From assembly GCA_965603355.1 (NCBI GenBank), contig CBFDCQ010000001.1:42350-106349 (forward strand): a DNA stretch of 64,000 nucleotides, in the 5' to 3' direction. This document shows positions 1 to 64,000 of the stretch, one piece after another. Under the pieces are notes generated by a model. The model saw nothing but the letters and a program-made list of their open reading frames with translations. It did no database searches and was not told where the DNA came from. How positions within the stretch are numbered: the stretch's first letter is position 1; each line of letters opens with the position of its first letter. The translations under genes and the position numbers were made by a program. This DNA comes from an uncultured bacterium. Lineage in GTDB: Bacteria; Hydrogenedentota; CAZGCA01; CBFDCQ01.

Positions 1-420
1 TGCCAGGAATCCGGCCGACAGTACGAACCACCATTTGTGAGGTACCTCAGTCAATCCGAACCGTTGCCGCAACAACTCGAGCGCGAGCATACCAAGAACC
101 AGCCCGCCGAGCATAGGTTTCAACGTAGCGCTGTCGATTCGCGACAACGTTAATGCGCCGGCAGCTATGCCAACCGCCACGGCGGGGAACAATCCCCATA
201 GCCGATCCCATTGCGTATACTTCCGGTAATAGGTAACAGCGAACATATCGCCGACGATTAGCATCAGCAACAACGCACCGACAGACTGTTTCGCCGGGAA
301 CAACATCGCCATCAACGGCACGATCAGTATACCCAGACCCGGCACGCCCGTCTTCGTTAACCCGACGAACAATGCTGCGACTAGTCCTAGAAGTAAAGAC
401 GAGATTTCGAAATCCACCAT
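1..420 (-). CDS. TSUP-family (TauE/SafE-like) membrane permease, partial; N-terminus at 420, C-terminus runs off the window
   Basis: The reverse strand translates as MVDFEISSLLLGLVAALFVGLTKTGVPGLGILIVPLMAMLFPAKQSVGALLLMLIVGDMF..., hydrophobic helices with the TSUP 'GxGGG-like' N-terminus. It is absent from the ORF track only because it has no stop inside the window. Confidence 0.6.
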   Translation of the reverse strand, partial: MVDFEISSLLLGLVAALFVGLTKTGVPGLGILIVPLMAMLFPAKQSVGALLLMLIVGDMFAVTYYRKYTQWDRLWGLFPAVAVGIAAGALTLSRIDSATLKPMLGGLVLGMLALELLRQRFGLTEVPHKWWFVLSAGFLA

Positions 421-710
421 AGGATCGCGCTCACCATGTGTTCCTTACCAGTATTCGGATATGCCGACGATACGCACGATGAAGACATATTGTAACAGAA
501 TCAGCGTAAGGAATCGACAGAATGAGACCTCGAGGTTGAGAACTCATTACGGCAGTCCTGGTCAAGCATTGACAGCCAACGCCACCGCGCCTACAATAAC
601 TCAAGACCTGCCCGTGGTGGTCGCGGGCAGGTCCATAGGGGAAATCAGGGCTAACCAGGGTTGCGAGTATCGGGTTTTTCCAGGCATTGACAAGACGGGA
701 GGATTGAACC

Positions 711-1127
711 ATGAGTAAACGTGAAATGAAGAAGCTACTGGCCGTTGTGATGACTGTGACACTTCTTTGCGGTTGTGCCACGCTTCTGGGGGGTCCGTCT
801 GATGAGGAGTCGATTCAGACCATGCTCAGCGATTGGAAAGCCGCGCTGGAATCAGAGAATCTCGACGACATTATGGCGTTTTATTCCGAAGACTATAAGG
901 ATGAGCAAATCGAGAGCAAGGATGAGCTCCAAAATTTCATAGGTCGTGCCATCGACCAGGGCTACCTGGCGAGCGTCGACATATTCATAGAAGACGCGAT
1001 TATCGAGGTAGACGGCGATACGGCGACGGCCGGACCGGTGCAGCTCGCAGTATCCATGTCGGTCAAGTACCAACTCAAGAAGGAAGGGAAGAGCTGGCGT
1101 ATCGTCGGCGCCGAGCAGGACTACTAG
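711..1127 (+). CDS. small secreted lipoprotein, possibly with a SnoaL/NTF2-like fold
   Basis: RBS GGGAGG before the ATG. The N-terminus MSKREMKKLLAVVMTVTLLCGCATLL is a type II signal peptide with a lipobox Cys. No overlap with a better ORF. Confidence 0.55.
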   Translation: MSKREMKKLLAVVMTVTLLCGCATLLGGPSDEESIQTMLSDWKAALESENLDDIMAFYSEDYKDEQIESKDELQNFIGRAIDQGYLASVDIFIEDAIIEVDGDTATAGPVQLAVSMSVKYQLKKEGKSWRIVGAEQDY

Positions 1128-1341
1128 CTTCACCCGTGTTCCTACCGTGATATCTGCCCTTGGCATTACCGGCGTCCTTGAAGGACGGGGGCGGTTTAGC
1201 GTATAATATGTTGCAGCACATAGGATTGTGCTGGGAGTTGGCGAGTCGTATCCGGCGTTAATTCGTTTGGGCCCGATAACATTGTTGATGCATCTTCTTC
1301 TTCACCATAACCGTACCGGCTGTCCCTCGTTAGGCCGCCGG

Positions 1342-2160
1342 ATGGTGCTTGCGAGCGTGTGGGTTGCCGCTCTGTCCATCACAACCGGCTTGTGTGAGGC
1401 TGCGCCGCGGTTGGACGTTCAGCTGCCTGCGCGCGATCCAATAATCGAGAGGTCTTTCCCGTTAAGAGTTATTGTGACGTGGGAAGGTAGCGCGGACGCT
1501 TACCGGTTCCTGCCGCTCCGACTGCCGGAAAGGGAAGATGTCACTGCCACGGATTCAGCGATGTCCTCCTCGACGAGCGGGCAGAGGAACCGTGTGCAGT
1601 ATGTGGTACATCTCACCGCTGCCAGAAAGGGCGAGATGACCCTGGGCAGCGTCACCGTGCCGTACCGTGTTGCGGGTTCCGATGAGGGCCAATCGTTGCA
1701 GTCCGATTCCGTCACATTCAACGTGCGTGGCAACCCTCTGCCGATGCAGATTCTCATGGGCGGTGTGTCGGCAGGGAGCGTCATCGGTCTGTTGCTGCTG
1801 TTGAGGAGCATCGCCGCGTCACGTCGCGAGCGGCGTAAAGAGCAGGAGTGGATTGACGAGGATGAGCGCGAGAGGGATTCGCTCGAGAAGCTTGAGGAAC
1901 TCAAATCGCTGCGAATAGCCGGCGATCTGGGCGAGTACCTGGTGGGTCTCGCGGATATCGCGTCGGGATGCGGTCGGCTGGTTTGCGAATCCGCCCGGTT
2001 CAAGGAACTTAAAGAGGTTGCCGAGAAGACCAAATTCAGCGGGTATCATCCGAGCGTCGAGGAGCTCGATTCGAGTTACAAGAGGGTGGAACGGTGGGTC
2101 AAGCGCAGTGCGGAACAGCCTGCAAGAGATGCAGGACCCATTTCAGCAACGAACGGTTGA
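1342..2160 (+). CDS. BatD-like short paralog: signal peptide, beta domain, one TM helix, cytoplasmic helical tail
   Basis: The internal Met gives the signal peptide MVLASVWVAALSITTGLCEAAP, followed by a TM helix (VSAGSVIGLLLLLRSIAA) and an RRERRK stop-transfer. It has the same architecture as the 4188..5210 protein and lies immediately upstream of moxR. Confidence 0.45.
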   Translation: MVLASVWVAALSITTGLCEAAPRLDVQLPARDPIIERSFPLRVIVTWEGSADAYRFLPLRLPEREDVTATDSAMSSSTSGQRNRVQYVVHLTAARKGEMTLGSVTVPYRVAGSDEGQSLQSDSVTFNVRGNPLPMQILMGGVSAGSVIGLLLLLRSIAASRRERRKEQEWIDEDERERDSLEKLEELKSLRIAGDLGEYLVGLADIASGCGRLVCESARFKELKEVAEKTKFSGYHPSVEELDSSYKRVERWVKRSAEQPARDAGPISATNG

Positions 2161-2172
2161 GGAGATAGCGCC

Positions 2173-3159
2173 ATGGCTTTTGACGTTAGAGAGATAACGG
2201 AACGCGTGCGGGAACAGAGCCGGTTCGTCAAGGCGATTACCGATGAGATCGGCAAGGTTATAGTCGGCCAGAAGTACATGATCGAGCGGTTGTTGATAGG
2301 TCTTCTCGCCGACGGACACGTTCTGGTGGAAGGCGTGCCGGGACTTGCCAAGACCACGGCGGTCAGGTGTCTGGCGGATGCGGTCAAGCTGAAGTTCCAG
2401 CGCCTGCAGTTCACCCCGGACCTTCTTCCGGCGGACCTGATCGGGACGCTGATCTACAATCCTAAGACCGGCGAGTTTACCACTCGTAAGGGCCCGCTCT
2501 TCGCCAACATAATCTTAGCGGACGAGATCAATCGCGCGCCCGCCAAGGTCCAGAGCGCGCTGCTCGAGGCAATGCAGGAAAGACAGGTGACCATCGGCGA
2601 GAACACGTTCCCGCTGGACGAGCCGTTTCTCGTCATGGCCACGCAGAACCCCATCGAGCAGGAGGGTACGTATCCGCTGCCGGAAGCGCAGGTCGACCGG
2701 TTCATGCTGAAGCTGCGAATCACTTATCCGAACAAGCAGGAAGAACGTCAGATAATGGAGCGGATAGAGGTTGGGCGGAAGTTCACACTCGAGCCGGTCA
2801 TCTCGCCCGAAGACATAGTCCAGGCCCGCAACATCGTCAATGAGGTCTACATCGACGACAAGATCAAGGATTACATTGTGGACATCGTCCTGGCTACGCG
2901 CGAGCCGAAGGAGTACGGGTTGGACCTGGAACACCTTATCGAGTACGGTGCATCGCCGCGCGCTTCGATCTACCTCAAACAGACAGCGCGCGCGTACGCT
3001 TTTCTTCAAGGACGAGGGTACGTGAGCCCGCAGGATGTGAAGTCCGTCGGGATGGATGTCCTGCGCCACCGTATCATCATCACCTACGAGGCGGAAGCGG
3101 AAGAGATGACAAGTGAGGACATAGTGCGGCGCGTTTTCGACGGGGTGGAAGTACCTTGA
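2173..3159 (+). CDS. MoxR-family AAA+ ATPase
   Basis: Walker A GVPGLAKT, Walker B ILADEINRA, and the MoxR signature LLEAMQERQVTIGENTFPLDEPFLVMATQNP. 328 aa. The next gene starts 4 nt before this one ends. Confidence 0.9.
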   Translation: MAFDVREITERVREQSRFVKAITDEIGKVIVGQKYMIERLLIGLLADGHVLVEGVPGLAKTTAVRCLADAVKLKFQRLQFTPDLLPADLIGTLIYNPKTGEFTTRKGPLFANIILADEINRAPAKVQSALLEAMQERQVTIGENTFPLDEPFLVMATQNPIEQEGTYPLPEAQVDRFMLKLRITYPNKQEERQIMERIEVGRKFTLEPVISPEDIVQARNIVNEVYIDDKIKDYIVDIVLATREPKEYGLDLEHLIEYGASPRASIYLKQTARAYAFLQGRGYVSPQDVKSVGMDVLRHRIIITYEAEAEEMTSEDIVRRVFDGVEVP

Positions 3160-4034
3160 TATCAAGAGAGCTGCTAAGAACAGTACGTAGAATACAGATC
3201 CGGACGAGCCGGCTTGTGAACGACGTTCTCGCGGGCCAGTACGAGAGCGTGTTCAAGGGCAGGGGTATGGAGTTCAAGGAGGTGCGCGAGTACCAGCCGG
3301 GCGACGAAATCCGGTTCATTGACTGGAACGTCACGGCGAGGATGGACCGCCCGTACGTGAAGCTCTTCGCGGAAGAGCGCGAGCTGACCGTGATGCTCGT
3401 GGTTGACATGAGCGGGTCCGGCATGTTCGGCACGGGCGACAAACTGAAGAACGAACTGGCTGCAGAACTGTGCGCGGTGCTGGCTTTTTCCGCCATCAAG
3501 AACAACGACAAGGTCGGACTCATAATGTTCACGGACGAGGTCGAGAAATATGTGCCGCCCAAGAAGGGCAGGACAAACGTGCTGCGGGTCGTGCGCGAAG
3601 TGTTGTATTTCAAGCCGCGCGGCACCGGCACCAACATACCTGCGGCGCTGGAGTTTCTCGACAGGGTAACGACACGACGGTGCGTGCTGTTCCTGGTTTC
3701 GGACTTCATGGCGGCAGGGTACGAACACGCGATGCGGATCGCTAACAAACGGCACGATCTTATCGGGGTCACCATTAACGATCCTCGAGAGAGGGAACTG
3801 CCGGATGTCGGCATGATCGAACTGAGAGACGCGGAAACCGGCCAGTACGTGTTTGTGGACACTCACGACCGGCGCGTACGTCAGGAGTACCGCAGCAAGA
3901 ACCTGAAGCGCATCGCAGAGCGCAATGGACTGTTCCGGTCAACGAGCGTGGATGTGATTGACGTGTTCACGGACAAGCCGTATGGAGAGGCGCTCTACAA
4001 GTTCTTCAGGATGCGCGAACGGCGGCTGGCGTGA
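3156..4034 (+). CDS. DUF58 (vWA-like) protein, the usual partner of MoxR
   Basis: Conserved DUF58 motifs YQPGDEIRFIDWNVTAR and LVVDMSGSGMFG (MIDAS-like), and it sits directly downstream of MoxR. Confidence 0.85.
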   Translation: MISRELLRTVRRIQIRTSRLVNDVLAGQYESVFKGRGMEFKEVREYQPGDEIRFIDWNVTARMDRPYVKLFAEERELTVMLVVDMSGSGMFGTGDKLKNELAAELCAVLAFSAIKNNDKVGLIMFTDEVEKYVPPKKGRTNVLRVVREVLYFKPRGTGTNIPAALEFLDRVTTRRCVLFLVSDFMAAGYEHAMRIANKRHDLIGVTINDPRERELPDVGMIELRDAETGQYVFVDTHDRRVRQEYRSKNLKRIAERNGLFRSTSVDVIDVFTDKPYGEALYKFFRMRERRLA

Positions 4035-4187
4035 CTCGGTATGCAGTAGACCGTAGACGGAATGCGGGAGAGGTAGGCCGGGCATCCTGCCCGGCGTTGC
4101 AGGTGAGCAAGAACCACTGTGTTGGGTGTCAATCGATCAAGACCAATGGAATCTAGGGCGCGGCAAACAGCGCCCCTACGGATTACG

Positions 4188-5210
4188 ATGTTGGACAAAA
4201 AACAGTTCGCTCTGATTCTCGGATCTTGCGCGGTGTTCCTGACCGCTTTCTGTTGGATTCAATCGTCATCCTCCAGCCAACCCGTGCGGAACGGGGCGGA
4301 AGAGGCAGCACCGATAAAGGTGACGGCTCAGCTCGACAGGAACGTCATCACTATCGGCGACAAGATCAAGTACGAGCTGATTGTCGAAGCACAGCCGGAC
4401 GTCGAGTATAGCTTTCCGGAGTTCGGCAGTAACCTCGGCGGCTTGGCAGTCAAAGATTTCGGGCACACGCCGGAACGAAGAGAGCGCGACGGAACCGTCC
4501 TGGCAAGCAGGTGGTACGTTTTGGACACCTACGTCACCGGCACTTACGAGATTCCTCCGGCGCCGTTCCGATACAAGCTGGAAGGCCAGGATACGGAACA
4601 GACCATCTACGCGCCCCAGCTCTCGGTGCTCGTGGAGAGCCTCCTCGAAAAGGAGGTAGATGCTACGGATATCCGCGACATAAAAGGCCCGGTGGAGTTG
4701 CCTGCTGACCGCACCAAGATCTACATTGCGGTCGGCTCAGTCCTCGCCGCCGTGATGGTTGGTCTCGTTACTATATTCCTGCTGAAACGGCGCCGGCGGC
4801 GTATAGAGATCGAGTCGGTCGAGATGCCGTGGGAGACCGCTTTGAGGCAGCTTGACGCGCTCAGGTCGTTCGATCCCCTGAAAGAGGGTCGTATCGAGGA
4901 GTTTTACGTTAGCCTTTCCGGCATAGTCAGACACTACCTGGAAAGGCGGTTCGGGCTCAGAGCGCCTGAGATGACCACGGAGGAGTTCCTTGACCTGATG
5001 TCGCGCGACGGTACCCTCGCGGGTGAGCATAAGCAGCTCATGCAGGAGTTCCTGGCACACTGTGACCTCGTCAAATTCGCGCGTTACGGACCGTCGCGTA
5101 ACGAGATAGAAGGAGCTTACGGGTCGGCAAGCCGTCTCGTCAAGGAGACGATCCCTCAGGAGACCGAGGAGCCGACGAAACGGGCGGATGGGGCAGAGGG
5201 GGCAGAATGA
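4188..5210 (+). CDS. BatD-like / DUF4381-type membrane protein (signal peptide, beta domain, TM helix, cytoplasmic domain)
   Basis: Signal peptide MLDKKQFALILGSCAVFLTAFCW, TM helix IYIAVGSVLAAVMVGLVTIFLL followed by KRRRRR. Position between DUF58 and batA is typical for Bat loci. The start was chosen at the internal Met. Confidence 0.5.
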   Translation: MLDKKQFALILGSCAVFLTAFCWIQSSSSSQPVRNGAEEAAPIKVTAQLDRNVITIGDKIKYELIVEAQPDVEYSFPEFGSNLGGLAVKDFGHTPERRERDGTVLASRWYVLDTYVTGTYEIPPAPFRYKLEGQDTEQTIYAPQLSVLVESLLEKEVDATDIRDIKGPVELPADRTKIYIAVGSVLAAVMVGLVTIFLLKRRRRRIEIESVEMPWETALRQLDALRSFDPLKEGRIEEFYVSLSGIVRHYLERRFGLRAPEMTTEEFLDLMSRDGTLAGEHKQLMQEFLAHCDLVKFARYGPSRNEIEGAYGSASRLVKETIPQETEEPTKRADGAEGAE

Positions 5211-6205
5211 CTTTCAGAGACCCGATATTCCTCTTGCTCCTGCTCACGGTGCCGGTGATCCTGGCAGGCCATTTTCTGCGCAGGTCGCGCGGGCACGTGC
5301 GGTTCTCATCCGTACGAGTGTTGCGGCAGATCAGGCAGCCGGCGTCCGTCAAGGCGCGGCGATTCATACCGGTATTCGCAGCGGCCGCCGTGGCCCTTTT
5401 TTCGCTCGCTCTCGCAAGACCGCAGAAGGGGATCGAGTACACGTCCATAACCACCGAGGGGATAGATATCGAGCTGGTAGTAGATGTTTCCGGCAGTATG
5501 CTCGCGCTCGACTTTGAGATCGACGGGGAGCGCAGAGACAGGCTTTACGTGGCGAAGGAGGTGCTGAAGGATTTCGTTCAGGGACGCATCGGTGACCGGA
5601 TAGGCCTGGTAGTTTTCGCCGGACTCCCGTACACGCAATGCCCGCTGACGCTGGATTATGATGTGCTTGTCTCTCTGCTGGACCGCGCACAGATCGGTAT
5701 GGTGCAGGACGGGACCGCTATCGGGTCAGCCATAGGAACCGGCGTAATGAGGCTCAAGGACTCGCAGGCCACGAGCCGCGTCATAATCCTGCTCACCGAC
5801 GGCATCAACAACAAGGGAAAAGTTAGCCCGGACACCGCCGCGAATCTCGCGAAGGAGTTGGGCATAAAAGTCTATGCAGTCGGTGTAGGCAGTAGGGGAC
5901 TTGTTCCTTACCCCTGGAGGAAGGACGTTTTCGGCAACATCATCTATCGCAACAGGGAACTGCCTGTTGATGACGAAGGGCTCACGCGTGTTGCCGAGAC
6001 GACCGGAGGAAAGTACTGGCGGGCAACCGATTCAGAGGCTTTGAGAGAAATCTACGCTGAAATAGACAAGTTGGAGAAAACCGAGGCTAAGATCGACAAG
6101 TACGCGGAATATGACGAGATGTTCTCGTACTTCGCGGTGCCGGGATTAGTTTTACTCGTTCTCGGCGCACTGCTCGAGAACACCAGGTTTGCTCGGATAC
6201 CATAA
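5207..6205 (+). CDS. batA: VWA-domain protein BatA
   Basis: N-terminal TM helices, vWA MIDAS DVSGSM with a later TDG element, and a C-terminal TM helix. Overlaps its neighbours by 4 nt (operon). Confidence 0.85.
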   Translation: MTFRDPIFLLLLLTVPVILAGHFLRRSRGHVRFSSVRVLRQIRQPASVKARRFIPVFAAAAVALFSLALARPQKGIEYTSITTEGIDIELVVDVSGSMLALDFEIDGERRDRLYVAKEVLKDFVQGRIGDRIGLVVFAGLPYTQCPLTLDYDVLVSLLDRAQIGMVQDGTAIGSAIGTGVMRLKDSQATSRVIILLTDGINNKGKVSPDTAANLAKELGIKVYAVGVGSRGLVPYPWRKDVFGNIIYRNRELPVDDEGLTRVAETTGGKYWRATDSEALREIYAEIDKLEKTEAKIDKYAEYDEMFSYFAVPGLVLLVLGALLENTRFARIP

Positions 6206-7250
6206 AGCAATGGAGATCACGTACGGTAACCTCAATTTCCTTTATCTGCTTTTCGCCGTAGCGGCTGTCGGCGCTCTGCTGCTCTGGTCCTTCATGCACA
6301 GACGCAGGCTCCTGGAGCGATTTACGGGCGAGGCGCTGGTCGGGAAGCTCGCGGTGGGGACCGACCCGCGCGGCTACAAGGTGAATGCTGTACTCCTTCT
6401 GGCGGGTATGACGTTTATTATATTGAGCCTGGTGGAGCCGAAATGGGGTTACCATATCGAACAAGTTCAGAGGCACGGTGTCGACATAGTGGTTGCCGTC
6501 GATACATCAAAGAGTATGCTGGCGGAAGACGTCAAGCCGAACAGGCTGGCTTATGCCAAGCGCGAGATCGAGGATCTTCTGAAGGTAATGCAAGGCGACA
6601 GAATAGCTATCGTCGCGTTCGCGGGGACGGCGTTCGCACAATGTCCGCTCACGCTCGATTACGCTTTTGCGCGGATGGTTCTCAACGACATCGACACCAG
6701 GTCCATTCCGCAGGGAGGCACTGCACTTGCAGAAGCGATACAGAAGTCGCTGGAGGCGTTTCAGGACCCTCTCAAGAAGCACAAGGCTATCATAGTCCTC
6801 ACGGACGGGGAGGACCACGAGGGATGGGTCGACACGGCGGCCCTGTTTGCCAAAGATGCGGGGGTGAACGTATATGTCGTAGGTATAGGCGAGCCTGAAG
6901 GTTCGCTTGTCCCTGTGCAGGACGAATCCGGTGCCCGGACGTATATCAAGGACGAGGGCGAACCGGTGCTCTCCAAGCTGAACGAGGAAATGCTTCACGA
7001 GATCGCCTTCGCGACCGGCGGGGCGTACGTTCACGGAGGAGGAGCGCGTTCCGCACTCCAGGACATATATGAGGAGTGGATTGTAGGGATGGAGAAGAAG
7101 GAACTGGCCAGCGGTGAGGTAAAGCGGTACGACAACCGTTATCAGATCCCTCTGGCGGCCGGTACCGTGCTTTTACTGTTGCAGCAGGGTTTTCTCGCAA
7201 GCCTGATAGAGGCAGGACGAAGGTCGCTGCGGTTGAAAAGAGCGGCGTAA
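6189..7250 (+). CDS. batB: VWA-domain protein BatB
   Basis: Two N-terminal TM helices and vWA motifs DTSKSM and LTDGEDHEG. Follows batA. Confidence 0.85.
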   Translation: MLGYHKAMEITYGNLNFLYLLFAVAAVGALLLWSFMHRRRLLERFTGEALVGKLAVGTDPRGYKVNAVLLLAGMTFIILSLVEPKWGYHIEQVQRHGVDIVVAVDTSKSMLAEDVKPNRLAYAKREIEDLLKVMQGDRIAIVAFAGTAFAQCPLTLDYAFARMVLNDIDTRSIPQGGTALAEAIQKSLEAFQDPLKKHKAIIVLTDGEDHEGWVDTAALFAKDAGVNVYVVGIGEPEGSLVPVQDESGARTYIKDEGEPVLSKLNEEMLHEIAFATGGAYVHGGGARSALQDIYEEWIVGMEKKELASGEVKRYDNRYQIPLAAGTVLLLLQQGFLASLIEAGRRSLRLKRAA

Positions 7251-7267
7251 CGAGGAGTTGGCAGGTT

Positions 7268-8173
7268 TTGGCTGGGAATCACCATAGCAGGGTGTTGAAT
7301 AGAAGGTGTTGGGCGGCGTGTATCGGCGCGATTGCGCTCCTGCACGCTGCGACGTGTGTCGGGGAATCTCTGCGCGCCAAGATCCACGAAGGCAATGCCC
7401 TCTATCATGAGGGGCTCTATGACGACGCGCTTGAAGTGTATACCGACGCGCAGATTGATGCGCCGGAATCGCCTGAGCTGCACTTCAACATAGGCAACGT
7501 GGGTTATCGTAAGGAAGATCATGAAAATGCAATAGAAACGTACGGGAAATCGTTCAATACTGATGATATACATCTGGAATCCAGGGCAGACTACAATATC
7601 GGCAACGCCACGTACAGACTGGGCGAGAAGGCCGGCAACGACGTAGCGCTGTTGCGGGAGGCGGTTGAACATTATAGAAAAGCCATAGAACTTGACCCAA
7701 CCGATGAGGATGCCAAGTTTAACTTTGAGTTTGTCGAGAAGAAGATTAAGGACGAAATGAACAAGCAGAAGGAAGAACAGGAACAAGAGCAGGAGCAGGA
7801 GCAGGAGCAACAGCAGCAAGAAGAACAGCAACCGCAGGACGAACAACAAGAGGCAGACGAGTCCTCCGAGCAGGAGAGGCAAGAGCAGGCCAGCGAACAA
7901 GAGCAGGAGGGGAAACCTGAAGAGGAAGAGGAAGAGGAAGAGGAACAGCAACAGGAACAAGGCGCCGAGCAAGAAGAGGGCGACCGATCCGAACCGGCGC
8001 CTCAGACCATTCCTGTGGCGCCTGGCCAGGAACAGGCCGGGCCTGCCCCGGAGGATGAGGGGCTTGCGGAACAGGAGATTTTTAGTATACTTCAGGGGGA
8101 GGAGAAGGCTGCACGGGAGCAGGCACCTGCTCTCATGGTGCCCTATACGGGGCGCGTTACAAAGGATTGGTGA
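7268..8173 (+). CDS. batC: TPR-repeat protein BatC with a long acidic E/Q-rich low-complexity region
   Basis: N-terminal TM or signal segment, TPR-like repeats (YHEGLYDDALEVY, HFNIGNVGY, DYNIGNATY, AVEHYRKAIELDP), then roughly 70 aa of QEQEQE/EEEEE. Confidence 0.75.
   Translation: MAGNHHSRVLNRRCWAACIGAIALLHAATCVGESLRAKIHEGNALYHEGLYDDALEVYTDAQIDAPESPELHFNIGNVGYRKEDHENAIETYGKSFNTDDIHLESRADYNIGNATYRLGEKAGNDVALLREAVEHYRKAIELDPTDEDAKFNFEFVEKKIKDEMNKQKEEQEQEQEQEQEQQQQEEQQPQDEQQEADESSEQERQEQASEQEQEGKPEEEEEEEEEQQQEQGAEQEEGDRSEPAPQTIPVAPGQEQAGPAPEDEGLAEQEIFSILQGEEKAAREQAPALMVPYTGRVTKDW
7768..7985 (+). repeat. imperfect GAR/CAG trinucleotide repeat tract encoding the E/Q-rich region of BatC
   Basis: Repeats of gaacag gagcag gagcag gagcaa cagcag..., then gaagaggaagaggaagaggaagag. 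Confidence 0.6.
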
Positions 8174-8239
8174 ATGAGGTGGCACCACGACGTCTGTAAC
8201 GGGCGTCGGGGATAGTCGAAGAGAAGGTATCGCATACAT

Positions 8240-10066
8240 ATGGCACGCAGGTTTCTAACGTTGGCTTTGCTGGCGGTGTCGGCGCTGCTATGCGCAAATG
8301 CCGCAGCCCAGATCACGTTCACCGCATCCGTCGACAAGAACGTGGTCGCCATTGGAGATACCATAGTCCTGACTCTGACGATGGGCGGTGCACCGCAATT
8401 TCCCGAACCCGAACTGCCTCCGCTTATCGGTTTTGACCTGCTACACGACCGCGCGACGAAAATCAGCAGCACGTTCATAAACGGCGTAAGGACCTCCTCG
8501 GTAGCCCGCCAGTATACACTCGCTCCCAGGGAGAAAGGCAAGTTCGTGATAGGCGCCGCAACGCTCAGGCATGACGGTGCAGTCTACCGCACCGAGCCCA
8601 TTCAGGTACAGGTTGTGACGACTCGTGAGCTGCCCCAGGAGGTACCTACCCAAGCCGAGAACTTGTTCACAACGCTCAGCGCGGACAAAGACGAGGCATT
8701 TCTGGGCGAACAGGTTAACCTGTATTTGCGATTGTACTTTCGACAAGTTCAGCCGGTTGGCGAACTGAAAGTCGAAGGCCCCGATACTGACGCGTTCGTG
8801 AGATACGACCTGTCTTCCAGGCGATTCCGAACCAGGCGAGACCGTTTCATATACGAGGTCGTGGAACTGCCTGTGGTGCTTTTTCCGCTAAAGACGGGCG
8901 AGATCACTATACCTCCGGTCGTCATAACAGGGCAGGTCAGGGTGCAAGCGCGCCGCAGGGGCAGGACCGTACCGCGCGGGTTCGACGACTTCTTCTTTGA
9001 CAGATACACGGAGAAGCAGTACAGAGTCTCCACGGACCCGGTAACCATCCTGGTGAAACCGCTGCCCGAGGACGACAAACCTGAAGATTTTTCCGGCAAT
9101 GTCGGAAGCTATTCCCTGGAAGCCTATGCAAAACCGTCACAGGTCAGGGTTGGCGAGCCGATCACGGTCACGATGAGGGTTACGGGCTCAGGCAATCTGG
9201 AGGCGGTGAACGCACCTGTCTTGAGCGACATAGAGCACTTCAAGACGTACGAGCCGGAGATTACCACCGACATTGAGGGAAAAGAACCGATATTCACGGG
9301 ACAGAGGAGTTTCGAGACGATACTGGTGCCTCAACGGTCCGGCAGACAGGTCATTCGTAACGTCAAGGTCAATTTCTTCGACCCGAAAAAAGAGAAGTAC
9401 GTGACGTTGGCGAAAGGTTCGTTCGAGTTCGATGTTTTGCCCGCGCCTGTCGAGCCTATGAGGCGCGTGGTACAGGTGGAGACCGGTTCCGGCAAGACGG
9501 AGATAAGGGTCGTCGGAGAGGATATCGGTCCGATTTTCACTGAAATCAGGCGTGCCGGGAACGTCGAGCCACCTGGCACAATAGCCTTCTCGTTCTCGTT
9601 GACCGTACCGCCTTTGGCGTATGCGATGTTGCTTGCATTGGTCACGCGGAAACGCCGGCTGGCTTCGGACGTCGCGTACGCAAGAAAACAGAGGGCGACC
9701 CGTGACGCCAGGAGAAGGCTGGCCGCTGCAACCAGAGCGCTCAACCGGGGAGAGGGGGCCAGCTTCTACGGAGAGGTGACGAAAGCGATGACCGGGTTTG
9801 TGGCTGACAGGACCGGTATGCCTCGCGCAGGGCTGACTGCGGGCGACGTCAGAGAGAAGCTGGAATCCGCCGGCGTCTCCGTGGATCTCGTGAACCGCGT
9901 TACGAGCATTCTGGAGGCATGCGATTACTGGCGGTTTGCGGCGTCCGCGCACAAGCCGGAGGAGATGAAATCCATGTTGGATAGCGCGAAGTACGTGCTC
10001 TCGGAACTCCAGAAGGTGCTCGGCCGCCCTGGACAGGCAGGGCGGGCATCACGCCCGGCAATGTAA
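8240..10066 (+). CDS. batD: BatD (oxygen-tolerance protein): multi beta-sandwich periplasmic domains, a C-terminal TM helix and a cytoplasmic tail
   Basis: Signal peptide MARRFLTLALLAVSALLCANAAAQ. 608 aa with a TM helix near residue 455 (IAFSFSLTVPPLAYAMLLALV) followed by RKRR. Typical BatD size and organisation. Confidence 0.8.
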   Translation: MARRFLTLALLAVSALLCANAAAQITFTASVDKNVVAIGDTIVLTLTMGGAPQFPEPELPPLIGFDLLHDRATKISSTFINGVRTSSVARQYTLAPREKGKFVIGAATLRHDGAVYRTEPIQVQVVTTRELPQEVPTQAENLFTTLSADKDEAFLGEQVNLYLRLYFRQVQPVGELKVEGPDTDAFVRYDLSSRRFRTRRDRFIYEVVELPVVLFPLKTGEITIPPVVITGQVRVQARRRGRTVPRGFDDFFFDRYTEKQYRVSTDPVTILVKPLPEDDKPEDFSGNVGSYSLEAYAKPSQVRVGEPITVTMRVTGSGNLEAVNAPVLSDIEHFKTYEPEITTDIEGKEPIFTGQRSFETILVPQRSGRQVIRNVKVNFFDPKKEKYVTLAKGSFEFDVLPAPVEPMRRVVQVETGSGKTEIRVVGEDIGPIFTEIRRAGNVEPPGTIAFSFSLTVPPLAYAMLLALVTRKRRLASDVAYARKQRATRDARRRLAAATRALNRGEGASFYGEVTKAMTGFVADRTGMPRAGLTAGDVREKLESAGVSVDLVNRVTSILEACDYWRFAASAHKPEEMKSMLDSAKYVLSELQKVLGRPGQAGRASRPAM

Positions 10067-10088
10067 GGCCCCGGAGGTACGGGAGCTG

Positions 10089-10889
10089 TTGGAAACGGAC
10101 ATGATTCGGAACAAAAGAAAAGAGGTTGTCGGGCTCGCGCTCTTGCTGACGGCCATCGTGACGGCCGGTGTGTTCTTACACACCGCGGACTGCGAACCGC
10201 TTTCTACCGCTGAGACAACCCTGTTTATCGAAGCAAACATGGCTTACGAGAAGAACGATTTTGCCACGGCGGCGCAGAAGTACGAACAGATCGTCGCCGC
10301 CGGACTCGAGCCCGGCGAGATACTTTACAATCTCGGCAACTGCTATTTCAGAATGGGCGAGCTGGGTATGTCGATAGTCTACTACGAGCGTGCCAGAACG
10401 GTAATGCCTAGAGATCAGAATCTGCTGACGAACATTCTCCTCGCAGACTCGCGAGCGCTGGACAAGATCACACCGCCGAAGGTATGGGCGGTCGCCCGGA
10501 AGCTCTTTGTCTGGTGCCGGATGCTGACGGCACGCGAGATTTCCTTGATCTTCATTGCGGCGAACGCGGCATTCTGGGCGAGCCTTGCCGCGTTTGCGAT
10601 CGCGAAGAACCGTTTTGTCAAGATAGCCGTCGTACTAGCCGGTATTATTCTTATACTGTCGGGGACCTCTTATGCACTCGGCTGGACTGAGCGTCGCGGT
10701 CTCGGCACAGCAGTCGTCGTGGCCGATGAGGCGGAGGTCCGGACAGGTCCCGGCAACTATGCGGTTACGTTCAAGCTGCATGACGGCACGCGGCTCAAGC
10801 TCGTTGATTCGCGTGAGGAGTGGTATCAGATCAGGTTGGCTGACGGCAAGAGAGGGTGGATACAAACCGGAGAAGTCGAGAGGATATAA
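10089..10889 (+). CDS. batE: BatE: TPR repeats, TM helices and a C-terminal SH3b domain
   Basis: TPR motifs (ANMAYEKNDFATAAQKYEQIV, LYNLGNCYFRMGE), TM helices, and the C-terminus VVVADEAEVRTGPGNYAVTFKLHDGTRLKLVDSREEWYQIRLADGKRGWIQTGEV resembles SH3b. Confidence 0.7.
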   Translation: METDMIRNKRKEVVGLALLLTAIVTAGVFLHTADCEPLSTAETTLFIEANMAYEKNDFATAAQKYEQIVAAGLEPGEILYNLGNCYFRMGELGMSIVYYERARTVMPRDQNLLTNILLADSRALDKITPPKVWAVARKLFVWCRMLTAREISLIFIAANAAFWASLAAFAIAKNRFVKIAVVLAGIILILSGTSYALGWTERRGLGTAVVVADEAEVRTGPGNYAVTFKLHDGTRLKLVDSREEWYQIRLADGKRGWIQTGEVERI

Positions 10890-10913
10890 GTCTGGCTGTT
10901 TGTGACGCAGCGA

Positions 10914-10945
10914 AGACGTCCCGACGGGACGTCTCTACTGTCTTT
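10914..10945 (+). terminator. putative intrinsic terminator after batE
   Basis: AGACGTCC-cgacg-GGACGTCT forms a perfect 8-bp stem with a 5-nt loop, followed by ctactgtcttta, 25 nt after the batE stop. Confidence 0.4.
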
Positions 10946-11035
10946 ACACCGCACGGAGGTTCTTGGTAAGATTATTGGTTCAATTGAGAGGATGCGCGCC
11001 GCATGGGCGGCGCGCCAAGAAGGGAGGTACCTGGA

Positions 11036-12505
11036 ATGACGAGAGGGATTGGGAAATCAACCGTGGTCCGCTGGATACTGGTTCTGGCGGTTTTGACCAC
11101 ACTGTTTGCGTTTGGGCTGCGCACGGGAGCGACGGCGCGGGCGGCAGCGCGAGGTGTCGACTTGCTGAAGCAGCTGGATGAAGCCTACGTGGAGATCTGG
11201 GAGAGGGTTGCGCCGGCTGTTGTTAATGTTGACACCAGCCGCGAGATAACTCTTCCCGGACCTTCCCCTAGTGTCAGGCGATTCTTCGATGATTTCGGCA
11301 TCGACCACCCCGATCAACCACGGACCATACCGAGGCTGGGACGGGGTTCAGGCTTCGTTATTGATAAGAAGGGATACGTTTTGACAAACCTTCATGTCGT
11401 CGAAGGGGCCGACAAGATCAAGGTCCGGTTCTCGAAAAAGGAGGAACCGTACAAGGCCAAGCTCGTCGGTACGGACAGTGATACAGAGATCGCGCTGATC
11501 AAGATAGAACCGAGGGGCGATCTGCCGGTTGTCGCGCTGGGCGATTCTGGCAAGCTTCGCGTTGGTCAGATAGTTATGGCAATAGGTAATCCGGCGGGAG
11601 TGCTTGAAAGGACCTTCACAGTGGGTCATGTCAGCGGGCTCGGTCGTTTCCTGCCGGAGTTCGCAGCACAAATGCGATTAGCGGCCAGCAATTTCATCCA
11701 GACGGATGCCGCAATCACCTTCGGCAACAGCGGCGGACCACTGGTCAACGTGGACGGCGAAGTTATCGGGATCAACACGGCATGGGCACCCGGCGGAGAG
11801 AATATCGGGTTCGCGGTGCCGATAAATTTCGCAAAGGAAATCCTGCCCGACCTCAAGAAAAGGGGAAAAGCTTTCCGAGGGCATCTCGGCGTTGAGGTCA
11901 AGCCGATAAAACCTGGTGCGGGAAAGTTGCTTGGTCTGCCGGATGATGGAGGAGCGCTCGTTCAGAGGGTGGTACCTGGTTCTCCCGCGGATAAAGCCGG
12001 ACTCCAGCAATACGACGTGATCACCGAGGTAAACCGGCAGAAGATCAGCTCATCGCCGGACCTTGTTGAAGTGGTAACGCATCTGCGACCGGGAACCACC
12101 GTGCGCGTGACATTCTTCAGGAACAGCAGGCGGAGCAGTGTCCGGGTGAGACTCACCGACCGGTCAGATGAAACAACCGAAAAGGAAGTAATCGCTGAGG
12201 CAAAGACCGAAGAGACGCTAGGCATGACGGTTGAGGAGATAACAAGCGACGCAGCGCGGCGCTTCGACATAAAGGAGGAAAAGGGCGTTGTCGTTACGGA
12301 CGTTGACTTGTCGGGTCCTGCAGCGGAACAAGGCGTAAGACCGGGTGACGTCATACTGGAAGTCAATCGCAAGCCCGTGGAAAGCGTGGCGGAGTTCCGC
12401 AAGGCTGTCGGAGAAATCGAGCCGGGTGACTGGGTCATGCTGCTCCTGAGCCGTAAGGGAGAAACGTCGATCGTGTTCGTCCGGAAACCCCAGGCTGACA
12501 AGTAG
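11036..12505 (+). CDS. degP: periplasmic serine endoprotease DegP/HtrA (trypsin domain plus two PDZ domains)
   Basis: RBS AAGGGAGG lies 9 nt before the ATG at 11036. Signal-anchor RWILVLAVLTTLFAFG, catalytic motifs including TNLHVV (His), IALIKI (Asp) and GNSGGPL (Ser), and two PDZ-like C-terminal repeats. Confidence 0.9.
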   Translation: MTRGIGKSTVVRWILVLAVLTTLFAFGLRTGATARAAARGVDLLKQLDEAYVEIWERVAPAVVNVDTSREITLPGPSPSVRRFFDDFGIDHPDQPRTIPRLGRGSGFVIDKKGYVLTNLHVVEGADKIKVRFSKKEEPYKAKLVGTDSDTEIALIKIEPRGDLPVVALGDSGKLRVGQIVMAIGNPAGVLERTFTVGHVSGLGRFLPEFAAQMRLAASNFIQTDAAITFGNSGGPLVNVDGEVIGINTAWAPGGENIGFAVPINFAKEILPDLKKRGKAFRGHLGVEVKPIKPGAGKLLGLPDDGGALVQRVVPGSPADKAGLQQYDVITEVNRQKISSSPDLVEVVTHLRPGTTVRVTFFRNSRRSSVRVRLTDRSDETTEKEVIAEAKTEETLGMTVEEITSDAARRFDIKEEKGVVVTDVDLSGPAAEQGVRPGDVILEVNRKPVESVAEFRKAVGEIEPGDWVMLLLSRKGETSIVFVRKPQADK

Positions 12506-12544
12506 CACGGCGTTCCGCTCGGCGCAAGTGAAAGTCGAAAAGGT

Positions 12545-12564
12545 AGGGCGGGCGTCTCGCCCGC
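12545..12564 (+). other. GC-rich stem-loop between degP and rarA
   Basis: GGGCGGGCG-tct-CGCCCGCC, followed by the purine-rich run GGGGAGGGAGAGGAGC directly before the in-frame GTG at 12588. Confidence 0.4.
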
Positions 12565-12587
12565 CGGACGAGGGGAGGGAGAGGAGC

Positions 12588-13925
12588 GTGGCGGACCTGT
12601 TTGAGGAGGAGGAGCGCGTATCGGCGGCGGACTTCCCGCTTGCGCGGCGGATGACTCCCCGTGACCTGTCGGAGTTCGTCGGGCAGGAGCACCTGCTGGG
12701 CAAAGGCAAGATACTGCGCCGCGCTATCGAGTCCGACCGGATACGTTCGCTGATCCTTTGCGGCCCGCCCGGCAGTGGCAAGACAGCGCTCGCCAGAATC
12801 GTCGCCAGACGAACGAAATCCGCCTTTGAGACTCTCAACGCAGTGACTTCCGGCGTGAAGGAGCTCAGAGATCTCATATCCGCCGCAAAGCAGCGGAAAC
12901 GTGCCGCCGGCAAGAGAACCATCGTCTTCATAGACGAGATACACCGGTTCAACCGCGCGCAGCAGGACGCGCTGCTACCGGACGTCGAGATGGGCTCGAT
13001 CACGCTAATCGGCGCCACGACGCAGAATCCCTTTTTCTCCATTGTAGCTCCGCTCTTGTCGAGGTCGCAGATCTTCGAGCTTGAACCGCTGACGGAAGAA
13101 CAGGTCGGGACGATCCTTCGTCGCGCAGTCGGGGACAAGCAACGCGGCTTCCCAGACGCGGAGGTCGATCTCACACCTGAGGCTTTGGACCATCTCGCGC
13201 GTTACGCCAACGGGGATGCGCGCGTCGCGCTGAACGGCCTGGAGATAGCGGTTCTTACCACGCCGCCGGACAAACGCGGCAAGATCATGATAACGCGCGA
13301 GGTAGCGGAGGAGTCCATCCAGAAGAAGGCGGTCGTCTACGACGGCACAGGCGACGACCATTACGATACCGCCTCAGCTTTCATCAAGAGCTTGCGCGGT
13401 TCGGATCCGGACTCCGCGCTTTACTGGCTTGCGAAGATGCTTGATGCCGGGGAAGATCCTCGGTTCATCGCCAGGCGCATAGCGATTGCCGCCGCCGAGG
13501 ATGTTGGCAATGCCGACCCTCAGGCGCTGGTCGTCGCCAACGCGGCCTGGCAGGTGTGCGAGTTCATCGGCATGCCGGAAGCCCAGATACCGCTCGCTCA
13601 AGCCACCGTCTACGTCGCGACCGCACCGAAAAGCAACGCCTCGTACATTGCTCTCGGCAAGGCAAGGAAAGAGGTACAGGAGGAAGGGACTGTTCCCGTG
13701 CCGCGCCACCTGAAGGATGCCAACTATCCCGGTTCCAAACGACTCGAACGCGGGAAGGGGTACCTGTATCCGCACAACCACGAGGGAGGGATTGTGGAGC
13801 AGTTCTACGGTGTCGAACAGGGGCGATACTACTCGCCGACGGGCCGAGGGTATGAGGCGGAAATTGCAAAGAGATTAGAGGAAATTAGAGAGAGTATCAG
13901 GAAGAACAAGCCTGAGACTCCCTGA
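12588..13925 (+). CDS. rarA: replication-associated recombination protein A (RarA/MgsA, AAA+)
   Basis: N-terminus VADLFEE...PLARRMTPRDLSEFVGQEHLLGKGK parallels the E. coli RarA N-terminus. Walker A GPPGSGKT, Walker B VFIDEIHRFNRAQQDALL, and a MgsA_C-like C-terminal domain. The start was moved to the GTG after the hairpin and RBS; the track ORF begins at 12528. Confidence 0.85.
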   Translation: MADLFEEEERVSAADFPLARRMTPRDLSEFVGQEHLLGKGKILRRAIESDRIRSLILCGPPGSGKTALARIVARRTKSAFETLNAVTSGVKELRDLISAAKQRKRAAGKRTIVFIDEIHRFNRAQQDALLPDVEMGSITLIGATTQNPFFSIVAPLLSRSQIFELEPLTEEQVGTILRRAVGDKQRGFPDAEVDLTPEALDHLARYANGDARVALNGLEIAVLTTPPDKRGKIMITREVAEESIQKKAVVYDGTGDDHYDTASAFIKSLRGSDPDSALYWLAKMLDAGEDPRFIARRIAIAAAEDVGNADPQALVVANAAWQVCEFIGMPEAQIPLAQATVYVATAPKSNASYIALGKARKEVQEEGTVPVPRHLKDANYPGSKRLERGKGYLYPHNHEGGIVEQFYGVEQGRYYSPTGRGYEAEIAKRLEEIRESIRKNKPETP

Positions 13926-14246
13926 TTACCGTCGGCGGTTCTTCCTCTTCTTCGGCCTGTAAGATAGCTGCAAGCCGATTACGATCAGCAGCAGACCCAC
14001 CACGTCGGCCACCGTCCATATGTTCGTCAGAAGGTAGAAGAGGTCCTCGAAATCCGGACCCAGCACGAGGTATCGGGCCAGACCGTCGCCGATAAGGCTT
14101 ATTAGCGAACCAAGCATTATCACGACGAAGCCGAACGTGGCGAACAGCATAGGCTTCGACTCGACACCTCTTCTAGCAGTGACGAGCGCGCCCCACGTAC
14201 ACAGGCACATCTGCAAGAGCCACAGGCAAAAATAGTAGCGCGCCAT
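13926..14246 (-). CDS. small hypothetical membrane protein (3 predicted TM helices, basic C-terminal tail)
   Basis: Hydrophobic segments ARYYFCLWLLQMCLCTWGALV, MLFATFGFVVIMLGSLISLI and VVGLLLIVIGL, ending KKRKNRRR. Convergent with rarA and occupies an otherwise empty interval. Confidence 0.4.
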   Translation of the reverse strand: MARYYFCLWLLQMCLCTWGALVTARRGVESKPMLFATFGFVVIMLGSLISLIGDGLARYLVLGPDFEDLFYLLTNIWTVADVVGLLLIVIGLQLSYRPKKRKNRRR

Positions 14247-14487
14247 CGGGATGATCCCCCTCGTTTCTGCGCGAAAGACGACCCGGTCGCAGATTATACC
14301 ACCTCACTGCGCACCTCGCAACACCAAATACGCGAGGGACAGGGCGCGCGCCTTGAAATATGTCATCGCAGGGCTTACAATCTTCACAGACGGTGGGTGG
14401 AGTCTGATCGTTTGCGCGATTCAGAGTGATGGATGACCTGGGTGCGAGGTTCGGATCGCTACTGATCTTCTCTGGAGGTGGATAAAC

Positions 14488-16095
14488 ATGGTGGTGACGC
14501 GAAGAATTCATTACGCTGCGGCGTTGGCTCTCGCCGTACTGACGTGTCATGCGTGTACAGGCCGGCCCGAGCAGGAACGTGACGTGACAACCTTGCGGTA
14601 CGGCACCTTCGCCGATCCGGCGACGCTCGACCCGGCTCATTCCACGGACACGGGGTCGGGCATTGTCGTTCTCAAGGTCTTCGACGGACTGGTGCAGTTT
14701 GAACCGGAGACTATGGAGATCGCCCCTGACATTGCCGAGAGTTACGACGTTTCCGCCGATGGTACGACGTACACCTTCCGGTTGCGCAAGGGAGTTCTCT
14801 TTCACAATGGCAGGGAGGTAACAGCGGAGGACTTCCGGTACTCTCTCGAGCGGATCCTTGATCCGAAGACCCGGTCTGAGCGGAGATGGGTGCTGGCGGA
14901 GATCGACGGTGCGGAGGAGTTCTCGAAAGACGAAGCCGACTCGGTCAGAGGTATAGAGGTGCTGGACAAGTACGTTTTGCGCATCCGGCTGCGCCGACCG
15001 TTGGGGCCTTTCCTGGCGCAACTGTGCATGGAGGCAGCCAGCGCAGTCCCGCGCGAGGAGGTTGAGAGGTGGGGTGAGAATTTCACGTCTCATCCCGTTG
15101 GGTGCGGACCGTACAAGTTCGTGTCGTGGAAGCACGATGTTGACCTCGTGCTCGAAGCGTTCGACAGGTACTACGGCGGTTCGCCCAAGATTCCCCGGAT
15201 CCGGATCCGCATCCTGCCCGATCTGAACGTCATGTTGGAGGAATACCTTGCCGGTGGGCTTGATTTCGTCGACGAATTGCCTCCGGGCAGGGTCAAGGGC
15301 CTTCGCGAGCAAAGGCCCGATGAGTTGAAGATCTGGCCGATACTCGCAACCTACTACTGCGGATTCAACCATCAGAAACCGCCTTTCAAGGGCAATCTGA
15401 AGCTGCGTCAGGCGTTCAATTACGCGATAGACCGCCAGGGTATCTGTGAAAGCATAAGAGAGGGCATTCCAATACCTGCGTCCGGAATATTACCTCCGGG
15501 CATTCCCGGGCACAACCCGGACCTTAAGGTGTATGACTACGCTCCTGAGAAGGCAAAGAGACTTCTCGCCGAAGCAGGGTACCCGAACGGCGAGGGGCTG
15601 CCGGAAATAGCCTTGTGGTACAACACGCAGATCGGCCACAAACGCATCTGCGAGTACATACAGCATTGTCTTAGACAGATTGGCGTGCAGATAAAACTGA
15701 AGAACCTCGATACAGCAGCGTACTGGCTGGCAATGTACGATGGCGAGCCGGCCTTCTTCCGCAACGGCTGGATAGCGGATATTCCGGACCCGGATAATTT
15801 CCTGTACACATTGCTTCACAGCAGCCAGTTCGGTGCAGCGGGAAACACGTCCAGGTACAGCAACCCGAAGTTGGACGAGCTGGTCGAGCGCGCTCGCCTT
15901 CTCACCGACTGGTCTGAACGGGAACCTCTTTACCGGGAGGCGGAGCGGATCGCCGTGGAGGACGCCGTCTGGCTGTCCATTTACTATTATCGCGACCAGG
16001 CATTGGTGAAACCGTACGTGAAAGGTATCCGATACTCGGTGCAGGGCGATTTTGCCATCCCCTGGCATGAGGCATATATCGAAAGTGGCGAGTAA
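14488..16095 (+). CDS. ABC transporter substrate-binding protein, family 5 (peptide/nickel, OppA/DppA-like)
   Basis: Signal or lipoprotein N-terminus (LALAVLTCHAC). 535 aa, with SBP_bac_5 features visible to me: an N-terminal signal or lipoprotein motif and family-5 length. Directly upstream of two OppBC-type permeases. Confidence 0.85.
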   Translation: MVVTRRIHYAAALALAVLTCHACTGRPEQERDVTTLRYGTFADPATLDPAHSTDTGSGIVVLKVFDGLVQFEPETMEIAPDIAESYDVSADGTTYTFRLRKGVLFHNGREVTAEDFRYSLERILDPKTRSERRWVLAEIDGAEEFSKDEADSVRGIEVLDKYVLRIRLRRPLGPFLAQLCMEAASAVPREEVERWGENFTSHPVGCGPYKFVSWKHDVDLVLEAFDRYYGGSPKIPRIRIRILPDLNVMLEEYLAGGLDFVDELPPGRVKGLREQRPDELKIWPILATYYCGFNHQKPPFKGNLKLRQAFNYAIDRQGICESIREGIPIPASGILPPGIPGHNPDLKVYDYAPEKAKRLLAEAGYPNGEGLPEIALWYNTQIGHKRICEYIQHCLRQIGVQIKLKNLDTAAYWLAMYDGEPAFFRNGWIADIPDPDNFLYTLLHSSQFGAAGNTSRYSNPKLDELVERARLLTDWSEREPLYREAERIAVEDAVWLSIYYYRDQALVKPYVKGIRYSVQGDFAIPWHEAYIESGE

Positions 16096-16173
16096 GACGG
16101 CACAGGTTTCATCCTGTGAAACAAACAACACACGATACATCCTATGTCACCAAGGGGTAGGGGGTGGCTCTGA

Positions 16174-17106
16174 ATGTACGGATTCATTCTGAAAAGATTG
16201 GCGTTGGCAGTACCGGTGATGCTCGGCATAGCGACCATCATCTTCCTTCTCATGTTCTTCATACCCGGCGACCCGGTACGCATGCTGATGGGTCAACACG
16301 GGGATCCGGAGACGGAGGCGGAGATACGCGCCGACCTGGGTCTTGACAAACCTCTGCACGTTCAGTACTTTCGGTTCCTCGGAAGACTGCTCAAAGGCGA
16401 CCTCGGCAGGTCCTATCGCCAACGCAGACCCGTCAAAGAGATACTCCTCGAACGGTTGCCCGCGACGCTCAAGCTGGGAACCGCCGCGTTGTGTCTCGCA
16501 GTGTTCTTTGGAGTAACCGCGGGCATCATAGCTGCGCTGAACAGGAACAAGCCCCTGGACGGTGCAGTTATGGTAGCGTCGCTCGTCGGAATATCGACGC
16601 CCGTGTTCTGGCTCGGGCTGATGCTCATGTTGGTATTTGCGTCACGTCTGAAATGGCTTCCCGTGGCTGGCTACGGTACCAACGGCGACCTTCGTCATCT
16701 CGTGCTTCCAGCCGTCTCGCTATCGCTTGTCTATCTCGGCTATATTGCGCGGATAACCAGGTCTAGCCTGCTCGAGGTCATAGGAATGGAGTTTTTGAGG
16801 ACGGCCAGGGCTAAGGGTCTGGGAAAGCGCGTCGCGGCAATCAAGCACGGCCTCAGAAACGCACTTATCCCCATCGTGACGGTAATTGGGCTGAACTTCG
16901 CCGGTCTCCTGGGCGGTGCGGTCGCCACCGAGACCGTGTTCGCATGGCCGGGTATAGGTCGCACTATGGTTCTCGCCATCGGCATGCGCGACGTGCCTGT
17001 GATAGAAGGAGGGGTGATCATCCTGTCGCTGTCGTTCGTGTTGATCAACTTGCTCGTTGACGTTTCTTACTCGTTTATAGACCCGAGGATCAGGCTTGAA
17101 AGTTAG
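16174..17106 (+). CDS. ABC transporter permease (OppB/DppB-like)
   Basis: Begins MYGFILKRLALAVPVMLGIATIIFLLMFFIPGDPV (classic DppB N-terminus) and contains the ABC-type permease EAA loop region. Confidence 0.9.
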   Translation: MYGFILKRLALAVPVMLGIATIIFLLMFFIPGDPVRMLMGQHGDPETEAEIRADLGLDKPLHVQYFRFLGRLLKGDLGRSYRQRRPVKEILLERLPATLKLGTAALCLAVFFGVTAGIIAALNRNKPLDGAVMVASLVGISTPVFWLGLMLMLVFASRLKWLPVAGYGTNGDLRHLVLPAVSLSLVYLGYIARITRSSLLEVIGMEFLRTARAKGLGKRVAAIKHGLRNALIPIVTVIGLNFAGLLGGAVATETVFAWPGIGRTMVLAIGMRDVPVIEGGVIILSLSFVLINLLVDVSYSFIDPRIRLES

Positions 17107-17141
17107 GAACGGAACACACGCTTGCCGCATATTGGCCGATT

Positions 17142-17993
17142 ATGAGATTGATTAGAGAGAGTTGGACGCAGCTACGGCGCAGCAAACACGCAACCGTCGG
17201 CGTGTCAATTGTCCTTGTGCTGGTTCTGGCGGCGATACTTGCGCCTGTCATAGCGCCGTACGACCCGTATTACGCAAACCTGGACGAGGCTCTTGAACCG
17301 CCGTCGTCTCGCCACTTGATGGGCACGGACGATCTCGGACGGGACATCTTCAGCAGGGTGCTCTACGGTGCGCGGATCTCGCTGCAGGTGGGCGTACTCG
17401 CCGAGGTGATATCGCTCGCAATCGGCATAGCCGCAGGTGCATTAGCGGCCCATTATGGCGGCTGGGTCGACATGACGCTCATGCGCGTCGCCGACATGTT
17501 CTTCGCGTTCCCGACGGCGCTCTTCGCGATGGCGGTCATAGCTGTGTTTGAGGAGCCGAGCGTCACCAAGATCTTCGTTGTCCTCGGTATAGTGAACTGG
17601 GCAGGCATAGCCAGGCTAGTCCGCGGCAGCCTTCTGTCCATCAAAGAGCGTGAGTTCGCTGAAGCGGCGCGGGCTCTGGGTGTCGGCTCGCCCCGGCTCA
17701 TGGTAAGACACCTGCTTCCCAACGCGCTGGCGCCGATACTCGTCGTCGCGACCATAGGCATCGCGGGCAACATCCTTACGGAAGCGTGGCTCAGCTTTCT
17801 GGGTTTGGGCGCCCAGGCACCGCTGGCAAGTTGGGGCTCGATGATCACGGCCGCCCAATCCTTCATCTACACTCAACCGTGGATCTGCCTCTGTCCGGGT
17901 CTGGCTATCGTCATCACTGTGCTCGGCTTTAATCTCCTCGGAGACGGCCTGCGCGACATACTCGATCCGCGCCTGACGCGCTCACGCCTGTGA
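17142..17993 (+). CDS. ABC transporter permease (OppC/DppC-like)
   Basis: N-terminal periplasmic segment with LMGTDDLGRDIFSRVLYGARISL (DppC hallmark) and six TM helices. Confidence 0.9.
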   Translation: MRLIRESWTQLRRSKHATVGVSIVLVLVLAAILAPVIAPYDPYYANLDEALEPPSSRHLMGTDDLGRDIFSRVLYGARISLQVGVLAEVISLAIGIAAGALAAHYGGWVDMTLMRVADMFFAFPTALFAMAVIAVFEEPSVTKIFVVLGIVNWAGIARLVRGSLLSIKEREFAEAARALGVGSPRLMVRHLLPNALAPILVVATIGIAGNILTEAWLSFLGLGAQAPLASWGSMITAAQSFIYTQPWICLCPGLAIVITVLGFNLLGDGLRDILDPRLTRSRL

Positions 17994-18019
17994 GCGCAAA
18001 TTCCGACTTCCGGCATCGG

Positions 18020-18049
18020 TTGCAAACGCATTGCCCCCTGGTATAGAAT
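18020..18049 (+). promoter_or_regulatory. candidate sigma-70 promoter upstream of the HAMP protein gene
   Basis: TTGCAA, a 16-18 nt spacer, then TATAGAAT (TATAGA/TAGAAT), about 90 nt upstream of the 18134 start. Confidence 0.35.
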
Positions 18050-18133
18050 CTGGAATGTGGGTAACGGGCCGGGATTCATTGCACGACTATTTACTGTCCT
18101 CGGCCGGGACTGGAAGGAGATGGTTCTTCGCGA

Positions 18134-18748
18134 TTGAGGGAGGCGAAAATGAGGTCTAGACCGAAGAGACGCCGCTATTTTGTTGATCCGAAATTCCAGC
18201 TATCGCATCTTGCTGGCTACGCGGTCTCTACAATAGTGATAGCTGTAGTGGTCGGTGGAGTCGTCGCTAATCTGTTTCTGCCCAAATTGCCCAAGACGAG
18301 GGTGGAAGAGGGGCTCTGGAGGCCGGAGTTCTTATCGCATCTGATGTGGGTGATACTGGCAGCGACGGTCGCTGCATGCGTGCGCGCGGTCTTCGTCTCG
18401 CACAAGATCGTTGGCCCGCTGTTCAGGTTGAAGAATGTCATGCAGGCGGTCGGTGAGGGCGATCTGTCCTACCGAATGCAGTTCCGCGCCCGCGACCGCC
18501 TCCAGGACGTTGGTGTGGCGTTCGACGGGATGGTTCAGGGACTCAGGACTCTTGTGCACCTGGACCGTACTTTAGCGGGACAAGTGGCCGATACGGCCAA
18601 ACGAGCCGGCCAAATGCTCGAAAGCGGGGATCTCACACCGGACCGCGTGCAGGAGTTACGCAACCTGCTTGACCAGATTACCCGCAAGGCGGAGAGTATA
18701 GCCGCCGCGTTCAAGACCGAGGACAACATGTATGATGCTACATTATAA
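18134..18748 (+). CDS. small membrane protein with two TM helices and a HAMP-like domain
   Basis: TM1 AGYAVSTIVIAVVVGGVVANLFL, TM2 LMWVILAATVAACV, then a HAMP-like stretch PLFRLKNVMQAVGEGDLSYRMQFRARDRLQDVGVAFDGMVQGL. No output domain. Confidence 0.5.
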   Translation: MREAKMRSRPKRRRYFVDPKFQLSHLAGYAVSTIVIAVVVGGVVANLFLPKLPKTRVEEGLWRPEFLSHLMWVILAATVAACVRAVFVSHKIVGPLFRLKNVMQAVGEGDLSYRMQFRARDRLQDVGVAFDGMVQGLRTLVHLDRTLAGQVADTAKRAGQMLESGDLTPDRVQELRNLLDQITRKAESIAAAFKTEDNMYDATL

Positions 18749-19826
18749 ACGCCATGGAGATGTTCTGCATCTTTGGGCACACGTTCACGGGAACCGTGCT
18801 TTGATTGCGGCGTTGTGCATGGCACTTCTATGCTCCTGCGGCAAGAGGGAGACCGCTCCTTCGGATCTCCCACCTTCTGCAACGGCACCTGTGCGTGTCG
18901 GTATAGTCTTCGACGCCGGCGGTAAGGATGACAAGTCGTTCAATACCGCCTGCTGGCAAGGCGCGTTAAGGGCCAGGGATGAGTTTGGGATCGAGCTGAG
19001 AGATGTCGAGCCGGATAACCCTTCTGTCGTCGAATCCGCCATACGAGGGTACGCTGAACAGGGGTTCGACCTGGTCATAGGAATAGGCTTTGCAGCGGCA
19101 CCGTACATCAACGATGTTGCGAGTGAGTTTCCGGAAAAGAAGTTCGCCGTCGTTGACGATACGGGAAAGGTCGTCGATCAACCGAACGCGGTTTCTCTGA
19201 CGTTCGACGAACACGAGGGCTCGTATCTCGTAGGTGTGATCGCCGCCGCCAAAAGCCAGACCGGTACCATAGGATTCATAGGGGGGATGGACATCCCGCT
19301 GATCCGAAAGTTCGAGCTCGGTTATGAGCTTGGTGCTAAATCGGTCAACCCGGATGTCAAGGTGCTGCAGAACTATGCCGGTGTGACTCTCGCAGCGTGG
19401 AGCGATAGGACACGCGGCAGGGAATTGGCCATGTCCCAGTACGACCGTGGCGCCGACATCATCTTTGCCGCCGCAGGCGTCACCGGCCTGGGGGCATTCG
19501 ACGCGGCGGAGGAAAAGGGCAAGTTCGTTATCGGCGTCGATGCGAACCAGAACTATATCAGGCCGGGACGCGTCCTGACAAGCATGCTGAAACGGTCCGA
19601 CCTTGCCGTGTACGAGACCGTCAAGGCAGTCGTGGACGGCACGTTCAGCGGTGGACGACGCGTCATGGGCCTCGAGAACGACGGCGTGGGGTACGCCGTT
19701 GACGACTACAACCGCGACCTCCTGACGCCGGAAATCATCGAGAAGGCGGAGGAAGCGAAACGCAACATCCTGGAGGGCACAATCGTCGTGCCGGACTATG
19801 CGGAGCAAGAGATCGAGACGGAATAA
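18732..19826 (+). CDS. BMP-family (PnrA/Med-like) ABC substrate-binding lipoprotein
   Basis: Lipobox ALLCSCGK. BMP hallmarks: RVGIVFDAGGKDDKSFN, GFIGGMDIPLI, and the ANQNYIRPG region. Confidence 0.8.
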   Translation: MMLHYKRHGDVLHLWAHVHGNRALIAALCMALLCSCGKRETAPSDLPPSATAPVRVGIVFDAGGKDDKSFNTACWQGALRARDEFGIELRDVEPDNPSVVESAIRGYAEQGFDLVIGIGFAAAPYINDVASEFPEKKFAVVDDTGKVVDQPNAVSLTFDEHEGSYLVGVIAAAKSQTGTIGFIGGMDIPLIRKFELGYELGAKSVNPDVKVLQNYAGVTLAAWSDRTRGRELAMSQYDRGADIIFAAAGVTGLGAFDAAEEKGKFVIGVDANQNYIRPGRVLTSMLKRSDLAVYETVKAVVDGTFSGGRRVMGLENDGVGYAVDDYNRDLLTPEIIEKAEEAKRNILEGTIVVPDYAEQEIETE

Positions 19827-19911
19827 GGGCCGTTGGCGAACGACGGCTCATGAGTCGGGTTTTCATCTTTTTTGGCCGCGCATGACCGTACGAGGTGGAG
19901 CATTATCTGTC

Positions 19912-21429
19912 ATGAAACGCGTCGTAATGAAGGGGATAACCAAGCGATTTGGCCACGTCGTGGCCAATGACTGGGTGGAATTCAGCGCTTCTTCCGGCGA
20001 AATTCACGGGTTGATCGGTGAGAACGGCGCCGGCAAATCCACTCTGATGAAGATTCTCGCTGGAATGTATCGTGCAGACCACGGCGAAATCCGTGTTGAC
20101 GGAAAACCAGCGGCCATCACGTCGCCACGTGCCGCCAGACAACTCGGCATCGCCATGGTTCACCAGCAATTCAGTCTCGTGGACGCTCTTACGGCACTCG
20201 AGAACGTGATCCTGGGCTCAGAACTGGGCGGTTTCTTTCTGCGCGACCTCGCTGAAGCGGAGAAGTCGGTACGCGATCTTTGCCGAAAGTTCAACTTCAC
20301 ACTCGATATGTCTAGCAGGGTGAGCGACATGACGGTCGGTGAAAAACAGCAACTGGAGATCGTGAAGGCTCTGGTCAAAGGTGCTGAACTGCTTATCCTC
20401 GATGAACCAACGTCATTACTGGCCCCGCCTGAGGTGGAACCTCTGTTCGACGTGATACGCACCCTGAGGACAGAAGGGACGATCGTAGTTTTCATAAGTC
20501 ACAAGCTCGAGGAGGTAATGCACGTCGCTGACCGCATAACGGTGATGCGGGAAGGTTGTGTGGTGGCATCAGGGCTGAAGAGGGTCTTCTCTCAAGACAC
20601 CTTGGCCGAGCTGATAATAGGAGCCAGGCTGGAGCACAAGGAGGGGCGGGCTCGCCGGAGACCTCCGCCTCGCCGCAGGCGCCCCAAGCTCAGCGTCGAG
20701 CGGTTATGTCTCGCAAAGAACGGCCGCCAAGTGTTGAAGGACGTGACCTTCTCGCTGCGGCCAGGTGAAATCCTTGGTGTAGCCGGCGTGTCGGGCAACG
20801 GTCAAAGCGAGCTTGCCGAAGTTCTGGCGGGACTTGCAGTACCGACGAGCGGGAAGGTGATCATTAACGGCACTGCTTTCGCCAGACTATCTCCCGCGCA
20901 AGCGCGCCGAGCCGGTATAGCCCACATACCCGAAAACACACGAGAACGAGCGTTGGTGCCGGAAATGACTGTCGCTGAAAACGCGTTTCTGGGTAGGTGC
21001 GAAGCCCCCGGACAGCATTGTCCAGCCCTTCTGAGGTCGAAGGAACTGAAGGATACGGCTTCTCTCCTCATTCGGCGGTACAATATTAAACCGCCAAATC
21101 CCAACGCGCCTGTCGGGGACCTGTCAGGAGGCAACCAACAGAAGGTTGTGCTCGCTCGCGAGCTATCCTGGGTACCGAGTATAGTCGTTGCGGCATATCC
21201 GACGCGCGGACTGGACCTGCGAACGCGGCTCTTTCTCCACGAGCAGTTCTTGCGGTTGCGGCGGAAAGGTGCGGCTGTACTCCTCATCTCGGCTGACCTG
21301 CCGGAAGTGCTCGAGTTGAGCGACAGAGTCCTGGTCTTCTACGCGGGGGAGACTCGCGGCCCGTTCGATTTGAAGGAGCTCGATGAACGGCGTCTTGGGC
21401 TGCTTATGACAGGTTCGCGCGGCGAGTAG
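19912..21429 (+). CDS. ABC transporter ATP-binding protein with tandem ATPase domains (nucleoside/sugar type)
   Basis: Domain 1 has Walker A GENGAGKST, signature LTVGEKQQLEI and Walker B LLILDEPT. Domain 2 has GVAGVSGNGQSELAEV, LSGGNQQKVVLAREL and GAAVLLISADL. The start was chosen at MKRVVMKGITKRFG. Confidence 0.85.
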   Translation: MKRVVMKGITKRFGHVVANDWVEFSASSGEIHGLIGENGAGKSTLMKILAGMYRADHGEIRVDGKPAAITSPRAARQLGIAMVHQQFSLVDALTALENVILGSELGGFFLRDLAEAEKSVRDLCRKFNFTLDMSSRVSDMTVGEKQQLEIVKALVKGAELLILDEPTSLLAPPEVEPLFDVIRTLRTEGTIVVFISHKLEEVMHVADRITVMREGCVVASGLKRVFSQDTLAELIIGARLEHKEGRARRRPPPRRRRPKLSVERLCLAKNGRQVLKDVTFSLRPGEILGVAGVSGNGQSELAEVLAGLAVPTSGKVIINGTAFARLSPAQARRAGIAHIPENTRERALVPEMTVAENAFLGRCEAPGQHCPALLRSKELKDTASLLIRRYNIKPPNPNAPVGDLSGGNQQKVVLARELSWVPSIVVAAYPTRGLDLRTRLFLHEQFLRLRRKGAAVLLISADLPEVLELSDRVLVFYAGETRGPFDLKELDERRLGLLMTGSRGE

Positions 21430-21452
21430 CGCCCGAACCGGGACGTTTCTTG

Positions 21453-21482
21453 TTGACAGGTCGTGGTTGACGATGCTAGTAT
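21453..21482 (+). promoter_or_regulatory. candidate strong sigma-70 promoter for the peptidase gene
   Basis: TTGACA, an 18 nt spacer, then TAGTAT. This leaves a roughly 285 nt leader before the ATG at 21775. Confidence 0.4.
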
Positions 21483-21774
21483 CAACTCGACGTCGAGAAC
21501 CCCGTTGGGGGGATTGGGAGGGTCCAAATAGCTTCTCCGTTATCCAGAGCGGACGCCTACCGTGGAGAACGCTGTGGGGCAAGCTGATGATGGAGTCCGG
21601 CAGTCTCAGTACAGCCCGCGATGAATTCAGTACGCACTCGGCGCGTGGCAAGCGCAAAGAACAGTCATTTCCGCAAGAGTGCGCTTCTTCGAGAGATCTC
21701 TTTCTTGCATCGCGATTCCCGCGTGATCTTCTGATGATCGGTCGAGGGACGATACAGAATTGAGGAGAATAGCC

Positions 21775-24315
21775 ATGACGAGGGGGATACCGTTCAGCGT
21801 CCGTTTTGTTCCTGCGATTTCCGTTCTGATGCTGGTTATATTGTCGCTTGGCGTTGCCGAAGCTCAGGAACCTCCGGCCAAGTGGACGTTCATGGTTTAC
21901 ATGGACGGGGACAACAACCTTGAAACGGACGCTATCCAGGACTTCCTCGAGATGGCGCAGGTCGGCTCGAGTGACGACATTGACATAGTGGTTCTTTTCG
22001 ACCGAATAGACGGGTATGACTGGACCCACGGGGACTGGACCGCCGCGAGGTTGTTCCATATAGAGCAGAACGAGCTGCCTGAGGCCACCGAGGGGGTCAG
22101 TTGGGGAGAAGTTAACATGGGGGACCCGCAGACGCTGGTCCAGTTTGTTACTTCGGCGGCGGCAGACTACCCGGCCGACAACTATGCACTTGTGCTGTGG
22201 AACCATGGAGGCGGGTGGCGTAACCGCGCAGAGCAAAAAGCGGGAAACGCACCTTTCAAAGACGTATGCTGGGACGATACGAGCATGGACGTCCTTCATA
22301 CGTATGAACTCCGACAAGCCCTCGAGGAAATCCAGACGACCGTGGGCACGATCGACCTCATCGGGTTCGACGCCTGTCTGATGGCGATGCTCGAGGTCGC
22401 GTACGAGCTCCGGAATCACGGCGATGTTATGGTTGCGTCCGAAGAGGTTGAACCGGTTGCCGGTTGGGCGTACGACGACGTGCTCCGCGACCTTGCCGCT
22501 GACCCGCTGATGACGGCAGCCCAGCTGGGACAAGTTATAGTGAACCGGTACGCCCAAGAGATGGCGTGGTTCTCAGGACACACAGTTTCCACGATCGACC
22601 TCAGCGAGGTACAGGATCTCGCTGACCGGGTGGACACGCTTGCGGAAACGCTCAGCGCTCACTGGGAGGACGATCAGGACGCAGTCAAAAGCGCGGCAAC
22701 TGATGTAATGACCCAGGTCGAGCAGACGGTCATTCACGAGCTCCACGGAAGCTCGTCGCCGGGCAGCCACGGTCTGGCGATCTACTTCCCTGAAGTGCAG
22801 TACATGTTCGACCCGAGCTACACTGGAACGACGATCTTGTTCGCGCTGGACACGCAATGGGACGATTTTCTCTCGAGCTTTTACGGTACGATGCAGCGCT
22901 CATGGGTGAGAACCGCAAGAGTCCTTGCGCAATTCTACGAGTGCCTGTACTACGAGCATGTCGACCTGTACGATTTCTGCTCTCAGCTCGTGAACTACGC
23001 TCCACCGACCATCGAGTACGAGGAGTCGCTCGTCACAAACGAGTTCATCGGGGGCGGCGAGCCACAATTATGGTGCGACGATGAGTGGTGCTGGCGTTAC
23101 GTTCTCCCCTTTCCGTTCCCGTTCTTTGGGGAGGAGGAAACAGCCGTATGGATTTGCTCCAACGGATACCTCGATTTCACAAGCAGTGAGTCTGAATGGG
23201 TAAACTGGGCTCGTGGATTAGTCGAGAATAAGCGCATTGCACCATTATGGACGGACCTTGATACGACGTCTTGGGGTGATATTTACATTCATCAGCCTAC
23301 ACCGGACTCGGTCTGCATTCGTTGGGAAACGGAGGAATATGGTGCCTTCGGTCTCGTCAACGTGGAGGTTGTGCTTTACCGCAACGGGACTATCAAGTTC
23401 AACTATGGGTCTGACAACACGACTCTGGGCGAATCGTTCGTCTGGACGTGGGGTGCCTACTGGGCGCCAACCATAGGGCTCTCAAACGGCGATGGCCTTA
23501 ATATGCACTATTCCGAGTACGACTCCCGCTCCAATCTAACAGGAGTCGACACCGTGGTATGGACGCCCCCTATAGTGGATTCAGATGGCGACGGTCTGCT
23601 CGACTCGGTGGAAACCAACACTGGCGTGTACGTCGACGAGAACGACACCGGCACGGATCCTGACGAGCCGGACACCGACGGCGACGGTCTTACCGATTGG
23701 GATGAGGTGCACACTTATCCCTGCGACCCGAACGACGCGGACACCGACAACGACGACCTTGAGGACGGCGAGGAGATTAACACGCACGGGACCGACCCGG
23801 ACGACGACGACTCGGACGACGACACTTACACTGACGGAGAGGAAGTCGCAGCGAACACGGACCCTCTTGACGCGAGTTCGATGCCTTCCGGCAGACGCGC
23901 CGCGCCACCGCCGCCGCCGCCCGCACCGGTACGTGGTCATCACAGCGACAGCGGAATAGAAAAGCTGAATCCGTGCTTCATCGCCACGGCGGCGTACGGC
24001 ACACCGACGGCCGACCAGGTGCGCACGCTCCTAGAGTTCAGGGACACTTATCTGTTGACCAACCGCGCAGGTTGCGCTCTTGTGAGAACATACTATAGGC
24101 TAAGTCCACCGGTGGCAAGATTCATAGAAGGTTGGCCGTCAGGCAAGAAGCTGGTACGCGCCGCTCTGACACCGGTTGTCCTGGTGGCACGCGTGGCACT
24201 CAATTCACCAGTCGCTTGCGCGGCAGCCTTCGCGGCGGCGGTCGCGCTGTCCTTCTCGCTGACGGCATTCCCGGTTTCGCGCGTCCGGCGCCGGCGACGT
24301 ATACGACGCAGTTGA
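21775..24315 (+). CDS. secreted clostripain-like cysteine peptidase (C11 family) with Ca-binding TSP3-like repeats and a C-terminal CFIATAAYG sorting-like domain
   Basis: RBS GAGGAG before the ATG at 21775. Signal peptide. C11 hallmarks: FMVYMDGDNNLE, catalytic His in LVLWNHGGGW and catalytic Cys in IGFDACLMAM. Aspartate-rich DxDxDG repeats (DSDGDGLLD, DTDGDGLTDWDE, DADTDNDDLEDGEE). The C-terminus has PCFIATAAYGTP...LLEFRDTYLL, then a hydrophobic helix and RRRRRIRRS. Confidence 0.8.
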   Translation: MTRGIPFSVRFVPAISVLMLVILSLGVAEAQEPPAKWTFMVYMDGDNNLETDAIQDFLEMAQVGSSDDIDIVVLFDRIDGYDWTHGDWTAARLFHIEQNELPEATEGVSWGEVNMGDPQTLVQFVTSAAADYPADNYALVLWNHGGGWRNRAEQKAGNAPFKDVCWDDTSMDVLHTYELRQALEEIQTTVGTIDLIGFDACLMAMLEVAYELRNHGDVMVASEEVEPVAGWAYDDVLRDLAADPLMTAAQLGQVIVNRYAQEMAWFSGHTVSTIDLSEVQDLADRVDTLAETLSAHWEDDQDAVKSAATDVMTQVEQTVIHELHGSSSPGSHGLAIYFPEVQYMFDPSYTGTTILFALDTQWDDFLSSFYGTMQRSWVRTARVLAQFYECLYYEHVDLYDFCSQLVNYAPPTIEYEESLVTNEFIGGGEPQLWCDDEWCWRYVLPFPFPFFGEEETAVWICSNGYLDFTSSESEWVNWARGLVENKRIAPLWTDLDTTSWGDIYIHQPTPDSVCIRWETEEYGAFGLVNVEVVLYRNGTIKFNYGSDNTTLGESFVWTWGAYWAPTIGLSNGDGLNMHYSEYDSRSNLTGVDTVVWTPPIVDSDGDGLLDSVETNTGVYVDENDTGTDPDEPDTDGDGLTDWDEVHTYPCDPNDADTDNDDLEDGEEINTHGTDPDDDDSDDDTYTDGEEVAANTDPLDASSMPSGRRAAPPPPPPAPVRGHHSDSGIEKLNPCFIATAAYGTPTADQVRTLLEFRDTYLLTNRAGCALVRTYYRLSPPVARFIEGWPSGKKLVRAALTPVVLVARVALNSPVACAAAFAAAVALSFSLTAFPVSRVRRRRRIRRS

Positions 24316-24598
24316 CCAACCGCGCCTCTCCCGACTCTCATCGGGGGATCGCGATAAACAGGAGTGTTGTCGAAGACTCGATGGGGAAAGCCTGAGTAGA
24401 GCCAGCGTAGCATTGATATGCGGGTGGGAACACCGGAGTGTCCTATTGCGCCCCGCATCCGTTCCGGCTCTCCGCGTGGCTTCGTAGTCAACCCTGCACG
24501 GTGTATAGTTGTGTTAGCGGGCCTTGCACGTTCTTAACTGAAGCTTAAGTGCCCGAAGCCCAGACATAAGGAGTGACCTCCGGAGACTGTCAAACAGA

Positions 24599-26536
24599 AT
24601 GAGACTTGCGCTCGTTAGAATGTCCCTCCGCGCGAAGCTGGTGGCAAGCTTCCTCATCGTCGTGCTGATTACCGGGACTACCGCGATATTGGTGGGCGTC
24701 AGCCTAATCGCCAACGGCGTCATCAGGCAAGCTGAAGATAACGTGCGTCTCGATCTGAACTCGGCCCGCGAGGTCTATCAGGAAAGAGTACGCCAAATCG
24801 ACACCGTCCTGCATTTCACTGCGATCCGTTCCGTCATGGTGCGAGACGCGCTCATCAACAAAGACAGAAAGACACTTGGAACGACGCTCGAAGAAGTGCG
24901 GCAGGCCAGTGCGATGGACATCCTGACCATAACCGACGGTGAAGGGCGCGTCCTCCATCGATGTCAAAACCCTCAGGTTTATGCTGATGATCTAAGCCAA
25001 GACGAGTTCGTGAAACGGGTCCTGCGCGACCGGGAATGTGCAATGGGAACCACCCTTGTGCCCGCAGAGCAACTGGTGAAAGAGAGCCCGGAACTCGCGG
25101 AACGAGCGCGGGTCAAGTTCGTCCAAACCGAGAAGGCGAAACCCAGACCTGGAACTGAAGAGACGACAGGTATGATGATGAAAGCGGCAGTCCCCATCTT
25201 TGGCGACAGCGGCGATGTTGTGGGGGTGCTTTATGGCGGAGACCTGCTCAACAAGGATAACGAGATCGTGGACCGGGTCAAAGCCATCGTGTATCGGGGC
25301 GAACGGTACAAGGGCAAAGAGACCGGTACCACGACGATCTTCCAGGGAGACTTGCGCATATCCACTAACGTCAGGAACGATGACGGTAAGCGGGCGATTG
25401 GAACGCGGGTGTCGGCGGAAGTCAACGATACCGTGCTCGTGAAAGGTTTGCCCTGGGTCGGGCGGGCGTTCGTCGTGAACGACTGGTACATCGCGGCGTA
25501 CGAGCCGATACGGAACGTAAACGACGAGATCATCGGTATGCTCTATGTCGGTGTGCTCGAAGAGAAGTTCGCGGACATGAAGAAGAGGACGCTGTGGATA
25601 TTTGTAGGCATAACGATAGCGGGCGCGGTGGCCGCTCTGGCGGTGTCGTACCTGCTTGAGCTGAGCATTCTTAAGCCGATCAGGGAACTGGCCCGAGGCG
25701 CCCATGAGCTCGCCGGAGGAAATCTCGAGTACCGGGTTAAAACGGCCTCAAAAGACGAGATGGGTGAACTGGGGAAAACATTCAACCTCATGGCCGAGAG
25801 CATCAAACAAAGGGACAGGGAGCTTAAAGATAGGACGCGGATGATGGTCGAATCGAAGCGGCTGGCAACGCTCGGCCAGCTCGCCGCCGGCGTGGCTCAC
25901 GAGATAAACAACCCGCTCGGAGGCATATTGGTGTACGCACATCTTCTGCTCGAAGACACGGGCATCGACGATCCCAGACGCGAGAATATGTCGAGGATCG
26001 TTAGGGAGACCACCAGGTGCCGTGACATAGTGAGGAACCTGCTCGATTTTTCGCGGCAAACCAGCCCCCGAGTCGAGGAGGCGGATATTAACGGAATAGT
26101 CGAAGAGGCGCTCGCTATGACGGTCCAGCGGCCGCGGTTCAGGGACGTCAGAGTCGAGTTGGACTTGTGCAGGACGCTGCCGCATGTTATGGTAGATGTA
26201 TCGCAGATCGAACAGGTCTTCAGGAATATCATTCAGAATGCCGCCGAAGCTATGGACGGTGAAGGCAGCATAAGCGTGAGCAGCAGGCTGTCCCGTGAGG
26301 ATGGCATGGTGGAAGTCTCGATAAGCGATACGGGACCAGGCATAGAGATCGAGCATATGGAAAGGTTGTTTGACCCGTTCTTCACCACCAAGGAGGTGGG
26401 GCACGGTACGGGTCTTGGTCTCGCTGTCAGTTATGGTATAGTGGAGAGGCACGGGGGGCGAATCAAGGTCGAGAGCGAGCCGGGAGCAGGTGCTGGTTTT
26501 ATCGTGCAGCTGCCTGTCAAACAGGGGGGTAAGTAG
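24599..26536 (+). CDS. sensor histidine kinase (periplasmic or Cache-like sensor, HAMP, HisKA, HATPase_c)
   Basis: TM1 LVASFLIVVLITGTTAILVGVSL, a roughly 280 aa extracytoplasmic domain, TM2, HAMP (LKPIRELARGAHELAGGNLEYRV), H-box LAAGVAHEINNPLGGI, N-box QNAAEAM, and G-boxes DTGPGI and GTGLGLAV. Confidence 0.85.
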   Translation: MRLALVRMSLRAKLVASFLIVVLITGTTAILVGVSLIANGVIRQAEDNVRLDLNSAREVYQERVRQIDTVLHFTAIRSVMVRDALINKDRKTLGTTLEEVRQASAMDILTITDGEGRVLHRCQNPQVYADDLSQDEFVKRVLRDRECAMGTTLVPAEQLVKESPELAERARVKFVQTEKAKPRPGTEETTGMMMKAAVPIFGDSGDVVGVLYGGDLLNKDNEIVDRVKAIVYRGERYKGKETGTTTIFQGDLRISTNVRNDDGKRAIGTRVSAEVNDTVLVKGLPWVGRAFVVNDWYIAAYEPIRNVNDEIIGMLYVGVLEEKFADMKKRTLWIFVGITIAGAVAALAVSYLLELSILKPIRELARGAHELAGGNLEYRVKTASKDEMGELGKTFNLMAESIKQRDRELKDRTRMMVESKRLATLGQLAAGVAHEINNPLGGILVYAHLLLEDTGIDDPRRENMSRIVRETTRCRDIVRNLLDFSRQTSPRVEEADINGIVEEALAMTVQRPRFRDVRVELDLCRTLPHVMVDVSQIEQVFRNIIQNAAEAMDGEGSISVSSRLSREDGMVEVSISDTGPGIEIEHMERLFDPFFTTKEVGHGTGLGLAVSYGIVERHGGRIKVESEPGAGAGFIVQLPVKQGGK

Positions 26537-27898
26537 ATGTCAGCATCGTTTTCTATCCTTGTAGTAGATGATGAGGAGGTTATGCGCGACTGTTGCGTGC
26601 AGATCCTGTCCCGAGACGGATGCCGCGTTGAGGTGGCCCACGACGGACTTTCCGGGCTTGAGAGAATAAGGAAGGAGCCGTTTGACGTAGTCATACTGGA
26701 TTGGAAAATGCCGGGCCTGAACGGACTGGACCTGCTTGACCGGATCGCGCAAACAAGCGCGGATACTGTTGTGATAGTAATGACGGGTTACGCTTCAGTC
26801 GAATTTGCAGTAGAGGCAATGAGGCACGGCGCGTACGACTTCATACCGAAACCGTTCCCGCCACGGGTACTTCGCGGGATAGTGGCGCGCGCTCTGGAAA
26901 AGCGCGGCTTCGCCAGGGATACGGTTTGTCCACCGAGCGAGCTTGAGACGTTGCGCGGCGTAGACTCTCTTGTTGGAGAGAGCGTCGTCATGAAAGCTAC
27001 AAAACAGCTCGTTAAACGCGCCGCTGCCACCGACAGTACTGTGCTGATCGCCGGCGAGAGCGGTACGGGCAAGGAACTGGTTGCGCGCGCACTGCACCAT
27101 CACAGTGCGCGCAGAGATGGTTCGTTTGTCACGGTCGATTCCGGCGGGTTGGTCGAGAACCTTATCGAGAGCGAACTCTTTGGTCACGTCAGAGGAGCTT
27201 TCACCGGGGCCACGTCTACTCGACAGGGCAGGTTCGAACTCGCTCATGGCGGAACACTGTTCCTGGATGACGTATCCACCCTTGGCTGGTCCGTCCAAGG
27301 AAAGCTCTTGCGCGCCTTACAGGAACGTGAGATTACAAGAGTCGGCAGCGGCCAGGTCATCAAGGTGGACGTGCGAATTATCGCCGCGACAAACAGCGAC
27401 CTGCTCTCCGACGTGGCCGCGGGAGGATTCAGAGAGGACCTTTTCTACCGGCTAAGTGTAATCCCGATCAATCTGCCGCCACTACGGGAGCGCAAGGAGG
27501 ATATTCCTCATCTCGCCAGCTTCTTCCTGAGAAAGTACAACGCCAAGCGTGCCGCAACCAAGGTCAGGAGCATCTCGGAAGAGGCGCTCAGGATGCTTGC
27601 TGACTACGATTGGCCCGGCAACGTGAGGGAGCTCGAAAATGTCATAGAGCGCGCGGTGGTAATGGCCGATAGCGAGACGGTCCGACCGCTCGACCTCGTC
27701 TGGCACCAGTTCTCATCCGCGGTTAGCCTCCGCGGCGCGCGGTCGGCCGGCGCGCGCCTTGAGGATATCGAAAAAGAACATATCAAGAGAACCTTGGCAA
27801 CGTTCAACAGGCACAAGGCCAAGACGGCTGACGCTCTCGGTATTGACCGCAAAACGCTCCGGAACAAGATGCGACGGTACAATATTGAGGAAGATTAG
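26537..27898 (+). CDS. sigma-54-dependent response regulator (NtrC family: REC, AAA+ sigma-54 activator, Fis-type HTH)
   Basis: REC segment ILVVDDEEVMRD...VILDWKMPGLNG, Walker A GESGTGKE, GAFTGA motif (RGAFTGATS), Walker B LFLDDV, and a C-terminal HTH (KTADALGIDRKTLRNKMRRY). Confidence 0.9.
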   Translation: MSASFSILVVDDEEVMRDCCVQILSRDGCRVEVAHDGLSGLERIRKEPFDVVILDWKMPGLNGLDLLDRIAQTSADTVVIVMTGYASVEFAVEAMRHGAYDFIPKPFPPRVLRGIVARALEKRGFARDTVCPPSELETLRGVDSLVGESVVMKATKQLVKRAAATDSTVLIAGESGTGKELVARALHHHSARRDGSFVTVDSGGLVENLIESELFGHVRGAFTGATSTRQGRFELAHGGTLFLDDVSTLGWSVQGKLLRALQEREITRVGSGQVIKVDVRIIAATNSDLLSDVAAGGFREDLFYRLSVIPINLPPLRERKEDIPHLASFFLRKYNAKRAATKVRSISEEALRMLADYDWPGNVRELENVIERAVVMADSETVRPLDLVWHQFSSAVSLRGARSAGARLEDIEKEHIKRTLATFNRHKAKTADALGIDRKTLRNKMRRYNIEED

Positions 27899-27913
27899 CC
27901 TTCTGGCGTAGCG

Positions 27914-27936
27914 TTTTTCCCCGCCAAGGGGAAAAA
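27914..27936 (+). promoter_or_regulatory. inverted repeat: candidate enhancer (UAS) for the NtrC-type activator, or a terminator hairpin
   Basis: TTTTTCCCC-gccaa-GGGGAAAAA (9-bp arms) lies 16 nt after the regulator stop and about 125-140 bp upstream of the sigma-54 -24/-12 element. Confidence 0.35.
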
Positions 27937-28056
27937 CTCCCCCAAAAACCTCCCCTTGTCAACCTTCGCAGGAAACTCATCCCGGGCATTGAGATCCGAC
28001 GTTAGGGCTTGTCCTGAGCCGATTTGGCCCGATGCCCACATTGCTCCAGCACCCTG

Positions 28057-28075
28057 CTGGCACAAAAAATGCTAA
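28057..28075 (+). promoter_or_regulatory. candidate sigma-54 (-24/-12) promoter
   Basis: cTGGCAC-aaaaa-aTGCt compared with the consensus TGGCAC-N5-TTGCW. The GG and GC are correctly spaced and sit about 55 nt upstream of the 28127 start. Confidence 0.5.
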
Positions 28076-28126
28076 TACTGATGAAACGAGAGGCCACAAG
28101 GACAGGATGCAAACGTTGGGGACCCA

Positions 28127-29278
28127 ATGGAGATTAGTGGTGCAACTGTCCTCGTCATTGACGACGAGGAATCGATGCGCGATTCCTGTTATCAGGCGCT
28201 GACGAAGGAGGGGTATCGTGTCGAGACGGCGGTGGACGCGGAGAGCGGCTTGCGCAAGGTGCGCGAGTTATCTCCCGACATCGTGCTCGTGGACCTCAAG
28301 ATGCCCCGCGTTGGTGGAACGGAAGTGTTGAAAGAGATAACCGCAATAGACCCGACGATCGTTGCAGTAGTGATCACGGGTTACGCAACGGTCGAATCGG
28401 CGGTCGAGGCCATGAAATGCGGCGCATACGATTTCCTTCCCAAACCTTTCACTCCGGACGAGCTCCGAATCGTCACGAAAAGAGGCCTGGAAAAGCGACG
28501 GCTGAGTGTCGAAATGGAGGCTCTTCGCAGGGAAAATGAGAGGATGAGAGAGAACTTCGTGACGGTTGTCACGCACGAAATGAGAGCGCCGCTGGTCGCG
28601 GTCGAACAGTACCTTGAAGTGATGCTGAAAGAGATGGCGGGCGATGTCACCGAGAAGCAGAAGGAGATACTCGAGCACAGTCGCAAACGAGTCGAGTGGC
28701 TGCTTACGCTGGTGAACGAATGGCTGAGCATGTCTCGCATCCAGCGGGGGAAAATAGTCGAGAGCCTCGAGACGGTAAAGATGCGGGAACTGCTCGAAGA
28801 ATCGGCCGCCCTGGTCAAGCCCCAAGCTGACGAGAAGGATATCAATATAGAGATCGAGGTGGCGAACGGAGCCGAGTCAATTGAAGGCGACATGGACGCT
28901 CTGAGCCACGTTTTCATGAATCTGGTGAGCAATGCGGTTAAGTACAACCACGAGGAAGGTTCTGTTTGCGTCAGAGCGATTGACAAGGACGATAGCATTG
29001 CCGTGGAGGTTGAGGACACGGGCGTGGGGATTCCCGAAGGTAGCTTGCCGTTCATTTTCGATGAGTTCTTCCGGGTAAAAACCGACGAAGGGCGGCGCGT
29101 GACGGGCACGGGTCTGGGATTAACGGTTGTCAAGAGGATTGTCGAGGCCCATCGCGGTCATGTGACCGTCAAGAGCGCTGTAGGACAAGGCACCACGTTT
29201 GTTGTGTTCTTACCGAAGAAGCAAACGATAGCGGAGCCGGGCATGGCAGAGAAGACCGGCAGCGTGAGTGAATCATAA
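28127..29278 (+). CDS. hybrid response-regulator/histidine kinase (REC, HisKA, HATPase_c) with no sensor or TM domain
   Basis: REC segment VLVIDDEESMRD...VLVDLKMPRVGG, a coiled coil, H-box VVTHEMRAPLVAVEQY, N-box NLVSNAVKYN, and G-boxes DTGVGI and GTGLGLTVV. Its stop overlaps the start of the next gene (TAATG). Confidence 0.85.
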   Translation: MEISGATVLVIDDEESMRDSCYQALTKEGYRVETAVDAESGLRKVRELSPDIVLVDLKMPRVGGTEVLKEITAIDPTIVAVVITGYATVESAVEAMKCGAYDFLPKPFTPDELRIVTKRGLEKRRLSVEMEALRRENERMRENFVTVVTHEMRAPLVAVEQYLEVMLKEMAGDVTEKQKEILEHSRKRVEWLLTLVNEWLSMSRIQRGKIVESLETVKMRELLEESAALVKPQADEKDINIEIEVANGAESIEGDMDALSHVFMNLVSNAVKYNHEEGSVCVRAIDKDDSIAVEVEDTGVGIPEGSLPFIFDEFFRVKTDEGRRVTGTGLGLTVVKRIVEAHRGHVTVKSAVGQGTTFVVFLPKKQTIAEPGMAEKTGSVSES

Positions 29279-30333
29279 TGAATACGCGGTTCATCTCTGA
29301 AGGCAATTTTGTCAGACTACTGGATCATCTGGCCGAACGCGGTCGAGTGTTCGTGGCGGAGCCGGTCGAGGACACCGGAAAGATAGCTTTTCGCGCCCGT
29401 CAAGAGGGTGAGGGTTTCGATTACACCGGTTTTCGCGCGACCCAGTCGCTCAAACCGTTCTTGTTTGTTGCGAGAGAGAAGGTGGCGGAATATCCCTGCG
29501 CGGCTGGGTCCGAGACGGTTCCTGCTGCGGAGCACGTGACCGTGGTAGGGGCGGCGGCGTGCGACCTTGCGGCGTTGAAGACCCTCGACGCAGTCTTCAT
29601 CTCTGAGGATTTTACGGACTGTTTCTATGCGGAGCGGAGGGCAAACACGCTGATCATCAGCATGGAGTGCACGGATCCACGCGACAGCTGTTTTTGCACG
29701 CTCATCGGCAATAAGCCGTATCCGGAAGCCGGATATGACCTGAACCTGGCGAAGGCCGGTGCCGGATATGTCGTCGAGGTGGGGTCCGAGAAGGGAGAAA
29801 GCCTCATCGGTGAACAGGCGTCTCTGTTTAAAGATGCCTCTAAGGAAACGCTCGCCGCGCGGGACAAGGCTCGCGAAGAGGCGGCGCGTCGAGTCGAGGA
29901 TATCAATCGCGGCGTTGAAGTGAGCAGGTCGCGACAAGAGATCCTGAAGCACGCTCCGGAAGATGAGGAATGGCACTCTCACGTGCAAACCTGCGTCGAG
30001 TGTGCAGCCTGCCTCTTCTGCTGTCCGACGTGTCACTGCTTCTTGCTTTACGACCAGAAGGGCGCGGAGAACTTCGAGCGGTTGAAGGTCTGGGACGCCT
30101 GTGTGTATGCAGGATACTCGCGCATGGCGGGTGGCGGGACGCCTAGAGCGTTTCTCGTGGAACGGTTCAGACACCGCTACGCGCACAAGTTCGACCAGAT
30201 TGTCGAGAGGCACGGTATTGAAGGTTGTTCGGGCTGCGGCAGGTGCATAGAAGCCTGTCCCGGCAACATTGACATGCGCAAAGTGTTCAAAGCCCTTGAC
30301 TCTGCGGCGTTAACCGAGAAGGTTGCGAGATGA
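29278..30333 (+). CDS. HydB/AsrA-like 4Fe-4S protein (sulfhydrogenase beta / anaerobic sulfite reductase A family)
   Basis: Cys clusters CVECAACLFCCPTCHCF and CSGCGRCIEACPG. The N-terminal 'ratio' domain and the 351 aa length fit HydB/AsrA-type subunits. Confidence 0.7.
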   Translation: MNTRFISEGNFVRLLDHLAERGRVFVAEPVEDTGKIAFRARQEGEGFDYTGFRATQSLKPFLFVAREKVAEYPCAAGSETVPAAEHVTVVGAAACDLAALKTLDAVFISEDFTDCFYAERRANTLIISMECTDPRDSCFCTLIGNKPYPEAGYDLNLAKAGAGYVVEVGSEKGESLIGEQASLFKDASKETLAARDKAREEAARRVEDINRGVEVSRSRQEILKHAPEDEEWHSHVQTCVECAACLFCCPTCHCFLLYDQKGAENFERLKVWDACVYAGYSRMAGGGTPRAFLVERFRHRYAHKFDQIVERHGIEGCSGCGRCIEACPGNIDMRKVFKALDSAALTEKVAR

Positions 30334-31145
30334 ACAATCTGTATTCCCCGATTCAGGCGCAAATCGAGGAAATCATAAAAGAGACGCCGACCAACAAGAC
30401 GTTCGTCATTCGGCCGGAAGCGCCGATACGTTTCAAGGCGGGCCAGTTCATGCAGCTCACGGTACCAGGCATGGGCGAGGCGCCGTTCACCCCCTCATCG
30501 TCGCCGGCCGTGACCGAGAAGATGGAGATCACCATACTCAAGACCGGCACGGTGACCGATGTGCTCCACACGATGCAAGCGGGAGATAACGTCGGATTGC
30601 GCGGCCCGTTCGGGAAAGGCTACCCGCTGGACAAGTTCGAGAACAAGGAGGTCCTGGTGGTCGGTGGCGGAGTGGGACTGGCCCCTCTGAGATCACTGAT
30701 TCTGGCTATGTTCGAGGATATGGGAAAGTATAAGCGGCTCTCGATAAAATATGGTGCGAAGACGCCGGAGGAGCTGCTTTTCAGGACGAGTTTCGACGAA
30801 TGGTCCAAGAAGCCGCAAACGGATCTTACCGTAACCATCGACGTTCCGGCGCCCGGATGGGAGGGCAAGGTAGGGCTCGTCACGAGCCTGCTGGACGATG
30901 TCGACGTGGACAAGCCCAACAGCTATGTCGTCTCCTGCGGGCCGGGCATCATGCTGCGGTTCGTGACGTATAAGCTTCTCGAAATCGGATTCGAGCCGGA
31001 ACAGATATACTTGTCGATGAACAGGAAAATGAGCTGCGGTGTCGGCAAGTGCGGCAGATGCGAGGTCGGACCGTACTATCTATGCAAAGACGGTCCGGAT
31101 ATGAACTACGCGAAGATTAAGGACGTGCCAAACGTTTTCAGTTGA
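30330..31145 (+). CDS. HydG/AsrB/PyrK-like FAD/NAD(P)H-binding oxidoreductase with a C-terminal [2Fe-2S] site
   Basis: FAD-binding barrel (RFKAGQFMQLTVPGMGEAPFTPSS), nucleotide-binding GGGVGLAPL, and a C-terminal C..CGVGKCGRCEV cluster motif. 4-nt overlap with the upstream gene. Confidence 0.8.
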   Translation: MNNLYSPIQAQIEEIIKETPTNKTFVIRPEAPIRFKAGQFMQLTVPGMGEAPFTPSSSPAVTEKMEITILKTGTVTDVLHTMQAGDNVGLRGPFGKGYPLDKFENKEVLVVGGGVGLAPLRSLILAMFEDMGKYKRLSIKYGAKTPEELLFRTSFDEWSKKPQTDLTVTIDVPAPGWEGKVGLVTSLLDDVDVDKPNSYVVSCGPGIMLRFVTYKLLEIGFEPEQIYLSMNRKMSCGVGKCGRCEVGPYYLCKDGPDMNYAKIKDVPNVFS

Positions 31146-31169
31146 GGGAACCTCGAACAGGTAGTTGAG

Positions 31170-32588
31170 ATGGTTGAGTCAAGAAAAAACATTTGCCTTC
31201 TCTGCTCGCTCGGTTGCGGCCTGATAGTTGATCTGGAATGCGACGAGCCGGTCAACCTCGAGTATGACACGGAAAATGGCGTGAACCGAGGCAAACTGTG
31301 CGCGAAAGGTAATTACATTCTGGAGCTGCTGAACGACCCCTTGCGTCTTGATGTGCCCAAGAAAGACGGCAAACCGATCAGGTGGGAACAGGCGGCAGAT
31401 GAGGTGGCGGATGCCCTGCGTGCCGTTCAGGGCGGCAAGACTGCGGCCGTCGTGCTCTCCGGTGATGCGTCGTGCGAGGACGTCGGGTTGGCCTTTGCGT
31501 TTGCAGCCGATTGCACCGGAGCCGGCAAAGCTGCGATAAGTCTCCCCACCGGCGACGATAAGGTGGTGTCAGCACTCGCGGAAACGTCCGGCGGCGTTGC
31601 GCAGGCCACTCTGGACGATGTCGAGAACTCCGTGTGCACGATCGCCGTGGGGGATCCGTTTGCCAGATGTCCCGTTATAGCCGGGAGAGTTCTTGCCGCG
31701 CGAAATGCGGCCCGCGAGAACTCTCTCAACGTGGTCTCTCGAGAGAGCAACATGACGTCGCGGTTCGCTGCGACCCACCTCCTTGGACCCGAGCGAGATA
31801 GCATGCTGGATCTTGTTGCCGCAGTGGTGGAGGCGCGGGGCGGCGCGAAGGAAAAGTGGTTGAATCAACTGGTCAAGGGCGTGGATGCCGGTTCGGACGC
31901 GCAGAAATTGGCGAAGAGCTTCGTTGAGTCCGAGCGGGCGGTAGTGGTGTTGTCCACGGACGATCCGGTGGTCGCACAACTGGCGAACGCTCTCGTCAAG
32001 GCTGCCGGCGACACGAAGGGACTTTTCGCGCTGCACGATTACGGTAACGCGCGCAGTATTGCGGAGATTTCATCCGGTGACGTTTCGGCCGAGGACGTGA
32101 TCAAGTCTGCGGCCCGTGGGGAGATAGAGGTTCTGCTCGTACTGGGGGCAGATCTCGTGTCGTCATATCCGAACCTGGATGTGAACGGAGCGCTGTCTGA
32201 AGTGCAACTGCTTGTTGCGGGAGCACCGTTTCCGAACAAGACGACATCTCTGGCCGGCATGGTTCTGCCGACTGCGCTGTGGATCGAGCAGGATGGCACG
32301 TTCAATGGTGCTCAATGCCAGCGGGTCGTCGCCCCACCTGGAGGTGCAATGTCGTATGGCGACATACTGAAGGCCGTCGCCAAAGCGACGGGCGTTGAGT
32401 TGCGTGCACACGAAGCGCCAGAAGCGCTCGCGGAAGCGGCCCTTGACGAGGGCAAGGCGGCGGCAATTGCTAAAGCGGCTCGCGAGGAGGCAGTGACATC
32501 ACCCGTCGTGTCGACGGCAACGTGTTTTGCGGACGGTTCCCTAACGGACAGAGTGAGTTGGGTTAAGATGGTAGAAAGAGTTCCGTGA
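31170..32588 (+). CDS. FdhA/NuoG-like molybdopterin-oxidoreductase-family protein, short form (472 aa)
   Basis: N-terminal 4Fe-4S motif CLLCSLGCGL...C-x3-C (CAKGNY) typical of the MopB Fe4S4 domain, then the start of a MopB-like domain (PIRWEQAADEVADAL). About 250 aa shorter than catalytic FdhH/FdhA. Confidence 0.6.
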   Translation: MVESRKNICLLCSLGCGLIVDLECDEPVNLEYDTENGVNRGKLCAKGNYILELLNDPLRLDVPKKDGKPIRWEQAADEVADALRAVQGGKTAAVVLSGDASCEDVGLAFAFAADCTGAGKAAISLPTGDDKVVSALAETSGGVAQATLDDVENSVCTIAVGDPFARCPVIAGRVLAARNAARENSLNVVSRESNMTSRFAATHLLGPERDSMLDLVAAVVEARGGAKEKWLNQLVKGVDAGSDAQKLAKSFVESERAVVVLSTDDPVVAQLANALVKAAGDTKGLFALHDYGNARSIAEISSGDVSAEDVIKSAARGEIEVLLVLGADLVSSYPNLDVNGALSEVQLLVAGAPFPNKTTSLAGMVLPTALWIEQDGTFNGAQCQRVVAPPGGAMSYGDILKAVAKATGVELRAHEAPEALAEAALDEGKAAAIAKAAREEAVTSPVVSTATCFADGSLTDRVSWVKMVERVP

Positions 32589-33077
32589 ATGAAGAAGCTG
32601 TTTGTAGATCTCGATCTCTGCATAGGATGTCAAGCACATAGCGTCGCCTGCAGTCGCGTAAACCACGACATCCTGACGATGCAGAGCGGCGAGATACCGG
32701 AGGAAGGCACGCTGCCTGTCGTGTGCAGACACTGCGAGACCGCCGCGTGCGTCGCTGCTTGTCCGAACGAGTCGATGAAGAAGCACGAGGACGGCATCGT
32801 TAGGAGAAACATGGCGACATGCACCGGCTGCATGAGCTGTACGCTGGCGTGCCCGTTCGGGACGCTGACTCGCGGCATGAGACTGGCCCGGCACTCGTCG
32901 AGCAAGTGCGACCTGTGCGCGCCGAGGGTAGAACGCGGGCTTGAACCCGCCTGCGTTGCGACGTGTCCCACAAGCGCGCTACAGTTTAGAGAGGTTGAAG
33001 AGGTCTACGAGGCGAAAGACGTTCTCGTGGTGGGAGCACATACAATCGGACATAGCCCGTACATAAGGAGAGCCTAG
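32589..33077 (+). CDS. HycB-like poly-ferredoxin (4x [4Fe-4S])
   Basis: CIGCQAHSVAC, CRHCETAACVAACP, CTGCMSCTLACP and CDLCAPR...CVATCP. Size and cysteine spacing match HycB/HyfA. The ATG overlaps the previous stop. Confidence 0.8.
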   Translation: MKKLFVDLDLCIGCQAHSVACSRVNHDILTMQSGEIPEEGTLPVVCRHCETAACVAACPNESMKKHEDGIVRRNMATCTGCMSCTLACPFGTLTRGMRLARHSSSKCDLCAPRVERGLEPACVATCPTSALQFREVEEVYEAKDVLVVGAHTIGHSPYIRRA

Positions 33078-33096
33078 CGGGAGAAGCCCGCGTGAA

Positions 33097-34035
33097 TTGG
33101 TGAGGATGATGAGTGCATTTGGCGTACCATATTTCCTGGCTGTGTTCGCCGTAACGGCTGTTGTAGGACTGGTGACGAGCTGGGTGGACAGAAAAGTCAC
33201 CGCGCGGGTGCAAGCGCGGGTTGGTCCGCCGTGGTTCCAACCGTTTGCGGATTTCGTGAAGCTGCTAGGCAAAGAGACGCTCGTGCCCGAAGGCAGCCGT
33301 CAGAAAGGCTTCCTCGTCGCGCCGCTGTTGGCACTCGTTGGCGTGTCGCTTGGCGCGGCGGCGCTCGTGTCAGGAGGTGTACTTGGCAAGGAAGGCTTTA
33401 TCGGAGACATAGTAGTTGTGCTGTACCTGCTCACGATACCGTCAGCGGCGCTGATACTCGGCGCGGCCTCGACCGGCAACCCTATGGCGTCTGTCGGGGC
33501 GAGTCGCGAGATGAAGCTCATACTCGCGTACGAGCTGCCGTTCCTTATCGTAGTGCTTACGGCCGTGTACAAAGCGCAGGCCGGTTTCATGATCGACAAG
33601 ATCGTGGACTACCAGGCTCAGAACGGCGCGTTCATATGGAGCATTTCGGGAGTCATCGGGTTCATCGTTGCGATACTGTGCATTCAGGGCAAGCTGGGGT
33701 TGGTGCCGTTTGACGCGCCGGAGGCTGAGCAGGAGTTGATGGGCGGTGTTCTTACAGAGTACTCCGGCGTCCCGCTGGCGCTGTTCAAGCTCAGCAAAGC
33801 GATGATGCTGAGCGTTCTGACAGTCTTTCTGGCGGTCATATTCTTTGGCGGAATGCAATTCAAGGGCATCGATATCCTGTGGAGTATCTTGAAGTATCTC
33901 GTGCCGGTAGTGCTGGTGGTCTTGATCAGAAACACGAACCCGAGGTTGAGGATTGACCAGATAATGAAGCTGTTCTGGGGTCCGCTTACGGTGCTGGCCC
34001 TGATCGCTCTGTTGCTGGCAAGGTTCAACCTCTGA
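33097..34035 (+). CDS. membrane subunit NuoH/HycD/MbhM-like
   Basis: Polytopic membrane protein, 312 aa, with a conserved NuoH-like segment (GLVPFDAPEAEQELMGGVLTEYSG). Confidence 0.85.
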   Translation: MVRMMSAFGVPYFLAVFAVTAVVGLVTSWVDRKVTARVQARVGPPWFQPFADFVKLLGKETLVPEGSRQKGFLVAPLLALVGVSLGAAALVSGGVLGKEGFIGDIVVVLYLLTIPSAALILGAASTGNPMASVGASREMKLILAYELPFLIVVLTAVYKAQAGFMIDKIVDYQAQNGAFIWSISGVIGFIVAILCIQGKLGLVPFDAPEAEQELMGGVLTEYSGVPLALFKLSKAMMLSVLTVFLAVIFFGGMQFKGIDILWSILKYLVPVVLVVLIRNTNPRLRIDQIMKLFWGPLTVLALIALLLARFNL

Positions 34036-34055
34036 TCTTTATGGAGTGAAGCGTT

Positions 34056-34487
34056 ATGAGCGTTAAGATGTGGGGACTGAAGAAGTCGCCCTGGGTGTAC
34101 CACGTAGCGCTGTCACCCTGCAATAACTGCGACATAGAGATACTCGACCTGCTGACTCCGAGATTCGATGTGGAACGTTTTGGAATAAAGCTCGTGGGCA
34201 GTCCCAGACACGCTGACGCCCTGCTTGTTACCGGATCCGTAAACCGGCACGTTCTCCCCAGGTTTGTCGAGCTATACAAGCAGACGGCGAAACCGTGCGT
34301 GGTGTTCGCGATAGGCTCCTGCGGTCTGTCATCGACTATGTTCAGAGATAACTACAACATCGTCGGCCCCATTGACAAGGTCGTGAGACAGATCGATCCT
34401 AACGCCATCATCGCGTACGTGCCGGGATGTCCGCCAAAACCGGAGGCGATGATCTCCGGAGTGGTCAAGGCGCTGAGCGTGTTATAG
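34056..34487 (+). CDS. [NiFe]-hydrogenase small subunit, NuoB-like (HycG/MbhJ/EchC-type)
   Basis: SPCNNCDIE (compare HycG SCNGCEIE), GSCG and GCPPKPE provide the four Cys of the proximal [4Fe-4S]. Confidence 0.85.
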   Translation: MSVKMWGLKKSPWVYHVALSPCNNCDIEILDLLTPRFDVERFGIKLVGSPRHADALLVTGSVNRHVLPRFVELYKQTAKPCVVFAIGSCGLSSTMFRDNYNIVGPIDKVVRQIDPNAIIAYVPGCPPKPEAMISGVVKALSVL

Positions 34488-34499
34488 GAGAGGTGAAGT

Positions 34500-34955
34500 A
34501 TGAGTGGTAGCGTCGCGCTGACAGCGGTCAAAGAGAGCATGCCGGCAAAGATTTTGGAAATCGTGGAGAGATCTCCCGCGCGCGCATACGTATACATTGC
34601 GCCGGAGGAGATAGTCGCAGCGTCGCGGTTCATGTTCGAGGAGTGCGGTGTGCGGCTCGCCACGGTGTCCGGTGTAGACACGAGGAGCGGCATCGAGCTG
34701 GTTTACCATTGGATGAGCGCGAAGGACCATCAGTTCATCATGATCAAGACAAAAGTCAAGAAACCGTTCCCGGAAATAGACTCGGTCGGCTCGTTTCTGC
34801 CGGCGGCGGTTTGGATTGAGAGGGAAATCCACGACATTCTGGGTGTGGTTTTCAGAGGGCACCCTGATTTCAGGAAACTCATTCTTTCAGATGATTGGCC
34901 TGAGGGAATCCACCCCTATAAGCGCGGCGTGAGATTCGGGGAGTTTAAGGCATGA
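34500..34955 (+). CDS. NuoC-like subunit (MbhK/EchD-type)
   Basis: 151 aa NuoC/30-kDa-subunit fold (LVYHWMSAKDH...WIEREIHDILGVVFRGHPD). Overlaps the large-subunit gene by 4 nt. Confidence 0.8.
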   Translation: MSGSVALTAVKESMPAKILEIVERSPARAYVYIAPEEIVAASRFMFEECGVRLATVSGVDTRSGIELVYHWMSAKDHQFIMIKTKVKKPFPEIDSVGSFLPAAVWIEREIHDILGVVFRGHPDFRKLILSDDWPEGIHPYKRGVRFGEFKA

Positions 34956-36184
34956 AAAGGACGATAGTACCGCTCGGCCCGTTTCACCCTCTGCTGGAGG
35001 AGGCGGAGCATTTTCAGCTTTACGTCGAGGGTGAAACTGTCGTTGACATAGACATGCGCATCGGCTACATGCACCGTGGAATTGAGAAGATGAGCCAGTA
35101 CAAGACGTTCGACCAAGTACCTTTCACCGTCGAGCGCATCTGCGGCATCTGCTCCACCTCCCACCCGATAGCCTATGTGAACGCCGTGGAGGACCTCGCG
35201 GGAATAGAGATCCCAGAGAGAGCGAAGTATATCAGGAACATCGTCGCCGAGCTTGAACGGTTGCATAGTCACATGTTATGGGTGGGACTCGCCGGTCACT
35301 TCATCGGGTACGATACGGTGTTCATGTGGGCCTGGAAATATCGGGAGCCGATTCTCGACATCTTCGAGCTAATAAGCGGCAATCGCAACCATTATGCTAT
35401 GATGAAGCCCGGCGGTGTCAGACGCGACATCAAGGAGGAGGATTTCCCTGCGATAATCTCGATGCTCGACACGCTGGCTAAGGGCAATGAGCTTTTCACC
35501 GGCGCGGTCGTGGATGACCCGGTAATTCACGCGAGGACAAAAGGCGTCGGAATCCTGAGTAAGGAGGATGCGATTTCCTACGGTACTGTCGGGCCCACTG
35601 TGCGAGGTTCGGACATATCTGATGATATTCGGACGGATGACCCGTACGCGGGTTACGACCTGGTCGATTGGGACGTGATCACGTACGAGGGAGGAGACGT
35701 GTTCGCCAAAGCGGCAGTAAGGTTGCTGGAGAACTTCGAGTCGATCAAGATCATAAGGCAAAGCCTCGAGAAGATGCCGCCCGGACCGATTGAGACGGAA
35801 GTCAGGGAAATACCGCCCGGCGAGGGCGTCGGTCACGCGGAAGCGCCGCGCGGCGAGGTGTTCCATTATGTGCGCAGCGACGGGTCGGCCTGTCCCGTGC
35901 GACACAAGATTCGCGCGCCAAGCTTCGTGAACATACCGTCGTTCAAAGCTACCTGCATCGGCGAGACTATAGCCGATGTCGCTCTTATCACGGCTTCGGT
36001 TGACCCGTGCTATTGCTGCACCGAACGGATGGCGGTGGTTGACCGACAAACTGAGGACGTTCTCATGTCCGGCGAAGAGTTGGTGCGCATGAGCCGGGAG
36101 AAGACCAAAGAGATCAAGGAGGGGCTTGGGCAGGAAACGCCCATTGACAAGCTTGCCCGTAAACTGCAGAGAGGAGAGTTGTAG
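34952..36184 (+). CDS. [NiFe]-hydrogenase large subunit, group 4 (NuoD-like; MbhL/EchE/HycE-type)
   Basis: N-terminal Ni-Fe ligand motif RICGICSTSH and C-terminal DPCYCCTER (DPCxxCxxR), both intact. 410 aa. Confidence 0.9.
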   Translation: MKRTIVPLGPFHPLLEEAEHFQLYVEGETVVDIDMRIGYMHRGIEKMSQYKTFDQVPFTVERICGICSTSHPIAYVNAVEDLAGIEIPERAKYIRNIVAELERLHSHMLWVGLAGHFIGYDTVFMWAWKYREPILDIFELISGNRNHYAMMKPGGVRRDIKEEDFPAIISMLDTLAKGNELFTGAVVDDPVIHARTKGVGILSKEDAISYGTVGPTVRGSDISDDIRTDDPYAGYDLVDWDVITYEGGDVFAKAAVRLLENFESIKIIRQSLEKMPPGPIETEVREIPPGEGVGHAEAPRGEVFHYVRSDGSACPVRHKIRAPSFVNIPSFKATCIGETIADVALITASVDPCYCCTERMAVVDRQTEDVLMSGEELVRMSREKTKEIKEGLGQETPIDKLARKLQRGEL

Positions 36185-36234
36185 GGGCGGTCGCCTCTGG
36201 CGACCTGCGCCCTCGCGAGGGTGGAACAAATAGA

Positions 36235-38064
36235 ATGAACTTGCTCCTTTATCCGATACTGGTTCCGCTTGCGGGCGGACTGTTGGCGCTACTGATGCCG
36301 CGTGCGCTCAAGGGGTTGAGAGAGCTGGTCTGCATTGTGGCGACCGGCGCGACAGTCTACCACGCCGCGCAGATAGTGAGGATAAGCAGCCTCGGCGAGC
36401 GCCTTGACTTCTCACGTCCCTGGTTGAGCATAGAGAACTTCGTGTTCTCGATTAGCCTGCGCGCGGACGCGCTTAGCCGGTTCATCGTCCTGGCTGCCTC
36501 CATATTCGGGCTGCTAATTGTCCTGTACTCCATAGGATATATGAGGAACAAGGACAGGCTCCCCGAGTATTACGCTTACATTGTCTGGACAGTCGCCGCG
36601 GCTAACGCCGCATTGCTGGCGGATAACCTCATACTGCTGCTCGTTTCGTGGGAAGTGGTCACCGTGCTGCTGTTCTTCCTAATCACGATAGCCGGCGAAG
36701 GGTCGCCGCCGGCCGCCGGGAAGACTTTTGTAATGATCGGTGCGGCGGACTGCGCCATGCTGCTCGGAATAGTCCTCATTTGGCGGGTGATGGGCACTCT
36801 CGAGATCAGTGCATTGAGACACGTACCGATGCAGACCGGTATGATGCATCTGATTTACGCGCTTCTGCTTGCCGGGGCAATTACAAAAGCGGGCGCTATG
36901 CCGGGCCATTCCTGGATACCGAAAGCGGCGGAGATTGCGCCGACATCTGTCATGGCGTTTCTGCCGGCGGCGCTCGACAAGCTGCTCGGCATCTATCTGC
37001 TCGCCCGCATGTCGCTATACATGTTCGCGCCCAGCGAGGCAATGAAGCTGGCGCTGCTTATCATAGGCGCTGTCACTATCATATTGGCAGTGATGGCGGC
37101 CCTCGTGCAACACGAGCTCAAGAAGCTTCTGTCCTGTCACGCAGTAAGCCAGGTCGGCTACATGGTAATGGGTATCGGAACCGGCGTCCCGCTCGGCATC
37201 ATTGGCGGCCTTTTCCACATGTTGAACAACGCAATCTACAAATGTTGCCTGTTCCTGACCGCCGGCGCCGTCGAACGTAAAGCGGGTACCACTGAGCTTG
37301 AGAAGCTCGGTGGACTTGCCTCGGCAATGCCCGTCACGTTCGGCGCATGCGTGATCGCGGCGTTAGCCATCTCCGGAGTGCCGCCGCTCAATGGGTTCGC
37401 GTCCAAATGGTTCGTCTACCAGGGGGTGCTCCAGGTTGGTCGTCCGGTGTTCGTCGTGGCGGCGATGTTCGGCAGCGCGCTGACGCTTGCGTCGTTTATA
37501 AAGGTCATCTATTCGGTGTTCCTCGGCAAGCGCCCGGAATCGCTCCGTTCCATCAAGCCGGTAGGTTTCTCGATGACTTTTCCGATGATCTTCCTCGCGC
37601 TATTGTGCATAGTATTCGGTGTATTCTACCATCTACCAGTCAAACAGTTCATAGCCCCCGCGCTCGGAAGTCAGGCGCTGGTATTACCGCAACTTGGATT
37701 GTGGGACTCGACTCTTGCTACCGGGCTGATCGTTATTGGGCTCGTGATCGGGATCATCATCTATCTGTTTGGGACGGCCTTCAAAGGGCGCACCACGTCT
37801 ATCTTCGTGGGCGGCGAGACACTGGACGAGGAAGAGAGCCGCGTACCTGGCACGGGCTTTTACGAGACGGTAACCTCCATGCGCGGTCTCGGCACGATCT
37901 ATCGGGACGCGGAACAGGGTGCGTACGACCTGTACGTGCTTGGGGCACGGTACGGACAGAAGATCGTTGACGTGTTCAGGGGAATGCATACGGGTATAGT
38001 GTCGACGTACGTCGCTTTTTGCGTGGCTGGACTTGGCATAATACTGTTCTTACTGTTGAGGTAA
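36235..38064 (+). CDS. Mrp/NuoL-family antiporter-like subunit (MrpA/MbhH-like), 609 aa
   Basis: About 16 TM helices and conserved NuoL/MrpA segments (WEVVTVLLFFLI, HAVSQVGYMVMGIG). Confidence 0.85.
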   Translation: MNLLLYPILVPLAGGLLALLMPRALKGLRELVCIVATGATVYHAAQIVRISSLGERLDFSRPWLSIENFVFSISLRADALSRFIVLAASIFGLLIVLYSIGYMRNKDRLPEYYAYIVWTVAAANAALLADNLILLLVSWEVVTVLLFFLITIAGEGSPPAAGKTFVMIGAADCAMLLGIVLIWRVMGTLEISALRHVPMQTGMMHLIYALLLAGAITKAGAMPGHSWIPKAAEIAPTSVMAFLPAALDKLLGIYLLARMSLYMFAPSEAMKLALLIIGAVTIILAVMAALVQHELKKLLSCHAVSQVGYMVMGIGTGVPLGIIGGLFHMLNNAIYKCCLFLTAGAVERKAGTTELEKLGGLASAMPVTFGACVIAALAISGVPPLNGFASKWFVYQGVLQVGRPVFVVAAMFGSALTLASFIKVIYSVFLGKRPESLRSIKPVGFSMTFPMIFLALLCIVFGVFYHLPVKQFIAPALGSQALVLPQLGLWDSTLATGLIVIGLVIGIIIYLFGTAFKGRTTSIFVGGETLDEEESRVPGTGFYETVTSMRGLGTIYRDAEQGAYDLYVLGARYGQKIVDVFRGMHTGIVSTYVAFCVAGLGIILFLLLR

Positions 38065-38072
38065 CGCAGACC

Positions 38073-38627
38073 ATGATATTCTTGCTATATTTGCTGCTCC
38101 TTTTCATGATCGCCGGCGCGATAATCGCCATTGAGACGAAAGACCTGCTCTCGAGCGTGATATGTGTAGGCGCGATCGGACTGGGACTGGCAATAATCTT
38201 TCTGTTGCTTGGCGCACCTGACCTCGCCATCGTACAAGTAGTCGTGGAGGTTCTCAGCCTCGTGTTGCTGCTGCGCGTGGTGGTTAAGCGTGAGGACGTT
38301 ACCATCGCTCACCGGTACAGGTATGGCGAGGTGTTCGCGACCGCGACCGCGCTCGTGTTTTTCGGCGTATTCATTGTGCTGGCCTCCATGGCCTACAAGG
38401 AAATGCCGGCGTTTGGTCAACCGATCCTCAATGTATCGCAGCGTTACATCGCGGAGGGTATGGACAAGGTGGGAGCGCCAAACCTCGTCACAGGGATCTT
38501 GCTGGATTACCGCGCCTACGATACCCTCGGTGAGGCAACAGTTATTTTCACAGCAATCATTGGCAGTTTGGTCATCCTGAGAAAGAGAGGCAGGATACGT
38601 CATGAAGGGGATGAGCCTCATAGTTAG
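38073..38627 (+). CDS. small Mrp-module membrane subunit (MbhD/MrpB-N-like)
   Basis: ATG with RBS GAGG directly after the MrpA-like stop. Hydrophobic 184 aa protein, and the only subunit type of the Mbh/Mrp set otherwise unassigned here. Confidence 0.55.
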   Translation: MIFLLYLLLLFMIAGAIIAIETKDLLSSVICVGAIGLGLAIIFLLLGAPDLAIVQVVVEVLSLVLLLRVVVKREDVTIAHRYRYGEVFATATALVFFGVFIVLASMAYKEMPAFGQPILNVSQRYIAEGMDKVGAPNLVTGILLDYRAYDTLGEATVIFTAIIGSLVILRKRGRIRHEGDEPHS

Positions 38628-39033
38628 GACTATAACCCGGCTGCTTGTCGGGTTCATTCTCGTGTACGGCGCCCACATCGTGCTGTACGGGCATCTGACG
38701 CCGGGCGGCGGTTTTGCCGGCGGCGTTATGCTGGCGTGTGCACTGATACTTCTCGTCCTGGCTTTCGGCAAGGAAGCGGCGCTGGATATCGTGAGCGAGA
38801 ATGCCGCATCGGCGTGGGACTGCATAGGAGCTCTTCTGTTCCTGCTTATAGCCCTGCTTGGGCTGACGGGAGGCTATTTCTTCAGGAACGTCCTCGACAA
38901 GGGCAAACCGTTCGACCTGCTCAGTGCAGGGACTCTTATGTGGAGCAATATCGCGATCGGGATCAAGGTAGGCGCGTGCTTGTTCCTGGTATTTCTGGTG
39001 CTGGCGGCCTTCAGGATACGCGACGAAGGGTAG
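38602..39033 (+). CDS. MnhB/MrpB-domain subunit (MbhE-like)
   Basis: MrpB hallmark HLTPGGGFAGGVMLA and four TM helices. Confidence 0.7.
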   Translation: MKGMSLIVRTITRLLVGFILVYGAHIVLYGHLTPGGGFAGGVMLACALILLVLAFGKEAALDIVSENAASAWDCIGALLFLLIALLGLTGGYFFRNVLDKGKPFDLLSAGTLMWSNIAIGIKVGACLFLVFLVLAAFRIRDEG

Positions 39034-39040
39034 GGAAGCG

Positions 39041-39385
39041 ATGGGACCGTATATTCTGTGTTCGATAATTCTCTTGCTCGGTGTGTACGCTGTCGTGGCG
39101 AAGAAGAACCTGATAAAGATCATCATTGGACTCCTTATCATCGAGTACGCCGTGAATCTTATGCTTGTGCTCATCGGATACAGGGCCGGCGGAGAAGCTC
39201 CGATACGTACGGAGGCAGCTCAGGATGCGGCCCGTATCTTGGTCGATCCGCTACCGCAGGCGCTGATCGTAACCTCGATAGTCATCGGTCTCGGATTGAC
39301 CGCGATGGTGGTGGCATTGTGCATTCGACTATACGAGAAGTACGGCACGTTTGACGTGCTTCTCATCAGAAGGTTGAGAGGATGA
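39041..39385 (+). CDS. MnhC/MrpC (NuoK-like) subunit
   Basis: 114 aa with three TM helices and a NuoK-like pattern (IIIGLLIIEYAVNLMLVLIGY). Confidence 0.8.
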   Translation: MGPYILCSIILLLGVYAVVAKKNLIKIIIGLLIIEYAVNLMLVLIGYRAGGEAPIRTEAAQDAARILVDPLPQALIVTSIVIGLGLTAMVVALCIRLYEKYGTFDVLLIRRLRG

Positions 39386-40881
39386 ATGATAATCACGTTC
39401 TGCCGTTGTTTGTAGCCCTGCCGTTAGGGGCAGCGTTTCTCATCGTGCTCGTTGGCAGGTTGCGTGAGTCGCTCTCGGATCTCCTGGGCACGCTGATTGC
39501 GGCGATTCTGGTGGTCTGCTCCCTGCAACTGGTCGGCGCACCGGAGCAGGTGTACCACATGGGAGGGTGGGAGCCGCCGCTGGGCATCAACCTGGTCTCA
39601 GACGCGCTGAGCACGCTCCTGCTGGTTATCGTCAGCAGCGTCAGCTTGCTCGTGTGCATCTATTCGATCACCTATATGAAGGGTTACACCAGCAAACCGA
39701 AGTACTACGGCCTTTTGATGCTGATGATAGCGGGTATGAACGGCGTAGTGCTGACCGGCGACCTGTTCAACATGTATGTGTTCCTTGAAATCGCTGCAAT
39801 CGCATCGTACGCGCTTGTGGCGTTCGGCACTGAGCATGAAGAACTAGAAGCTTCGTTCAAGTATCTCGTGCTCGGAAGTGTAGCCTCGAGTTTCATCCTT
39901 TTCGGAATAGCTTTAATGTATAGCGCAACAGGTACGTTGAATCTCGCTGACATCGCGAACACAATCGACAAGAACGGGCTCAACGCCGTCATGACTATGG
40001 CCTCGGCAATGTTCATAGCCGGTTTCGGGCTTAAGGCGGCCATGGTGCCGTTCCACGCCTGGTTGCCGGACGCACATCCATCTGCGCCCGCGCCCATATC
40101 GGCCATGCTTTCCGGGCTGCTGATCAAGGCGCTTGGCGTGTACGCTCTGGTAAGGCTGTTCTACAGCGTAATCGGCGTTGGCGGAATGTATACGAACATA
40201 CTGATCGGCCTTGGAATCCTGTCAATGGTGGTAGGGGTAATTCTTGCGGTAGGCCAGTGGGATTTCAAGCGGCTGCTCGCCTATCACAGCATAAGCCAGA
40301 TGGGATACGTCATGCTCGGCGTGGGCCTCGGCACTCCGCTCGCGTTGGCGGGAGCGTTGTTTCACCTGCTCAACCACAGCATGTTCAAATCCTTGCTGTT
40401 CCTGTGCTCCGGTGCGGTTGAGCACAGCACGGGTACGCGCCGACTGAAGGAACTTGGCGGGCTATGGTACAGAATGCCTGTGACCGGTACAACCTGTTCT
40501 GTTGCATCCCTATCGATTTCTGGAGTCCCGCCGTTCAACGGCTTCTGGAGCAAACTCCTGATCATCGCCGGGGCCGTACAAGCGGCGGACCGGTTTGGTC
40601 CTGTGGCATACGTACTCGCGGCCATCACTGTGCTCGTGAGTTTCCTTACGCTTGTATCCTTTGTCAAAGTGCAGCGTTACGTTCTCTTCGGAGCGTTGTC
40701 GGAGAAGCTGAAGAAGATACGGGAAGTTCCGGCGGCGATGTGTATCGCGCTTGTCGCGTTCGCGATACTGTGTCTCGCGCTGGGTGTTTTCTGTCCGTTC
40801 GTTCTGGAAAAGCTGATCTATCCCGCGCGGGACGTCGTGCTGGATAAAGCCGGTTATATAGGTCTGGTACTGGGGAAATAG
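39382..40881 (+). CDS. MnhD/MrpD (NuoM/N-like) antiporter subunit
   Basis: 499 aa polytopic protein with conserved MrpD/NuoN segments (FHAWLPDAHPSAPAPISAMLSG, LAYHSISQMGYVMLGVG). Confidence 0.85.
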   Translation: MNDNHVLPLFVALPLGAAFLIVLVGRLRESLSDLLGTLIAAILVVCSLQLVGAPEQVYHMGGWEPPLGINLVSDALSTLLLVIVSSVSLLVCIYSITYMKGYTSKPKYYGLLMLMIAGMNGVVLTGDLFNMYVFLEIAAIASYALVAFGTEHEELEASFKYLVLGSVASSFILFGIALMYSATGTLNLADIANTIDKNGLNAVMTMASAMFIAGFGLKAAMVPFHAWLPDAHPSAPAPISAMLSGLLIKALGVYALVRLFYSVIGVGGMYTNILIGLGILSMVVGVILAVGQWDFKRLLAYHSISQMGYVMLGVGLGTPLALAGALFHLLNHSMFKSLLFLCSGAVEHSTGTRRLKELGGLWYRMPVTGTTCSVASLSISGVPPFNGFWSKLLIIAGAVQAADRFGPVAYVLAAITVLVSFLTLVSFVKVQRYVLFGALSEKLKKIREVPAAMCIALVAFAILCLALGVFCPFVLEKLIYPARDVVLDKAGYIGLVLGK

Positions 40882-40897
40882 AACGAGGTTAGACCTG

Positions 40898-41383
40898 ATG
40901 AGACGGATCGTACATTTCATTGTAGCTCTGATTGTCTGGCTACTGCTCACGTGGAGCGTGACCGTCCAGAACGTGATTGCCGGCGTCATCGTCGCGGCCC
41001 TGAGCGCAGCGCTGTTCGGTCACTTTTTCCCGAGTGACTCGAGGCTCATGCTGAATTTCAGCCGAGTCTTGTGGTTCCTTTACTACATCCCCGTGTTTCT
41101 GATTCACTGCTTCAAAGCCAACCTGGATGTCGCGTACCGAGTGCTGCACGTGAACGTGCCTATACGCCCCGGCATTGTGAGGGTTAAAACGACGCTCAAG
41201 AGCGATATGGCGTTGACATTCCTGGCAAACTCCATAACGCTGACGCCCGGCACGCTGACGGTGGACATCATCGGTAATGACATGTACATCCACTGGATAA
41301 ACGTGGCCAGCGACGATCCGGAAGAACAGACGCTTATTATCGTGAAGAGGTTTGAGGATATTCTCAAGAGGGTGTTCGAGTAA
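40898..41383 (+). CDS. MnhE/MrpE (MbhA-like)
   Basis: 161 aa with two N-terminal TM helices and an MrpE-like C-terminal domain. Confidence 0.7.
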   Translation: MRRIVHFIVALIVWLLLTWSVTVQNVIAGVIVAALSAALFGHFFPSDSRLMLNFSRVLWFLYYIPVFLIHCFKANLDVAYRVLHVNVPIRPGIVRVKTTLKSDMALTFLANSITLTPGTLTVDIIGNDMYIHWINVASDDPEEQTLIIVKRFEDILKRVFE

Positions 41384-41652
41384 TGATGATTACCGCACCG
41401 CTGCTATTCATGGCCCTGCTCGTGTTCTCGTCCTTCCTGTGCCTTTACAGAATAGGTGCCGGACCCACTGCGCCCGACCGCACGGTAGCGATCGACATTC
41501 TCGGCACGCTCGTGGTGGGCTTCTGCGCGATCATGACGTGGCAAACAGGCAAGGCGTTCTACATGAACATAGCAATAACATGGGCGCTGCTCAGTTTCAT
41601 AGGCACAATAGCGCTGGCCAAATACCTGGAGGGGCGTGGATTCGATGAGTGA
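41383..41652 (+). CDS. MnhF/MrpF (MbhB-like)
   Basis: 89 aa with three TM helices (ALLVFSSFLCLYRI...). Overlaps its neighbours. Confidence 0.7.
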   Translation: MMITAPLLFMALLVFSSFLCLYRIGAGPTAPDRTVAIDILGTLVVGFCAIMTWQTGKAFYMNIAITWALLSFIGTIALAKYLEGRGFDE

Positions 41653-41998
41653 AACCGTGGGGTTGGTCATAATCGTCGTGGGCGTCCTGTTTGATCTGCT
41701 CGGTTGCATAGGACTGGTTCGTCTTCCAGACATATACAACAGGCTTCAGGCGGCCACAAAGTGCGTGACGCTCGGTACGTGCATGATACTTGTCGGTGTA
41801 GCGATCAAGATCGGGGTCGGGGAGGGCGGCGCTAAAGCGATCATCTGTGCCATCTTTGTTCTGCTCACGTCCCCAGTTGGAGCACACGCACTGGCGCGCG
41901 CGGCCCACAAGTCCGGGATAAGACTCTGGGAGGGCAGTGTGGTTGACAAGTACCTTGAAGTGGATTCCGGCAAGGAGGTCCCTGGAGCTAAGGTGTAA
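41636..41998 (+). CDS. MnhG/MrpG (MbhC-like)
   Basis: 120 aa with an MrpG N-terminus (GLVIIVVGVLFDLLGCIGLVRLPDIYNRLQA). Confidence 0.75.
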   Translation: MDSMSETVGLVIIVVGVLFDLLGCIGLVRLPDIYNRLQAATKCVTLGTCMILVGVAIKIGVGEGGAKAIICAIFVLLTSPVGAHALARAAHKSGIRLWEGSVVDKYLEVDSGKEVPGAKV

Positions 41999-42001
41999 CA
42001 T

Positions 42002-42613
42002 ATGAAGAAACCGAAGTTAAGAGAGCTTGGCGAAGCGTTAAAGGTCTTATTCATTGAAGGACCGTATACTTCCAAGTTTCCGAAAGAACCATACATACCA
42101 CCGGAGACATTCAAAGGCAAACCGCAGTATGACGAGGAGAAGTGTATCGGTTGCGGAGCCTGCGCCCAGGTGTGTCCGGCGCGCGCGATAGAGATCATTG
42201 ACGACACGGAAACCGGCAAACGAAAGCTGGCGCTGCGTTATGACATCTGCATCTTCTGCGGTCAGTGTCAAGCGTATTGCACGACCAAGGACGGGATAAC
42301 GCTCAGCAACGAGTACGATCTGGCAACCCTGGACCGGAGCGGTACCGTGGAGACCGTCGAGAAAGACCTTGTCATGTGCGAGGTGTGCGGTTCAGTTGTC
42401 GGCGCGCTCGACCATCTATGTTGGATTAGCAATAGGCTGGGCACATTGGCCTACGCGAATCCCTCGTTGATTCTCGCCTCGTTGAGCAAGTTGTCCCTGG
42501 CAGAAACAGGTACCCCACGCAGTAAGGAGGTAATACCGGCCAGGTCTGACTTGCTCAGGGTTCTGTGCCCAACGTGTAGGCGCGATATTTACCTCAAGGA
42601 GGAATGGAAATAG
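42002..42613 (+). CDS. NuoI-like 2x[4Fe-4S] ferredoxin subunit (MbhN/HycF-type)
   Basis: CIGCGACAQVCP and CIFCGQCQAYC, plus a C-terminal Cys-rich extension (CEVCGS...CPTC). Confidence 0.8.
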   Translation: MKKPKLRELGEALKVLFIEGPYTSKFPKEPYIPPETFKGKPQYDEEKCIGCGACAQVCPARAIEIIDDTETGKRKLALRYDICIFCGQCQAYCTTKDGITLSNEYDLATLDRSGTVETVEKDLVMCEVCGSVVGALDHLCWISNRLGTLAYANPSLILASLSKLSLAETGTPRSKEVIPARSDLLRVLCPTCRRDIYLKEEWK

Positions 42614-42706
42614 CGGCGTCTCGTTCTCGATCGAATGGAGTTGTGCGGGAAAACCATCGGCGGTTCTTTCCGCAGGGAGTTTTGCAGCCAAGAGGGGGTG
42701 TTTGAA

Positions 42707-43105
42707 GTGAGCGCGAACCCGAAAAGAATCCTAATCGTTGATGACGATCAGGATATAGTAGATTCCGTAACCATCATGCTCCAGTCTGAGGGATATGATG
42801 TGGTCGCCGCAAGGGGCGGCGAGGACTGCATGAAGATTGTCGGGGAGAAACGTCCCGACCTTATCCTGCTCGATATAATGATGGAAAAACTCACGACGGG
42901 ACTCCACGTCGGATACGAGTTGCGGAAGCATCCCGAGTATAAGTCGATCCCGATCATCATCATGTCTGGCATCGGAGAAGCGACGGGTCTCGATCTCGCC
43001 GCTGAAAAGGAAACCGACTATATCGCCGCGGATGAATTTCTCGAAAAACCGGTCAACCCGGAAGTCCTGCTGAAACGAGTCGCCGAGTTGACACAGGCAA
43101 GCTGA
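42707..43105 (+). CDS. stand-alone response-regulator receiver (CheY-like)
   Basis: GTG start with RBS AGAGGGGG. Receiver segment ILIVDDDQDIVD...LILLDIMMEKLTTG, plus a conserved Ser and Lys. Confidence 0.7.
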   Translation: MSANPKRILIVDDDQDIVDSVTIMLQSEGYDVVAARGGEDCMKIVGEKRPDLILLDIMMEKLTTGLHVGYELRKHPEYKSIPIIIMSGIGEATGLDLAAEKETDYIAADEFLEKPVNPEVLLKRVAELTQAS

Positions 43106-43145
43106 GTATCCTGAACAGCTTGCGACGTCGCGTCAGACCAGCCAC

Positions 43146-45236
43146 TCAACGGTACAACTGAAGATAGTTGCCGTACGTACCGAGCACTTTCTTAATGTAG
43201 TTTCGGGTTTCATCGAGTGGGATGCTCTCAATGAACGCGTCAACGTCTCCGGAAACGTTTTCCGCATTGAGCCACCGCCTGACGTTGCCCGGCCCTCCAT
43301 TGTATGCCGCGAGCACGTAGATGAGATTGCCGTCAAACTCGTTCCATAGATAGCCTAGATACCAAGTACCAAGTCTCAGGTTGACATCCCGGTCGAACAG
43401 CGAGCCGTCGTCGTAGTCCCCCAGGGCAAGCCGAGATGCTATCCACCGGCCGGTTGAAGGCATGACCTGCATCAACCCCACCGCACCCGCGCTCGACACG
43501 AGCCCGCCGCTGAAGTGGCTCTCTTCCCTCATGACAGCATGTACGAGAAGCGGATCCAGGCCGGCGGTTGAGGCTAGCTTATCCACGCGTTGAGCGTGGG
43601 CGAGCGGATAAAGGTGCGGCAGCAGGTTCGCGACCCGCGATTGCCCGCCGGCGCTTGGTGTCAGGCCGACCGCCGCGTTCACGCATCTGTCGAAAGCTCC
43701 GACATGAAGAAACAACTGCGCCAACCCGTGCACGTCAGAGGCAGGGTTCATCACCCCCAGCTTATCCAGATCCCAATCCGCTTCCGGCAGTTGATGTTCA
43801 AGGAGAAACGCCGCCCGTCTGGCGAGTTTAACCGCCGGTTCGCCTAACCCGGTCGGGGGAGACGCGGCGAAAACCGCTTTCTGGCGGGCGGAAGCCGTCG
43901 ACAGTTTTGCCGGCAATATCATCAGCCACCTGTCGCCGAGCGGCACTCGGTGCGCGCGTTTGAAGCCAATCATGCTCATCTCGCGCAGCGCTGCCCACGC
44001 CCGGTAGCTATAGAAACCGGCCGGCCGGACCTGCGCCGAGCGGGATAGATAGTGTGCAGCGATGTGACTCTTGCCCAACGCCAGGTGCGCCTTGCCGGCC
44101 CAATAGGAGGCGTCATCCGTCAGCCTGTCTGAAGCTACGTTGGTTGCTTCCACAAGGAGTTCAGCGGCCCGAACGTAGTCGCCGGAAAGGTACGATCGTA
44201 CTCCTGCTCGAAACAACGCGTCGTCCGCCAGGAACGATGTCGGATGGTCCCGGGCGAACTTCGCGTACTGTGCTATCGCCCCTTCAAGTACCCCGTTTCT
44301 GTCGTAAGATCGCGCCAGTTCCCATTGCGCCTGGACGGCCTGTGGCGTGCCGGAATACTCGTTTCGAAGGCGCTGCCACATCCAGACAGCGTCCTCGAGA
44401 TACCTTTGCCGTGCACTTAACCTCGCTGATTCAAGAAGGGCCCGCGCAGCGAATGAGGAGTCCGCAAACTGTTCGGCGACAACTGCGTAGGTTTCGAGCG
44501 CGTCCGAGGGGCGTTTTGCGCCGGTATACGCCCTTGCCAACTCCAGCAACGCCTGAGCTCGGTGCACGCTGTCGGCTCCTGCATCGTCGCAAACCCGCTC
44601 GCAGACATCTATAGCCGTCTCCCATTCTCTTTGCGCCACGTAGACGCCGGCGGCTTCAAGTTTCTCAGAGACGCCTCCGGTTTCCGCAAGGTATTCGGCG
44701 CCGGACAACGCCTCGTCGGTTCGCGCGGCCGTCCTGCATATCCGCTTGAATGCCTTGAGCGCGTCTTCCTGCCTACCGATTTTCAGGTATGTTGAGGCCA
44801 GTAGTTCCAACACTTCCGGTTTGTTGATAGAAGACGGTTGGACTCCCAGCGCCCGTTCAAGTTGCACCACGGCCTCATTGAGCACACCCAGGTCGGCAAG
44901 CGTTCCGCCCAATTCAACGCGCGCATACGGTACAGCCGGACTCTGGGGAAAGTCGTCGAGCAGCTTCTCGAGCGCGACCCTCGCTTGCTCCGGCTTCCCG
45001 AGCTGCCTGTAACAGCGCGCCATCCCAAACAAAGCGTAATCGGCGAACTCAGCCCGCGAGGAGGTCAATCGCTCGAACATCTCGAGCGAATCCGCCCATT
45101 CAGCAGCCTGCTCGAGCTTGCGCGCCTCCAGATATGGTCTGCCTTCCCGCGCGTCAAAAGTAGCGCTTCGCAGAGACAGTGCCGAGAACAGGCTTACTGA
45201 ACAGACGAACGAAACGATTAAAGTCAGAACGCTCAC
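43146..45236 (-). CDS. slt: soluble lytic murein transglycosylase (Slt: superhelical TPR-like domain plus a C-terminal SLT domain)
   Basis: Signal peptide, long alpha-superhelical region, and C-terminal SLT motifs EESHFSGGLVSSAGAVGLMQVMPSTG and AAYNGGPGNVRRW. Confidence 0.85.
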   Translation of the reverse strand: MSVLTLIVSFVCSVSLFSALSLRSATFDAREGRPYLEARKLEQAAEWADSLEMFERLTSSRAEFADYALFGMARCYRQLGKPEQARVALEKLLDDFPQSPAVPYARVELGGTLADLGVLNEAVVQLERALGVQPSSINKPEVLELLASTYLKIGRQEDALKAFKRICRTAARTDEALSGAEYLAETGGVSEKLEAAGVYVAQREWETAIDVCERVCDDAGADSVHRAQALLELARAYTGAKRPSDALETYAVVAEQFADSSFAARALLESARLSARQRYLEDAVWMWQRLRNEYSGTPQAVQAQWELARSYDRNGVLEGAIAQYAKFARDHPTSFLADDALFRAGVRSYLSGDYVRAAELLVEATNVASDRLTDDASYWAGKAHLALGKSHIAAHYLSRSAQVRPAGFYSYRAWAALREMSMIGFKRAHRVPLGDRWLMILPAKLSTASARQKAVFAASPPTGLGEPAVKLARRAAFLLEHQLPEADWDLDKLGVMNPASDVHGLAQLFLHVGAFDRCVNAAVGLTPSAGGQSRVANLLPHLYPLAHAQRVDKLASTAGLDPLLVHAVMREESHFSGGLVSSAGAVGLMQVMPSTGRWIASRLALGDYDDGSLFDRDVNLRLGTWYLGYLWNEFDGNLIYVLAAYNGGPGNVRRWLNAENVSGDVDAFIESIPLDETRNYIKKVLGTYGNYLQLYR

Positions 45237-45242
45237 TTTGTA

Positions 45243-45662
45243 TCAGATACCCTTCACTTCTATACCGTGTCGTGCAAGAAGGGCGGTGGTCACCCCCGTG
45301 CCCTCCGCCAAGCCGGCCTCGCAATGAACCTGCGTCACGCCGCACGAGGGACTCCTATCCTTGAAGACCGCTCTATGCGCACCCAACGAGCGTGCCAGAC
45401 GCAAGACCTCTTCAGCGCCTCGCAGAAAATGCTGCGTAACATCTCTGCCATCTTCCGTGACGACAAATGCGTTGCCGTCGAGCACGTCCATTCCGTCACC
45501 GCCCACCAGGTGAGCTGTCTCACGCGGTGTGGGCAGACCGCCGAGCTGTTCCGGACAGACGGGCACACATGCGCTTTCCTTGCAGACAACGTTGTCCTCA
45601 GGCGCCGCGCTTCCGTCGTACCGGCAGCGAACCCCGAGAAGACAAGCGCTAACGAGTAACAT
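45243..45662 (-). CDS. DUF523 family protein (related to 2-thiouracil desulfurase TudS)
   Basis: DUF523 N-terminal signature MLLVSACLLGVRCRYDG with conserved Cys residues (CKESACVPVCPEQLGGLPTPR). The start was chosen at an internal Met. Confidence 0.6.
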   Translation of the reverse strand: MLLVSACLLGVRCRYDGSAAPEDNVVCKESACVPVCPEQLGGLPTPRETAHLVGGDGMDVLDGNAFVVTEDGRDVTQHFLRGAEEVLRLARSLGAHRAVFKDRSPSCGVTQVHCEAGLAEGTGVTTALLARHGIEVKGI

Positions 45663-46125
45663 CGTCTGACATCTCTCCATGCTTACTGCGCAATTGCGCG
45701 CGGATGAACCCTGCCTGAACAGATACTGCTCCGAAAGCATCCGCGACGATATCGCCCGGGTCACAGCTGCGGTACGATACAAGCTTCTGGACAATCTCGT
45801 TAAATGTGCCAAAGGCTACTGAGAAAACGACAGGAACAACAATAAGTTTCACGGCACGATACGGGCGCTCGGCCTTTCTGAGGCTCATCGCGGCCAGCCA
45901 GCACAGCAGCGCGTAGCCGCAAAAATGGACTATCTTGTCGGCAAAAGGGATGTCAAACAGCCGGTCGCCCGGCACCTCCGCAGCCAGCGACGCCCAGAAA
46001 ATGATTCCAGCCCACACGATGGTGGCAAAGCCGTAACGCGGTTCGAAAATTCTAATCGCCAGTGTCCCTTTTTTTGCGTTCGTGTATGAATCCTTCCCGC
46101 CGCGACGCACACGCCCCGTGCACAT
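45649..46125 (-). CDS. VanZ-like family membrane protein
   Basis: TM pattern and conserved VanZ segments (IVWAGIIFWASL, DKIVHFCGYALL, GTFNEIVQ, DIVADAFGA). The start is uncertain. Confidence 0.5.
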   Translation of the reverse strand: MCTGRVRRGGKDSYTNAKKGTLAIRIFEPRYGFATIVWAGIIFWASLAAEVPGDRLFDIPFADKIVHFCGYALLCWLAAMSLRKAERPYRAVKLIVVPVVFSVAFGTFNEIVQKLVSYRSCDPGDIVADAFGAVSVQAGFIRAQLRSKHGEMSDDVTR

Positions 46126-46183
46126 TTGAGAATCGGACCTGAAGGACCAGTCCGCAACGTGGCTCTCGAGCGAGATATCGTGG

Positions 46184-47101
46184 TTACTCTTTCCACATCG
46201 GGAAGAAGGTCGCAAATTGTCCCGGATGAGCGCCCACATATTTCTCGCACACTTTCGCGTAAGCGCGGGTAAGCTCGCTTACGAGCTCGTTTCTATCGCC
46301 GCCCTGCCGTGGGTGAATCGGTTCCTCGAATATCAGTTCAAACGTGTTATCGGGCTGCCTGATCATAAACCCGGGCACAATGGGAGCGCCCGTCGCAATG
46401 GAGAATCTTGCGGGCCCCACCGGGAACTTCGCACGCTTGCCGAAATACTCGATCTCAATGCCGGTCCCCGTGGGGTCCCTGTCTCCCACAAGACAAATCA
46501 GCTCGTTACGTCTTAGTGCTTCCAGACAGTGCCGTCCACCGCGCGTCAGCGAGTACATCTTGACCCCTTTCCGGGCACGCTGCCTGTTGAACAATCTGTT
46601 GACGCTGTGGTTGTCGTGATCAAGCGCCAGACCCGTCACCGGGTACCCGGCGTCAACCATCTTAACCCCGCCAAGCTCCGTGTTACTCAGATGAGCGCTG
46701 GTTAAGATGACTCCTCTTCCAAGGCTTCTCGCCTCGTCAACATTTTCTAAGCCCAGTACCTTCACACGATCTTCGAGAAAACGTCTGTCTATCCGCGAGT
46801 AACCGAAGAACTCCAGGATGGATTTCCCAAAGTTATTAAACGTCTCCCTTGCAACCTTGTCGATCTCCTCCTCGCTGGCTCCCTCGCCGAGGATGACACG
46901 CAAATTCGCTCTGATCCCCGCTTTGGACGCACGGCTGAGACGGTAGTTCAACCACGCAACCCTGATCGCCAACCAGTATAAGGCCGGCCACGGCAAGGTT
47001 ATCGCAATGAGTTTGACCACAATAAGAGTGAGATACTCAACCATTAAGCGCCGCCACCAAGGTCGATCATTCCGTCCCGAAAAAGAATTCTCCTCTACCA
47101 T
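46184..47101 (-). CDS. lysophospholipid/lipid A acyltransferase, LpxL/HtrB family
   Basis: N-terminal membrane anchor and an LPLAT_LABLAT-like core (GVILTSAHLSNTELGG, PTGTGIEIEYFG...PVGPARFS). Confidence 0.7.
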   Translation of the reverse strand: MVEENSFSGRNDRPWWRRLMVEYLTLIVVKLIAITLPWPALYWLAIRVAWLNYRLSRASKAGIRANLRVILGEGASEEEIDKVARETFNNFGKSILEFFGYSRIDRRFLEDRVKVLGLENVDEARSLGRGVILTSAHLSNTELGGVKMVDAGYPVTGLALDHDNHSVNRLFNRQRARKGVKMYSLTRGGRHCLEALRRNELICLVGDRDPTGTGIEIEYFGKRAKFPVGPARFSIATGAPIVPGFMIRQPDNTFELIFEEPIHPRQGGDRNELVSELTRAYAKVCEKYVGAHPGQFATFFPMWKE

Positions 47102-47333
47102 TTATCTTACCAGAAGTAGGCAAAAAACGCCAGACTATGGAACGTATCGTCGAGGCCATGGCCGAGAGCTACGGAGAGAACGGGACCCGAGATGGCGGCG
47201 CGAATGCAGGTGACTTGTGGAACTTGTCATGAAGAAAGTAGCGTTGGCGCGCTCGCGAGCGTGAGCCGAACTGACTCGGATTCGTTTCCGTCTTCCGGAC
47301 TACATCCGGTCGGGATGTCTTCTTGCGCCTGGC

Positions 47334-50219
47334 CTATTTCGGACCGGCTTTGTCCTCGACTATGTCGCGCAGCGGTTGCCAATCCTTCGTGGTCTTGAGG
47401 CCTTCAGCAATCTCCCGGGTAGCGACCAGGTCGTCCTCCGAGCTTCTGAGGACGGTGGGCGTGATGAAGACGACGAGTTCCACTGTTTCGTGTATGGAAT
47501 CCTTCTTTCTGAACGGTATGCCGAGCACCGGGATATGGCCGAGTATCGGAACCCGCCGGATTTGCTCGGTGTCGGTATTTCGTACGATTCCACCGACGAC
47601 CATCGTGTCACCGCTCTTGACAGCCAGCTCCGTGTTGAACAGTCGCTTATCGATGACCGGGGCGCCTCCGATGTCCTCGCCCGCCCGAATCTGAGATGCT
47701 TCGAGTTCCACCTTCATTACCGCTTTGTCTATGTCGTTTATGTTCGGAGTGATTTTCAGCTTGGTCCCGGCCTCCTTCGGCGAGAACGACTGAGTCACGC
47801 CACCCTGTGGAGTCGCCTGACTGGTCGTGGGGTACAGGAACTCGGTCCCCGCAAATATGTCGCCCGGCTCGTTGTTGTTCATGACAAGAGTCGGCACTGC
47901 GAGGACGCGTGTATCAGAGTGGCGTTGCAGAAACTGAACCAGCAAGTTAACGCTGACATCGCCCCTGAGGATGGCGTTTCCGCGGATGTCCTCCCACGTT
48001 ACACCGAACGTGGACATCAGACCGTTATCAAAGTCGCTGCTCGAAAAGGCGCCCTGGCTCGAGCTGAACCGAGTGCCGATCCGAGATTCCCTGGTTGTTG
48101 TAATTTCGACCAGACGCACCCGGACCTGGACCTTCGGCGATTCGACATCAAGTTTCTGGATCAGTTCCTTCAGCAGTTCGAAATTCTGGACCGCGGTTGT
48201 AACGAGAAGAGAGTTGGTGCGCGTATCGGGTACGACACGGACCTGTCCGATCAGATTACTGATTGCGCGCTCCTCCTTCTTCTGCGGAGAGCCGTAGAGC
48301 CAGGCGAACTGCGTGCTTCGCGCCTCTTCCTCCTCAGTCTGACGTCTTTCGGGCATGCGAGCGCCCTCACGGGCAAACAGGCCATTCAGTTGGTCGGCGA
48401 CAGCGCTCGCCTTGGCGTTCTTCAGAGTCACAACCATCGTGTTGGCGGCATCGGGACTGAACTTGTCCAGATCCGTGATGAACTTACCAATTATCTTGAA
48501 GTTTTCCTTGTTATTCGTCGTCACAATGATCGAGTTGGTTGTGGTTTCAGGCACGAAACGCACTTTACCGTACAGCCTGCCCACCTCCTCCTTTGTGCCT
48601 CCGTACCGCCCGAACATATAGTCGTAATACCCACTGGTACCCGCCGTATCTTCCGCACCGAATATCTTATTCAAGACGTCGGTCATCTCCTTGGCGTCGA
48701 CGTAGCGTATCCGGAAGATGCGTGGAGCCACCTGCTCCGCATCGATCGGCTGATCGAGCTTTTCAATCAACTTGCTGATCTTCTCGAACTCGCTCGGCTT
48801 AGCTATTGCGATGACCGAGTTGGTACGACGTTCCGGGACAAACCGGGTCTTCGCCTGCTGCTGCCGCCGCGGGTAGTAAAACATCATGGAGTAATAGTCC
48901 TGCTGCATGCCGCTATAGAGGCTGTTCATCTGCTCGGAGATATCCTCGGCATCGGCGTATTCCAGCGGGTACGTCTTGGTCATAGTCTGGACCGACTCCT
49001 CGGTGTCCAGCTCGTCAACGACATCCTTGATCAGCGCGAAGTTCTCTGCCGAACTCAGCACCAGCAGAGAGCCCGAGCGGTCGTCGGCCGTGATCTCGAC
49101 CATATCCCGCACACGTTTTTCAGGGCGCCTCCTGAAGAGAGACGTTAGTTGCGACGCCAGGTCCCTGGCATCGGCGTACTTGAGCATCAGGGACCGCATC
49201 TGCAACTCCTGCGGTCGCGCTCTGTCGAGCTCATCGACAAGGCTCTTCGCTTTGCCGGTCAGCTCTTTCGGGACGACCACGACAAGCCAGTTCGCGGCCT
49301 TATACGGCACGACTTCCACCCCGCCGCCGCCCGGCGGCGCACCGCCCGGTTTGCCTGGCTGGGGTCTTCCGTCCGGCGGCTTGCCTTGTTTGGGCTTGCC
49401 CGGCTGTGCACCACCGGCCTTCTGCGCGAGCGCGCCGAGCACGGACTTAAGGATTGGCGCAATGGCTTCGGCATCGGCCTGCTTCAGCTCGAATATCTGC
49501 ACCTGCCTCTGATCGCTGGTCAGGACGTCCAGTTGCGCAACCACAGCTTCGATGTTAGCGACACGATTGGCGCTGTCAGTAACGATGATCTGTTTCGATG
49601 ACGGATGTGCCAACATCGACCCGGTCCCGCTCAAGAGCTCTTTGACGAGTTTCTCGATCTCCGCGACATCCGCGAATCGAATCGGTATGGATTTCCTGAC
49701 TATTCCCCCCGGCAGCTCTTCGACTCCTGCCGGCAGAAGTTCAACGACAGTCTCTTTGAGGAGCTCGGCGGGTATTAGTTTGATGGTGTCGTTGCTCGCG
49801 ACGACCGCCACCTTCTCCAGGAGCAATGCCTCACAAATCAGCGCAAACGCTTTCTCCTTGCTCACCTTCTCCGGGCTGAAGACGTTTAGTTGCGCCTTGA
49901 CGTCCTTATGTTTCACGACGAACTTGCCGGTGATCTCGGCTATGAATTTCACCACCTGGTCGACGGGTACGTTATTGAGATTCACTGGAACCTTGTCAGG
50001 GTCCGTCTCTTCAGCGGCGGCTTCCTCGGCCTCCGGGCTCTCCGGCAGGGCGGTTTCCGGGGTTTCCCCAGTCTCGTCGGCGGCAACCGCCTCGCTCTCA
50101 ACCTCACTCACCTCCTGAGCGAAGATAAGTGTGGGCGAAAGTGACAAGAACCAGGCCATTATCACGAACAGCACGCCAAATCGGTGGATGTTTCTTCTGG
50201 CACGTTTCATTGTTATCAC
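47334..50219 (-). CDS. gspD: type II secretion system secretin GspD
   Basis: 961 aa. Signal peptide, N0/N1-like repeats, a Pro/Gly-rich linker (PGKPKQGKPPDGRPQPGKPGGAPPGGGG), and the C-terminal secretin domain (VMVVGGIVRNTDTEQIRRVPILGHIPVLGIPFRKKD...VVFITPTVL). Confidence 0.9.
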   Translation of the reverse strand: MITMKRARRNIHRFGVLFVIMAWFLSLSPTLIFAQEVSEVESEAVAADETGETPETALPESPEAEEAAAEETDPDKVPVNLNNVPVDQVVKFIAEITGKFVVKHKDVKAQLNVFSPEKVSKEKAFALICEALLLEKVAVVASNDTIKLIPAELLKETVVELLPAGVEELPGGIVRKSIPIRFADVAEIEKLVKELLSGTGSMLAHPSSKQIIVTDSANRVANIEAVVAQLDVLTSDQRQVQIFELKQADAEAIAPILKSVLGALAQKAGGAQPGKPKQGKPPDGRPQPGKPGGAPPGGGGVEVVPYKAANWLVVVVPKELTGKAKSLVDELDRARPQELQMRSLMLKYADARDLASQLTSLFRRRPEKRVRDMVEITADDRSGSLLVLSSAENFALIKDVVDELDTEESVQTMTKTYPLEYADAEDISEQMNSLYSGMQQDYYSMMFYYPRRQQQAKTRFVPERRTNSVIAIAKPSEFEKISKLIEKLDQPIDAEQVAPRIFRIRYVDAKEMTDVLNKIFGAEDTAGTSGYYDYMFGRYGGTKEEVGRLYGKVRFVPETTTNSIIVTTNNKENFKIIGKFITDLDKFSPDAANTMVVTLKNAKASAVADQLNGLFAREGARMPERRQTEEEEARSTQFAWLYGSPQKKEERAISNLIGQVRVVPDTRTNSLLVTTAVQNFELLKELIQKLDVESPKVQVRVRLVEITTTRESRIGTRFSSSQGAFSSSDFDNGLMSTFGVTWEDIRGNAILRGDVSVNLLVQFLQRHSDTRVLAVPTLVMNNNEPGDIFAGTEFLYPTTSQATPQGGVTQSFSPKEAGTKLKITPNINDIDKAVMKVELEASQIRAGEDIGGAPVIDKRLFNTELAVKSGDTMVVGGIVRNTDTEQIRRVPILGHIPVLGIPFRKKDSIHETVELVVFITPTVLRSSEDDLVATREIAEGLKTTKDWQPLRDIVEDKAGPK

Positions 50220-50241
50220 CCCTCTTGCTTGCTCTCTGCCA

Positions 50242-50955
50242 TCATTCCTCTATGGTAGAATACCTTCTCAAGGATCTTAGACCAACCGATCCGCCGCGCC
50301 TGGGCTGGACCGGTTCCGTACTCGCCGCGTCCGGCGAAGTTTGTTGTTGCACCTCAGCGCCCGGGGGACTTTGTTGCGGCGGCTCAGCGACGGCTGGCCT
50401 CGGACCTCCGGGTCCGGGTACCGGCCCCGGTCCGGGCATCCCACGCGGTCCCGGCGCCCCGGGCGGCCCTCCTTGTTGCCCCGGCGCCCCCTGCTTGAGT
50501 TCCGGAAAGACCGTTATAGTTTTCTGCTTGCCCTCGATCTCGACGACCACCTTATCACTGCCGATCTCGACGAGCTTGCCCCCTTGAGGAAGCTGCGTTC
50601 CGACCTCATACAATTTCGCGTCTTTCGGCGAAGTGCCGAGCAGCGCGCGGTTGCCCATCACGCCCATCAGCATCAATTTTGGCGGCCGCGCCTGCACCTT
50701 TGTCCCTATGACACCTTTCTCGAAGATGACATCGTATGCCTCGATGGTCCTCGCTACATTTCTCTCCGGCGGCGCACCGCTGCTACTTCTCAAGTACTGC
50801 GCCAGCCTCCTTCCAAGAGGCAGCGTGAGGCCGAAACGCACGCCCTGAACAAGCAGCAGGACCGCCATAACAGCGGCGAGCGCCAGCAAACACTTGTCCG
50901 GGCCCCATTCTCGCAACTTCGCTAATGCTCGTGCAGCAACGTCCCTCATGATCAC
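50242..50955 (-). CDS. T2SS-associated bitopic protein, GspC/GspN/PilP-like
   Basis: One TM helix (CLLALAAVMAVLLLV), a beta-rich periplasmic domain, and a Pro/Gly-rich C-terminus. Located between the gspM-like gene and gspD. Confidence 0.45.
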   Translation of the reverse strand: MIMRDVAARALAKLREWGPDKCLLALAAVMAVLLLVQGVRFGLTLPLGRRLAQYLRSSSGAPPERNVARTIEAYDVIFEKGVIGTKVQARPPKLMLMGVMGNRALLGTSPKDAKLYEVGTQLPQGGKLVEIGSDKVVVEIEGKQKTITVFPELKQGAPGQQGGPPGAPGPRGMPGPGPVPGPGGPRPAVAEPPQQSPPGAEVQQQTSPDAASTEPVQPRRGGSVGLRSLRRYSTIEE

Positions 50956-51665
50956 CCCGCTATTGCCTCATATCCCACGACATCGAGGGTGGTCGCGACG
51001 TTACCACCCTTCTTAAGATCACGACGCAACTGGATACTCTCGACTCGGATGAGTCGTTCCCCCTTCTCGATCGCGTACAGCAGTTTGATTAGGTTCTCGA
51101 TGTTGCTCTCGATATTGACCTTCAGCGCTACCGCACCAAAATGCTTGTTGCTTTTCCCGGCGCTGGCACGTTTCCTGGGCGAAATCCGTTTGATATTCAC
51201 TCCGGATGTCTTGGCAATTCGTTCAAGATGCGCGGCCAGACAAACGCCGCTCGATCCCGTCCCGGAGTTCTGTTCTACGGCCACTGCCGCAGGATCGGCA
51301 GTCTCCTCGGCTGGAGAAGGTTCTTTCTCGGTTTCTCCGGGGTTGCCGCCTTCGGCGTCCGCAGCCGACTCCCCTGACCCGGGCATCGCCGCGTCAGGAC
51401 GCTTTTGAACCGCCAAGTCCTCCGGGCAGGTCAACGCGCCGAGCCTGCTGACCAGAACGTTCCGCGTCCTCACGAGAGAACCCTGTCGGCGCGCACGCTC
51501 GCGAAGCTCTGTTATTTGCCGAAGTCTTGGTTTGAGGTCGTTTCCCCTCCAGGACCATGCTCGTGCCAGCGGCGCAACAACATACGCGTATAGAACGACC
51601 AATCCTACAATTATTGCTCCGATAACAGCCGCCTTCTTCTCTCTACCCGTGAGATTCATCGTCAC
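50952..51665 (-). CDS. GspM/PilO-like bitopic protein
   Basis: N-terminal TM helix (AAVIGAIIVGLVVLYAYVV), a coiled-coil segment, and a C-terminal periplasmic domain. 4-nt overlaps on both sides. Confidence 0.45.
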   Translation of the reverse strand: MTMNLTGREKKAAVIGAIIVGLVVLYAYVVAPLARAWSWRGNDLKPRLRQITELRERARRQGSLVRTRNVLVSRLGALTCPEDLAVQKRPDAAMPGSGESAADAEGGNPGETEKEPSPAEETADPAAVAVEQNSGTGSSGVCLAAHLERIAKTSGVNIKRISPRKRASAGKSNKHFGAVALKVNIESNIENLIKLLYAIEKGERLIRVESIQLRRDLKKGGNVATTLDVVGYEAIAG

Positions 51666-53095
51666 CTACCTCCCAAGCCCCCTCTCAACTCGCACGTAAT
51701 CTGAAAATTGAACTCTTTTTCTCCCCGCGTCGCTCCCCGGAAGCTCGGGTTTGCCAGCAACTTCGATGCGCGCATTGCGGATATCGCTTTGTCCGACGCC
51801 TCCTCCACGGATTTCGTTTTTCCCGCAATCGTCACCTCTCCCTTTGCAGTGATCTTCAATATTTCAACCTTAATACCACCCGGCAGCGCCTCCGTGATGG
51901 GAATGAGCGCATCCAGGATCGATCGCTGACGCCTGCTCTCGTACTGGAGGATGTCCACCTCGTCCTCCACGCTTGTCAGGTCTTGCAGGAGGGGGCGGCT
52001 ATCTTCGATGGTACGTTTGGCAGCACTCATCTGAGCAGCCCGCACACCGAACGCCGCCGCAATCAGTTCCACAAGAAGCAGAGCGTTTGCGCATATAAGC
52101 GCGACCCTCTTATTGCGCAGGTTAACCTCTCTGAATCTCCTCGCCTGCCGACGCAGCGCAGGGGCAGCCGCTCGCTCACCACGCAACCTGTGGTGCGCCG
52201 CGATCAGCGCACCGACGCACTCGGGGTATCTTTCAAGCAGCTCACCACCCACAGTCGCAGATTCGGGTACGTGCACGATTTCAGGAAGAGCGGCCTGTTC
52301 AACGGGTCGCTTCAGACGTGCCCCCAGTGCGTCAACGAACCCTTCGACACCCATCCCCTCACCGGCGACAAGAACGCGTTCAGGCCCATCTCCTCCCGTG
52401 CGCAGCAGATAATCGTATAGGGACTGGTCCAGCTCATTGACCAGCCCGGAAACCCACGTGGCGTCCGGGCGTCCGTCTCCAGTCGGCGCCATGTCCAACG
52501 AAATACGGCGCACGTAGCGCAGCTTGCCCGCATGCGCTATCGCCAGGGTAGCTCTCTTTGCTCCGACACTGACCAAGGCGACGGTATCGACCGCCGGGCC
52601 ACACGCGACGGCCAACTCAGCCAGGCACGTCCCATCGAACTCGACGCTGGTGCAGCGCTTCTTTTTCGCGCGCAGTTCTCCCTCTGCCTCCTCAATCTCG
52701 GCGTTGCGGGTAGCGATCACCAGGACGGTTCCGGCGTCTGTACCCCCGTTGTCCTGTCGCTCCCACACCCACGTGCTTTCTGCGACAGGGTAGGGGAGTT
52801 CTGTTTCGAGACGCAAAGCCACCATCCGGCGCATCTCGTCGGACGACGCATCCGGCACTTCGATCGATCGGCAGACCGCCGTGTCGGAACTCGACACGAG
52901 AACCACGTCGCCGTTGTTTGCAAACTCCGCGAAATCCGGCCCCGAGGAGGCGGCACTCGCTTCGTCAGCGCTTTTCAGGATCTCGGCTCGCGATACGGTG
53001 ACGCGGTCGCCGCCTACCTCGGCCTCAACCGCTTTCCACTCCTTACCACTGGTCCGTTCCAGGACCAGTACGCGGCGATTCTTCACAGTCTGCAA
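51662..53095 (-). CDS. GspL-like (or PilM-PilN fusion) inner-membrane assembly protein
   Basis: Cytoplasmic domain of about 330 aa, one TM helix (VALICANALLLVELIAAAFGV), and a periplasmic domain of about 120 aa. Correct position for gspL. Confidence 0.55.
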   Translation of the reverse strand: MQTVKNRRVLVLERTSGKEWKAVEAEVGGDRVTVSRAEILKSADEASAASSGPDFAEFANNGDVVLVSSSDTAVCRSIEVPDASSDEMRRMVALRLETELPYPVAESTWVWERQDNGGTDAGTVLVIATRNAEIEEAEGELRAKKKRCTSVEFDGTCLAELAVACGPAVDTVALVSVGAKRATLAIAHAGKLRYVRRISLDMAPTGDGRPDATWVSGLVNELDQSLYDYLLRTGGDGPERVLVAGEGMGVEGFVDALGARLKRPVEQAALPEIVHVPESATVGGELLERYPECVGALIAAHHRLRGERAAAPALRRQARRFREVNLRNKRVALICANALLLVELIAAAFGVRAAQMSAAKRTIEDSRPLLQDLTSVEDEVDILQYESRRQRSILDALIPITEALPGGIKVEILKITAKGEVTIAGKTKSVEEASDKAISAMRASKLLANPSFRGATRGEKEFNFQITCELRGGLGGR

Positions 53096-53135
53096 AGCTC
53101 ACCCCTCTCGGTTCGTCCCGTCGATTCTCCTCGGA

Positions 53136-54659
53136 CTATTCCAGTTCACGCCAATACCCAATCTTCACCTGATTCTCAGTTCGGTCAATAACGGCGCTAA
53201 CACAGCAGTACGTATTTCCGGTCCCAACAACGCCGAACGATCGGACATTGAATACGTCCGATCTGGCGCTAATGTGCGGCCATACCTCCTTGAATACCTC
53301 CAACGTTATCCCATCAACATCGAGCAGCTCTGCCTCCGTCTGGAAACCGGTCTTGCGCCCTTGTCGCGACTGTACAATCTGCCGCGCGAGAGCATCATCA
53401 AGCCCGGGCAGGCAAGCGAGCACTTCGCGGGGTGCGGTGTTGATGTTGACAACGCCTTTTCGCACTTCGCCCTCTGCCGTCGTTACCAGGTCGGCGATCT
53501 GCCGGAACTTTCCCATGTCGAAAGCTTTCTGGCCGGTTCCTTGCGTGGCCGTCTGCTGTTGTCTCTGTTCGCCGCGCCCAGCGCGTTCCGACTCATCCGG
53601 TTGCTCTGGCCTCGGCCGGCCGGGCTCCGACCGACTCTCAGGTTCCCCCTCGGTCTCCTCCTCCTCGTCGCCATTGCCCTCGGGCTTTTCCTCTTCTCCC
53701 CCAGCCTGAGGAGGCCCACCCCTCGGCCCTTCCCGTTCCGGCCCTCCCTCTCTTCTTTCTCTCCCGTCCGGCCTGTCCGGCTGCTCCTCGGGCTTTTTCT
53801 CCACGAGTTCGACATCCAGCAAGTCCACAATTGCGGCGAACTTGTTCTTCTCACGATGCGCCACGATGGACTCGGCTTCCTGAGAGGATATGCCGGTTAC
53901 CGATTTGGCGATATCCTCCGCGCCGGCGCTATTCAGGTCGACACGTTTGTTTCCGTCGGCGGTGACGTTGCGTGCCGCGGACCACGTCGTGAGATACGCC
54001 GTAAGGCCCTCGTCGAGCACGCCGTCAGCGTCGTCCGGCGGCCAACTCTGGTCACCGTCATTCTCGTTCGGGTCAAGAAGACCGTTACTGTTCTGATCCT
54101 CACCATACAATACAAGAAAGTCAACGTTCTCAAGCAGGAGCAAGTCATTCAAATCGTGAAGCTCTTCCTGCTTTCTCAGGGCCAATATCCCGGCCACAAG
54201 ATCCGCATCCATCCTGGGCACCACGTCCAATATCGACTCCTCTGCGGTATTCACATTGATCTTCGCCGCTTCGTCCCCAATACCATAGACCGGCTCGCCG
54301 GCAGTATCCATTCCCACGTAAAGAGTGTACGATCCGTCGCCAAGCTCGACGTTCTGGTAGACGCGCGTCTGGCTTTCCCGGAGGTCCGCCTGTGCTTGCA
54401 CCTTGTTCCTCCCTTCAACCAACTCGGCGATAGTCCTCTCCACGCCTGCTCGAGCCAGGAATAGGGCCTTTGCAGCACCGCTCGTGCTTGCCGTCACCTG
54501 CATGCGGAGGTGCGACGAGAACTTCAGCTCCAGGGCCACCGCGCAAAGGATCGCCATAATCCAGAGCACGAACACCAACGCCATACCGCGCTCGGACGGC
54601 CCTCTATTGAGCCATGATCGGGACCGTTGTATTGAACACCATCGGGTTTTCGATCTCAT
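53136..54659 (-). CDS. gspK: T2SS minor pseudopilin GspK
   Basis: GspK N-terminus ERGMALVFVLWIMAILCAVALEL, large periplasmic domain, and C-terminal helix-hairpin-helix-like segments (NINTAPREVLACLPGL). The start was trimmed to an internal Met. Confidence 0.65.
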   Translation of the reverse strand: MRSKTRWCSIQRSRSWLNRGPSERGMALVFVLWIMAILCAVALELKFSSHLRMQVTASTSGAAKALFLARAGVERTIAELVEGRNKVQAQADLRESQTRVYQNVELGDGSYTLYVGMDTAGEPVYGIGDEAAKINVNTAEESILDVVPRMDADLVAGILALRKQEELHDLNDLLLLENVDFLVLYGEDQNSNGLLDPNENDGDQSWPPDDADGVLDEGLTAYLTTWSAARNVTADGNKRVDLNSAGAEDIAKSVTGISSQEAESIVAHREKNKFAAIVDLLDVELVEKKPEEQPDRPDGRERREGGPEREGPRGGPPQAGGEEEKPEGNGDEEEETEGEPESRSEPGRPRPEQPDESERAGRGEQRQQQTATQGTGQKAFDMGKFRQIADLVTTAEGEVRKGVVNINTAPREVLACLPGLDDALARQIVQSRQGRKTGFQTEAELLDVDGITLEVFKEVWPHISARSDVFNVRSFGVVGTGNTYCCVSAVIDRTENQVKIGYWRELE

Positions 54660-55218
54660 CTTCGTCCACCACAACAATCTGAATGCGCACTGCTTTGGGA
54701 AAACCCGGTTTCTCTTGCCAACCGGACTCCCAATACAGCCCGTCATAGAATTCCAGGTTAAGCTCGGACACTTGCGGGCCGGCGAGCGAGACCGCACCTC
54801 CCTCAAGCGGGTCGTCGTCAAGCGAGCCGTCCTCCCGGCGCAGCAACCACTGTGCGTCGGTTTTGGAATCGTTCTCAACATAATAGCCTATCTCGCAACG
54901 GCCGCTCACGCCGGGTTCCCCCTTGGCCAGTCGTACCCGGTCGGCGGCGACAAAATCAAGCGTATCGGCGGTCAGGCCTTCGAACTCGGCATCAAGTGAG
55001 GTCATTTGAGTATTGCCGTGTTCGACGGCCGCGCGGATGTCGGTAGCCATCGCCTGGAGCGCCGCCTGTCCGTGGGTTATCATAGCGCCGTAACGCCTGG
55101 CTTTCGCCGCCGATCGAGTCCCCGTAGTAAGGGCTGCGAATCCAGCTGCCGCCAGGAGCGCCAACATGCTCGTAGTGACGAGTAATTCAACAAGTGTAAA
55201 GCCGCGTCGAAACCTCAT
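54604..55218 (-). CDS. gspJ: T2SS minor pseudopilin GspJ-like
   Basis: Prepilin motif MRFRRGFTLVELLVTTSMLALL. Its ATG overlaps the gspI stop (ATGA). The track ORF is longer because it lacks an upstream stop. Confidence 0.65.
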   Translation of the reverse strand: MRFRRGFTLVELLVTTSMLALLAAAGFAALTTGTRSAAKARRYGAMITHGQAALQAMATDIRAAVEHGNTQMTSLDAEFEGLTADTLDFVAADRVRLAKGEPGVSGRCEIGYYVENDSKTDAQWLLRREDGSLDDDPLEGGAVSLAGPQVSELNLEFYDGLYWESGWQEKPGFPKAVRIQIVVVDEDEIENPMVFNTTVPIMAQ

Positions 55219-55598
55219 AGTTGAAGCCGCTCCGCGACGAGCGTCGTCAGCACGTACTCCTTCTCGCGCCCGCGCTCGTTCCAGGTAACCAGAATACGCA
55301 ATAACATCAACCCAACCTGATCCGTGTCCTCGATATCGTAGCTCCACGAGTGACGTGGGTACTCCTGGCCGAAGTCGCCGCTGTCGCTGCTCGCGTAAAG
55401 CTCTCCCTCGGCGATCACCTCCTCGACAAGCCCTTGCGCCAGGTAGACGGCCTGCGTGTGGGCGAGCGATGCCGAGGTGGATTGCAGGCACGTCGTGAAC
55501 AGCTCCATCGTGCCCAGCACACCGATTCCGAAGATGGTCAGCGCAGCAACCATTTCGACCAGTGAATATCCTCCCGACCGGCGCCTGCGCATCATCAT
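55215..55598 (-). CDS. gspI: T2SS minor pseudopilin GspI-like
   Basis: MMMRRRRSGGYSLVEMVAALTIFGIGVL prepilin-type N-terminus. 127 aa. Confidence 0.7.
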   Translation of the reverse strand: MMMRRRRSGGYSLVEMVAALTIFGIGVLGTMELFTTCLQSTSASLAHTQAVYLAQGLVEEVIAEGELYASSDSGDFGQEYPRHSWSYDIEDTDQVGLMLLRILVTWNERGREKEYVLTTLVAERLQL

Positions 55599-56167
55599 AA
55601 GAGCACCTCTCTGCCGCGTACCTCGCCGGTGGCACCGAGAATATTGATCTCAAAACGCTCGCCACGCATACTCGTCAGCTCAATCAGTGCATCTTCCGTT
55701 CCACCGTCGCTCCGGAACGTTATTACCTCCCAGGGTTGGGACTCAGCGGTACTGAAGGGAGATGCCTCTCCGCGGGTGACGATCAGTTGGGTTCCCTCCG
55801 GCAGTTCCATAGTCGCCAGGGTTTGCGTCTCCGACTCATTTGGCTCAGCCAACCACGGCAACGAGCTCCTGTACGCCGAAACCCAACACAATCTCCGGCC
55901 GGCATCGAGATTAACAACCACAGGTCGGTGCCGTGTCACGGCGGACATGTACGCGAAGTTCAGAACCTCACAAACCTGATTGCCCGTTCTCCTGAATCCG
56001 GTCCCTCGCAAAGCGGCAGCAATCGAAGGCACGATCATGGCGGAAAACATCGATATGATGACCAGCACCACCATCAACTCGATGAGCGTGAAACCGCGCA
56101 CCGGTCTTGCTCCATTTCCGCAGCCGTCGGTCCGGATTTCGAAACGACTAATACTCTTCACCTTCAA
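55595..56167 (-). CDS. gspH: T2SS minor pseudopilin GspH-like
   Basis: RGFTLIELMVVLVIISMF prepilin motif. The start codon is uncertain (TTG or GTG alternatives). Confidence 0.65.
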   Translation of the reverse strand: MKVKSISRFEIRTDGCGNGARPVRGFTLIELMVVLVIISMFSAMIVPSIAAALRGTGFRRTGNQVCEVLNFAYMSAVTRHRPVVVNLDAGRRLCWVSAYRSSLPWLAEPNESETQTLATMELPEGTQLIVTRGEASPFSTAESQPWEVITFRSDGGTEDALIELTSMRGERFEINILGATGEVRGREVLL

Positions 56168-56612
56168 TCTCCACCCAGCTGACTACATCGGCGTTCTCGC
56201 CCTCTCCGCCTTCTTCGCCGTCCCTGCCACACGACATGACCTCGTACGGCAGCGCCGAATGCGTGCCGGGACTATCGTAGATGTAAGGATTGCCCCATGG
56301 ATCGTTCGGTATCGGTTTCTTCGAATACGGTCCCTTCCACTTCTCCGTTTCTTCATCGGGCCTAAAATAGAGGACTCGCAAGCCCTCCTCCGGGCTCGGG
56401 TATCGGTCCATATCAAGATAGTACTGATCGAGTAGGCTCTCGATCATAGCTATGTCGGTTTGCGCCTTGGTCCGCATGGCACCTTCCTTCTTCCCGACAA
56501 CGTTGGGGAGAATTGTCACCGCAAGTATGGCGAGTATTGCCAGAACGACCAAGAGCTCGATCAACGTAAACGCGCTTTCTGCCCGACGTCTTTCTCTTCT
56601 CATAGTTTTCAC
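56148..56612 (-). CDS. gspG: T2SS major pseudopilin GspG
   Basis: FTLIELLVVLAILAILA N-terminus and the GspG C-terminal signature DPWGNPYIYDSPG...CGRDGEEGGEGENADVVSW. Residue -1 of the cleavage site is Ala (ESA|FTLIE). Confidence 0.9.
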   Translation of the reverse strand: MKTMRRERRRAESAFTLIELLVVLAILAILAVTILPNVVGKKEGAMRTKAQTDIAMIESLLDQYYLDMDRYPSPEEGLRVLYFRPDEETEKWKGPYSKKPIPNDPWGNPYIYDSPGTHSALPYEVMSCGRDGEEGGEGENADVVSWVEIEGEEY

Positions 56613-56614
56613 TC

Positions 56615-57829
56615 CTATCTAATCACCGTGCTCAACTGGAATATCGGAAGCAGCATCGAGATAACGATAAAGCCCACAATGCCCGCCACGAACAGGATCA
56701 TGGCAGGAGCGAGCAGCGAAGTCATCACCTTGGTTGAAGCCGTTGTTTCCCGATCATAAGCGTCCGCCACGCGCAGCAGCATCTGGTCCAGGTGCCCCGT
56801 CTCCTCACCGACTGCAACCATCTGCACCGGCAGCGGTGGGAAAATCTGCGTCTCCTTCATGAGAGCCGCAAGCGACTCGCCTGTGCGGATGCGCTTGGTC
56901 ATGTTCCTGACACTCTCCGCAATCGCCTCATTAGCCACCGCGGGCCCCACGATGTCGAGCGCTTCGACAATAGTTATGCCTCCGTGCGTTAGCGTGCCGA
57001 GCAAACGCGTGAAACGCGCGATCTCCAGATTGCGGACTAATGTGCCTAACCACGGGATGCGCAGTTTGTACTGATCGATAAAAAGGCGTACCTCTTTGTT
57101 TCGCGCAGCAAACTTCACCGCCGCGACTGCCACCAGGACGCCCACCATGAGACCCCAGCCATGTCCCGTTAAGAAATGGGAAATCCCCAACAGTATCCGC
57201 GTCGGTGCCGGCAGATCTTGTCCCACGTCCGCGAAAAGACTCTCGAGCCTCGGTATCAGAAACGCAACGAGTACGACGGCAGACGCCACCCCCAACAAAA
57301 GGACCAGCATCGGGTAGGCGAGTGCGGCACGTATTTCTCCCTTGCGGGATTCCTCTTTCTCGTAGAGATCCGAGAGCTCCAGCAACTCCTCGTCGAGCGT
57401 GCCGCCCATCTCTCCGACGCGCACCATGCTGGTCATGAGCTTTGGGAACACCCGAGGATGTTTGCCAAGCGCGTCCGCGAACGTACTGCCGCCCTGGACG
57501 GACCCCCGAATATCAGTGAGTATTTGCCGGGCTCGCGGATCCTGCAACTGTTCTATGAGGACGTTGAGGCTTCTAACGATCGGTACGCCGGACGCCGAGA
57601 GCGTGGCAAGTTGGCGCGTGAAAGTGGCAAGTCGGATAGACTGTCTCTGGAACTGGAACCGGAACCCGGTAGCACCCGCGCCATCCTCCGCCCCGCGCTG
57701 GCTCAGATCCAGCGGATGCTGTCCGCCGTCTATGAGCCGCTGAAGGGCCTCACGGCGGCTCGCAGCGACAATCGTCCCTTCCGTAGGCCGGTTTTCCACG
57801 CCGAGCGCTCTATACCAGTAAGTCGGCAC
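56615..57829 (-). CDS. gspF: T2SS inner-membrane platform protein GspF
   Basis: 404 aa with two GspF repeats and three TM helices, and the conserved LATLSASGVPIVRSL segment. Confidence 0.9.
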   Translation of the reverse strand: MPTYWYRALGVENRPTEGTIVAASRREALQRLIDGGQHPLDLSQRGAEDGAGATGFRFQFQRQSIRLATFTRQLATLSASGVPIVRSLNVLIEQLQDPRARQILTDIRGSVQGGSTFADALGKHPRVFPKLMTSMVRVGEMGGTLDEELLELSDLYEKEESRKGEIRAALAYPMLVLLLGVASAVVLVAFLIPRLESLFADVGQDLPAPTRILLGISHFLTGHGWGLMVGVLVAVAAVKFAARNKEVRLFIDQYKLRIPWLGTLVRNLEIARFTRLLGTLTHGGITIVEALDIVGPAVANEAIAESVRNMTKRIRTGESLAALMKETQIFPPLPVQMVAVGEETGHLDQMLLRVADAYDRETTASTKVMTSLLAPAMILFVAGIVGFIVISMLLPIFQLSTVIR

Positions 57830-57947
57830 TTGCTGTCTCCACTAGTAGGCCTTGTAGATATGAATCAGACCGTCCCCCATACAGTTGCGCGCGTCACACG
57901 CCAGGCGGTTCACGGCGAAGTTCTGCACGCTGCTCCGCCGCACATGC

Positions 57948-59618
57948 CTACCGTCCGTCGTCAAAATCGTCGAACTGCTCCTCCATTTGAGTAGCCCGTA
58001 TTACCTCCTCCGGGGTTGTGATGCCCCGAACGACCTTCAGCCAGCCAGCCTCACGCATGCTCTGCATTTTGCCGGCCACCTGCTGGCGAATAGCCGACGC
58101 CGACGCCCGTTGCAGGACAAGGTCCCGAAGGTTATCATCAACGAGCAGTAACTCCAGGATAGCCGTTCGGCCGCGATAGCCTGTACCGTTGCAGTCAGAG
58201 CAGCCCTCGCCGCGATACAGGATCACCTCCTCCTCTGCATTCAGTTCGCGCCTGATCTGCGCGAGTTGTGCTTCGCTTGGCTCGACTCTCTCACCGCAGG
58301 CAGAGCACACTTTGCGCACGAGCCGCTGCCCCAGGATGCCGCGCACCGCCGAGGCGATTAGATACGGCTGCACGCCCATATCCAGAAGTCGCGCGATCGA
58401 CTCGGGGGCGTCATTGGTGTGCAGAGAGCTGAGTACAAGGTGGCCGGTCAGCGCGGAGCGAATGGCGATCTCCGCCGTCTCGCTGTCGCGTATCTCCCCG
58501 ACCATGATGACATCGGGGTCCTGCCGGACGATCGAGCGTATCCCGGTCGCAAAGGTTAAACCTCTCTTGGGCCTCACCGGAATCTGGTTGACACCCACCA
58601 GCTCGTACTCAACCGGATCCTCGATGGTGATGAACTTGCGCTCAGTCGTGAAGATCGCGGTTAGCGACGCGTAGAGAGTTGTGGTCTTGCCGCAGCCGGT
58701 CGGTCCGCACACAAGCACTATACCGTGCGGGTTTCGCAGGAGACGACTGAACCGCGCGAGCGTCCCTTCCTCGAATCCCAACCCCTCCAACCCGAAAAGG
58801 AACGATGTCTTATCCAAGAGGCGGAGCACGATACACTCGCCGTATATTGTCGGGATCGTGGCGACACGCACATCTACCTCGCGTCCCTCGAAGTTGAGCT
58901 CAATGTGCCCGTCCTGAGGAATATAACGTTCCGCGATGTTCATGTCGGCCATGATCTTGACGCGTGAGATAATAGCGTCCTGCAAGTGTTTCGGCGGAGC
59001 GGGCATCTCGTGCAGCACACCGTCGATGCGGTACTTGACTTTCAGCATGTTTTCGAACGGTTCGAGGTGAATGTCGCTCGCCCGGTCGCGGATGGCCCTC
59101 ACGACAATGAGGTTGACCAGGTTGACGACCGTGGGCTCGCTCGCGATCTCCCGGAGGTGACCGACCTGCGCATTGTCCGCGGCGTCCTCCTCGGGTACCT
59201 CGAGGTGCTTTATCATCCTCTCCACCGAGAAACCGTAGAAGGTCTGCATCGCGGCCTCCATATCGCTCTCGGTACAGATGGCACGGTCGATATCCTTGCC
59301 GGTGAGTATATGAATGTGGTCCACGGTTTGGAAGTCGAACGGGTTCTCCATAGCCAGAAGAAGATTGCCGTCAATCTGAGCGACAGGTATGACGCGCGCT
59401 TTGTGGATGAGTTCGGAAGGTATGTCGGTCGCGGCCGTCCGGTCAATCTCCGTCTCGGACAGCTCCAGGAAACGGATCTGCAGGGTCTCCGCGAGCGCCT
59501 CCAGGGCGCTCTTCTCGTCCGGCCAGCCCAGCGCCGTCAGACACCGCCCGAGACTCTCACCGGTGCGGCGAAAACGATCCAGCGCCTTATGAAGCACCTC
59601 CTCGGAAAGCTTGCTCAA
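57948..59618 (-). CDS. gspE: T2SS ATPase GspE
   Basis: N1 and N2 domains, Walker A GPTGCGKTT, Asp and His boxes, and a C-terminal tetracysteine (CSACG...CSDCNGTG). TTG start. Confidence 0.9.
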   Translation of the reverse strand: MSKLSEEVLHKALDRFRRTGESLGRCLTALGWPDEKSALEALAETLQIRFLELSETEIDRTAATDIPSELIHKARVIPVAQIDGNLLLAMENPFDFQTVDHIHILTGKDIDRAICTESDMEAAMQTFYGFSVERMIKHLEVPEEDAADNAQVGHLREIASEPTVVNLVNLIVVRAIRDRASDIHLEPFENMLKVKYRIDGVLHEMPAPPKHLQDAIISRVKIMADMNIAERYIPQDGHIELNFEGREVDVRVATIPTIYGECIVLRLLDKTSFLFGLEGLGFEEGTLARFSRLLRNPHGIVLVCGPTGCGKTTTLYASLTAIFTTERKFITIEDPVEYELVGVNQIPVRPKRGLTFATGIRSIVRQDPDVIMVGEIRDSETAEIAIRSALTGHLVLSSLHTNDAPESIARLLDMGVQPYLIASAVRGILGQRLVRKVCSACGERVEPSEAQLAQIRRELNAEEEVILYRGEGCSDCNGTGYRGRTAILELLLVDDNLRDLVLQRASASAIRQQVAGKMQSMREAGWLKVVRGITTPEEVIRATQMEEQFDDFDDGR

Positions 59619-60168
59619 GACACGTTCTCCCGGCCCTCCCCCGTGTTGCGGCTAAGTCCCTTGGCGCGTCTTAAGGCGACGTTTGCAGCGCGGAACGCGG
59701 AAGACCACTCGCGAGCCGCCCTGACAACATCCCCCCATTATATGTATAACGTCCGAGCCGGCGATTTCTTGGCACTAATGTACTATTCCGTCGGTTATGG
59801 CAGTACCGACGGCGAAACTGCCAAATCCAGCAGGTCGCACATATCCCGGAACTGTACTATAGCACCAGCACAGCGCCCTGTCAACAGTAAAAGGAGCACT
59901 GCTCTGTCAAAAAAAACCCTCGGTATAGGGTATCTGTATATAGTAACGCCAGTAAGTGCCCTTATGTTTACACGTTAGAGCTTTCTTTGCCATCGTACCT
60001 CAGCAATATCTTCTGCGCCGCTGCGCTCCGTCGACGCTTGAAGGTCTACACCACTCTATACTACGCACACCTTCTCCATAAGTTCATATGACATATATGG
60101 GATCGAACGATCAAAAGAAAAGTTCCGCGTCGCGGGTCACGGGCAGTATCCTGTGCCACATCCGGGAG

Positions 60169-61587
60169 TCAGCGGCTGGAACGCCAGACGATATCTCCCT
60201 CGCGCGCATCCGGTTTGCCACCGTCGTCAACCAGGTTGACGGACACACTGTACAAGACGAAGCCCTCGCTCTCCTTGCGGTAAAGATAGGGTGCGCCGGT
60301 GAAAGGGTCGACAGGCAATTCTTGAATGTACTCGGGCACGATCGCGTCGAGCTTTTCCGGGTATGAGCCGGTCTTCTTCTTTAACTGCTTCAAGTATATC
60401 GCCATTTCAGCAAGGTCGCACTGAACTACGATCCTATCCTGTGCAGGCAGCGCCCGCGAGAAAGCCGGTACGGTTGTGCGGGTAGCTACCTTGAGTTTTG
60501 AGATTGTGCTGACCTCATCCCCCAGCTCTTTGAGGGCAAGTCGCGATTCATACGATGGTACAGCCGCAAACTCTATTACTCTCGGCATGTACTTCAAATA
60601 TGCCTCCTCGTCCACAAGACGAAACGGCCGCCCTACATAGCTTGCGCCCATGAGCTGGCGGTCGCGCGCCAGGAAAAAGCACAATTCGCCTTGCAGACCC
60701 CCTGCAAAGGGCCTTCTGTCGCGCAGTTCATCGAGCTCCGCGATAATCTCGCGCAAACGTTCGTCGGGTAGATAACCTTCCTCCAGCGTCTCGTACATGG
60801 CGCCGATAGCAATTCCCCCTATCGCCATCCGGACTAACTGGGTAATGAGCAGCGGTTCCCTCTTGAGAGCGTTTGCTATATGGAGTCCCGCAGAAATCAG
60901 CTCGGAAGCTTCTTTCATATTGCCCTCGCGCGCTTCAAGAATCGCCGCGTCTCCCACGTACCGCGCAAGGGCACGCATTCTCGCCAGATGGGGCAGAATT
61001 GACCGCGAGGCTGCGTCCACTCCGATGTCATAGTCCACGAGCATCTGTGCCTGGTCCAACGCACGAGCATCCTTAACCACCTGGAGGCCAGGTTCCATCT
61101 TCGTGAATATGTGCCGGGCGGCAATCTCGATTTCTCTGCCGTCCACCTCGACACCCGACTGGACCTTCTCGAGATACTTTGTCGCTGCCTCAACTCCACG
61201 CTCGTACTCATGTCCTACAGCCCGTGACCGCTCCCTCTCCGACATCATGGAACTCCTCGGCAAGGTGTGAAACGCGGTGTAGACATCGTACCCCAGACCG
61301 TCGTATTCTGCCAGAACGGGCCCCATGATTGACAGAGCGTACGAGTAATGTATCATGGCATTCTTCTGGTCGGACAAGAGTTCACCAACCAGCTCGGAAA
61401 ACGTCATGGCACCGCCCGCTTCCCTGATCTCGGCGATCTTGCTCTCGACACGTCTCTGCAGCACTAAGGTAAGTGCCGTATCTAAGATCAGAAGGACTAT
61501 CAGGACGACGACTACGATGAGGGCGCCTCGTTTCGCCCACCGCAGGAATGTCGGGAACGACCTCTTCACCCAGTTTCGTTGTTCCAT
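60169..61587 (-). CDS. membrane-anchored protein with a GspG-like (T2SS_G) C-terminal domain
   Basis: N-terminal TM helix (RGALIVVVVLIVLLILDTAL), about 380 aa of helical periplasmic region, and the C-terminus LPVDPFTGAPYLYRKESEGFVLYSVSVNLVDDGGKPDAREGDIVW, which parallels the GspG fold signature DPWGNPY.Y...G.DG..GG...DI..W. Confidence 0.55.
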   Translation of the reverse strand: MEQRNWVKRSFPTFLRWAKRGALIVVVVLIVLLILDTALTLVLQRRVESKIAEIREAGGAMTFSELVGELLSDQKNAMIHYSYALSIMGPVLAEYDGLGYDVYTAFHTLPRSSMMSERERSRAVGHEYERGVEAATKYLEKVQSGVEVDGREIEIAARHIFTKMEPGLQVVKDARALDQAQMLVDYDIGVDAASRSILPHLARMRALARYVGDAAILEAREGNMKEASELISAGLHIANALKREPLLITQLVRMAIGGIAIGAMYETLEEGYLPDERLREIIAELDELRDRRPFAGGLQGELCFFLARDRQLMGASYVGRPFRLVDEEAYLKYMPRVIEFAAVPSYESRLALKELGDEVSTISKLKVATRTTVPAFSRALPAQDRIVVQCDLAEMAIYLKQLKKKTGSYPEKLDAIVPEYIQELPVDPFTGAPYLYRKESEGFVLYSVSVNLVDDGGKPDAREGDIVWRSSR

Positions 61588-62027
61588 GGGTTCTTATTCT
61601 CCATAAGGCCCTCGATCCACACGTCTCGGTTCTGTCGGGCTGTGCTCGTGGCCCTGAACGACGACCCGGCACCCGACCGGCTCAGCGACCGGGCGAAGTA
61701 CTCTTCAATTTCTACTGTATAATCACCGTCCAGCGTCTCGGCAAGTTCTCGCGCCAGTTCCCTCGCCGTGGCATCGACCTCGCGAGCCGCTGCGGGTGAG
61801 TGAATCATCCGCTGGAGCCGTTTGGACGAGGCTCGGTCCGCCCCGAACGCGATAATGACGACAACCCCCAGAGCTGCAAAGGCGACCTTCAGTGCAGGAT
61901 TGTACCTCTGGTGTGCCCAACGCTCCGCTCTCTCCGGTGCGGCGGCCAGCAAACGCTCACGAACCGCATGAGCCGGTTTTGGCAGCGCGAACCTTTTGAG
62001 CAGTTCCTCCATCCGTTCGTTCTTCAC
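61566..62027 (-). CDS. putative anti-sigma factor (single TM helix, no zinc motif)
   Basis: Immediately downstream of the ECF sigma gene with a 4-nt overlap. Cytoplasmic N-terminal segment, then TM helix VAFAALGVVVIIAFG. Confidence 0.45.
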   Translation of the reverse strand: MKNERMEELLKRFALPKPAHAVRERLLAAAPERAERWAHQRYNPALKVAFAALGVVVIIAFGADRASSKRLQRMIHSPAAAREVDATARELARELAETLDGDYTVEIEEYFARSLSRSGAGSSFRATSTARQNRDVWIEGLMENKNPWNNETG

Positions 62028-62569
62028 CTTTCGTCACCTAATAGCAGCTTAAGTTTATCCAGCGCGTACCTGTACCGGCTGGCGGCGGTATTCGGAGACG
62101 CACGGACCACCGTTCCAATCTCCCTGAACGTCATTCCATGGAAGATCTTCAGTACTACAACCTCCCTCTGCTTCGTAGGCAGTTCTTGCAGCGCTGCATT
62201 CACCCGGTCAACATCCTCTCTCTCGATCTCCTCTCCCGATGCCGGGTTCAGCAGACTTGCCTGTTGGCTCAGTACCTCCCCAGCACGCTCCCGAACGTTT
62301 CGGCGACGCAGTCGGCTGAACGCCTCGTTGCGCGCCGCGCGGAACAGGTACGCCTCCGCGTTTCTCAATTGCGAGTACTTCCTCCGCTTCGACAGGAGCC
62401 TCGCAAACAGTTCTTGCAGCGCGTCTTCAGCCTCTTCGGGCGAGCAAAGCAGTGCGAACAGGTAGCCGTAAAGCGCACTCCCGTACGCATCGTAAAACGT
62501 TCTCAGCTCTTCCATCCACTTATCGTCGACTAACCGACGCTGCGGAGGTCCCGCCCGTCCACTGCTCAA
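62024..62569 (-). CDS. ECF-type RNA polymerase sigma factor (sigma-70 family group 4)
   Basis: Region 2 (ALYGYLFALLCSPEEAEDALQELFARL) and region 4 HTH (ELPTKQREVVVLKIFHGMTFREIGTVV). 181 aa. Confidence 0.85.
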   Translation of the reverse strand: MSSGRAGPPQRRLVDDKWMEELRTFYDAYGSALYGYLFALLCSPEEAEDALQELFARLLSKRRKYSQLRNAEAYLFRAARNEAFSRLRRRNVRERAGEVLSQQASLLNPASGEEIEREDVDRVNAALQELPTKQREVVVLKIFHGMTFREIGTVVRASPNTAASRYRYALDKLKLLLGDER

Positions 62570-62915
62570 ATTTCCCCTGCCTCCATAGGAAAAGACGCAT
62601 CTGGTCGCGGAATTTGTCTGAAAAAGTGTTCGATCCCCCTAGATCACGTGAAAAAAGCGCTGAGAACAAGAGTGCTGAGGCCCCCCAGTCACGTCATTCT
62701 GAGCGCAGCGAAGAATCTCACTCTTCCCATGACATAACTGATGGTAGTGTGGATTGACCGGCAGTGTCAAGGAACCGCGCTCTCCGCATCGGGTGTCCCA
62801 AGAGGTCATGCCTCGACCACGGAAGCGGCCGCCGGAACGTTAGCCCCCTGAGAACGCCGGGAACCGCGCTCTGGAGTAAACACATTGCTATTGATGAAAA
62901 AGTGCGAATATTCCC

Positions 62916-62944
62916 TTGACAAATGTCTGCGAACAGGTTAGAAT
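62916..62944 (+). promoter_or_regulatory. near-consensus sigma-70 promoter
   Basis: TTGACA, a 17 nt spacer, then TAGAAT, with an AT-rich UP-like stretch (attgatgaaaaagtgcgaatatt) just upstream. Points toward the recombinase remnant, which starts about 150 nt downstream. Confidence 0.5.
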
Positions 62945-63099
62945 ATTAGGGTTGCACCACGGAGGGCTTTCTCGTACGTCTCTCGGTGCGCATATCAAGG
63001 GGGGGAATTCGAGTTCGATAGATGGACCGCCGGGACAGTGCAGTTGGCTACTGCGAGTGGGATAAGTTAGCTGAGGCTTGATCGGGTTCGAGCGTAGGG

Positions 63100-63594
63100 G
63101 TGGAAACCATGGGCGTACAGACGAAGACAAGCGTTACCGAAGCGGCTGAGAGAGCGGCGAGAAGGGCGGCATCTCACGGGTTGAAAGTCAAGCGGGGGCA
63201 ACTCAACGCGGTTCAGCGCGGATGTTACGGGACCGGCCCGGCTCCGTTCGGGTATCGAAGGACCAAGGATGGCGAACGTTCTCTCGAACCTGACGACATA
63301 GAGTCCGGTATTGTAGAACGCATCTTCCGGGAGTACCTGAGGATGAAGAGCACCGGCAAGGTAGTCAAGCTGCTTAACTCGGAGAACATACCAACCCGCA
63401 AGGGAAACAAGTGGTCGCGCCAGGCTGTCTCAATTATCCTCACAAATCGCACGTACCGTGGACGTGTTCGTTACGGCGACCTCGATATTCGCGGGCAACA
63501 CGACCCTATAGTCGAGGCGTCCGTTTTCTATAAAGCGAATGCTCTTAAGCGGAAGAGGAGCCGAAGGCGAAAGCGCACCGAGGCCGCCACGTAG
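63100..63594 (+). pseudogene. large-serine-recombinase remnant (central 'Recombinase' domain only; catalytic resolvase domain and C-terminal zinc-ribbon region absent)
   Basis: PF07508-like region (GYRRTKDGE...IVERIFREYL...KVVKLLNSENIPTRKGNKWSRQAVSIILTNRTYRGRV). No upstream frame encodes a YxRVSTxxQ catalytic domain. Confidence 0.55.
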
Positions 63595-63697
63595 CCTGAG
63601 GAGTATTTGACGGCGCCGGCATTTAAGGGGTGGCAAAGACAGGCGTCTTTGCAGGGAAGCTGTGGCGCTCACGCGTCTGCCGCATGGAGAGGATTGC

Positions 63698-64000
63698 ATG
63701 GCGAAAGCCTCCCCGAACGAACGCGTCCTCCTTTATCTTAAGTCGCGACTGTGGGTAGAGGGGCGCGTACACATCCCGTCGAATCAAGGCGTGCTGGACT
63801 ACGCCAACGATCGAGATTGTCATTTCATCCCGCTGACCGACGTGACCGTATTTGGCGAAGCTGAAGCGGACACCGTGACGATAGATTTTCTTGCCGTGAA
63901 CGTCGAGGAAATCGGCCTGATGACAACCTATACCGGCAAGAGCGATCCGGTTTTCAGGGAACGGATAATGGAGATGGTCCTCCGGCAGCCGGAGCAGCCG
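63698..64000 (+). CDS. hypothetical protein, partial (runs off the window)
   Basis: Open frame from the ATG at 63698 to the window end (MAKASPNERVLLYLKSRLWVEG...). No recognisable motif. Confidence 0.3.
   Translation, partial: MAKASPNERVLLYLKSRLWVEGRVHIPSNQGVLDYANDRDCHFIPLTDVTVFGEAEADTVTIDFLAVNVEEIGLMTTYTGKSDPVFRERIMEMVLRQPEQP

Follow-up and report, generated by a model that had tools for sequence, protein, structure and literature searches.

The closest described relative of the locus analysed here is the Hun complex, a 16-subunit assembly named by Glass et al. (bioRxiv 10.1101/536078) and carried by Atribacteria, Omnitrophica, Elusimicrobia, Kosmotoga and others; in some MAGs a 4Fe-4S molybdopterin gene is inserted between HunB and HunC. 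The complex was predicted to produce H2 with translocation of H+ or Na+, and ferredoxin was proposed as its electron donor (10.1101/536078). The same architecture was described by Matheus Carnevali et al. in 2019 as an 'enigmatic' hydrogenase of Saganbacteria RX5A (PMC6349859), where the AsrA/AsrB/CooF-like genes were likened to NuoE/NuoF, and by Méheust et al. in 2020 as a 'Mbh-Mrp-oxidoreductase type', including in Elusimicrobia (10.1101/765248). Relatives of this 'enigmatic' group-4 hydrogenase were also reported in Zixibacteria and Omnitrophica (PMC6349859; 10.1101/765248). Published MAG papers place related complexes in group 4g by HydDB, and most label such enzymes ferredoxin-dependent group 4g Mbh.

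Judged from its genes, the locus studied here is a further member of this published family, which is known from metagenomes. An earlier sequence-only reading of the window (the whole 64 kb stretch of DNA that was analysed) had taken the gene pair at the front of the operon for a module undescribed in Mbh/Mrp enzymes; it had in fact already been published as Hun (10.1101/536078) and in two further reports (PMC6349859; 10.1101/765248). What we add is a full-length match of this pair to the beta and gamma subunits of sulfhydrogenase I, with conserved motifs, a dead molybdopterin relic, and Rex genes and boxes at loci elsewhere in the family. From the sequences, we put at roughly 0.6 the probability that this is a Hun-type hydrogenase in which HunB and HunA form an NAD(P)(H) head that feeds the NiFe site, with coupling to ion movement.

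In the window, hunA and hunB stand at the front of an operon of 17 genes that encodes a group-4 [NiFe] hydrogenase complete with its Mrp module, in which AsrA- and AsrB-like genes are followed by a molybdopterin gene, by HycB-, NuoH-, NuoB-, NuoC- and NuoD-like genes, by Mrp-like genes and, last, by a NuoI-like gene:

29278..30333, + strand: HunA, HydB/AsrA-like (9nez_B match; 15 invariant Cys)
30330..31145, + strand: HunB, HydG/AsrB-like (9nez_C match; cofactor motifs at least 90% conserved in 67 members)
31170..32588, + strand: truncated molybdopterin-family protein, 472 aa (Pfam, NCBIfam and alignment to structural relatives)
32589..33077, + strand: HunC, HycB/CooF-type poly-[4Fe-4S] protein (Pfam Fer4_11; PDB relatives HycB3 and HycB)
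33097..34035, + strand: HunD, NuoH/MbhM-like membrane subunit (Pfam NADHdh, E 3.6e-68)
34056..34487, + strand: HunE, NuoB-like small subunit (Pfam Oxidored_q6; four Cys at the expected positions)
34500..34955, + strand: HunF, NuoC-like (Pfam Complex1_30kDa)
34952..36184, + strand: HunG, group-4 [NiFe] large subunit (RICGICSTSH and DPCYCCTER; 50-aa C-terminal extension)
36235..38064, + strand: HunH, NuoL/MbhH-like antiporter subunit (Pfam Proton_antipo_M and Proton_antipo_N)
38073..38627, + strand: HunI, MbhD/MbhE-like (Pfam MbhD and MbhE; start as called on contig L001)
38602..39033, + strand: HunJ, MnhB-like (Pfam MnhB)
39041..39385, + strand: HunK, NuoK/MnhC-like (Pfam Oxidored_q2)
39382..40881, + strand: HunL, MrpD-like antiporter subunit (Pfam Proton_antipo_M, E 2.4e-74)
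40898..41383, + strand: HunM, MnhE-like (Pfam MNHE)
41383..41652, + strand: HunN, MrpF-like (Pfam MrpF_PhaF)
41636..41998, + strand: HunO, MrpG-like (Pfam PhaG_MnhG_YufB)
42002..42613, + strand: HunP, NuoI/HycF-like 2x[4Fe-4S] protein (Pfam Fer4 families; PDB relative HycF)
42635..43105, + strand: single-domain response regulator that closes the operon (Pfam Response_reg)

At three of the four junctions read from the DNA, the stop codon of one gene overlaps or directly adjoins the start codon of the next: TAATG where the stop of an upstream kinase gene meets the start of hunA, ATGA between hunA and hunB, which are translationally coupled, and TGAATG between the molybdopterin gene and the HycB-like gene. 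The exception is a 24-nt gap between hunB and the molybdopterin gene. The 16 subunits stand in the same order as in the published Hun complex, with the CGIC...CYCC signature, the optional molybdopterin insert after HunB, and an AsrA/AsrB-like pair without AsrC (here, within the 64 kb window). This member differs in that its molybdopterin relic is the shortest, at 472 aa, and in that the genes beside the locus encode two-component and sigma-54 regulators and not Rex.

The identity given to the pair at 29278-31145 by the sequence-only reading, HydB/AsrA-like followed by HydG/AsrB-like, agrees with the Pfam and NCBIfam matches; the boundaries of both ORFs (351 and 271 aa) were exact, and the quoted motifs GGGVGLAPL and CGVGKCGRCEV are both present in the HunB translation. 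HunA matches Pfam Fer4_22 (E 4.7e-27) and the NCBIfam models ShyB (1e-44), HydB (5e-43) and AsrA (2.5e-36). HunB comprises FAD_binding_6, NAD_binding_1 and DHODB_Fe-S_bind domains, and its best NCBIfam match is AsrB (5.8e-66), with hydrogenase gamma at 1e-61. End to end, HunA aligns with the beta subunit (PDB 9nez_B, E 5e-40) and HunB with the gamma subunit (9nez_C, E 5e-51) of P. furiosus sulfhydrogenase I, and every cluster cysteine is shared, as are the FAD and NAD(P) motifs. Across the family alignment, 15 Cys are invariant in HunA, and the HunB motifs GE.PFS, RGP.G.G.P, GG.G.AP.R, CGP and C.G.C..C...C.DGP are 90-100% conserved (n = 67). HunB has the FAD motif, the GGxGxxP and CGP NAD(P) motifs and the C-terminal 2Fe-2S motif of FNR/PyrK-type proteins. 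By these features, HunA reads as a HydB/AsrA-like multi-[4Fe-4S] protein and HunB as a HydG/AsrB-like flavoprotein with FAD, NAD(P) and [2Fe-2S] sites.

The profile-HMM assignment that had been proposed as a check came out in part: families of the Hyd, Shy and Asr type do match, but every score lies under the curated cut-off. Against the archaeal equivalog cut-offs, HunA scores 152.9 of 690 and 147.3 of 750 with the HydB/ShyB models, and HunB 177.5 of 600 and 174.9 of 650 with the HydG/ShyC models; a bacterial group-3b-linked pair also falls below these cut-offs, at 343 with the HydB model and 283/271 with the ShyC/HydG models, about twice the Hun scores. For the Asr models TIGR02910 and TIGR02911, HunA reaches 125.6 of 323.15 (AsrA) and HunB 222.2 of 288.6 (AsrB), so that the likeness to Salmonella AsrABC is accompanied by sub-threshold scores, and its siroheme subunit AsrC has no counterpart in the window. 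As HunA and HunB are far under all of these cut-offs, their function is extrapolated across subfamilies.

The company that the pair keeps is that of a membrane-bound enzyme. HunG carries both NiFe-ligand motifs, RICGICSTSH and DPCYCCTER, and so is a genuine hydrogenase; motifs of these two types recur in 42 and 47 of 61 related loci. The two CxxC motifs, the NuoB-like small subunit and the NuoH-like membrane subunit mark a group-4 membrane-bound [NiFe] enzyme. The best PDB relatives of HunG are MbhL of P. furiosus MBH (6cfw_L, 5e-87), with which Hun also shares a Mrp-type membrane arm, and HycE of E. coli FHL-1 (7z0s_E, 2e-85); that of HunP is HycF of FHL (7z0s_F, 8.6e-22), and those of HunC include HycB3 of HDCR (8.7e-17) and HycB of FHL (6.8e-15). 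The order HunA-HunB-(MoPt)-HunC-NuoH-NuoB-NuoC-NiFe-Mrp is kept, where contigs are long enough, in the best-matching 80 loci from more than 12 phyla, 58 of which extend to the large subunit. The nearest relatives, at 51-54% HunA identity, are in Latescibacterota and Planctomycetota MAGs. In a Calditrichaceae MAG (L034), the source of the group-3b-linked pair above, a complete hydBGDA with its own beta and gamma subunits adjoins a hun operon carrying a second, distinct pair (343 and 340 bits for the former, 158 and 217 for HunA and HunB). No AsrC, HydA, HydD or hyp gene is present in the 64 kb window, where every ORF long enough for AsrC or HydA was checked, either with Pfam directly or by the Pfam annotation of its identical counterpart on contig L001, and the earlier statement that none of HydA, HydD or AsrC stands beside the pair was confirmed within that window. 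Its attribution of the pair to the group-4 enzyme is likewise upheld by the synteny and by the separate hydBGDA pair. Gene content, homologies, conservation of cofactor motifs and synteny are direct observations; the function predicted from them for HunA and HunB is to feed electrons, as an integral module, into a Hun-type hydrogenase that is membrane-bound and pumps ions, whereas the sulfhydrogenase I beta and gamma subunits serve a cytoplasmic group-3b delta/alpha partner.

The molybdopterin-family protein, first read as an 'FdhA-like' partner, does not hold up as a formate dehydrogenase. The 472-aa protein keeps an N-terminal CxxCxxxC...C [4Fe-4S] domain (Molybdop_Fe4S4, 4.2e-10, four Cys visible) and matches residues 214-577 of NuoG as well as Nqo3. 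The catalytic Cys/Sec-His pair is missing, with LPTGDD aligned to ARLCHA of FdhF, no PF01568 match marks a C-terminal Molydop_binding domain, and the score against the Fdh-alpha model is 98.5 for a cut-off of 666. The Saganbacteria protein, by comparison, was reported with a molybdopterin-binding domain (PMC6349859), which the window protein has lost. All 18 molybdopterin inserts in hun operons lack the Cys/Sec-His pair, and the gene is missing from 48 of 66 related operons. The protein thus appears, by sequence, to be a catalytically dead and dispensable relic, probably retained as a relay or scaffold. Its gene lies beside a HycB-like gene, which recalls the docking of FdhF on HycB in FHL-1; Hun differs from FHL and MBH in that its molybdopterin subunit is dead or absent and in its flavoprotein-pair donor module, found in neither.

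Upstream of hunA, the window holds regulatory genes and a candidate promoter element:

24599..26536, + strand: Cache/HAMP sensor histidine kinase, probable upstream regulator (Pfam of identical L001 gene)
26537..27898, + strand: sigma-54-dependent response regulator with receiver, Sigma54_activat and HTH_8 domains (Pfam of identical L001 gene)
28058..28072, + strand: sigma-54-type -24/-12-like element TGGCACAAAAAATGC, 55 nt before the kinase gene whose end overlaps hunA
28127..29278, + strand: Receiver-HisKA-HATPase hybrid kinase (Pfam), co-transcribed with hunA given the TAATG overlap

The element TGGCACAAAAAATGC is intergenic and has one mismatch to TGGCAC-N5-TTGC; it is a consensus match only, and such matches are no more numerous across the window than expected by chance. 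In locus L011, a perfect TGGCAC-N5-TTGC lies at a similar distance from hunA, and a homologous kinase (54-57% identity) precedes hunA there and in L007-L009. A rex gene is the immediate upstream neighbour of hunA in about 19 of 71 loci, and the Rex box TGTGA-N6-TCACA has 16 copies in the 81 kb that precede hunA and none in the remaining 1.09 Mb of these loci; neither a rex gene nor a Rex box was found in the 64 kb window. Because Rex also controls ferredoxin-dependent fermentative enzymes, this association indicates a link to NADH balance and not a substrate.

NAD(P)(H) is the best-supported redox partner because of the full-length match to sulfhydrogenase I, the conserved FAD/NAD(P) motifs and the Rex genes and boxes upstream of hunA in other loci, and the electron exchange between NAD(P)(H) and the membrane complex suggested earlier survives in this form. 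P. furiosus sulfhydrogenase I uses NADPH, and HunB has an invariant Arg/Lys after beta-strand 2, as does the NADH-specific NqrF, so that this position does not discriminate between NADH and NADPH. The molybdopterin protein, the one alternative place for a substrate to bind, is dead and missing from most operons. We therefore favour NAD(P)H over ferredoxin, the published donor. In the mechanism that we propose, HunB would bind FAD and NAD(P)(H) and carry a [2Fe-2S] cluster, HunA would carry about three [4Fe-4S] clusters, and together they would form a dehydrogenase head like the beta/gamma part of a soluble hydrogenase. Electrons would pass from this head to the single [4Fe-4S] cluster of the molybdopterin relic (in this lineage), then to HunC, HunP, HunE and the NiFe site in HunG. 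Overall, the complex would catalyse NAD(P)H + H+ <-> NAD(P)+ + H2 with coupling to H+ or Na+ movement through HunD and HunH-O; we infer the nucleotide substrate, the reaction direction and the ion coupling.

The main competitor is the published model of Glass et al. (10.1101/536078), in which HunA, HunB and HunC would relay ferredoxin electrons to the NiFe site, as in Mbh, and HunB would keep its flavin/NAD(P) domain as a vestige or as a docking surface for ferredoxin. In favour of this model, the core most resembles MbhL, which depends on ferredoxin, and HydDB puts related large subunits in group 4g, predicted to be ferredoxin-coupled. Strong conservation of the FAD/NAD(P) motifs in 67 sequences from many phyla is, however, unexpected for a vestige, the C-terminal [2Fe-2S] domain of HunB probably fills the place of ferredoxin in FNR-type enzymes, and the Rex association points to NADH. 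Moreover, P. furiosus MBH, which is not known to have a HunAB-like module, accepts ferredoxin directly at MbhN. We regard this model as unlikely, and a branched scheme as less likely again, in which ferredoxin would enter at HunC or HunP and electrons would go either to H+ or through HunA and HunB to NAD(P)+. Such an enzyme would be an ion-pumping ferredoxin:NAD(P)+ oxidoreductase as well as a hydrogenase, or would use NAD(P)H and ferredoxin jointly to drive H2 formation. The peripheral arm is rich in clusters, with several exposed Fe-S proteins, NAD(P)H to H2 alone is thermodynamically marginal by our own calculation, and Mbx was once proposed as a ferredoxin:NADP+ oxidoreductase (quoted in PMC6349859). 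Yet Pfam and NCBIfam detected no second flavin or bifurcation-type module, the ferredoxin site is only putative and a linear chain is simpler.

Two further readings fit the locus poorly. By analogy with the closest solved relatives, the sulfhydrogenase I beta and gamma subunits, and with the JGI label 'sulfhydrogenase subunit beta (sulfur reductase)' on cluster members, HunAB might reduce sulfur or polysulfide with H2 or another reductant. Pfam scans found no sulfur-handling genes in the operon or the 64 kb window, AsrC is absent and the reduction of S0 by sulfhydrogenase in vitro is not considered physiological, which makes such a role very improbable. Scarcely any weight is left, finally, for a pair that serves a separate group-3b or AsrC enzyme as a fortuitous neighbour, or for a molybdopterin-driven formate hydrogenlyase, readings invited by the HMM names HydB/HydG/AsrA/AsrB and FdhA: both are largely refuted, by group-4 synteny and tight gene junctions, by the double pair of L034 and by the dead or absent molybdopterin protein.

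The proposed NAD(P)H-fed Hun head has a functional analogue in the N-module of complex I (NuoE/F/G), an NAD(P)H-oxidising flavo-Fe-S head that feeds the NuoI/NuoB chain and includes an inactive molybdopterin-family adaptor. HunB, an FNR/PyrK-type FAD protein, is unrelated to the FMN-binding NuoF, and the Hun acceptor is H+ at the NiFe site, not quinone. By this analogy, the Hun arm may be an FNR-type flavoprotein/Fe-S pair to which, in some lineages, a decaying, dead formate-dehydrogenase relic is added as an adaptor comparable to the C-terminal domain of NuoG. That Hun enzymes as a class are NAD(P)H-linked ion-translocating hydrogenases, not ferredoxin-dependent Mbh, with a peripheral arm that independently re-invents the N-module, is a tentative proposal to which we give slightly less than even odds.

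With textbook values of -320 mV (NAD(P)H) and -414 mV (H2), we calculate that forming H2 from NAD(P)H costs about 18 kJ/mol at 1 atm H2 and yields roughly 5-16 kJ/mol at 1-10 Pa H2. In sediments where H2 is scavenged, Hun could therefore pump about one ion for each H2; where H2 is higher, the ion gradient could instead drive NAD(P)H-dependent H2 release. If the NAD(P)H-linked reading is true, the label 'group 4g, ferredoxin-dependent' would need revising in Omnitrophota, Cloacimonadota, Auribacterota, Atribacterota and others, and Rex-controlled, ion-coupled disposal of NAD(P)H reductant as H2 would be a common trait of sediment fermenters.

The operon runs on the forward strand as follows; its first two ORFs occupy exactly the stretch named in the sequence-only reading (29278-31145).

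29278-30333 (+): hunA, HydB/AsrA-like, 351 aa
30330-31145 (+): hunB, HydG/AsrB-like, 271 aa
31170-32588 (+): molybdopterin-family protein, 472 aa
32589-42613 (+): hunC to hunP, with the [NiFe] large subunit gene hunG at 34952-36184

This architecture is a known, named family to which the window adds a member. Glass et al. (bioRxiv 10.1101/536078) described a 16-subunit 'Hun' complex with AsrA/AsrB-like HunA and HunB, an Fe-S protein HunC, a NiFe module HunEFGP and Mrp-like HunH-O, and the window agrees on every point described. The active-site signature of Hun (CGIC/CYCC) is the majority state in related loci too. Matheus Carnevali et al. 2019 (PMC6349859) found this cluster in Saganbacteria and termed it an 'enigmatic' group-4 hydrogenase, comparing its AsrA/AsrB/CooF-like genes to NuoE/NuoF in Supplementary Note 5, and Méheust et al. 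(10.1101/765248) listed a 'Mbh-Mrp-oxidoreductase type' of unknown function. The sequence-only reading had taken the module to be undescribed for Mbh/Mrp enzymes, but these three papers already report it. Several papers on metagenome-assembled genomes (MAGs) label such enzymes group 4g, ferredoxin-dependent Mbh. No biochemical characterisation of Hun was found in the literature searched. The Caldithrix abyssi genome paper reports that isolate to be without a group-4 hydrogenase, which rules it out as a model organism for the enzyme.

HunA has a Fer4_22 dicluster domain (Pfam), and its best NCBIfam matches are sulfhydrogenase beta models (ShyB 1e-44, HydB 5e-43) and AsrA (2.5e-36). HunB combines FAD_binding_6, NAD_binding_1 and DHODB_Fe-S_bind domains and best matches AsrB (5.8e-66) and hydrogenase gamma (1e-61). 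Both proteins align end to end with the solved structure of Pyrococcus furiosus sulfhydrogenase I, HunA with its beta subunit (9nez_B 5e-40) and HunB with its gamma subunit (9nez_C 5e-51). Neither reaches the cut-off of any of the curated equivalog models HydB, ShyB, AsrA, HydG, ShyC, AsrB or PyrK, which places HunAB, judged by these profiles, in a distinct subfamily of its own within the HydB/HydG/AsrA/AsrB superfamily. HunA has fifteen cysteines that are invariant across 18 diverse homologues; they make up two CxxCxxCxxxCP-type motifs and another N-terminal group, among others. Across 67 HunB sequences, the flavin motifs (GE.PFS, RGP.G.G.P), the dinucleotide motifs (GG.G.AP.R, CGP) and the [2Fe-2S] motif (C.G.C..C...C.DGP) are 90-100% conserved, and the GGGVGLAPL and CGVGKCGRCEV segments noticed earlier are both in the window's HunB translation. 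As a guide to NADH or NADPH use, the residues after beta-strand 2 of HunB offer an invariant Arg/Lys, which the NADH-specific NqrF has too. The DNA shows these genes to be tightly coupled: hunA and hunB overlap by ATGA, the stop of the preceding kinase gene overlaps the hunA start (TAATG), 24 nt separate hunB from the molybdopterin gene, and the latter abuts the HycB-like gene (TGAATG).

Downstream of hunAB, the same strand encodes the 472-aa molybdopterin-family protein, a HycB/CooF-type poly-ferredoxin, NuoH-, NuoB- and NuoC-like subunits and the [NiFe] large subunit, then NuoL/MbhH-, MbhD/E-, MnhB-, NuoK-, MrpD-, MnhE-, MrpF- and MrpG-like membrane-arm proteins and, last, HunP, a NuoI/HycF-like protein with 2x[4Fe-4S]. 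HunG retains both NiFe-ligand motifs (RICGICSTSH and DPCYCCTER) and, among solved structures, comes closest to P. furiosus MbhL (5e-87) and E. coli HycE (2e-85), features that together mark a genuine hydrogenase rather than an Ehr/Mbx-type relic. Its C-terminal extension past DPCYCCTER (50 aa in the window, 30-60 aa family-wide) implies probable cleavage by a HycI-type endopeptidase; no protease for this extension lies within the window. HunP is closest to HycF of formate hydrogenlyase (FHL) and HunC to HycB-type proteins, a kinship that suggests the peripheral arm descends from an FHL-like ancestor. No asrC, hydA, hydD or hyp gene occurs in the 64-kb window among all ORFs large enough for AsrC/HydA, which were screened by Pfam scans or through the Pfam families recorded for the identical genes of contig L001. 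The screened ORFs are Bat/MoxR aerotolerance, protease, peptide ABC transport, type II secretion and cell-envelope genes. They include a MoxR AAA+/DUF58/VWA/BatA/BatD aerotolerance-type operon (2173-10066) as well as a lipid A acyltransferase (46184-47101) and a type II secretion cluster on the minus strand (47334-59618; secretin, GspE, GspF, GspG, pseudopilins and GspK/M-like proteins), both of which indicate a diderm bacterium. A recombinase-domain ORF near the window end (63100-63594) might mark the border of a mobile element.

A scan of one genome per species with the HunA homologue alignment, from which the 80 best loci were kept, shows that the pair is widely distributed. These loci include Latescibacterota, Planctomycetota, Eisenbacteria, Dehalococcoidia, Calditrichota, Omnitrophota, Sumerlaeota, Gemmatimonadota, Spirochaetota, Auribacterota, Atribacterota, Fermentibacteria, KSB1, Actinomycetota and Nitrospiraceae, and HunA is only 51-54% identical to its nearest species-representative genomes. 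When all window proteins were compared with the loci by tblastn, the order HunA-HunB-(molybdopterin protein)-HunC-NuoH-NuoB-NuoC-NiFe-Mrp was kept wherever the contig suffices, the large subunit being reached in 58 loci. One Calditrichaceae MAG (L034) provides a paralog control, with a complete group-3b hydBGDA cluster and maturation protease directly upstream of hun (4671-9972): its group-3b beta and gamma subunits score 343 and 340 bits on sulfhydrogenase models, whereas its HunA and HunB reach just 158 and 217 bits on the models that fit them best (ShyB, AsrB). Synteny and this control mark HunAB as a paralogous lineage of its own that serves the group-4 enzyme, and rule out a pair on loan from a group-3b hydrogenase or an Asr enzyme. 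The refutation test set by the sequence-only reading, in which the two genes would belong to a separate enzyme, is answered by this. HunAB is an integral, conserved input module of the hydrogenase.

Several loci depart from the common pattern. Upstream of hun, four (L051, L059, L046, L069) carry an additional beta/gamma-like pair, seen by tblastn only, and two (L064, 99-7726; L081, 265-3288) have a second, distant group-4/Ehr-like cluster immediately upstream (identities: NuoH 28%, NuoB 34%, large subunit 34%). The membrane arm varies in L020, L021, L074, L079, L054, L067 and L085, where MnhE/F/G or MbhD/E-MnhB genes are missing or a NuoI-like gene directly follows the large subunit; L079 has its antiporter genes in divergent orientation. 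L047, on a 1.14-Mb Omnitrophota chromosome, is the sole locus with ample downstream sequence yet no hydrogenase. There an orphan rex-hunA without hunB (9375-13926) adjoins nadA, nadC and a nadB fragment, and may be a remnant or encode a HunA-like protein with another role.

The molybdopterin-family protein, which the sequence-only reading had called FdhA-like, is no formate dehydrogenase. It retains the N-terminal CxxCxxxC...C cluster motif, has 'LPTGDD' where formate dehydrogenase has 'ARLC(U)HA', and lacks a Molydop_binding domain (Pfam); the Cys/Sec-His pair is missing from all 18 such proteins (the window's and 17 locus inserts). Its gene is dispensable, since in 48 of 66 operons hunC comes next after hunB, at a distance of 7-522 nt. 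Longer inserts of about 565-620 aa either keep vestiges of the C-terminal domain or have the Fe4S4 domain alone. The decay is graded across loci whose HunB-HunC gap measures 1.76-2.1 kb (L025, L026, L029, L032 and others): some inserts have a Molydop_binding remnant, Calditrichia copies are recognisable by the Fe4S4 domain alone, those of L026 and L042 have lost one of the cluster cysteines as well, and the window's form has no C-terminal domain at all. The protein resembles the NuoG C-terminal domain of complex I and also matches NuoG in searches. It is best read, from these residues and domains, as a decaying relic that would offer at most one relay cluster and a docking surface.

Regulatory context differs among the loci. 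In about 19 of 71 loci, from at least five phyla, the gene immediately 5' of hunA encodes Rex, a repressor that senses NADH/NAD+, an association unmentioned in the Hun paper (10.1101/536078). The Rex-box palindrome TGTGA-N6-TCACA occurs in 16 copies within 1.1 kb upstream of hunA (81 kb in total) in 14 of 78 loci, and in none of the other 1.09 Mb of the same loci. This context supports a tie of Hun to the NADH pool. In the window, the operon sits amid signalling genes (24599-29278 upstream, 42635-43105 downstream).

rex 5' of hunA: L030, L036, L042, L043, L047, L048, L052, L055, L056, L060, L062, L063, L068, L070, L075, L076, L077, L083
Upstream of hunA in the window: Cache/HAMP sensor kinase and sigma-54 activator
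28058-28072: sigma-54-like -24/-12 element, a consensus match whose window-wide match count equals chance
Joined to the operon: receiver-kinase hybrid, its stop overlapping the hunA start
42635-43105: lone response regulator, after hunP

Two-component/sigma-54 regulators appear to have replaced Rex in the window's lineage, and the locus is, for the most part, a Hun operon under two-component/sigma-54 control. The receiver-kinase hybrid is common to Latescibacterota and Planctomycetota relatives (L007-L009, L011). A sigma-54 promoter as a family-wide feature was rejected, as only the window and L011 have the motif.

The known donors of group-4 (energy-converting) hydrogenases are formate, CO and ferredoxin, and no such hydrogenase is known to use NAD(P)H. 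In the input arm of Hun, the FAD/NAD(P) site of HunB is the sole conserved site of substrate type, and NAD(P)H is the best-supported candidate for the redox partner of Hun. Electron exchange between NAD(P)(H) and the membrane complex, as first suggested from the sequence, is favoured by the HunB motifs and the Rex context. Ferredoxin, the donor in the published model, is a credible but rather improbable alternative, which leaves the strict conservation of the HunB nucleotide and flavin motifs unexplained. An enzyme that accepts both donors, or acts as a ferredoxin:NAD(P)+ branch point, is doubtful. A role for HunAB as a sulfur reductase finds little support and is very unlikely, and we give hardly any credence to a pair serving a separate enzyme or to a formate-driven complex, for which the evidence is scant or contrary: formate hydrogenlyase activity is ruled out by the absent Cys/Sec-His pair (18 of 18) and by the lack of a molybdopterin protein in most operons.

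With NAD(P)H as donor, electrons would most likely pass to FAD and the [2Fe-2S] cluster, all at HunB, then to the [4Fe-4S] clusters of HunA and, where present, the relic's cluster, and on through HunC, HunP and HunE to the NiFe site of HunG, with ion translocation in HunD and HunH-O. Calculated from standard potentials, H2 formation from NAD(P)H costs +18 kJ/mol at 1 atm H2 and yields about -5 to -16 kJ/mol at 1-10 Pa. Roughly one ion might be pumped per H2 at sediment H2 levels, or the gradient might be spent in forcing H2 release.

The hun family offers a natural series for following how an Mbh/FHL-type core acquires a dehydrogenase head and a catalytically dead molybdoenzyme adaptor; the molybdopterin protein is absent at one end of the series, a long relic in the middle and a short relic at the other end, in parallel with the origin of complex I. 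Its interest lies chiefly in the donor question, which is directly testable. If Hun is NAD(P)H-linked, fermenters would have a means of reoxidising NAD(P)H by releasing H2 in energy-starved sediments where H2 is scavenged, with ion-motive force gained or spent in the process, and metabolic reconstructions of many candidate phyla would change.

Follow-up and report, generated by a model that had tools for sequence, protein, structure and literature searches.

In this work, we found that a [NiFe]-hydrogenase operon, located in a 64-kb stretch of DNA (the whole stretch analyzed, hereafter the window), is encoded together with four regulatory proteins, namely a Cache sensor kinase, an NtrC-type sigma-54 activator, a soluble Rec-controlled histidine kinase (REC-HK), and a stand-alone receiver. 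We estimate a probability of about 60% that these proteins form a two-tier two-component circuit built around a sigma-54 operon. This four-protein signaling cassette is undescribed, and it recurs beside hydrogenases and other redox enzymes in many phyla. No description of it was found in the full-text literature on hydrogenases with histidine kinases, hybrid kinases, Cache, sigma-54, or group 3b, and the paper on the sigma-54 regulome of D. vulgaris does not mention hydrogenases.

The operon and its promoter

The promoter, the four regulatory genes, and the hydrogenase genes are all on the plus strand. The REC-HK gene (28127-29278) encodes a protein of 383 aa, in which the Pfam search identified a receiver (Response_reg, residues 8-114), a HisKA domain (140-208), and a HATPase_c domain (254-365), but no fourth domain and no sensor domain. 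The phospho-acceptor site of the receiver is intact (acidic pair, Asp, Thr/Ser, and Lys), and residues D12, D13, D56, T84, K106, and H150 are invariant in 22 homologs. The N, G1, F, and G2 boxes are all present and likewise invariant in these homologs; the sequence motifs include THEMRAPL (containing H150), NLVSNAVKYN, DTGVGI, FDEFFR, and GTGLGL. The protein is soluble and has no membrane segment, as the Kyte-Doolittle maximum over 19 residues is 1.61 and falls within a receiver strand. The linker between the receiver and HisKA has only 25 residues and is predicted to be helical. In the AF2 model, one unbroken helix (residues 110-169) extends from receiver alpha5 through H150, with pLDDT down to about 50-60 across residues 141-170. 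The HK853 core matches this model with a TM of 0.8 (normalized by target length), and the DHp is of the PhoR/HK853 type. With a receiver, an alphaS linker, and full DHp and CA domains, REC-HK has the architecture of a Rec-controlled histidine kinase. The invariant Cys21 was considered as a redox sensor and set aside; the same Cys is found in the helix-1 motif that the activators have in common with REC-HK, so it is more simply explained as part of a kinase-docking surface.

Between the REC-HK and stand-alone receiver genes is a cluster of 17 genes for a group 4 [NiFe]-hydrogenase. Based on Pfam and NCBIfam, the first two encode a HydB/AsrA-like Fer4_22 subunit (29278-30333) and a HydG/AsrB-like FAD/NAD(P)-binding subunit (30330-31145), which may form a NAD(P)H module; their NCBIfam matches, to sulfhydrogenase beta and gamma subunits, are under the curated cut-offs. 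These are followed by a truncated FdhA/NuoG-like molybdopterin-fold subunit (472 aa), which lacks the Molydop_binding domain, and a Fer4_11 ferredoxin-like subunit (31170-33077). The hydrogenase core identified by Pfam (33097-36184) comprises a NuoH/MbhM-like subunit, the small subunit (Oxidored_q6), a 30-kDa subunit, and the [NiFe] large subunit (34952-36184), in which RICGICSTSH and DPCYCCTER provide all four Ni-Fe cysteines. The membrane arm (36235-42613) contains MbhH-like, MbhD/E, and MnhB, C, D, E, F, and G subunits, followed by a NuoI/HycF-like subunit with two [4Fe-4S] clusters. With all diagnostic motifs and subunits present, this is a genuine Mrp-Mbh type group 4 membrane-bound [NiFe]-hydrogenase, and its cluster belongs to a family of at least 541 related metagenome loci. 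There is no second hydrogenase between 19.8 and 46.2 kb, where a single small/large subunit pair of the group 4 type was found.

The stand-alone receiver (42707-43105; 132 aa) is a receiver-only protein by Pfam, and clustering places it in what we call the 'LDIMM' receiver family. Because its homologs are 131-138 aa long, we favor the GTG start at 42707, which is preceded by the ribosome-binding site AGAGGGGG, over the ATG at 42635 chosen by the gene callers. Its best NCBIfam match is a DVU0259/DivK-like model (73 bits; cut-off 160), and che genes are absent from its annotated neighborhood (Pfam); the term "CheY-like" describes only its fold. The next gene is convergent, and a receiver of this kind is also the terminal gene in two related operons (L089 and L094).

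Upstream of the REC-HK gene is a 229-bp gap that contains a sigma-54 (-24/-12) promoter (TGGCACAAAAAATGC, 28058-28072) located 55 nt 5' of the start codon. This TGGCAC-N6-TGC sequence is the sole sigma-54 match in the window, with 0.34 matches expected over the 128 kb of both strands, and 18 other loci have a strict match within 100 nt 5' of a REC or REC-HK gene. A putative enhancer palindrome (GGGGAAAAACTCCCC, 27928-27942) is located 130 nt 5' of the -24 element and overlaps a hairpin (TTTTTCCCC-GCCAA-GGGGAAAAA, 27914-27936). Its pattern, GGGGA-N6-CCCC, has only one exact match in the window. Fourteen other loci have the palindrome at -123 to -131, and a match is present in 21 of the 24 regions upstream of promoters, compared with a background of 0.23 per kb. 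Palindrome and promoter, set apart by a constant distance of about 125-130 nt, are found before REC or REC-HK genes in many phyla, including the close relatives L091 and L005; where the hydrogenase genes form a separate unit, the same palindrome precedes them. These cis elements support placing the operon under the NtrC-type activator, with the palindrome as its putative binding site.

At the 3' end of the REC-HK gene, the stop codon TAA shares one base with the ATG of the next gene (TAATG). Gaps inside the 19-gene run range from -46 to +50 nt, except for 93 nt before the last gene, and this gap could hold a separate promoter. Terminator-like matches were at chance (16 compared with 15.5 expected), those on the plus strand being all within coding regions, and the sigma-70 promoter scan was also at chance level, so neither scan informs the operon boundaries. 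Together, these observations agree with the original prediction on three points: REC-HK is a sensorless REC-HisKA-HATPase protein, its gene is the first of the operon, and a lone receiver gene is the last.

Proposed wiring of the kinases and receivers

The sensor kinase (24599-26536) is composed of a transmembrane segment, a periplasmic dCache/sCache_3 domain, a second transmembrane segment, and HAMP, HisKA, and HATPase domains (Pfam), with transmembrane candidates near residues 14 and 331. In sequence searches against PDB, its Cache domain had no more than weak similarity to chemoreceptor ligand-binding domains (E = 3e-5), which points to no particular ligand. The start codon of the activator gene (26537-27898) abuts the stop codon of the Cache kinase gene, and the activator has the domains of an NtrC-type protein (Pfam), namely REC, an AAA+ domain with a Walker A motif and GAFTGA at residue 220, and HTH_8. 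None of the four regulators has an NCBIfam match above a curated cut-off.

The receiver of REC-HK is 52% identical to that of the activator and 30% identical to the stand-alone receiver. REC-HK and the activator also have the helix-1 motif VDDEEVMRDCCVQIL in common. Across 82 REC-HKs, the helix-1 consensus reads DDEExxRDSCxQIL, and 32 activators give DDEExIRDSCxQxL, compared with DDDPDF..IL for 103 stand-alone receivers. The RDSC-Q motif of REC-HK and the adjacent activator is specific to the cassette. Based on the receiver identity and this common motif, REC-HK is most plausibly controlled, via its own receiver, by the Cache kinase, as had been proposed. The H-box types differ between the two kinases; according to the DHp consensus, that of the Cache kinase is of the NtrB/AtoS type (AHEINNPL), as opposed to the PhoR/HK853 type of REC-HK. 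A DHp of the NtrB/AtoS class normally serves NtrC-type receivers. These pairings are predicted from sequence classes and synteny.

The stand-alone receiver had been expected to serve as a phospho-sink or output. It groups with receivers that adjoin REC-HK, and 36 of the 42 members of its cluster are encoded immediately 5' of the kinase gene (position -1). Similarly, 66 of 79 REC-HK genes adjoin a stand-alone receiver gene. These patterns suggest that the receiver is probably the cognate partner of REC-HK rather than an unrelated sink. Locus L087, where a receiver 58% identical to that of the window is found beside a group 3b hydrogenase, gives no strong support for a conserved kinase-receiver pair; the partner there is a 6TM kinase with a core 33% identical to REC-HK.

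In the two-tier circuit that we propose, the Cache kinase would sense an extracytoplasmic ligand and phosphorylate the receivers of both the activator and REC-HK, which are alike in their helix-1 recognition surface. The phosphorylated activator would bind the GGGGA-N6-CCCC enhancer at -130 and open the sigma-54 promoter, giving a single transcript for REC-HK and the 17 hydrogenase genes that would probably extend to the stand-alone receiver. By analogy with LvrB (see below), phosphorylation of its receiver would release the kinase core of REC-HK, and the freed core would then phosphorylate the stand-alone receiver. Because it has no output domain, the stand-alone receiver would have to act through protein contacts. 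Since the first tier would induce the second, such a circuit would be a feed-forward or feedback loop, which could delay, sharpen, or limit hydrogenase expression or activity.

The original prediction described this system as a multi-step phosphorelay. No Hpt family was found by Pfam in the four regulators and in the other ORFs scanned in part of the window, and the architecture of REC-HK is that of LvrB and other Rec-controlled kinases. Strictly speaking, the predicted system is thus a kinase cascade of the LvrB type and not a His-Asp-His-Asp phosphorelay. The broader expectation that the four regulatory genes form one system tied to the operon is supported by the conserved enhancer and promoter, the common helix-1 motif, and the recurrence of the cassette.

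Among experimentally characterized proteins, LvrB of the LvrA-LvrB-LvrC system in pathogenic Leptospira is the prototypical Rec-controlled histidine kinase (PMC13269768, PMC5863495), and phosphorylation of its receiver was shown experimentally to switch on ATP-dependent autophosphorylation (PMC13269768). LvrB (8vc9) is also the best full-length structural match of REC-HK (E = 6e-24), at 22-24% identity. The two proteins have the same Rec-alphaS-DHp-CA architecture and similar lengths (about 377-379 aa in LvrB, 383 aa in REC-HK), and the phospho-acceptor Asp is at position 56 in both. In the Lvr scheme, as proposed here, an upstream sensor kinase acts on the receiver of the second kinase, whose core in turn phosphorylates a distinct receiver protein. 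However, REC-HK is not an LvrB ortholog by the NCBIfam models NF047466 and NF047465; it scores 172.9 bits against the LvrA model (cut-off 1200), and the LvrB model is not among the best NCBIfam matches listed for it. The systems also differ in the downstream partner (a Rec-anti-sigma protein compared with a bare receiver here) and in the target (virulence genes compared with a bioenergetic operon). Furthermore, the first-tier kinase here is proposed to have an additional target, a sigma-54 activator through which the second tier is induced.

An experimental precedent for the proposed topology is CheA3-CheS3-CheY3 of Rhodospirillum centenum, in which one kinase phosphorylates the receiver of a second kinase, and only this second, receiver-containing kinase phosphorylates the single-domain receiver (PMC3868531). 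That system controls cyst development and has a Che-type upstream kinase and chemoreceptor input, both of which are absent here, and it lacks the sigma-54 branch of the cassette in the window.

Distribution of the cassette and alternative explanations

The family to which REC-HK belongs has thousands of members (6462 search hits). Searches seeded with REC-HK yielded 80 loci, among which the Cache kinase is a conserved partner of REC-HK in 55. [NiFe]-hydrogenase genes are located within 10 kb in 50 of the 80 loci, and 33 of the 42 loci that are at least 18 kb long contain [NiFe] subunits. The cassette is also found with group 3b, 3c, and 3d hydrogenases and with Nuo-like, Hdr/ETF, formate, and malate/lactate genes. 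Among homologous Mrp-Mbh operons, REC-HK is present in only 1 of 28 and the terminal receiver in 1 of 23. The regulators can be called dedicated to the hydrogenase only locally. In many cassette loci, such as those in Chloroflexota, no DNA-binding regulator, of the NtrC type or any other, is encoded within 10 kb, so transcriptional control is not universal in the cassette. In L025, L031, and L032, malic enzyme carries a fused receiver of the 'LDIMM' family. Other receivers encoded in cassette loci are joined to a formate/nitrite channel or to GcvH-like domains, and some loci have dual-receiver proteins. A candidate REC-HycI-like fusion in L018 was discarded, its Pfam match being under the gathering score and unconfirmed by BLAST.

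The absence of both regulators from most homologous hydrogenase operons, and the presence of receiver homologs in unrelated contexts (L088 and L090), could indicate that the REC-HK and stand-alone receiver genes are chance neighbors of the hydrogenase genes and control something else. We disfavor this explanation and regard it as scarcely credible, given the one-base overlap of REC-HK with the first hydrogenase gene, the frequency of [NiFe] subunits near the kinase-seeded loci, the repeated terminal position of the receiver in L089 and L094, and the conserved enhancer and promoter. The promoter-proximal position of REC-HK in an operon predicted to be activator-dependent would also suit an amplifier, in which the REC-HK core phosphorylates the activator and locks the induced operon on. 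This is very improbable, since the DHp of REC-HK is unlike that of the Cache kinase in class and REC-HK is also retained at loci that lack a nearby activator of this type. A negative-feedback or adaptation device appears less remote, although as a complete model it is still rather unlikely. Here neither REC-HK nor the stand-alone receiver would have a separate output; once induced, the REC-HK receiver would vie with the activator for the phosphoryl groups that the Cache kinase donates, and the stand-alone receiver would drain them. The helix-1 motif common to the REC-HK and activator receivers, the predicted activator-dependent promoter of REC-HK, and the lack of an effector domain in the stand-alone receiver are all consistent with this model. 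However, REC-HK homologs of 43-60% identity in different phyla all preserve a full kinase core with every ATP-binding box, which a sink would not need. Moreover, the pair of REC-HK and receiver is kept in cassettes without an NtrC-type activator, and receivers of the same family are fused to enzymes such as malic enzyme.

A further possibility, which we hold only tentatively, is that the target of the second tier is the enzyme instead of DNA. In that case, the stand-alone receiver in its phosphorylated form, or REC-HK itself, would bind the hydrogenase complex, with the NAD(P)H module as a possible target, and tune its activity or assembly. In addition to the loci without a DNA-binding regulator and the fusions to malic enzyme, the formate/nitrite channel, and GcvH-like domains, this explanation is favored by the translational coupling of REC-HK or the receiver to the first enzyme gene (-3 to +34 nt) in 12 loci and by the retention of the receiver within the structural operon in the window, L089, and L094. 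On the other hand, this support is purely associative, no interaction surface or co-varying subunit was identified, and the partner enzymes vary widely among loci. Proximity is also weak evidence because regulators need to be encoded somewhere. There is a modest chance that the cassette represents a widespread undescribed system for phosphorylation-dependent post-translational control of redox enzymes. If true, an 'LDIMM' receiver phosphorylated by the Rec-controlled kinase would dock on the hydrogenase, or on other NAD(P)H- or ferredoxin-linked enzymes, and gate enzyme activity or assembly. In such a system, the sigma-54 branch would be no more than an optional layer of transcriptional control, and the receiver fusions to malic enzyme, the formate channel, and GcvH-like domains would be fused forms of the same principle.

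Relation to other regulators

The proposed two-tier circuit has several partial counterparts among known regulators. Hydrogen-sensing control of hydrogenase genes is exerted by HoxJ/HoxA with HoxBC in Cupriavidus necator and by HupT/HupR with HupUV in Rhodobacter capsulatus. As in the window, [NiFe]-hydrogenase genes are accompanied by genes for a soluble histidine kinase and an NtrC-family regulator. The HoxJ and HupT kinases have a PAS domain and receive their signal from a group 2b regulatory hydrogenase, whereas here no group 2b partner was found between 19.8 and 46.2 kb, the soluble kinase has a receiver instead of PAS, and a membrane Cache kinase is present. The targets differ as well, being group 1 hydrogenases in those systems and group 4 here (group 3 elsewhere). 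FhlA and HyfR are the sigma-54 activators of the formate hydrogenlyase operons in E. coli, and, as in the window, a group 4 hydrogenase operon depends on sigma-54 with a remote enhancer (both predicted here). FhlA binds formate by GAF domains, is not a two-component regulator, and has no kinase tier; the activator in the window scores 293 bits against the FhlA/HyfR model NF011958 (NCBIfam; cut-off 830).

The best NCBIfam matches of the sensor kinase and the activator are AtoS/AtoC and ZraS/ZraR, with scores of 266 and 424 compared with equivalog cut-offs of 646 and 714, respectively. Like the window, these systems combine a membrane kinase that has an AHE-type H-box with a REC-AAA+-HTH_8 activator and a sigma-54 promoter, but the window has a Cache_3 sensor domain and two extra components. 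The RedCDEF proteins of Myxococcus xanthus comprise two kinases and two receiver-only proteins that are encoded together, without a DNA-binding output. RedE lacks a receiver domain, and phosphate flows through a phosphatase-type relay. Unlike the cassette in the window, RedCDEF has neither a sigma-54 branch nor a link to a redox enzyme.

Regulation of hydrogen metabolism is little known in the dominant uncultured anaerobes of sediments and the subsurface. The cassette defines a recognizable control module made up of a Cache kinase, a Rec-controlled kinase, one or two small receivers, and, optionally, an NtrC-type activator, along with a predicted enhancer and sigma-54 promoter. It also adds a second family, large and tightly conserved, to the newly established class of Rec-controlled kinases; the genomic context of this family is defined, and both its upstream kinase and its substrate are predicted. 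More than 15 phyla, mostly uncultured, have the cassette beside group 3b, 3c, 3d, and 4 hydrogenases or related redox enzymes; two of its carriers are cultured, namely Desulfacinum hydrothermale DSM 13146 and Desulfoferrobacter suflitae.

Organization of the operon

All genes between 24.6 and 43.1 kb of the window lie on the plus strand, and their products were named from Pfam families. A two-TM Cache/HAMP sensor kinase (24599-26536) is followed by a REC-AAA+-HTH_8 activator (26537-27898), which has GAFTGA at residue 220 and a start that abuts the kinase stop. After an intergenic gap of about 229 bp (27899-28126) come a REC-HisKA-HATPase hybrid kinase (REC-HK; 28127-29278), a 17-gene set for a group 4 [NiFe]-hydrogenase of the Mrp-Mbh type (29278-42613), and a receiver-only protein (42707-43105), with a convergent lytic transglycosylase gene (43146-45236, minus strand) beyond. 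The REC-HK stop overlaps the next hydrogenase start (TAATG), and the remaining gaps are at most 50 nt, except for 93 nt ahead of the receiver gene. Domains, overlap, and tight gaps confirm that a sensorless REC-HisKA-HATPase protein opens the hydrogenase operon, as originally predicted. A lone CheY-like receiver closes it, likewise as noted, and the start of this gene at GTG 42707 agrees with homologues of 131-138 aa.

In public gene calls, the terminal receiver starts at ATG 42635 (42635-43105, 156 aa, P0121). The exact protein of this call is present on at least 23 contigs from JGI, ENA, NCBI, and Logan assemblies, and the source organism therefore recurs in many metagenomes. The surroundings (1-19000 and 46000-62000) contain ordinary housekeeping genes and no tRNA genes: a MoxR/BatD aerotolerance-type cluster, HtrA protease, MgsA, and an oligopeptide ABC transporter upstream; the downstream side has a minus-strand cluster for type II secretion or pili (secretin, GspE, GspK-like).

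Hybrid kinase, its probable partner, and the predicted wiring

The catalytic residues of both the receiver and the kinase are complete in REC-HK, which has no membrane segment and no space for a further domain. In its AF2 model (mean pLDDT 77), receiver alpha5 forms one helix from residue 110 to 169 that includes H150, and DHp helix 2 and the CA domain come after it; confidence is lower along this one helix (pLDDT ~50-60 at residues 141-170). Foldseek ranks Leptospira LvrB (8vc9; 22-24% identity) first among full-length matches, and the kinase half is matched by the HK853 core. LvrB, which signals between LvrA (upstream) and LvrC (downstream), was described as the prototype Rec-controlled kinase, in which receiver phosphorylation makes alphaS form a coiled coil and frees the CA domains for autophosphorylation (PMC13269768). 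The logic of CheA3, CheS3, and CheY3 is equal to that of LvrA/LvrB/LvrC (PMC3868531). REC-HK agrees with the Rec-controlled architecture on all testable features and probably belongs to this class, with a mode of working like that of LvrB. Orthology to LvrB was rejected based on NCBIfam.

The REC-HK receiver shares 52% identity (126 bits) with the receiver of the adjacent activator and only 30% with the terminal receiver. Receivers dock onto kinases mainly through helix 1, for which the consensus is DDEExxRDSCxQIL in REC-HKs (n = 82), DDEExIRDSCxQxL in the associated activators (n = 32), and DDDPDF......IL in stand-alone receivers (n = 103). E. coli NtrC, AtoC, and ZraR are not known to have the RDSC-Q motif. 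The DHp motifs differ in class, being AHEINNPL (NtrB/AtoS/ZraS type) in the Cache kinase and SHELRSPL (PhoR/HK853 type) in REC-HK. From these sequence features, we infer as the simplest wiring that the Cache kinase would phosphorylate two receivers, that of the activator and that of REC-HK, and that the REC-HK core would then phosphorylate the stand-alone receiver. No HPt domain was found in the four regulators or the other ORFs scanned, and therefore the multi-step phosphorelay that had been proposed does not apply in the strict sense.

The terminal receiver clusters with 41 receivers of homologous loci from other genomes and metagenomes (numbered with L below) at 35-46% identity, and 36 of these are encoded immediately 5' of a REC-HK gene. 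Because the clustered receivers adjoin REC-HK, the operon's first and last genes are best read as a conserved cognate pair split by the structural genes. Split pairs also occur in L094 and in L089, where the receiver (60% identical) is the last gene, 3' of HycI.

Candidate promoter and enhancer

The sigma-54 promoter motif TGGCAC-N6-TGC has a single match in 64 kb (28058-28072, plus strand), 55 nt 5' of the REC-HK ATG. Approximately 0.34 matches are expected on both strands of the whole window, and the estimated chance of one inside the gap on the correct strand is ~6e-4. Eighteen loci in other phyla have the strict motif within 100 nt 5' of a REC or REC-HK gene. Alignment of upstream regions revealed a palindrome, GGGGA-N6-CCCC, that occurs only once in the window (27928-27942), 130 nt 5' of the -24 element. 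If one mismatch is allowed, 21 of 24 promoter-upstream regions contain it, compared with a background of 0.23 per kb. It lies at -123 to -131 in 14 other loci, occurs as tandem copies at -100 and -79 in three, and is kept in the operon's closest relatives (L091 and L005). Separate hydrogenase units also have it, ~125-130 nt ahead of a sigma-54-like element. This spacing is the enhancer geometry of an NtrC-type activator, which is predicted to bind the palindrome.

A perfect 9-bp hairpin, TTTTTCCCC-GCCAA-GGGGAAAAA (27914-27936), lies directly 3' of the activator gene and overlaps the palindrome. No T run follows it; its possible roles are those of a second half-site or of weak termination of the kinase-activator unit.

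Distribution of the regulators and their hydrogenases

A search with REC-HK returned 6462 matches at E <= 1e-20. The best 120 all have the identical three-domain architecture (359-444 aa), and those among them from beyond the window's own lineage share 52-60% identity with the query. At least 583 relatives came from a scan of species-representative genomes; the best 80 (42-57% identity) were surveyed, and their loci were annotated by phmmer, for which the window's proteins and domains served as queries. They span Planctomycetota, Latescibacterota, Aminicenantes and other Acidobacteriota, Chloroflexota, Verrucomicrobiota, KSB1, TA06, WOR-3, Cloacimonadota, Marinisomatota, Armatimonadota, Eisenbacteria, Elusimicrobia, Bacteroidota and Ignavibacteriales, Spirochaetales, and several Desulfobacterota orders; Desulfoferrobacter suflitae and Desulfacinum hydrothermale DSM 13146 are the two cultured carriers. 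A Cache-HAMP kinase lies within 10 kb of REC-HK in 55/80 loci, an NtrC-type activator is nearby in 31/80, and a stand-alone receiver adjoins it in 66/79. Going beyond the original prediction, these patterns provide evidence that the four regulatory genes form a widespread cassette, of which we found no published description in the literature.

[NiFe]-hydrogenase subunits occur within 10 kb in 50/80 of these loci (33/42 where the locus is at least 18 kb long). The types are 3b-like (Fer4_22, FAD/NAD, small and large subunits), 3c (HdrCBA-MvhDGA; L063), 3d-like (NuoEF with small and large subunits; L053), and group 4 (the window, L001, L005, L006, and L064); L033 has a Nuo-like cluster headed by NuoEF. 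Loci without a hydrogenase have Hdr/ETF genes (L044 and L075), FAD/NAD, molybdopterin, and Fer4_22 sets, or a malate/lactate/acetate-kinase cluster (L032). The suggested co-occurrence analysis was also run from the hydrogenase side, with the large subunit as the seed of a metagenome scan (80 loci of a family of at least 541; 61-85% identity). The Fer4_22/FADNAD/Mrp-Mbh operon type is common and its regulators are uncommon: REC-HK is present in 1/28 loci with a visible upstream region (L091, 85%) and the terminal receiver in 1/23 with a visible downstream region (L094, 71%). The regulators are a lineage-specific addition to this hydrogenase, and across bacteria the cassette is not hydrogenase-specific but a portable module that accompanies redox and fermentation enzymes. 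The original prediction was largely right in spirit, except for the strict phosphorelay and the dedication to the hydrogenase. To it we add a defined candidate promoter and enhancer, a sequence-based wiring diagram, the putative pairing of first and last genes, and the probable Rec-controlled class of the hybrid kinase.

Many cassette loci, such as those in Chloroflexota, have no DNA-binding regulator, and cassette-locus receivers are sometimes fused to a malic enzyme, a formate/nitrite channel, or GcvH-like domains; the receiver of the malic enzyme fusion belongs to the same family ("LDIMM") as the window's terminal receiver. For these reasons, we keep the possibility that the second tier targets enzymes and not DNA, although we consider it unlikely. 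The malic enzyme fusion (L032:12083-13834; also L025 and L031) is followed 3' by acetate kinase, two lactate/malate dehydrogenases, LarA, and a second malic enzyme. Among the other unusual fusions (L056:4041-5405, L015:12152-13345, L020:17373-18158, L024:14710-15483, and L035:13898-14674), one is with the formate/nitrite transporter and the others are with glycine-cleavage-H-like domains. A second Cache-HAMP kinase precedes the GcvH-like fusions in L020, L021, L024, and L035.

The window's hydrogenase comprises Fer4_22 and FAD/NAD(P) subunits (HydB/HydG-like), truncated FdhA/NuoG-like and ferredoxin-like subunits, NuoH-like, small, 30-kDa, and large subunits, MbhH, MbhD/E, MnhB-G, and a NuoI-like 2x[4Fe-4S] subunit. 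Since the large subunit (34952-36184) keeps both cysteine pairs, RICGICSTSH and DPCYCCTER, the enzyme is a true hydrogenase. The complex (29278-42613) is a composite that joins a group 4 core of the Mrp-Mbh type to a HydB/HydG NAD(P)H module like that of sulfhydrogenases and to the FdhA/NuoG-like subunit (472 aa, without a Molydop_binding domain), and no curated NCBIfam model scored above cut-off against it. Metagenomes contain many relatives of it (at least 541 loci), mostly without the molybdopterin-like subunit.

The large subunit extends ~48 residues beyond DPCYCCTER, and such a C-terminal extension normally requires a HycI-type protease; no HycI or hyp gene was found among the ORFs scanned in the window. 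In related operons, HycI lies directly 3' of the last Fe-S subunit (L089, L094, and most of L097-L168), a place taken in the window by the 42613-42707 gap, and precedes the terminal receiver where one exists. Judging from ORF calls, the large subunit and a HycI-like protease domain are apparently one ORF of ~580-600 aa in Aminicenantes-type group 3b loci (L008, L009, L013, L014, L020-L024, L034, and L038).

What the first reader, a model, noticed from the sequence alone, without database searches (positions are those of the whole stretch)
31170..32588. Short FdhA/NuoG-like protein: Fe4S4 and proximal MopB region present, distal molybdopterin-binding part missing
It is 472 aa against roughly 700 or more for catalytic formate dehydrogenase alpha subunits. 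It keeps the N-terminal CxxCxxxC...C cluster and the start of the MopB fold, then ends. Like NuoG's degenerate MopB domain, it may serve as an electron-transfer connector rather than a formate-oxidising site. If so, the complex is not a formate hydrogenlyase despite its FHL-like layout. No formate channel (focA) is visible nearby.
Basis: inference. Interest (0 to 1): 0.6.

Follow-up and report, generated by a model that had tools for sequence, protein, structure and literature searches.

The report
Dead, shortened formate-dehydrogenase relic in hydrogenase
The 472-residue protein is a conserved, catalytically dead and shortened relative of formate dehydrogenase that keeps only its iron-sulfur cluster and sits in a membrane-bound, probably NAD(P)H-linked, hydrogenase, so the complex is very unlikely to be a formate hydrogenlyase; this type of gene cluster has been noted in two earlier genome surveys but never studied experimentally.

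Summary
The ORF 31170..32588 (+) is real and is a MopB (molybdopterin oxidoreductase) homologue. It keeps the [4Fe-4S] motif (C9, C12, C16, C44). It also keeps the whole of MopB domains II and III, not just their start. What is missing is the C-terminal beta-barrel (domain IV, PF01568) and some loops. The shortness is not a frameshift: more than 50 homologues down to 37% identity are all about 460-485 aa.

The formate dehydrogenase catalytic triad is gone. Sec/Cys140 aligns to a variable Gly128, His141 to an invariant Asp129, and Arg333 to a variable His289. No separate domain IV gene lies in the window or in the 13 related loci held when that search was run.

Across at least seven candidate phyla the gene sits in one operon type. 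The order is sulfhydrogenase beta-like, gamma-like (FAD/NAD(P)H), dead MopB, HycB-like ferredoxin, then a genuine group 4 [NiFe] hydrogenase, in most cases with Mrp antiporter subunits. A Rex NADH sensor gene often lies just upstream.

Best reading: a cofactor-less iron-sulfur and scaffold subunit of an NAD(P)H-linked, ion-translocating hydrogenase, not a formate hydrogenlyase. Whether its cluster is on the electron path is unresolved. The cluster type was described in silico in 2019 and 2026. This is a new member of a known but uncharacterised kind.

The parts
28058..28073 (+). Sigma-54-type promoter TGGCAC-N5-ATGCT, 54 nt upstream of the first gene of the operon
   Evidence: The only match to TGGCACNNNNNWTGCW in the 64-kb window; 0.03 expected by chance. 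It lies next to an NtrC-type sigma-54 activator gene at 26537..27898. Function is inferred, not shown.
28127..29278 (+). Hybrid response-regulator/histidine kinase; its stop overlaps the start of the next gene by 1 nt
   Evidence: Pfam Response_reg, HisKA and HATPase_c. The same gene sits in the same position in L004, whose MopB is 37% identical.
29278..30333 (+). Sulfhydrogenase-beta / AsrA-like iron-sulfur subunit (351 aa, 18 Cys)
   Evidence: Pfam Fer4_22. NCBIfam ShyB 1e-44, HydB 5e-43, AsrA 2.5e-36, all below curated cut-offs. PDB 9nez_B, P. furiosus SHI beta, 5e-40 over residues 10-333.
30330..31145 (+). Sulfhydrogenase-gamma / AsrB-like flavoprotein: FAD-binding and NAD(P)-binding domains and a C-terminal [2Fe-2S] motif
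   Evidence: Pfam FAD_binding_6, NAD_binding_1 and DHODB_Fe-S_bind. PDB 9nez_C, SHI gamma, 4.8e-51 over residues 3-269. The C-terminal motif CGVGKCGRC...C is visible.
31170..32588 (+). The finding: a 472-aa catalytically dead MopB-like subunit with domains I-III and no beta-barrel
31194..31301 (+). Codons for the [4Fe-4S] ligands C9, C12, C16 and C44, with invariant K46 just after (31305..31307)
   Evidence: These align with FdhH C8, C11, C15, C42 and K44. They are conserved in all family members aligned.
31551..31556 (+). G128-D129, at the position of the Mo ligand Sec/Cys140 and His141 of FdhH
   Evidence: HMMER alignments to 7qv7_S and 9t1s_L and MAFFT with E. coli FdhF. Position 128 varies (G/N/H/D/A); D129 is invariant.
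32034..32036 (+). H289, at the position of the catalytic Arg333 of FdhH
   Evidence: The column holds H/N/T/G/F/L/S and never Arg.
32526..32549 (+). FADGSLTD (residues 453-460), a conserved vestige of the first elements of domain IV
   Evidence: D455 and G456 are invariant and T459 nearly so. The motif aligns with the FdhF and NuoG segments at the start of domain IV. pLDDT here is about 81-85.
32589..33077 (+). HycB-like four-cluster ferredoxin (162 aa); its first motif is CxxCxxHxxxC
   Evidence: Pfam Fer4_11. phmmer against E. coli HycB gives 3e-17.
33097..34035 (+). NuoH/HycD/MbhM-like membrane subunit
   Evidence: Pfam NADHdh 3.6e-68.
34056..34487 (+). NuoB/HycG-like hydrogenase small subunit, with 4 Cys for the proximal cluster
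   Evidence: Pfam Oxidored_q6; cysteines.
34500..34955 (+). NuoC-like subunit
   Evidence: Pfam Complex1_30kDa.
34952..36184 (+). [NiFe] hydrogenase large subunit, group 4: RICGICSTSH ... DPCYCCTER followed by a 51-aa C-terminal extension
   Evidence: Both Ni-binding Cys pairs are present. Best PDB matches are P. furiosus MbhL 6cfw_L (5e-87) and E. coli HycE 7z0s_E (2e-85).
36235..41998 (+). Membrane and antiporter module. NuoL/MbhH-like 36235..38064; MbhD/E 38073..38627; MnhB 38602..39033; NuoK-like 39041..39385; MrpD-like 39382..40881; MnhE 40898..41383; MrpF 41383..41652; MnhG 41645..41998
   Evidence: Pfam. Gene calls come from the identical contig L001.
42002..42613 (+). NuoI/HycF/MbhN-like 2x[4Fe-4S] subunit (203 aa)
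   Evidence: Pfam Fer4 families. phmmer against E. coli HycF gives 4.8e-24. Two CxxCxxCxxxC motifs.
42635..43105 (+). Stand-alone receiver-domain protein at the end of the operon
   Evidence: Pfam Response_reg 1.5e-21. Several relatives have HycI or HypA at this position instead.

Best explanation
The 472-aa protein is a degenerate, cofactor-less descendant of a formate-dehydrogenase-type MopB subunit. It keeps the N-terminal [4Fe-4S] cluster (FS0) and the two Rossmann-like domains II and III. It has lost the Mo/W-ligating Sec/Cys, the catalytic His and Arg, and the whole beta-barrel domain IV that clamps the bis-MGD cofactor.

It is a stoichiometric subunit of a 17-gene, Mrp-linked group 4 [NiFe] hydrogenase. 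It occupies the place FdhF has on HycB in formate hydrogenlyase. The electron input has been taken over by a sulfhydrogenase beta/gamma-type NAD(P)H:iron-sulfur module encoded just upstream.

Proposed path (inferred): NAD(P)H, then FAD and [2Fe-2S] in the gamma-like subunit, then the [4Fe-4S] clusters of the beta-like subunit, then the HycB-like, NuoI-like and NuoB-like subunits, then [NiFe]. Turnover would be coupled to H+/Na+ movement through the Mrp/Nuo-type membrane subunits. Depending on H2 pressure the enzyme could run either way, evolving or consuming H2.

The dead MopB would serve as a scaffold or assembly subunit. Its FS0 would be a side-branch or relay cluster next to the HycB-like ferredoxin.

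Shown here: the losses, the conservation, the synteny and the genuine Ni-binding motifs. Inferred: absence of MGD, the order of electron transfer, the NAD(P)H specificity and the ion coupling.
For: Catalytic residues are lost. Sec/Cys140 aligns to G128 (variable), His141 to D129 (invariant) and Arg333 to H289 (variable). This comes from HMMER alignments to 7qv7_S and 9t1s_L and MAFFT with E. coli FdhF.

Domain IV is absent. A custom domain-IV HMM finds no separate FwdD-like ORF in the window or in loci L001-L013 (best E 1.9).

Degeneracy is comparable to a known cofactor-less MopB. The family keeps 19 of 50 columns conserved among true MGD enzymes; E. coli NuoG keeps 23. Among the lost positions are FdhF D202 of the DPR motif and D429.

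The shortness is under selection. Fifty-two homologues at 37-92% identity were found and, apart from four partial sequences, are 453-486 aa long. FS0 cysteines are invariant or nearly so. The AlphaFold2 model is confident: pLDDT 92, pTM 0.91.

There is a structural precedent for a beta-barrel-less, inactive Fdh-like module. NfnA 9bov_A aligns contiguously, profile positions 5-432 against residues 688-1126 of 1178, and StnC 8oh5_C is also hit. The papers are PMC10482914 and PMC12018979.

Context is conserved. The order beta-like, gamma-like, MopB, HycB-like, NuoH/B/C/D(NiFe)/L is conserved in loci from Latescibacterota, Planctomycetota, Poribacteria, Margulisiibacteriota and Omnitrophota.

The input module matches P. 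furiosus SHI beta and gamma over their full lengths. A Rex gene lies immediately upstream in L018, L019 and L020.

The large subunit has both Ni-binding Cys pairs and is closest to MbhL and HycE.

Independent literature describes the same cluster type (PMC6349859; PMC13582414).
Against: No complex model or biochemistry is available. The position of FS0 relative to the beta-like and HycB-like clusters is unknown.

The published AlphaFold3 model of a related cluster places the Fdh-like protein at a third terminus of the iron-sulfur network. Its authors suggest an unidentified third substrate and bifurcation or confurcation (PMC13582414).

Several loops that line the former cofactor cleft are very strongly conserved: TGDD 127-130, VGDPF 160-164, YGN 291-293, LPTALWxExDGT 366-377 and the FADGSLTD tail. 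That is more than a passive scaffold would seem to need, although NuoG also keeps part of these motifs. Lys46, equivalent to FdhH Lys44, is invariant in the core family.

Absence of MGD is inferred from sequence, not measured. A domain IV protein or Mo-cofactor genes elsewhere in the genome cannot be excluded from a 64-kb window.
Confidence: 0.78

Rival explanations
1. The protein is a third redox terminus. The dead MopB cleft and FS0 would form a binding or catalytic site for another partner, such as ferredoxin or an unknown small substrate. The complex would then couple three redox pairs (H+/H2, NAD(P)+/NAD(P)H and X), possibly by confurcation or bifurcation, rather than being a two-substrate NAD(P)H hydrogenase.
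For: The AlphaFold3 model reported in PMC13582414 has three termini to the iron-sulfur network and its authors propose this reading. FS0 cysteines and K46 are conserved across the core family; FS0 cysteines are also conserved in the wider clade apart from a Cys-to-Asp change in two sequences. The ex-active-site loop has acquired an invariant Thr127 and Asp129, and the tail motif FADGSLTD is conserved. In the core clade, one cluster of the HycB-like subunit has a conserved His ligand, CxxCxxHxxxC. By analogy with four-cluster beta subunits, and from my own knowledge, I infer this to be the cluster next to FS0. His-ligated clusters often mark entry or exit points.
Against: No bifurcating cofactor is evident. 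The only flavin is in a PyrK/SHI-gamma-type subunit. The same cleft motifs are partly kept in cofactor-less NuoG. Domain IV has been lost at least twice independently in the clade (rough neighbour-joining tree), which argues for relaxed rather than new constraint on the cleft. No candidate substrate or extra gene is conserved in the operon.
Confidence: 0.14
2. The protein is a genuine formate or formylmethanofuran-type dehydrogenase whose domain IV is supplied in trans, as FwdB/FwdD are in methanogens. The complex would then be a true formate hydrogenlyase.
For: FwdB-type proteins are about 430 aa and also lack domain IV; 8rja_B is a weak hit (E 6e-4 to 9e-4). The operon order MopB, HycB, then hydrogenase mimics the formate hydrogenlyase layout; that comparison rests on my own knowledge.
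Against: There is no Sec or Cys at the metal-ligand position, and no His or Arg. No PF01568-like ORF occurs in the window or in loci L001-L013. There is no FocA. There is no Moco riboswitch or other Rfam hit. The NCBIfam Fdh-alpha score is 98.5 against a cut-off of 666.
Confidence: 0.03
3. The gene is a pseudogene or assembly artefact: a full-length fdhA truncated by a frameshift or a premature stop.
For: The MopB stop codon TGA (32586..32588) is directly followed, in the same frame, by the ATG of the next ORF.
Against: The next ORF is a HycB-type ferredoxin, not a MopB continuation. In relatives the two genes overlap by 4 nt in different frames (L004, L005). The identical protein is found on 23 independent contigs. 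Homologues down to 37% identity end at the same place, with a conserved C-terminal motif.
Confidence: 0.01

Closest known systems
Group 4b Mrp-linked [NiFe] hydrogenase clusters with a Cys/Sec-less 'Fdh' and SHI-beta/gamma homologues (PMC13582414, 2026). The same type was called the 'enigmatic group 4 hydrogenase' of Saganbacteria RX5A, with asrA/asrB/cooF-like genes and an unclassifiable molybdopterin oxidoreductase (PMC6349859, 2019)
   Same: The gene content and order are the same: beta-like, gamma-like, MopB-like lacking the Mo ligand, four-cluster ferredoxin, a group 4 large and small subunit with intact Ni motifs, and Mrp subunits.
   Different: Those papers do not mention loss of the beta-barrel. 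The Saganbacteria protein is described as having a molybdopterin-binding domain. Here, domain IV is absent in the window's clade and in a separate Margulisiibacteriota/Omnitrophota clade. The window's operon is under sigma-54/two-component control rather than Rex. Nothing in this class has been characterised experimentally.
FdhF (FdhH) of E. coli formate hydrogenlyase, and FdhF of the T. kivui hydrogen-dependent CO2 reductase (7z0t, 7qv7)
   Same: The fold of domains I-III is shared, with query-normalised TM about 0.72-0.74. The FS0 cysteines and the Lys after the fourth Cys are shared. The gene lies next to a HycB-type ferredoxin and a group 4 hydrogenase.
   Different: There is no Sec/Cys140, His141 or Arg333, no domain IV, and the protein has 243 fewer residues than E. 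coli FdhF (472 against 715). There is no FocA, and an NAD(P)H module lies upstream.
NuoG/Nqo3 C-terminal MopB-like domain of respiratory complex I
   Same: It is a cofactor-less MopB relic within a complex-I-type enzyme that oxidises a nicotinamide cofactor. It retains a similar number of MopB-conserved columns, 19 against 23 of 50. The fold match to 7nz1_G has a query-normalised TM of 0.73.
   Different: NuoG has an N-terminal [2Fe-2S] and two [4Fe-4S] clusters that carry the main electron path, partners with NuoE and NuoF, and keeps the beta-barrel (PMC12018979). The window protein is a stand-alone subunit without those domains or the barrel. The flavoprotein here is of the SHI-gamma (FAD) type, not NuoF (FMN). 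The NuoG model score is 66 against a cut-off of 470.
Fdh-like C-terminal domain of Nfn-BfuA/StnC electron-bifurcating transhydrogenases (9bov_A, 8oh5_C)
   Same: It is catalytically inactive, lacks the beta-barrel present in Nqo3 and FdsA, and keeps the FS0-type cluster (PMC10482914 and PMC12018979). It aligns contiguously with the window family across domains I-III.
   Different: There it is fused to NuoG-N-terminal and GltD-like domains in a soluble enzyme. Its clusters are reported not to take part in electron transfer and the domain mediates oligomerisation. Here it is a separate subunit of a membrane-bound hydrogenase.
FwdB/FmdB with FwdD of formylmethanofuran dehydrogenase (split MopB)
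   Same: It is a MopB polypeptide of about 430-470 aa containing domains I-III only (weak hit to 8rja_B).
   Different: From my own knowledge, FwdB has the catalytic Cys and receives domain IV in trans from FwdD. Here there is no catalytic Cys and no FwdD-like ORF.

Membership tests
Catalytic formate dehydrogenase alpha subunit (FdhH/FdhA, TIGR01591) | N-terminal [4Fe-4S] motif CxxCxxxC...C (FS0) | tested here: met
   C9, C12, C16 and C44 align with FdhH C8, C11, C15 and C42.
Catalytic formate dehydrogenase alpha subunit (FdhH/FdhA, TIGR01591) | Sec or Cys ligand to Mo/W followed by His (FdhH U140-H141) | tested here: not met
   G128-D129 occupy these positions. Position 128 varies across the family (G/N/H/D/A).
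Catalytic formate dehydrogenase alpha subunit (FdhH/FdhA, TIGR01591) | Catalytic Arg (FdhH R333) | tested here: not met
   H289 in the window protein. The column is H/N/T/G/F/L/S across the family and never Arg.
Catalytic formate dehydrogenase alpha subunit (FdhH/FdhA, TIGR01591) | C-terminal MGD-binding beta-barrel (domain IV, PF01568) | tested here: not met
   No PF01568 hit. Only 51 residues follow the FdhF-541 equivalent, against 175 in FdhF. There is no trans-encoded copy in the window or loci L001-L013.
Catalytic formate dehydrogenase alpha subunit (FdhH/FdhA, TIGR01591) | Score at or above the curated NCBIfam cut-off | tested here: not met
   98.5 bits against a cut-off of 666.25.
NuoG (TIGR01973) | N-terminal [2Fe-2S] (N1b) and [4Fe-4S] (N4, N5) domains | tested here: not met
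   The protein begins at the MopB Fe4S4 domain. Only PF04879 and PF00384 are found.
NuoG (TIGR01973) | MopB-like domain that has lost the catalytic and cofactor-binding residues | tested here: met
   The triad is lost. The family keeps 19 of 50 MopB-conserved columns, against 23 of 50 for E. coli NuoG.
NuoG (TIGR01973) | Operon partners NuoE and NuoF, and a score at or above the cut-off | tested here: not met
   There is no NuoE or NuoF; SHI beta/gamma-like genes take their place. The score is 66.3 bits against 470.05.
FwdB/FwdD-type split MopB | Separate domain IV subunit (FwdD-like, PF01568) encoded nearby, and a catalytic Cys in the B subunit | tested here: not met
   A custom domain-IV HMM run against all ORFs of 40 aa or more in the window and 13 loci gives a best E of 1.9. 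There is no Cys at the ligand position. The rest of the genome was not available.
Beta-barrel-less inactive Fdh-like module (Nfn-BfuA/StnC type) | Domains I-III with the FS0 cluster, no beta-barrel, no catalytic residues | tested here: met
   Contiguous alignment to 9bov_A residues 688-1126 of 1178. Foldseek hits to 9bov_A and 8oh5_C. The papers describe the barrel's absence and the inactivity.
Beta-barrel-less inactive Fdh-like module (Nfn-BfuA/StnC type) | Fusion to NuoG-N-terminal and GltD/NfnL-like domains, with HydBC-type bifurcating partners | tested here: not met
   It is a stand-alone 472-aa protein, and there are no HydB/HydC-like genes in the operon.
Group 4 Mrp-linked [NiFe] hydrogenase with SHI-beta/gamma and a Cys/Sec-less Fdh-like subunit (PMC13582414, PMC6349859) | Large subunit with both Ni-binding CxxC motifs | tested here: met
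   RICGICSTSH and DPCYCCTER. Best PDB matches are MbhL and HycE.
Group 4 Mrp-linked [NiFe] hydrogenase with SHI-beta/gamma and a Cys/Sec-less Fdh-like subunit (PMC13582414, PMC6349859) | Mrp antiporter-type membrane subunits in the same operon | tested here: met
   MbhD/E, MnhB, NuoK-like, MrpD-like, MnhE, MrpF and MnhG.
Group 4 Mrp-linked [NiFe] hydrogenase with SHI-beta/gamma and a Cys/Sec-less Fdh-like subunit (PMC13582414, PMC6349859) | Adjacent SHI-beta and SHI-gamma homologues and an Fdh-like gene lacking the Mo ligand | tested here: met
   Conserved in relatives.
Group 4 Mrp-linked [NiFe] hydrogenase with SHI-beta/gamma and a Cys/Sec-less Fdh-like subunit (PMC13582414, PMC6349859) | Placement of the large subunit in HydDB subgroup 4b by phylogeny | not testable with these tools
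Subgroup 4b is taken from the paper's description of this cluster type.

The most novel reading that the evidence does not exclude
The vestigial MopB cleft would be a functional third redox terminal. It is lined by an invariant Thr127 and Asp129, closed by the conserved FADGSLTD tail, and wired through the retained FS0. FS0 in turn lies next to a His-ligated cluster of the HycB-like subunit; that adjacency is my inference. The cleft could be a ferredoxin dock or an unknown substrate site. The complex would then be an ion-translocating three-way (NAD(P)H / X / H2) confurcating or bifurcating hydrogenase, a kind of enzyme not yet demonstrated for group 4 hydrogenases.
Probability: 0.12. Interest if true: 0.8.

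Novelty: new member of a known kind. Interest (0 to 1): 0.42.

Why it matters
Annotation pipelines label such genes 'anaerobic selenocysteine-containing dehydrogenase' or 'formate dehydrogenase' (source names). That would make this cluster look like a formate hydrogenlyase. It is very unlikely to be one, so metabolic reconstructions of Hydrogenedentota, Latescibacterota, Planctomycetota, Omnitrophota and Margulisiibacteriota-type MAGs should not infer formate-driven H2 production from it.

The more interesting point is evolutionary. This is a complex-I-like membrane enzyme in which a formate-dehydrogenase subunit has been inactivated and kept as an iron-sulfur and scaffold relic, while an NAD(P)H-oxidising flavoprotein module has been grafted on. 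That parallels the proposed origin of NuoG and the N-module of complex I, but uses a different flavoprotein (SHI gamma rather than NuoF).

If the enzyme really couples NAD(P)H/H2 interconversion to ion translocation, it would be a distinct way for fermenters and syntrophs to dispose of, or gain, reducing power. The repeated loss of the beta-barrel after inactivation also shows what happens to a MopB fold once the cofactor is gone.

Tried and rejected
1. Frameshift or readthrough. The MopB TGA and the following ATG are in the same frame. Rejected because relatives overlap by 4 nt in different frames and the downstream ORF is a ferredoxin.

2. Split enzyme with a trans-encoded domain IV. A custom HMM search was negative.

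3. Selenocysteine. The ORF has no in-frame TGA before its stop. The Sec position is a Gly codon. There are no Rfam hits, so no SECIS or Moco riboswitch.

5. Identifying the organism. The scan of GTDB species representatives found only relatives at 44% identity or less. Exact look-ups returned no organism names for the window's own proteins. The nearest named relative is a Ca. Hydrogenedentota MAG, for a 77%-identical homologue.

6. Modelling the MopB/HycB/beta-like interface. This was not attempted.

7. I first thought the segment around the catalytic Arg had been deleted, on the basis of the two-piece HMMER matches. MAFFT and the NfnA alignment show that it is retained as LHDYGN with the Arg replaced.
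Full report
THE OBSERVATION

An ORF of 472 codons runs from ATG 31170 to TGA 32588 on the + strand. Pfam finds the Molybdop_Fe4S4 domain on residues 5-55 and the Molybdopterin (PF00384) domain on residues 68-405. It finds no Molydop_binding domain (PF01568). NCBIfam gives only sub-threshold hits: Fdh-alpha 98.5 bits against a cut-off of 666, NuoG 66 against 470, and QrcB 64.5 against 440.

The best solved relatives are cytoplasmic formate dehydrogenases: FdhF of the hydrogen-dependent CO2 reductase (7qv7_S, E 1e-21) and an F420-dependent formate dehydrogenase (9t1s_L, E 6e-38 with a family profile). The homology and the cluster motif C9-x2-C12-x3-C16...C44 are therefore real.

The PF00384 match spans profile positions 15-352 of 353, so domains II and III are complete. 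An AlphaFold2 model built on 37 family members is confident (pLDDT 92.1, pTM 0.91). It superposes on complete formate dehydrogenases, Nap and NuoG with a query-normalised TM of 0.72-0.74.

What is missing is the C-terminal beta-barrel, domain IV, together with some loops. Only 51 residues follow the position equivalent to FdhF residue 541, against 175 in E. coli FdhF. A loop of about 40 residues after the YGN motif is also absent. The conserved C-terminal motif FADGSLTD (residues 453-460) aligns with the first elements of domain IV of FdhF and NuoG and looks like its vestige.

NOT A FRAMESHIFT

The word-index protein search returned 52 homologues at 37-92% identity. Apart from four partial sequences of 278-351 aa, they are 453-486 aa long. 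They end with the same motif. The identical protein occurs on 23 contigs from independent assemblies.

The ORF just downstream, 32589..33077, is a HycB-type four-cluster ferredoxin (Pfam Fer4_11; E. coli HycB 3e-17). It is not a continuation of FdhA. In this window the two ORFs happen to be in the same frame, separated only by TGA. In relatives they overlap by 4 nt in different frames, so readthrough or fusion is not a conserved feature.

CATALYTIC RESIDUES

I fetched E. coli fdhF and nuoG and aligned them with the family. FdhH C8, C11, C15 and C42 correspond to C9, C12, C16 and C44, and K44 corresponds to K46. In the 37-member family alignment C44 and K46 are invariant and C9, C12 and C16 are nearly invariant.

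Sec140 aligns with G128, a variable position (G/N/H/D/A). His141 aligns with D129, which is invariant. Arg333 aligns with H289, which is variable and never Arg. The HMMER alignments to 7qv7_S (catalytic Cys) and 9t1s_L (Sec, printed as X) give the same result for the first two positions.

Fifty columns are conserved in at least 80% of 15 bona fide MGD-binding MopBs. The family keeps 19 of them. Its domain-IV-bearing dead relatives keep 22, and the cofactor-less E. coli NuoG keeps 23. The lost positions include FdhF D202 of the DPR motif and D429. I take these to be nucleotide-ribose ligands; that is inference from general knowledge of the fold.

A domain-IV HMM built from seven sequences finds nothing better than E 1.9 in any ORF of 40 aa or more in the window or in loci L001-L013. 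This argues against an FwdB/FwdD-type split enzyme, at least locally. No FocA, HycI or HypA homologue is in the window. No Rfam family, and so no Moco riboswitch, is found either.

CONTEXT

The gene lies inside a tightly packed + strand operon from 28127 to 43105. Intergenic gaps range from -26 to +50 nt. The gene order is as follows.
- A hybrid response-regulator/histidine kinase.
- A sulfhydrogenase-beta/AsrA-like iron-sulfur protein.
- A sulfhydrogenase-gamma/AsrB-like FAD/NAD(P)/[2Fe-2S] protein.
- The short MopB.
- The HycB-like ferredoxin.
- NuoH-, NuoB- and NuoC-like subunits.
- A large subunit.
- A NuoL-like subunit, MbhD/E, MnhB, a NuoK-like subunit, an MrpD-like subunit, MnhE, MrpF and MnhG.
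- A NuoI/HycF-like subunit.
- A stand-alone receiver protein.

The large subunit carries both Ni-binding motifs (RICGICSTSH, DPCYCCTER). Its closest solved relatives are P. furiosus MbhL (5e-87) and E. coli HycE (2e-85). This is therefore a genuine group 4 [NiFe] hydrogenase, not an Ehr- or Nuo-type complex.

The two upstream proteins match the beta and gamma subunits of P. furiosus sulfhydrogenase I over their full lengths (9nez_B 5e-40, 9nez_C 4.8e-51). In that enzyme they form the NADPH-oxidising module (as cited in PMC13582414).

CONSERVATION OF THE ARRANGEMENT

The same order, from the beta-like gene through the NuoI-like gene, is found around homologues at 37-44% identity (L004, L005/L006). 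It is also visible by ORF layout in Ca. Latescibacter anaerobius (L009); Planctomycetota MAGs also carry the gene.

An exhaustive profile search found 168 clusters (50% identity) at E below 1e-30. About 16 of them are core-family clusters of 461-483 aa. A second tier is about 520-615 aa long. Nearly all of the second-tier proteins examined carry a domain IV of roughly 130-145 residues. They equally lack Cys/Sec and Arg and have the same Asp at the His141 position.

I looked at four such relatives: a 596-aa form, a 546-aa Poribacteria form, a 482-aa Margulisiibacteriota form and a 499-aa Omnitrophota form. All sit in the same operon type, which often ends with HycI or HypA. Three of the four have a Rex gene (PF06971 plus PF02629) immediately upstream. 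From general knowledge, Rex senses the NADH/NAD+ ratio, so this fits an NAD(P)H-linked enzyme.

A rough neighbour-joining tree, without support values, makes the dead-MopB clade monophyletic. It places the window's barrel-less clade and the Margulisiibacteriota/Omnitrophota barrel-less clade apart, each next to barrel-bearing forms. That suggests at least two independent losses of domain IV after inactivation.

MECHANISM

The best-supported reading is a cofactor-less iron-sulfur and scaffold subunit. It would occupy the FdhF position on the HycB-like ferredoxin of an NAD(P)H-linked, ion-translocating Mrp-Mbh-type hydrogenase.

Electrons would run from NAD(P)H to FAD and the [2Fe-2S] cluster in the gamma-like subunit. 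They would pass through the beta-like clusters, then the HycB-like, NuoI-like and NuoB-like clusters, and finally reach [NiFe]. The path is reversible. All steps of it are inferred from homology.

Standard potentials make NAD(P)H-driven H2 evolution uphill unless H2 is kept very low. The membrane module could therefore either drive it with the ion gradient, or conserve energy in the H2 to NAD(P)+ direction. This is inference.

Whether FS0 is on the path is open. The 2026 paper reports an AlphaFold3 model of a related Desulfobacterota cluster in which the iron-sulfur network has three termini: the large subunit, SHI-gamma and the Fdh-like protein. Its authors suggest an unidentified third substrate. 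Two observations keep that rival alive at roughly one chance in seven. First, the former cofactor-cleft loops, K46 and the tail motif are very strongly conserved. Second, the first cluster motif of the HycB-like subunit has a conserved Cys-to-His change in the window's clade.

COMPARISON WITH WHAT IS KNOWN

The protein fails every defining feature of a catalytic formate dehydrogenase except FS0. It is not NuoG either: it has no N-terminal cluster domains and no NuoE/NuoF partners, and NuoG keeps the barrel. It does work like NuoG's relic domain in being a dead MopB inside a complex-I-type enzyme.

Architecturally, the nearest solved thing is the barrel-less, inactive Fdh-like domain of Nfn-BfuA/StnC. 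9bov_A aligns contiguously over profile positions 5-432, and the papers are cited.

The operon type itself has already been described twice in silico. It appears as the 'enigmatic' group 4 hydrogenase of Saganbacteria, related to Zixibacteria and Omnitrophica sequences (PMC6349859). It also appears as the half of group 4b clusters whose Fdh lacks Cys/Sec and co-occurs with SHI-beta/gamma homologues (PMC13582414).

The finding is therefore a new member of a known but uncharacterised kind. The barrel loss and its recurrence are small additions that I did not find mentioned in the passages I read of those papers.

VERDICT

Its 'connector' mechanism is unproven. Interest is moderate. The system is evolutionarily attractive as a parallel to the origin of NuoG and the N-module of complex I, and it would be bioenergetically interesting if NAD(P)H/H2 coupling to ion translocation were shown. 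It is not new to the literature.

Noticed in passing
window 28058-28073 (+), with 24599-27898: There is a single sigma-54-type promoter, TGGCACAAAAAATGCT, 54 nt upstream of the operon; it is the only match in 64 kb, with 0.03 expected by chance. Just before it lie a Cache/HAMP histidine kinase and an NtrC-type sigma-54 activator. The same regulatory trio precedes the operon in L004, whereas three other relatives (L018, L019, L020) have a Rex gene instead.
   Followed up: partly
window 32619-32651 (HycB-like residues 11-21): The first cluster motif of the HycB-like ferredoxin is CxxCxxHxxxC (His17 in place of the third Cys). This is conserved in the window, L004, L005 and L009. The motif is canonical CxxCxxCxxxC in L017-L020 and in E. 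coli HycB. By analogy with four-cluster beta subunits (my inference), this would be the cluster nearest the MopB FS0.
   Followed up: partly
window 32586-32591: The MopB stop codon TGA is immediately followed by the ATG of the HycB-like gene, in the same reading frame. Relatives instead have a 4-nt ATGA overlap in different frames, so this looks like translational coupling rather than a Sec codon or readthrough fusion.
   Followed up: yes
window 36029-36184 and 42635-43105: The [NiFe] large subunit has a 51-residue extension after DPCYCCTER, which implies C-terminal processing. No HycI-type protease or Hyp gene is in the window. Where relatives have HycI or HypA at the operon end, this window has a stand-alone receiver-domain gene.
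   Followed up: partly
related proteins P0074-P0105, P0096, P0217 and others; loci L016-L020: A wider clade of Cys/Sec-less MopB proteins, all with Asp at the His141 position, exists with domain IV (about 546-615 aa), with a reduced domain IV (P0053, 512 aa) and without it (about 460-511 aa). A rough neighbour-joining tree suggests that the barrel was lost at least twice independently.
   Followed up: partly
window about 43000-45000: GC skew changes sign here and cumulative skew peaks near 44 kb. This is exactly where gene orientation switches, from all + (up to 43105) to all - (from 43146). It could be strand-biased transcription or a replication terminus-like convergence.
   Followed up: no
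window 2173-10066 (+): There is a complete Bat/MoxR-type 'aerotolerance' operon: MoxR AAA_3, DUF58, BatA and other VWA proteins, a TPR protein and BatD. It is followed by an HtrA-like protease (11003-12505).
   Followed up: no
window 47334-59618 (-): There is a type II secretion cluster: a 961-aa secretin with six Secretin_N repeats, then GspC-, M-, K-, F- and E-like genes. Upstream of the hydrogenase operon there is also an 851-aa clostripain-family (C11) peptidase at 21760-24315.
   Followed up: no
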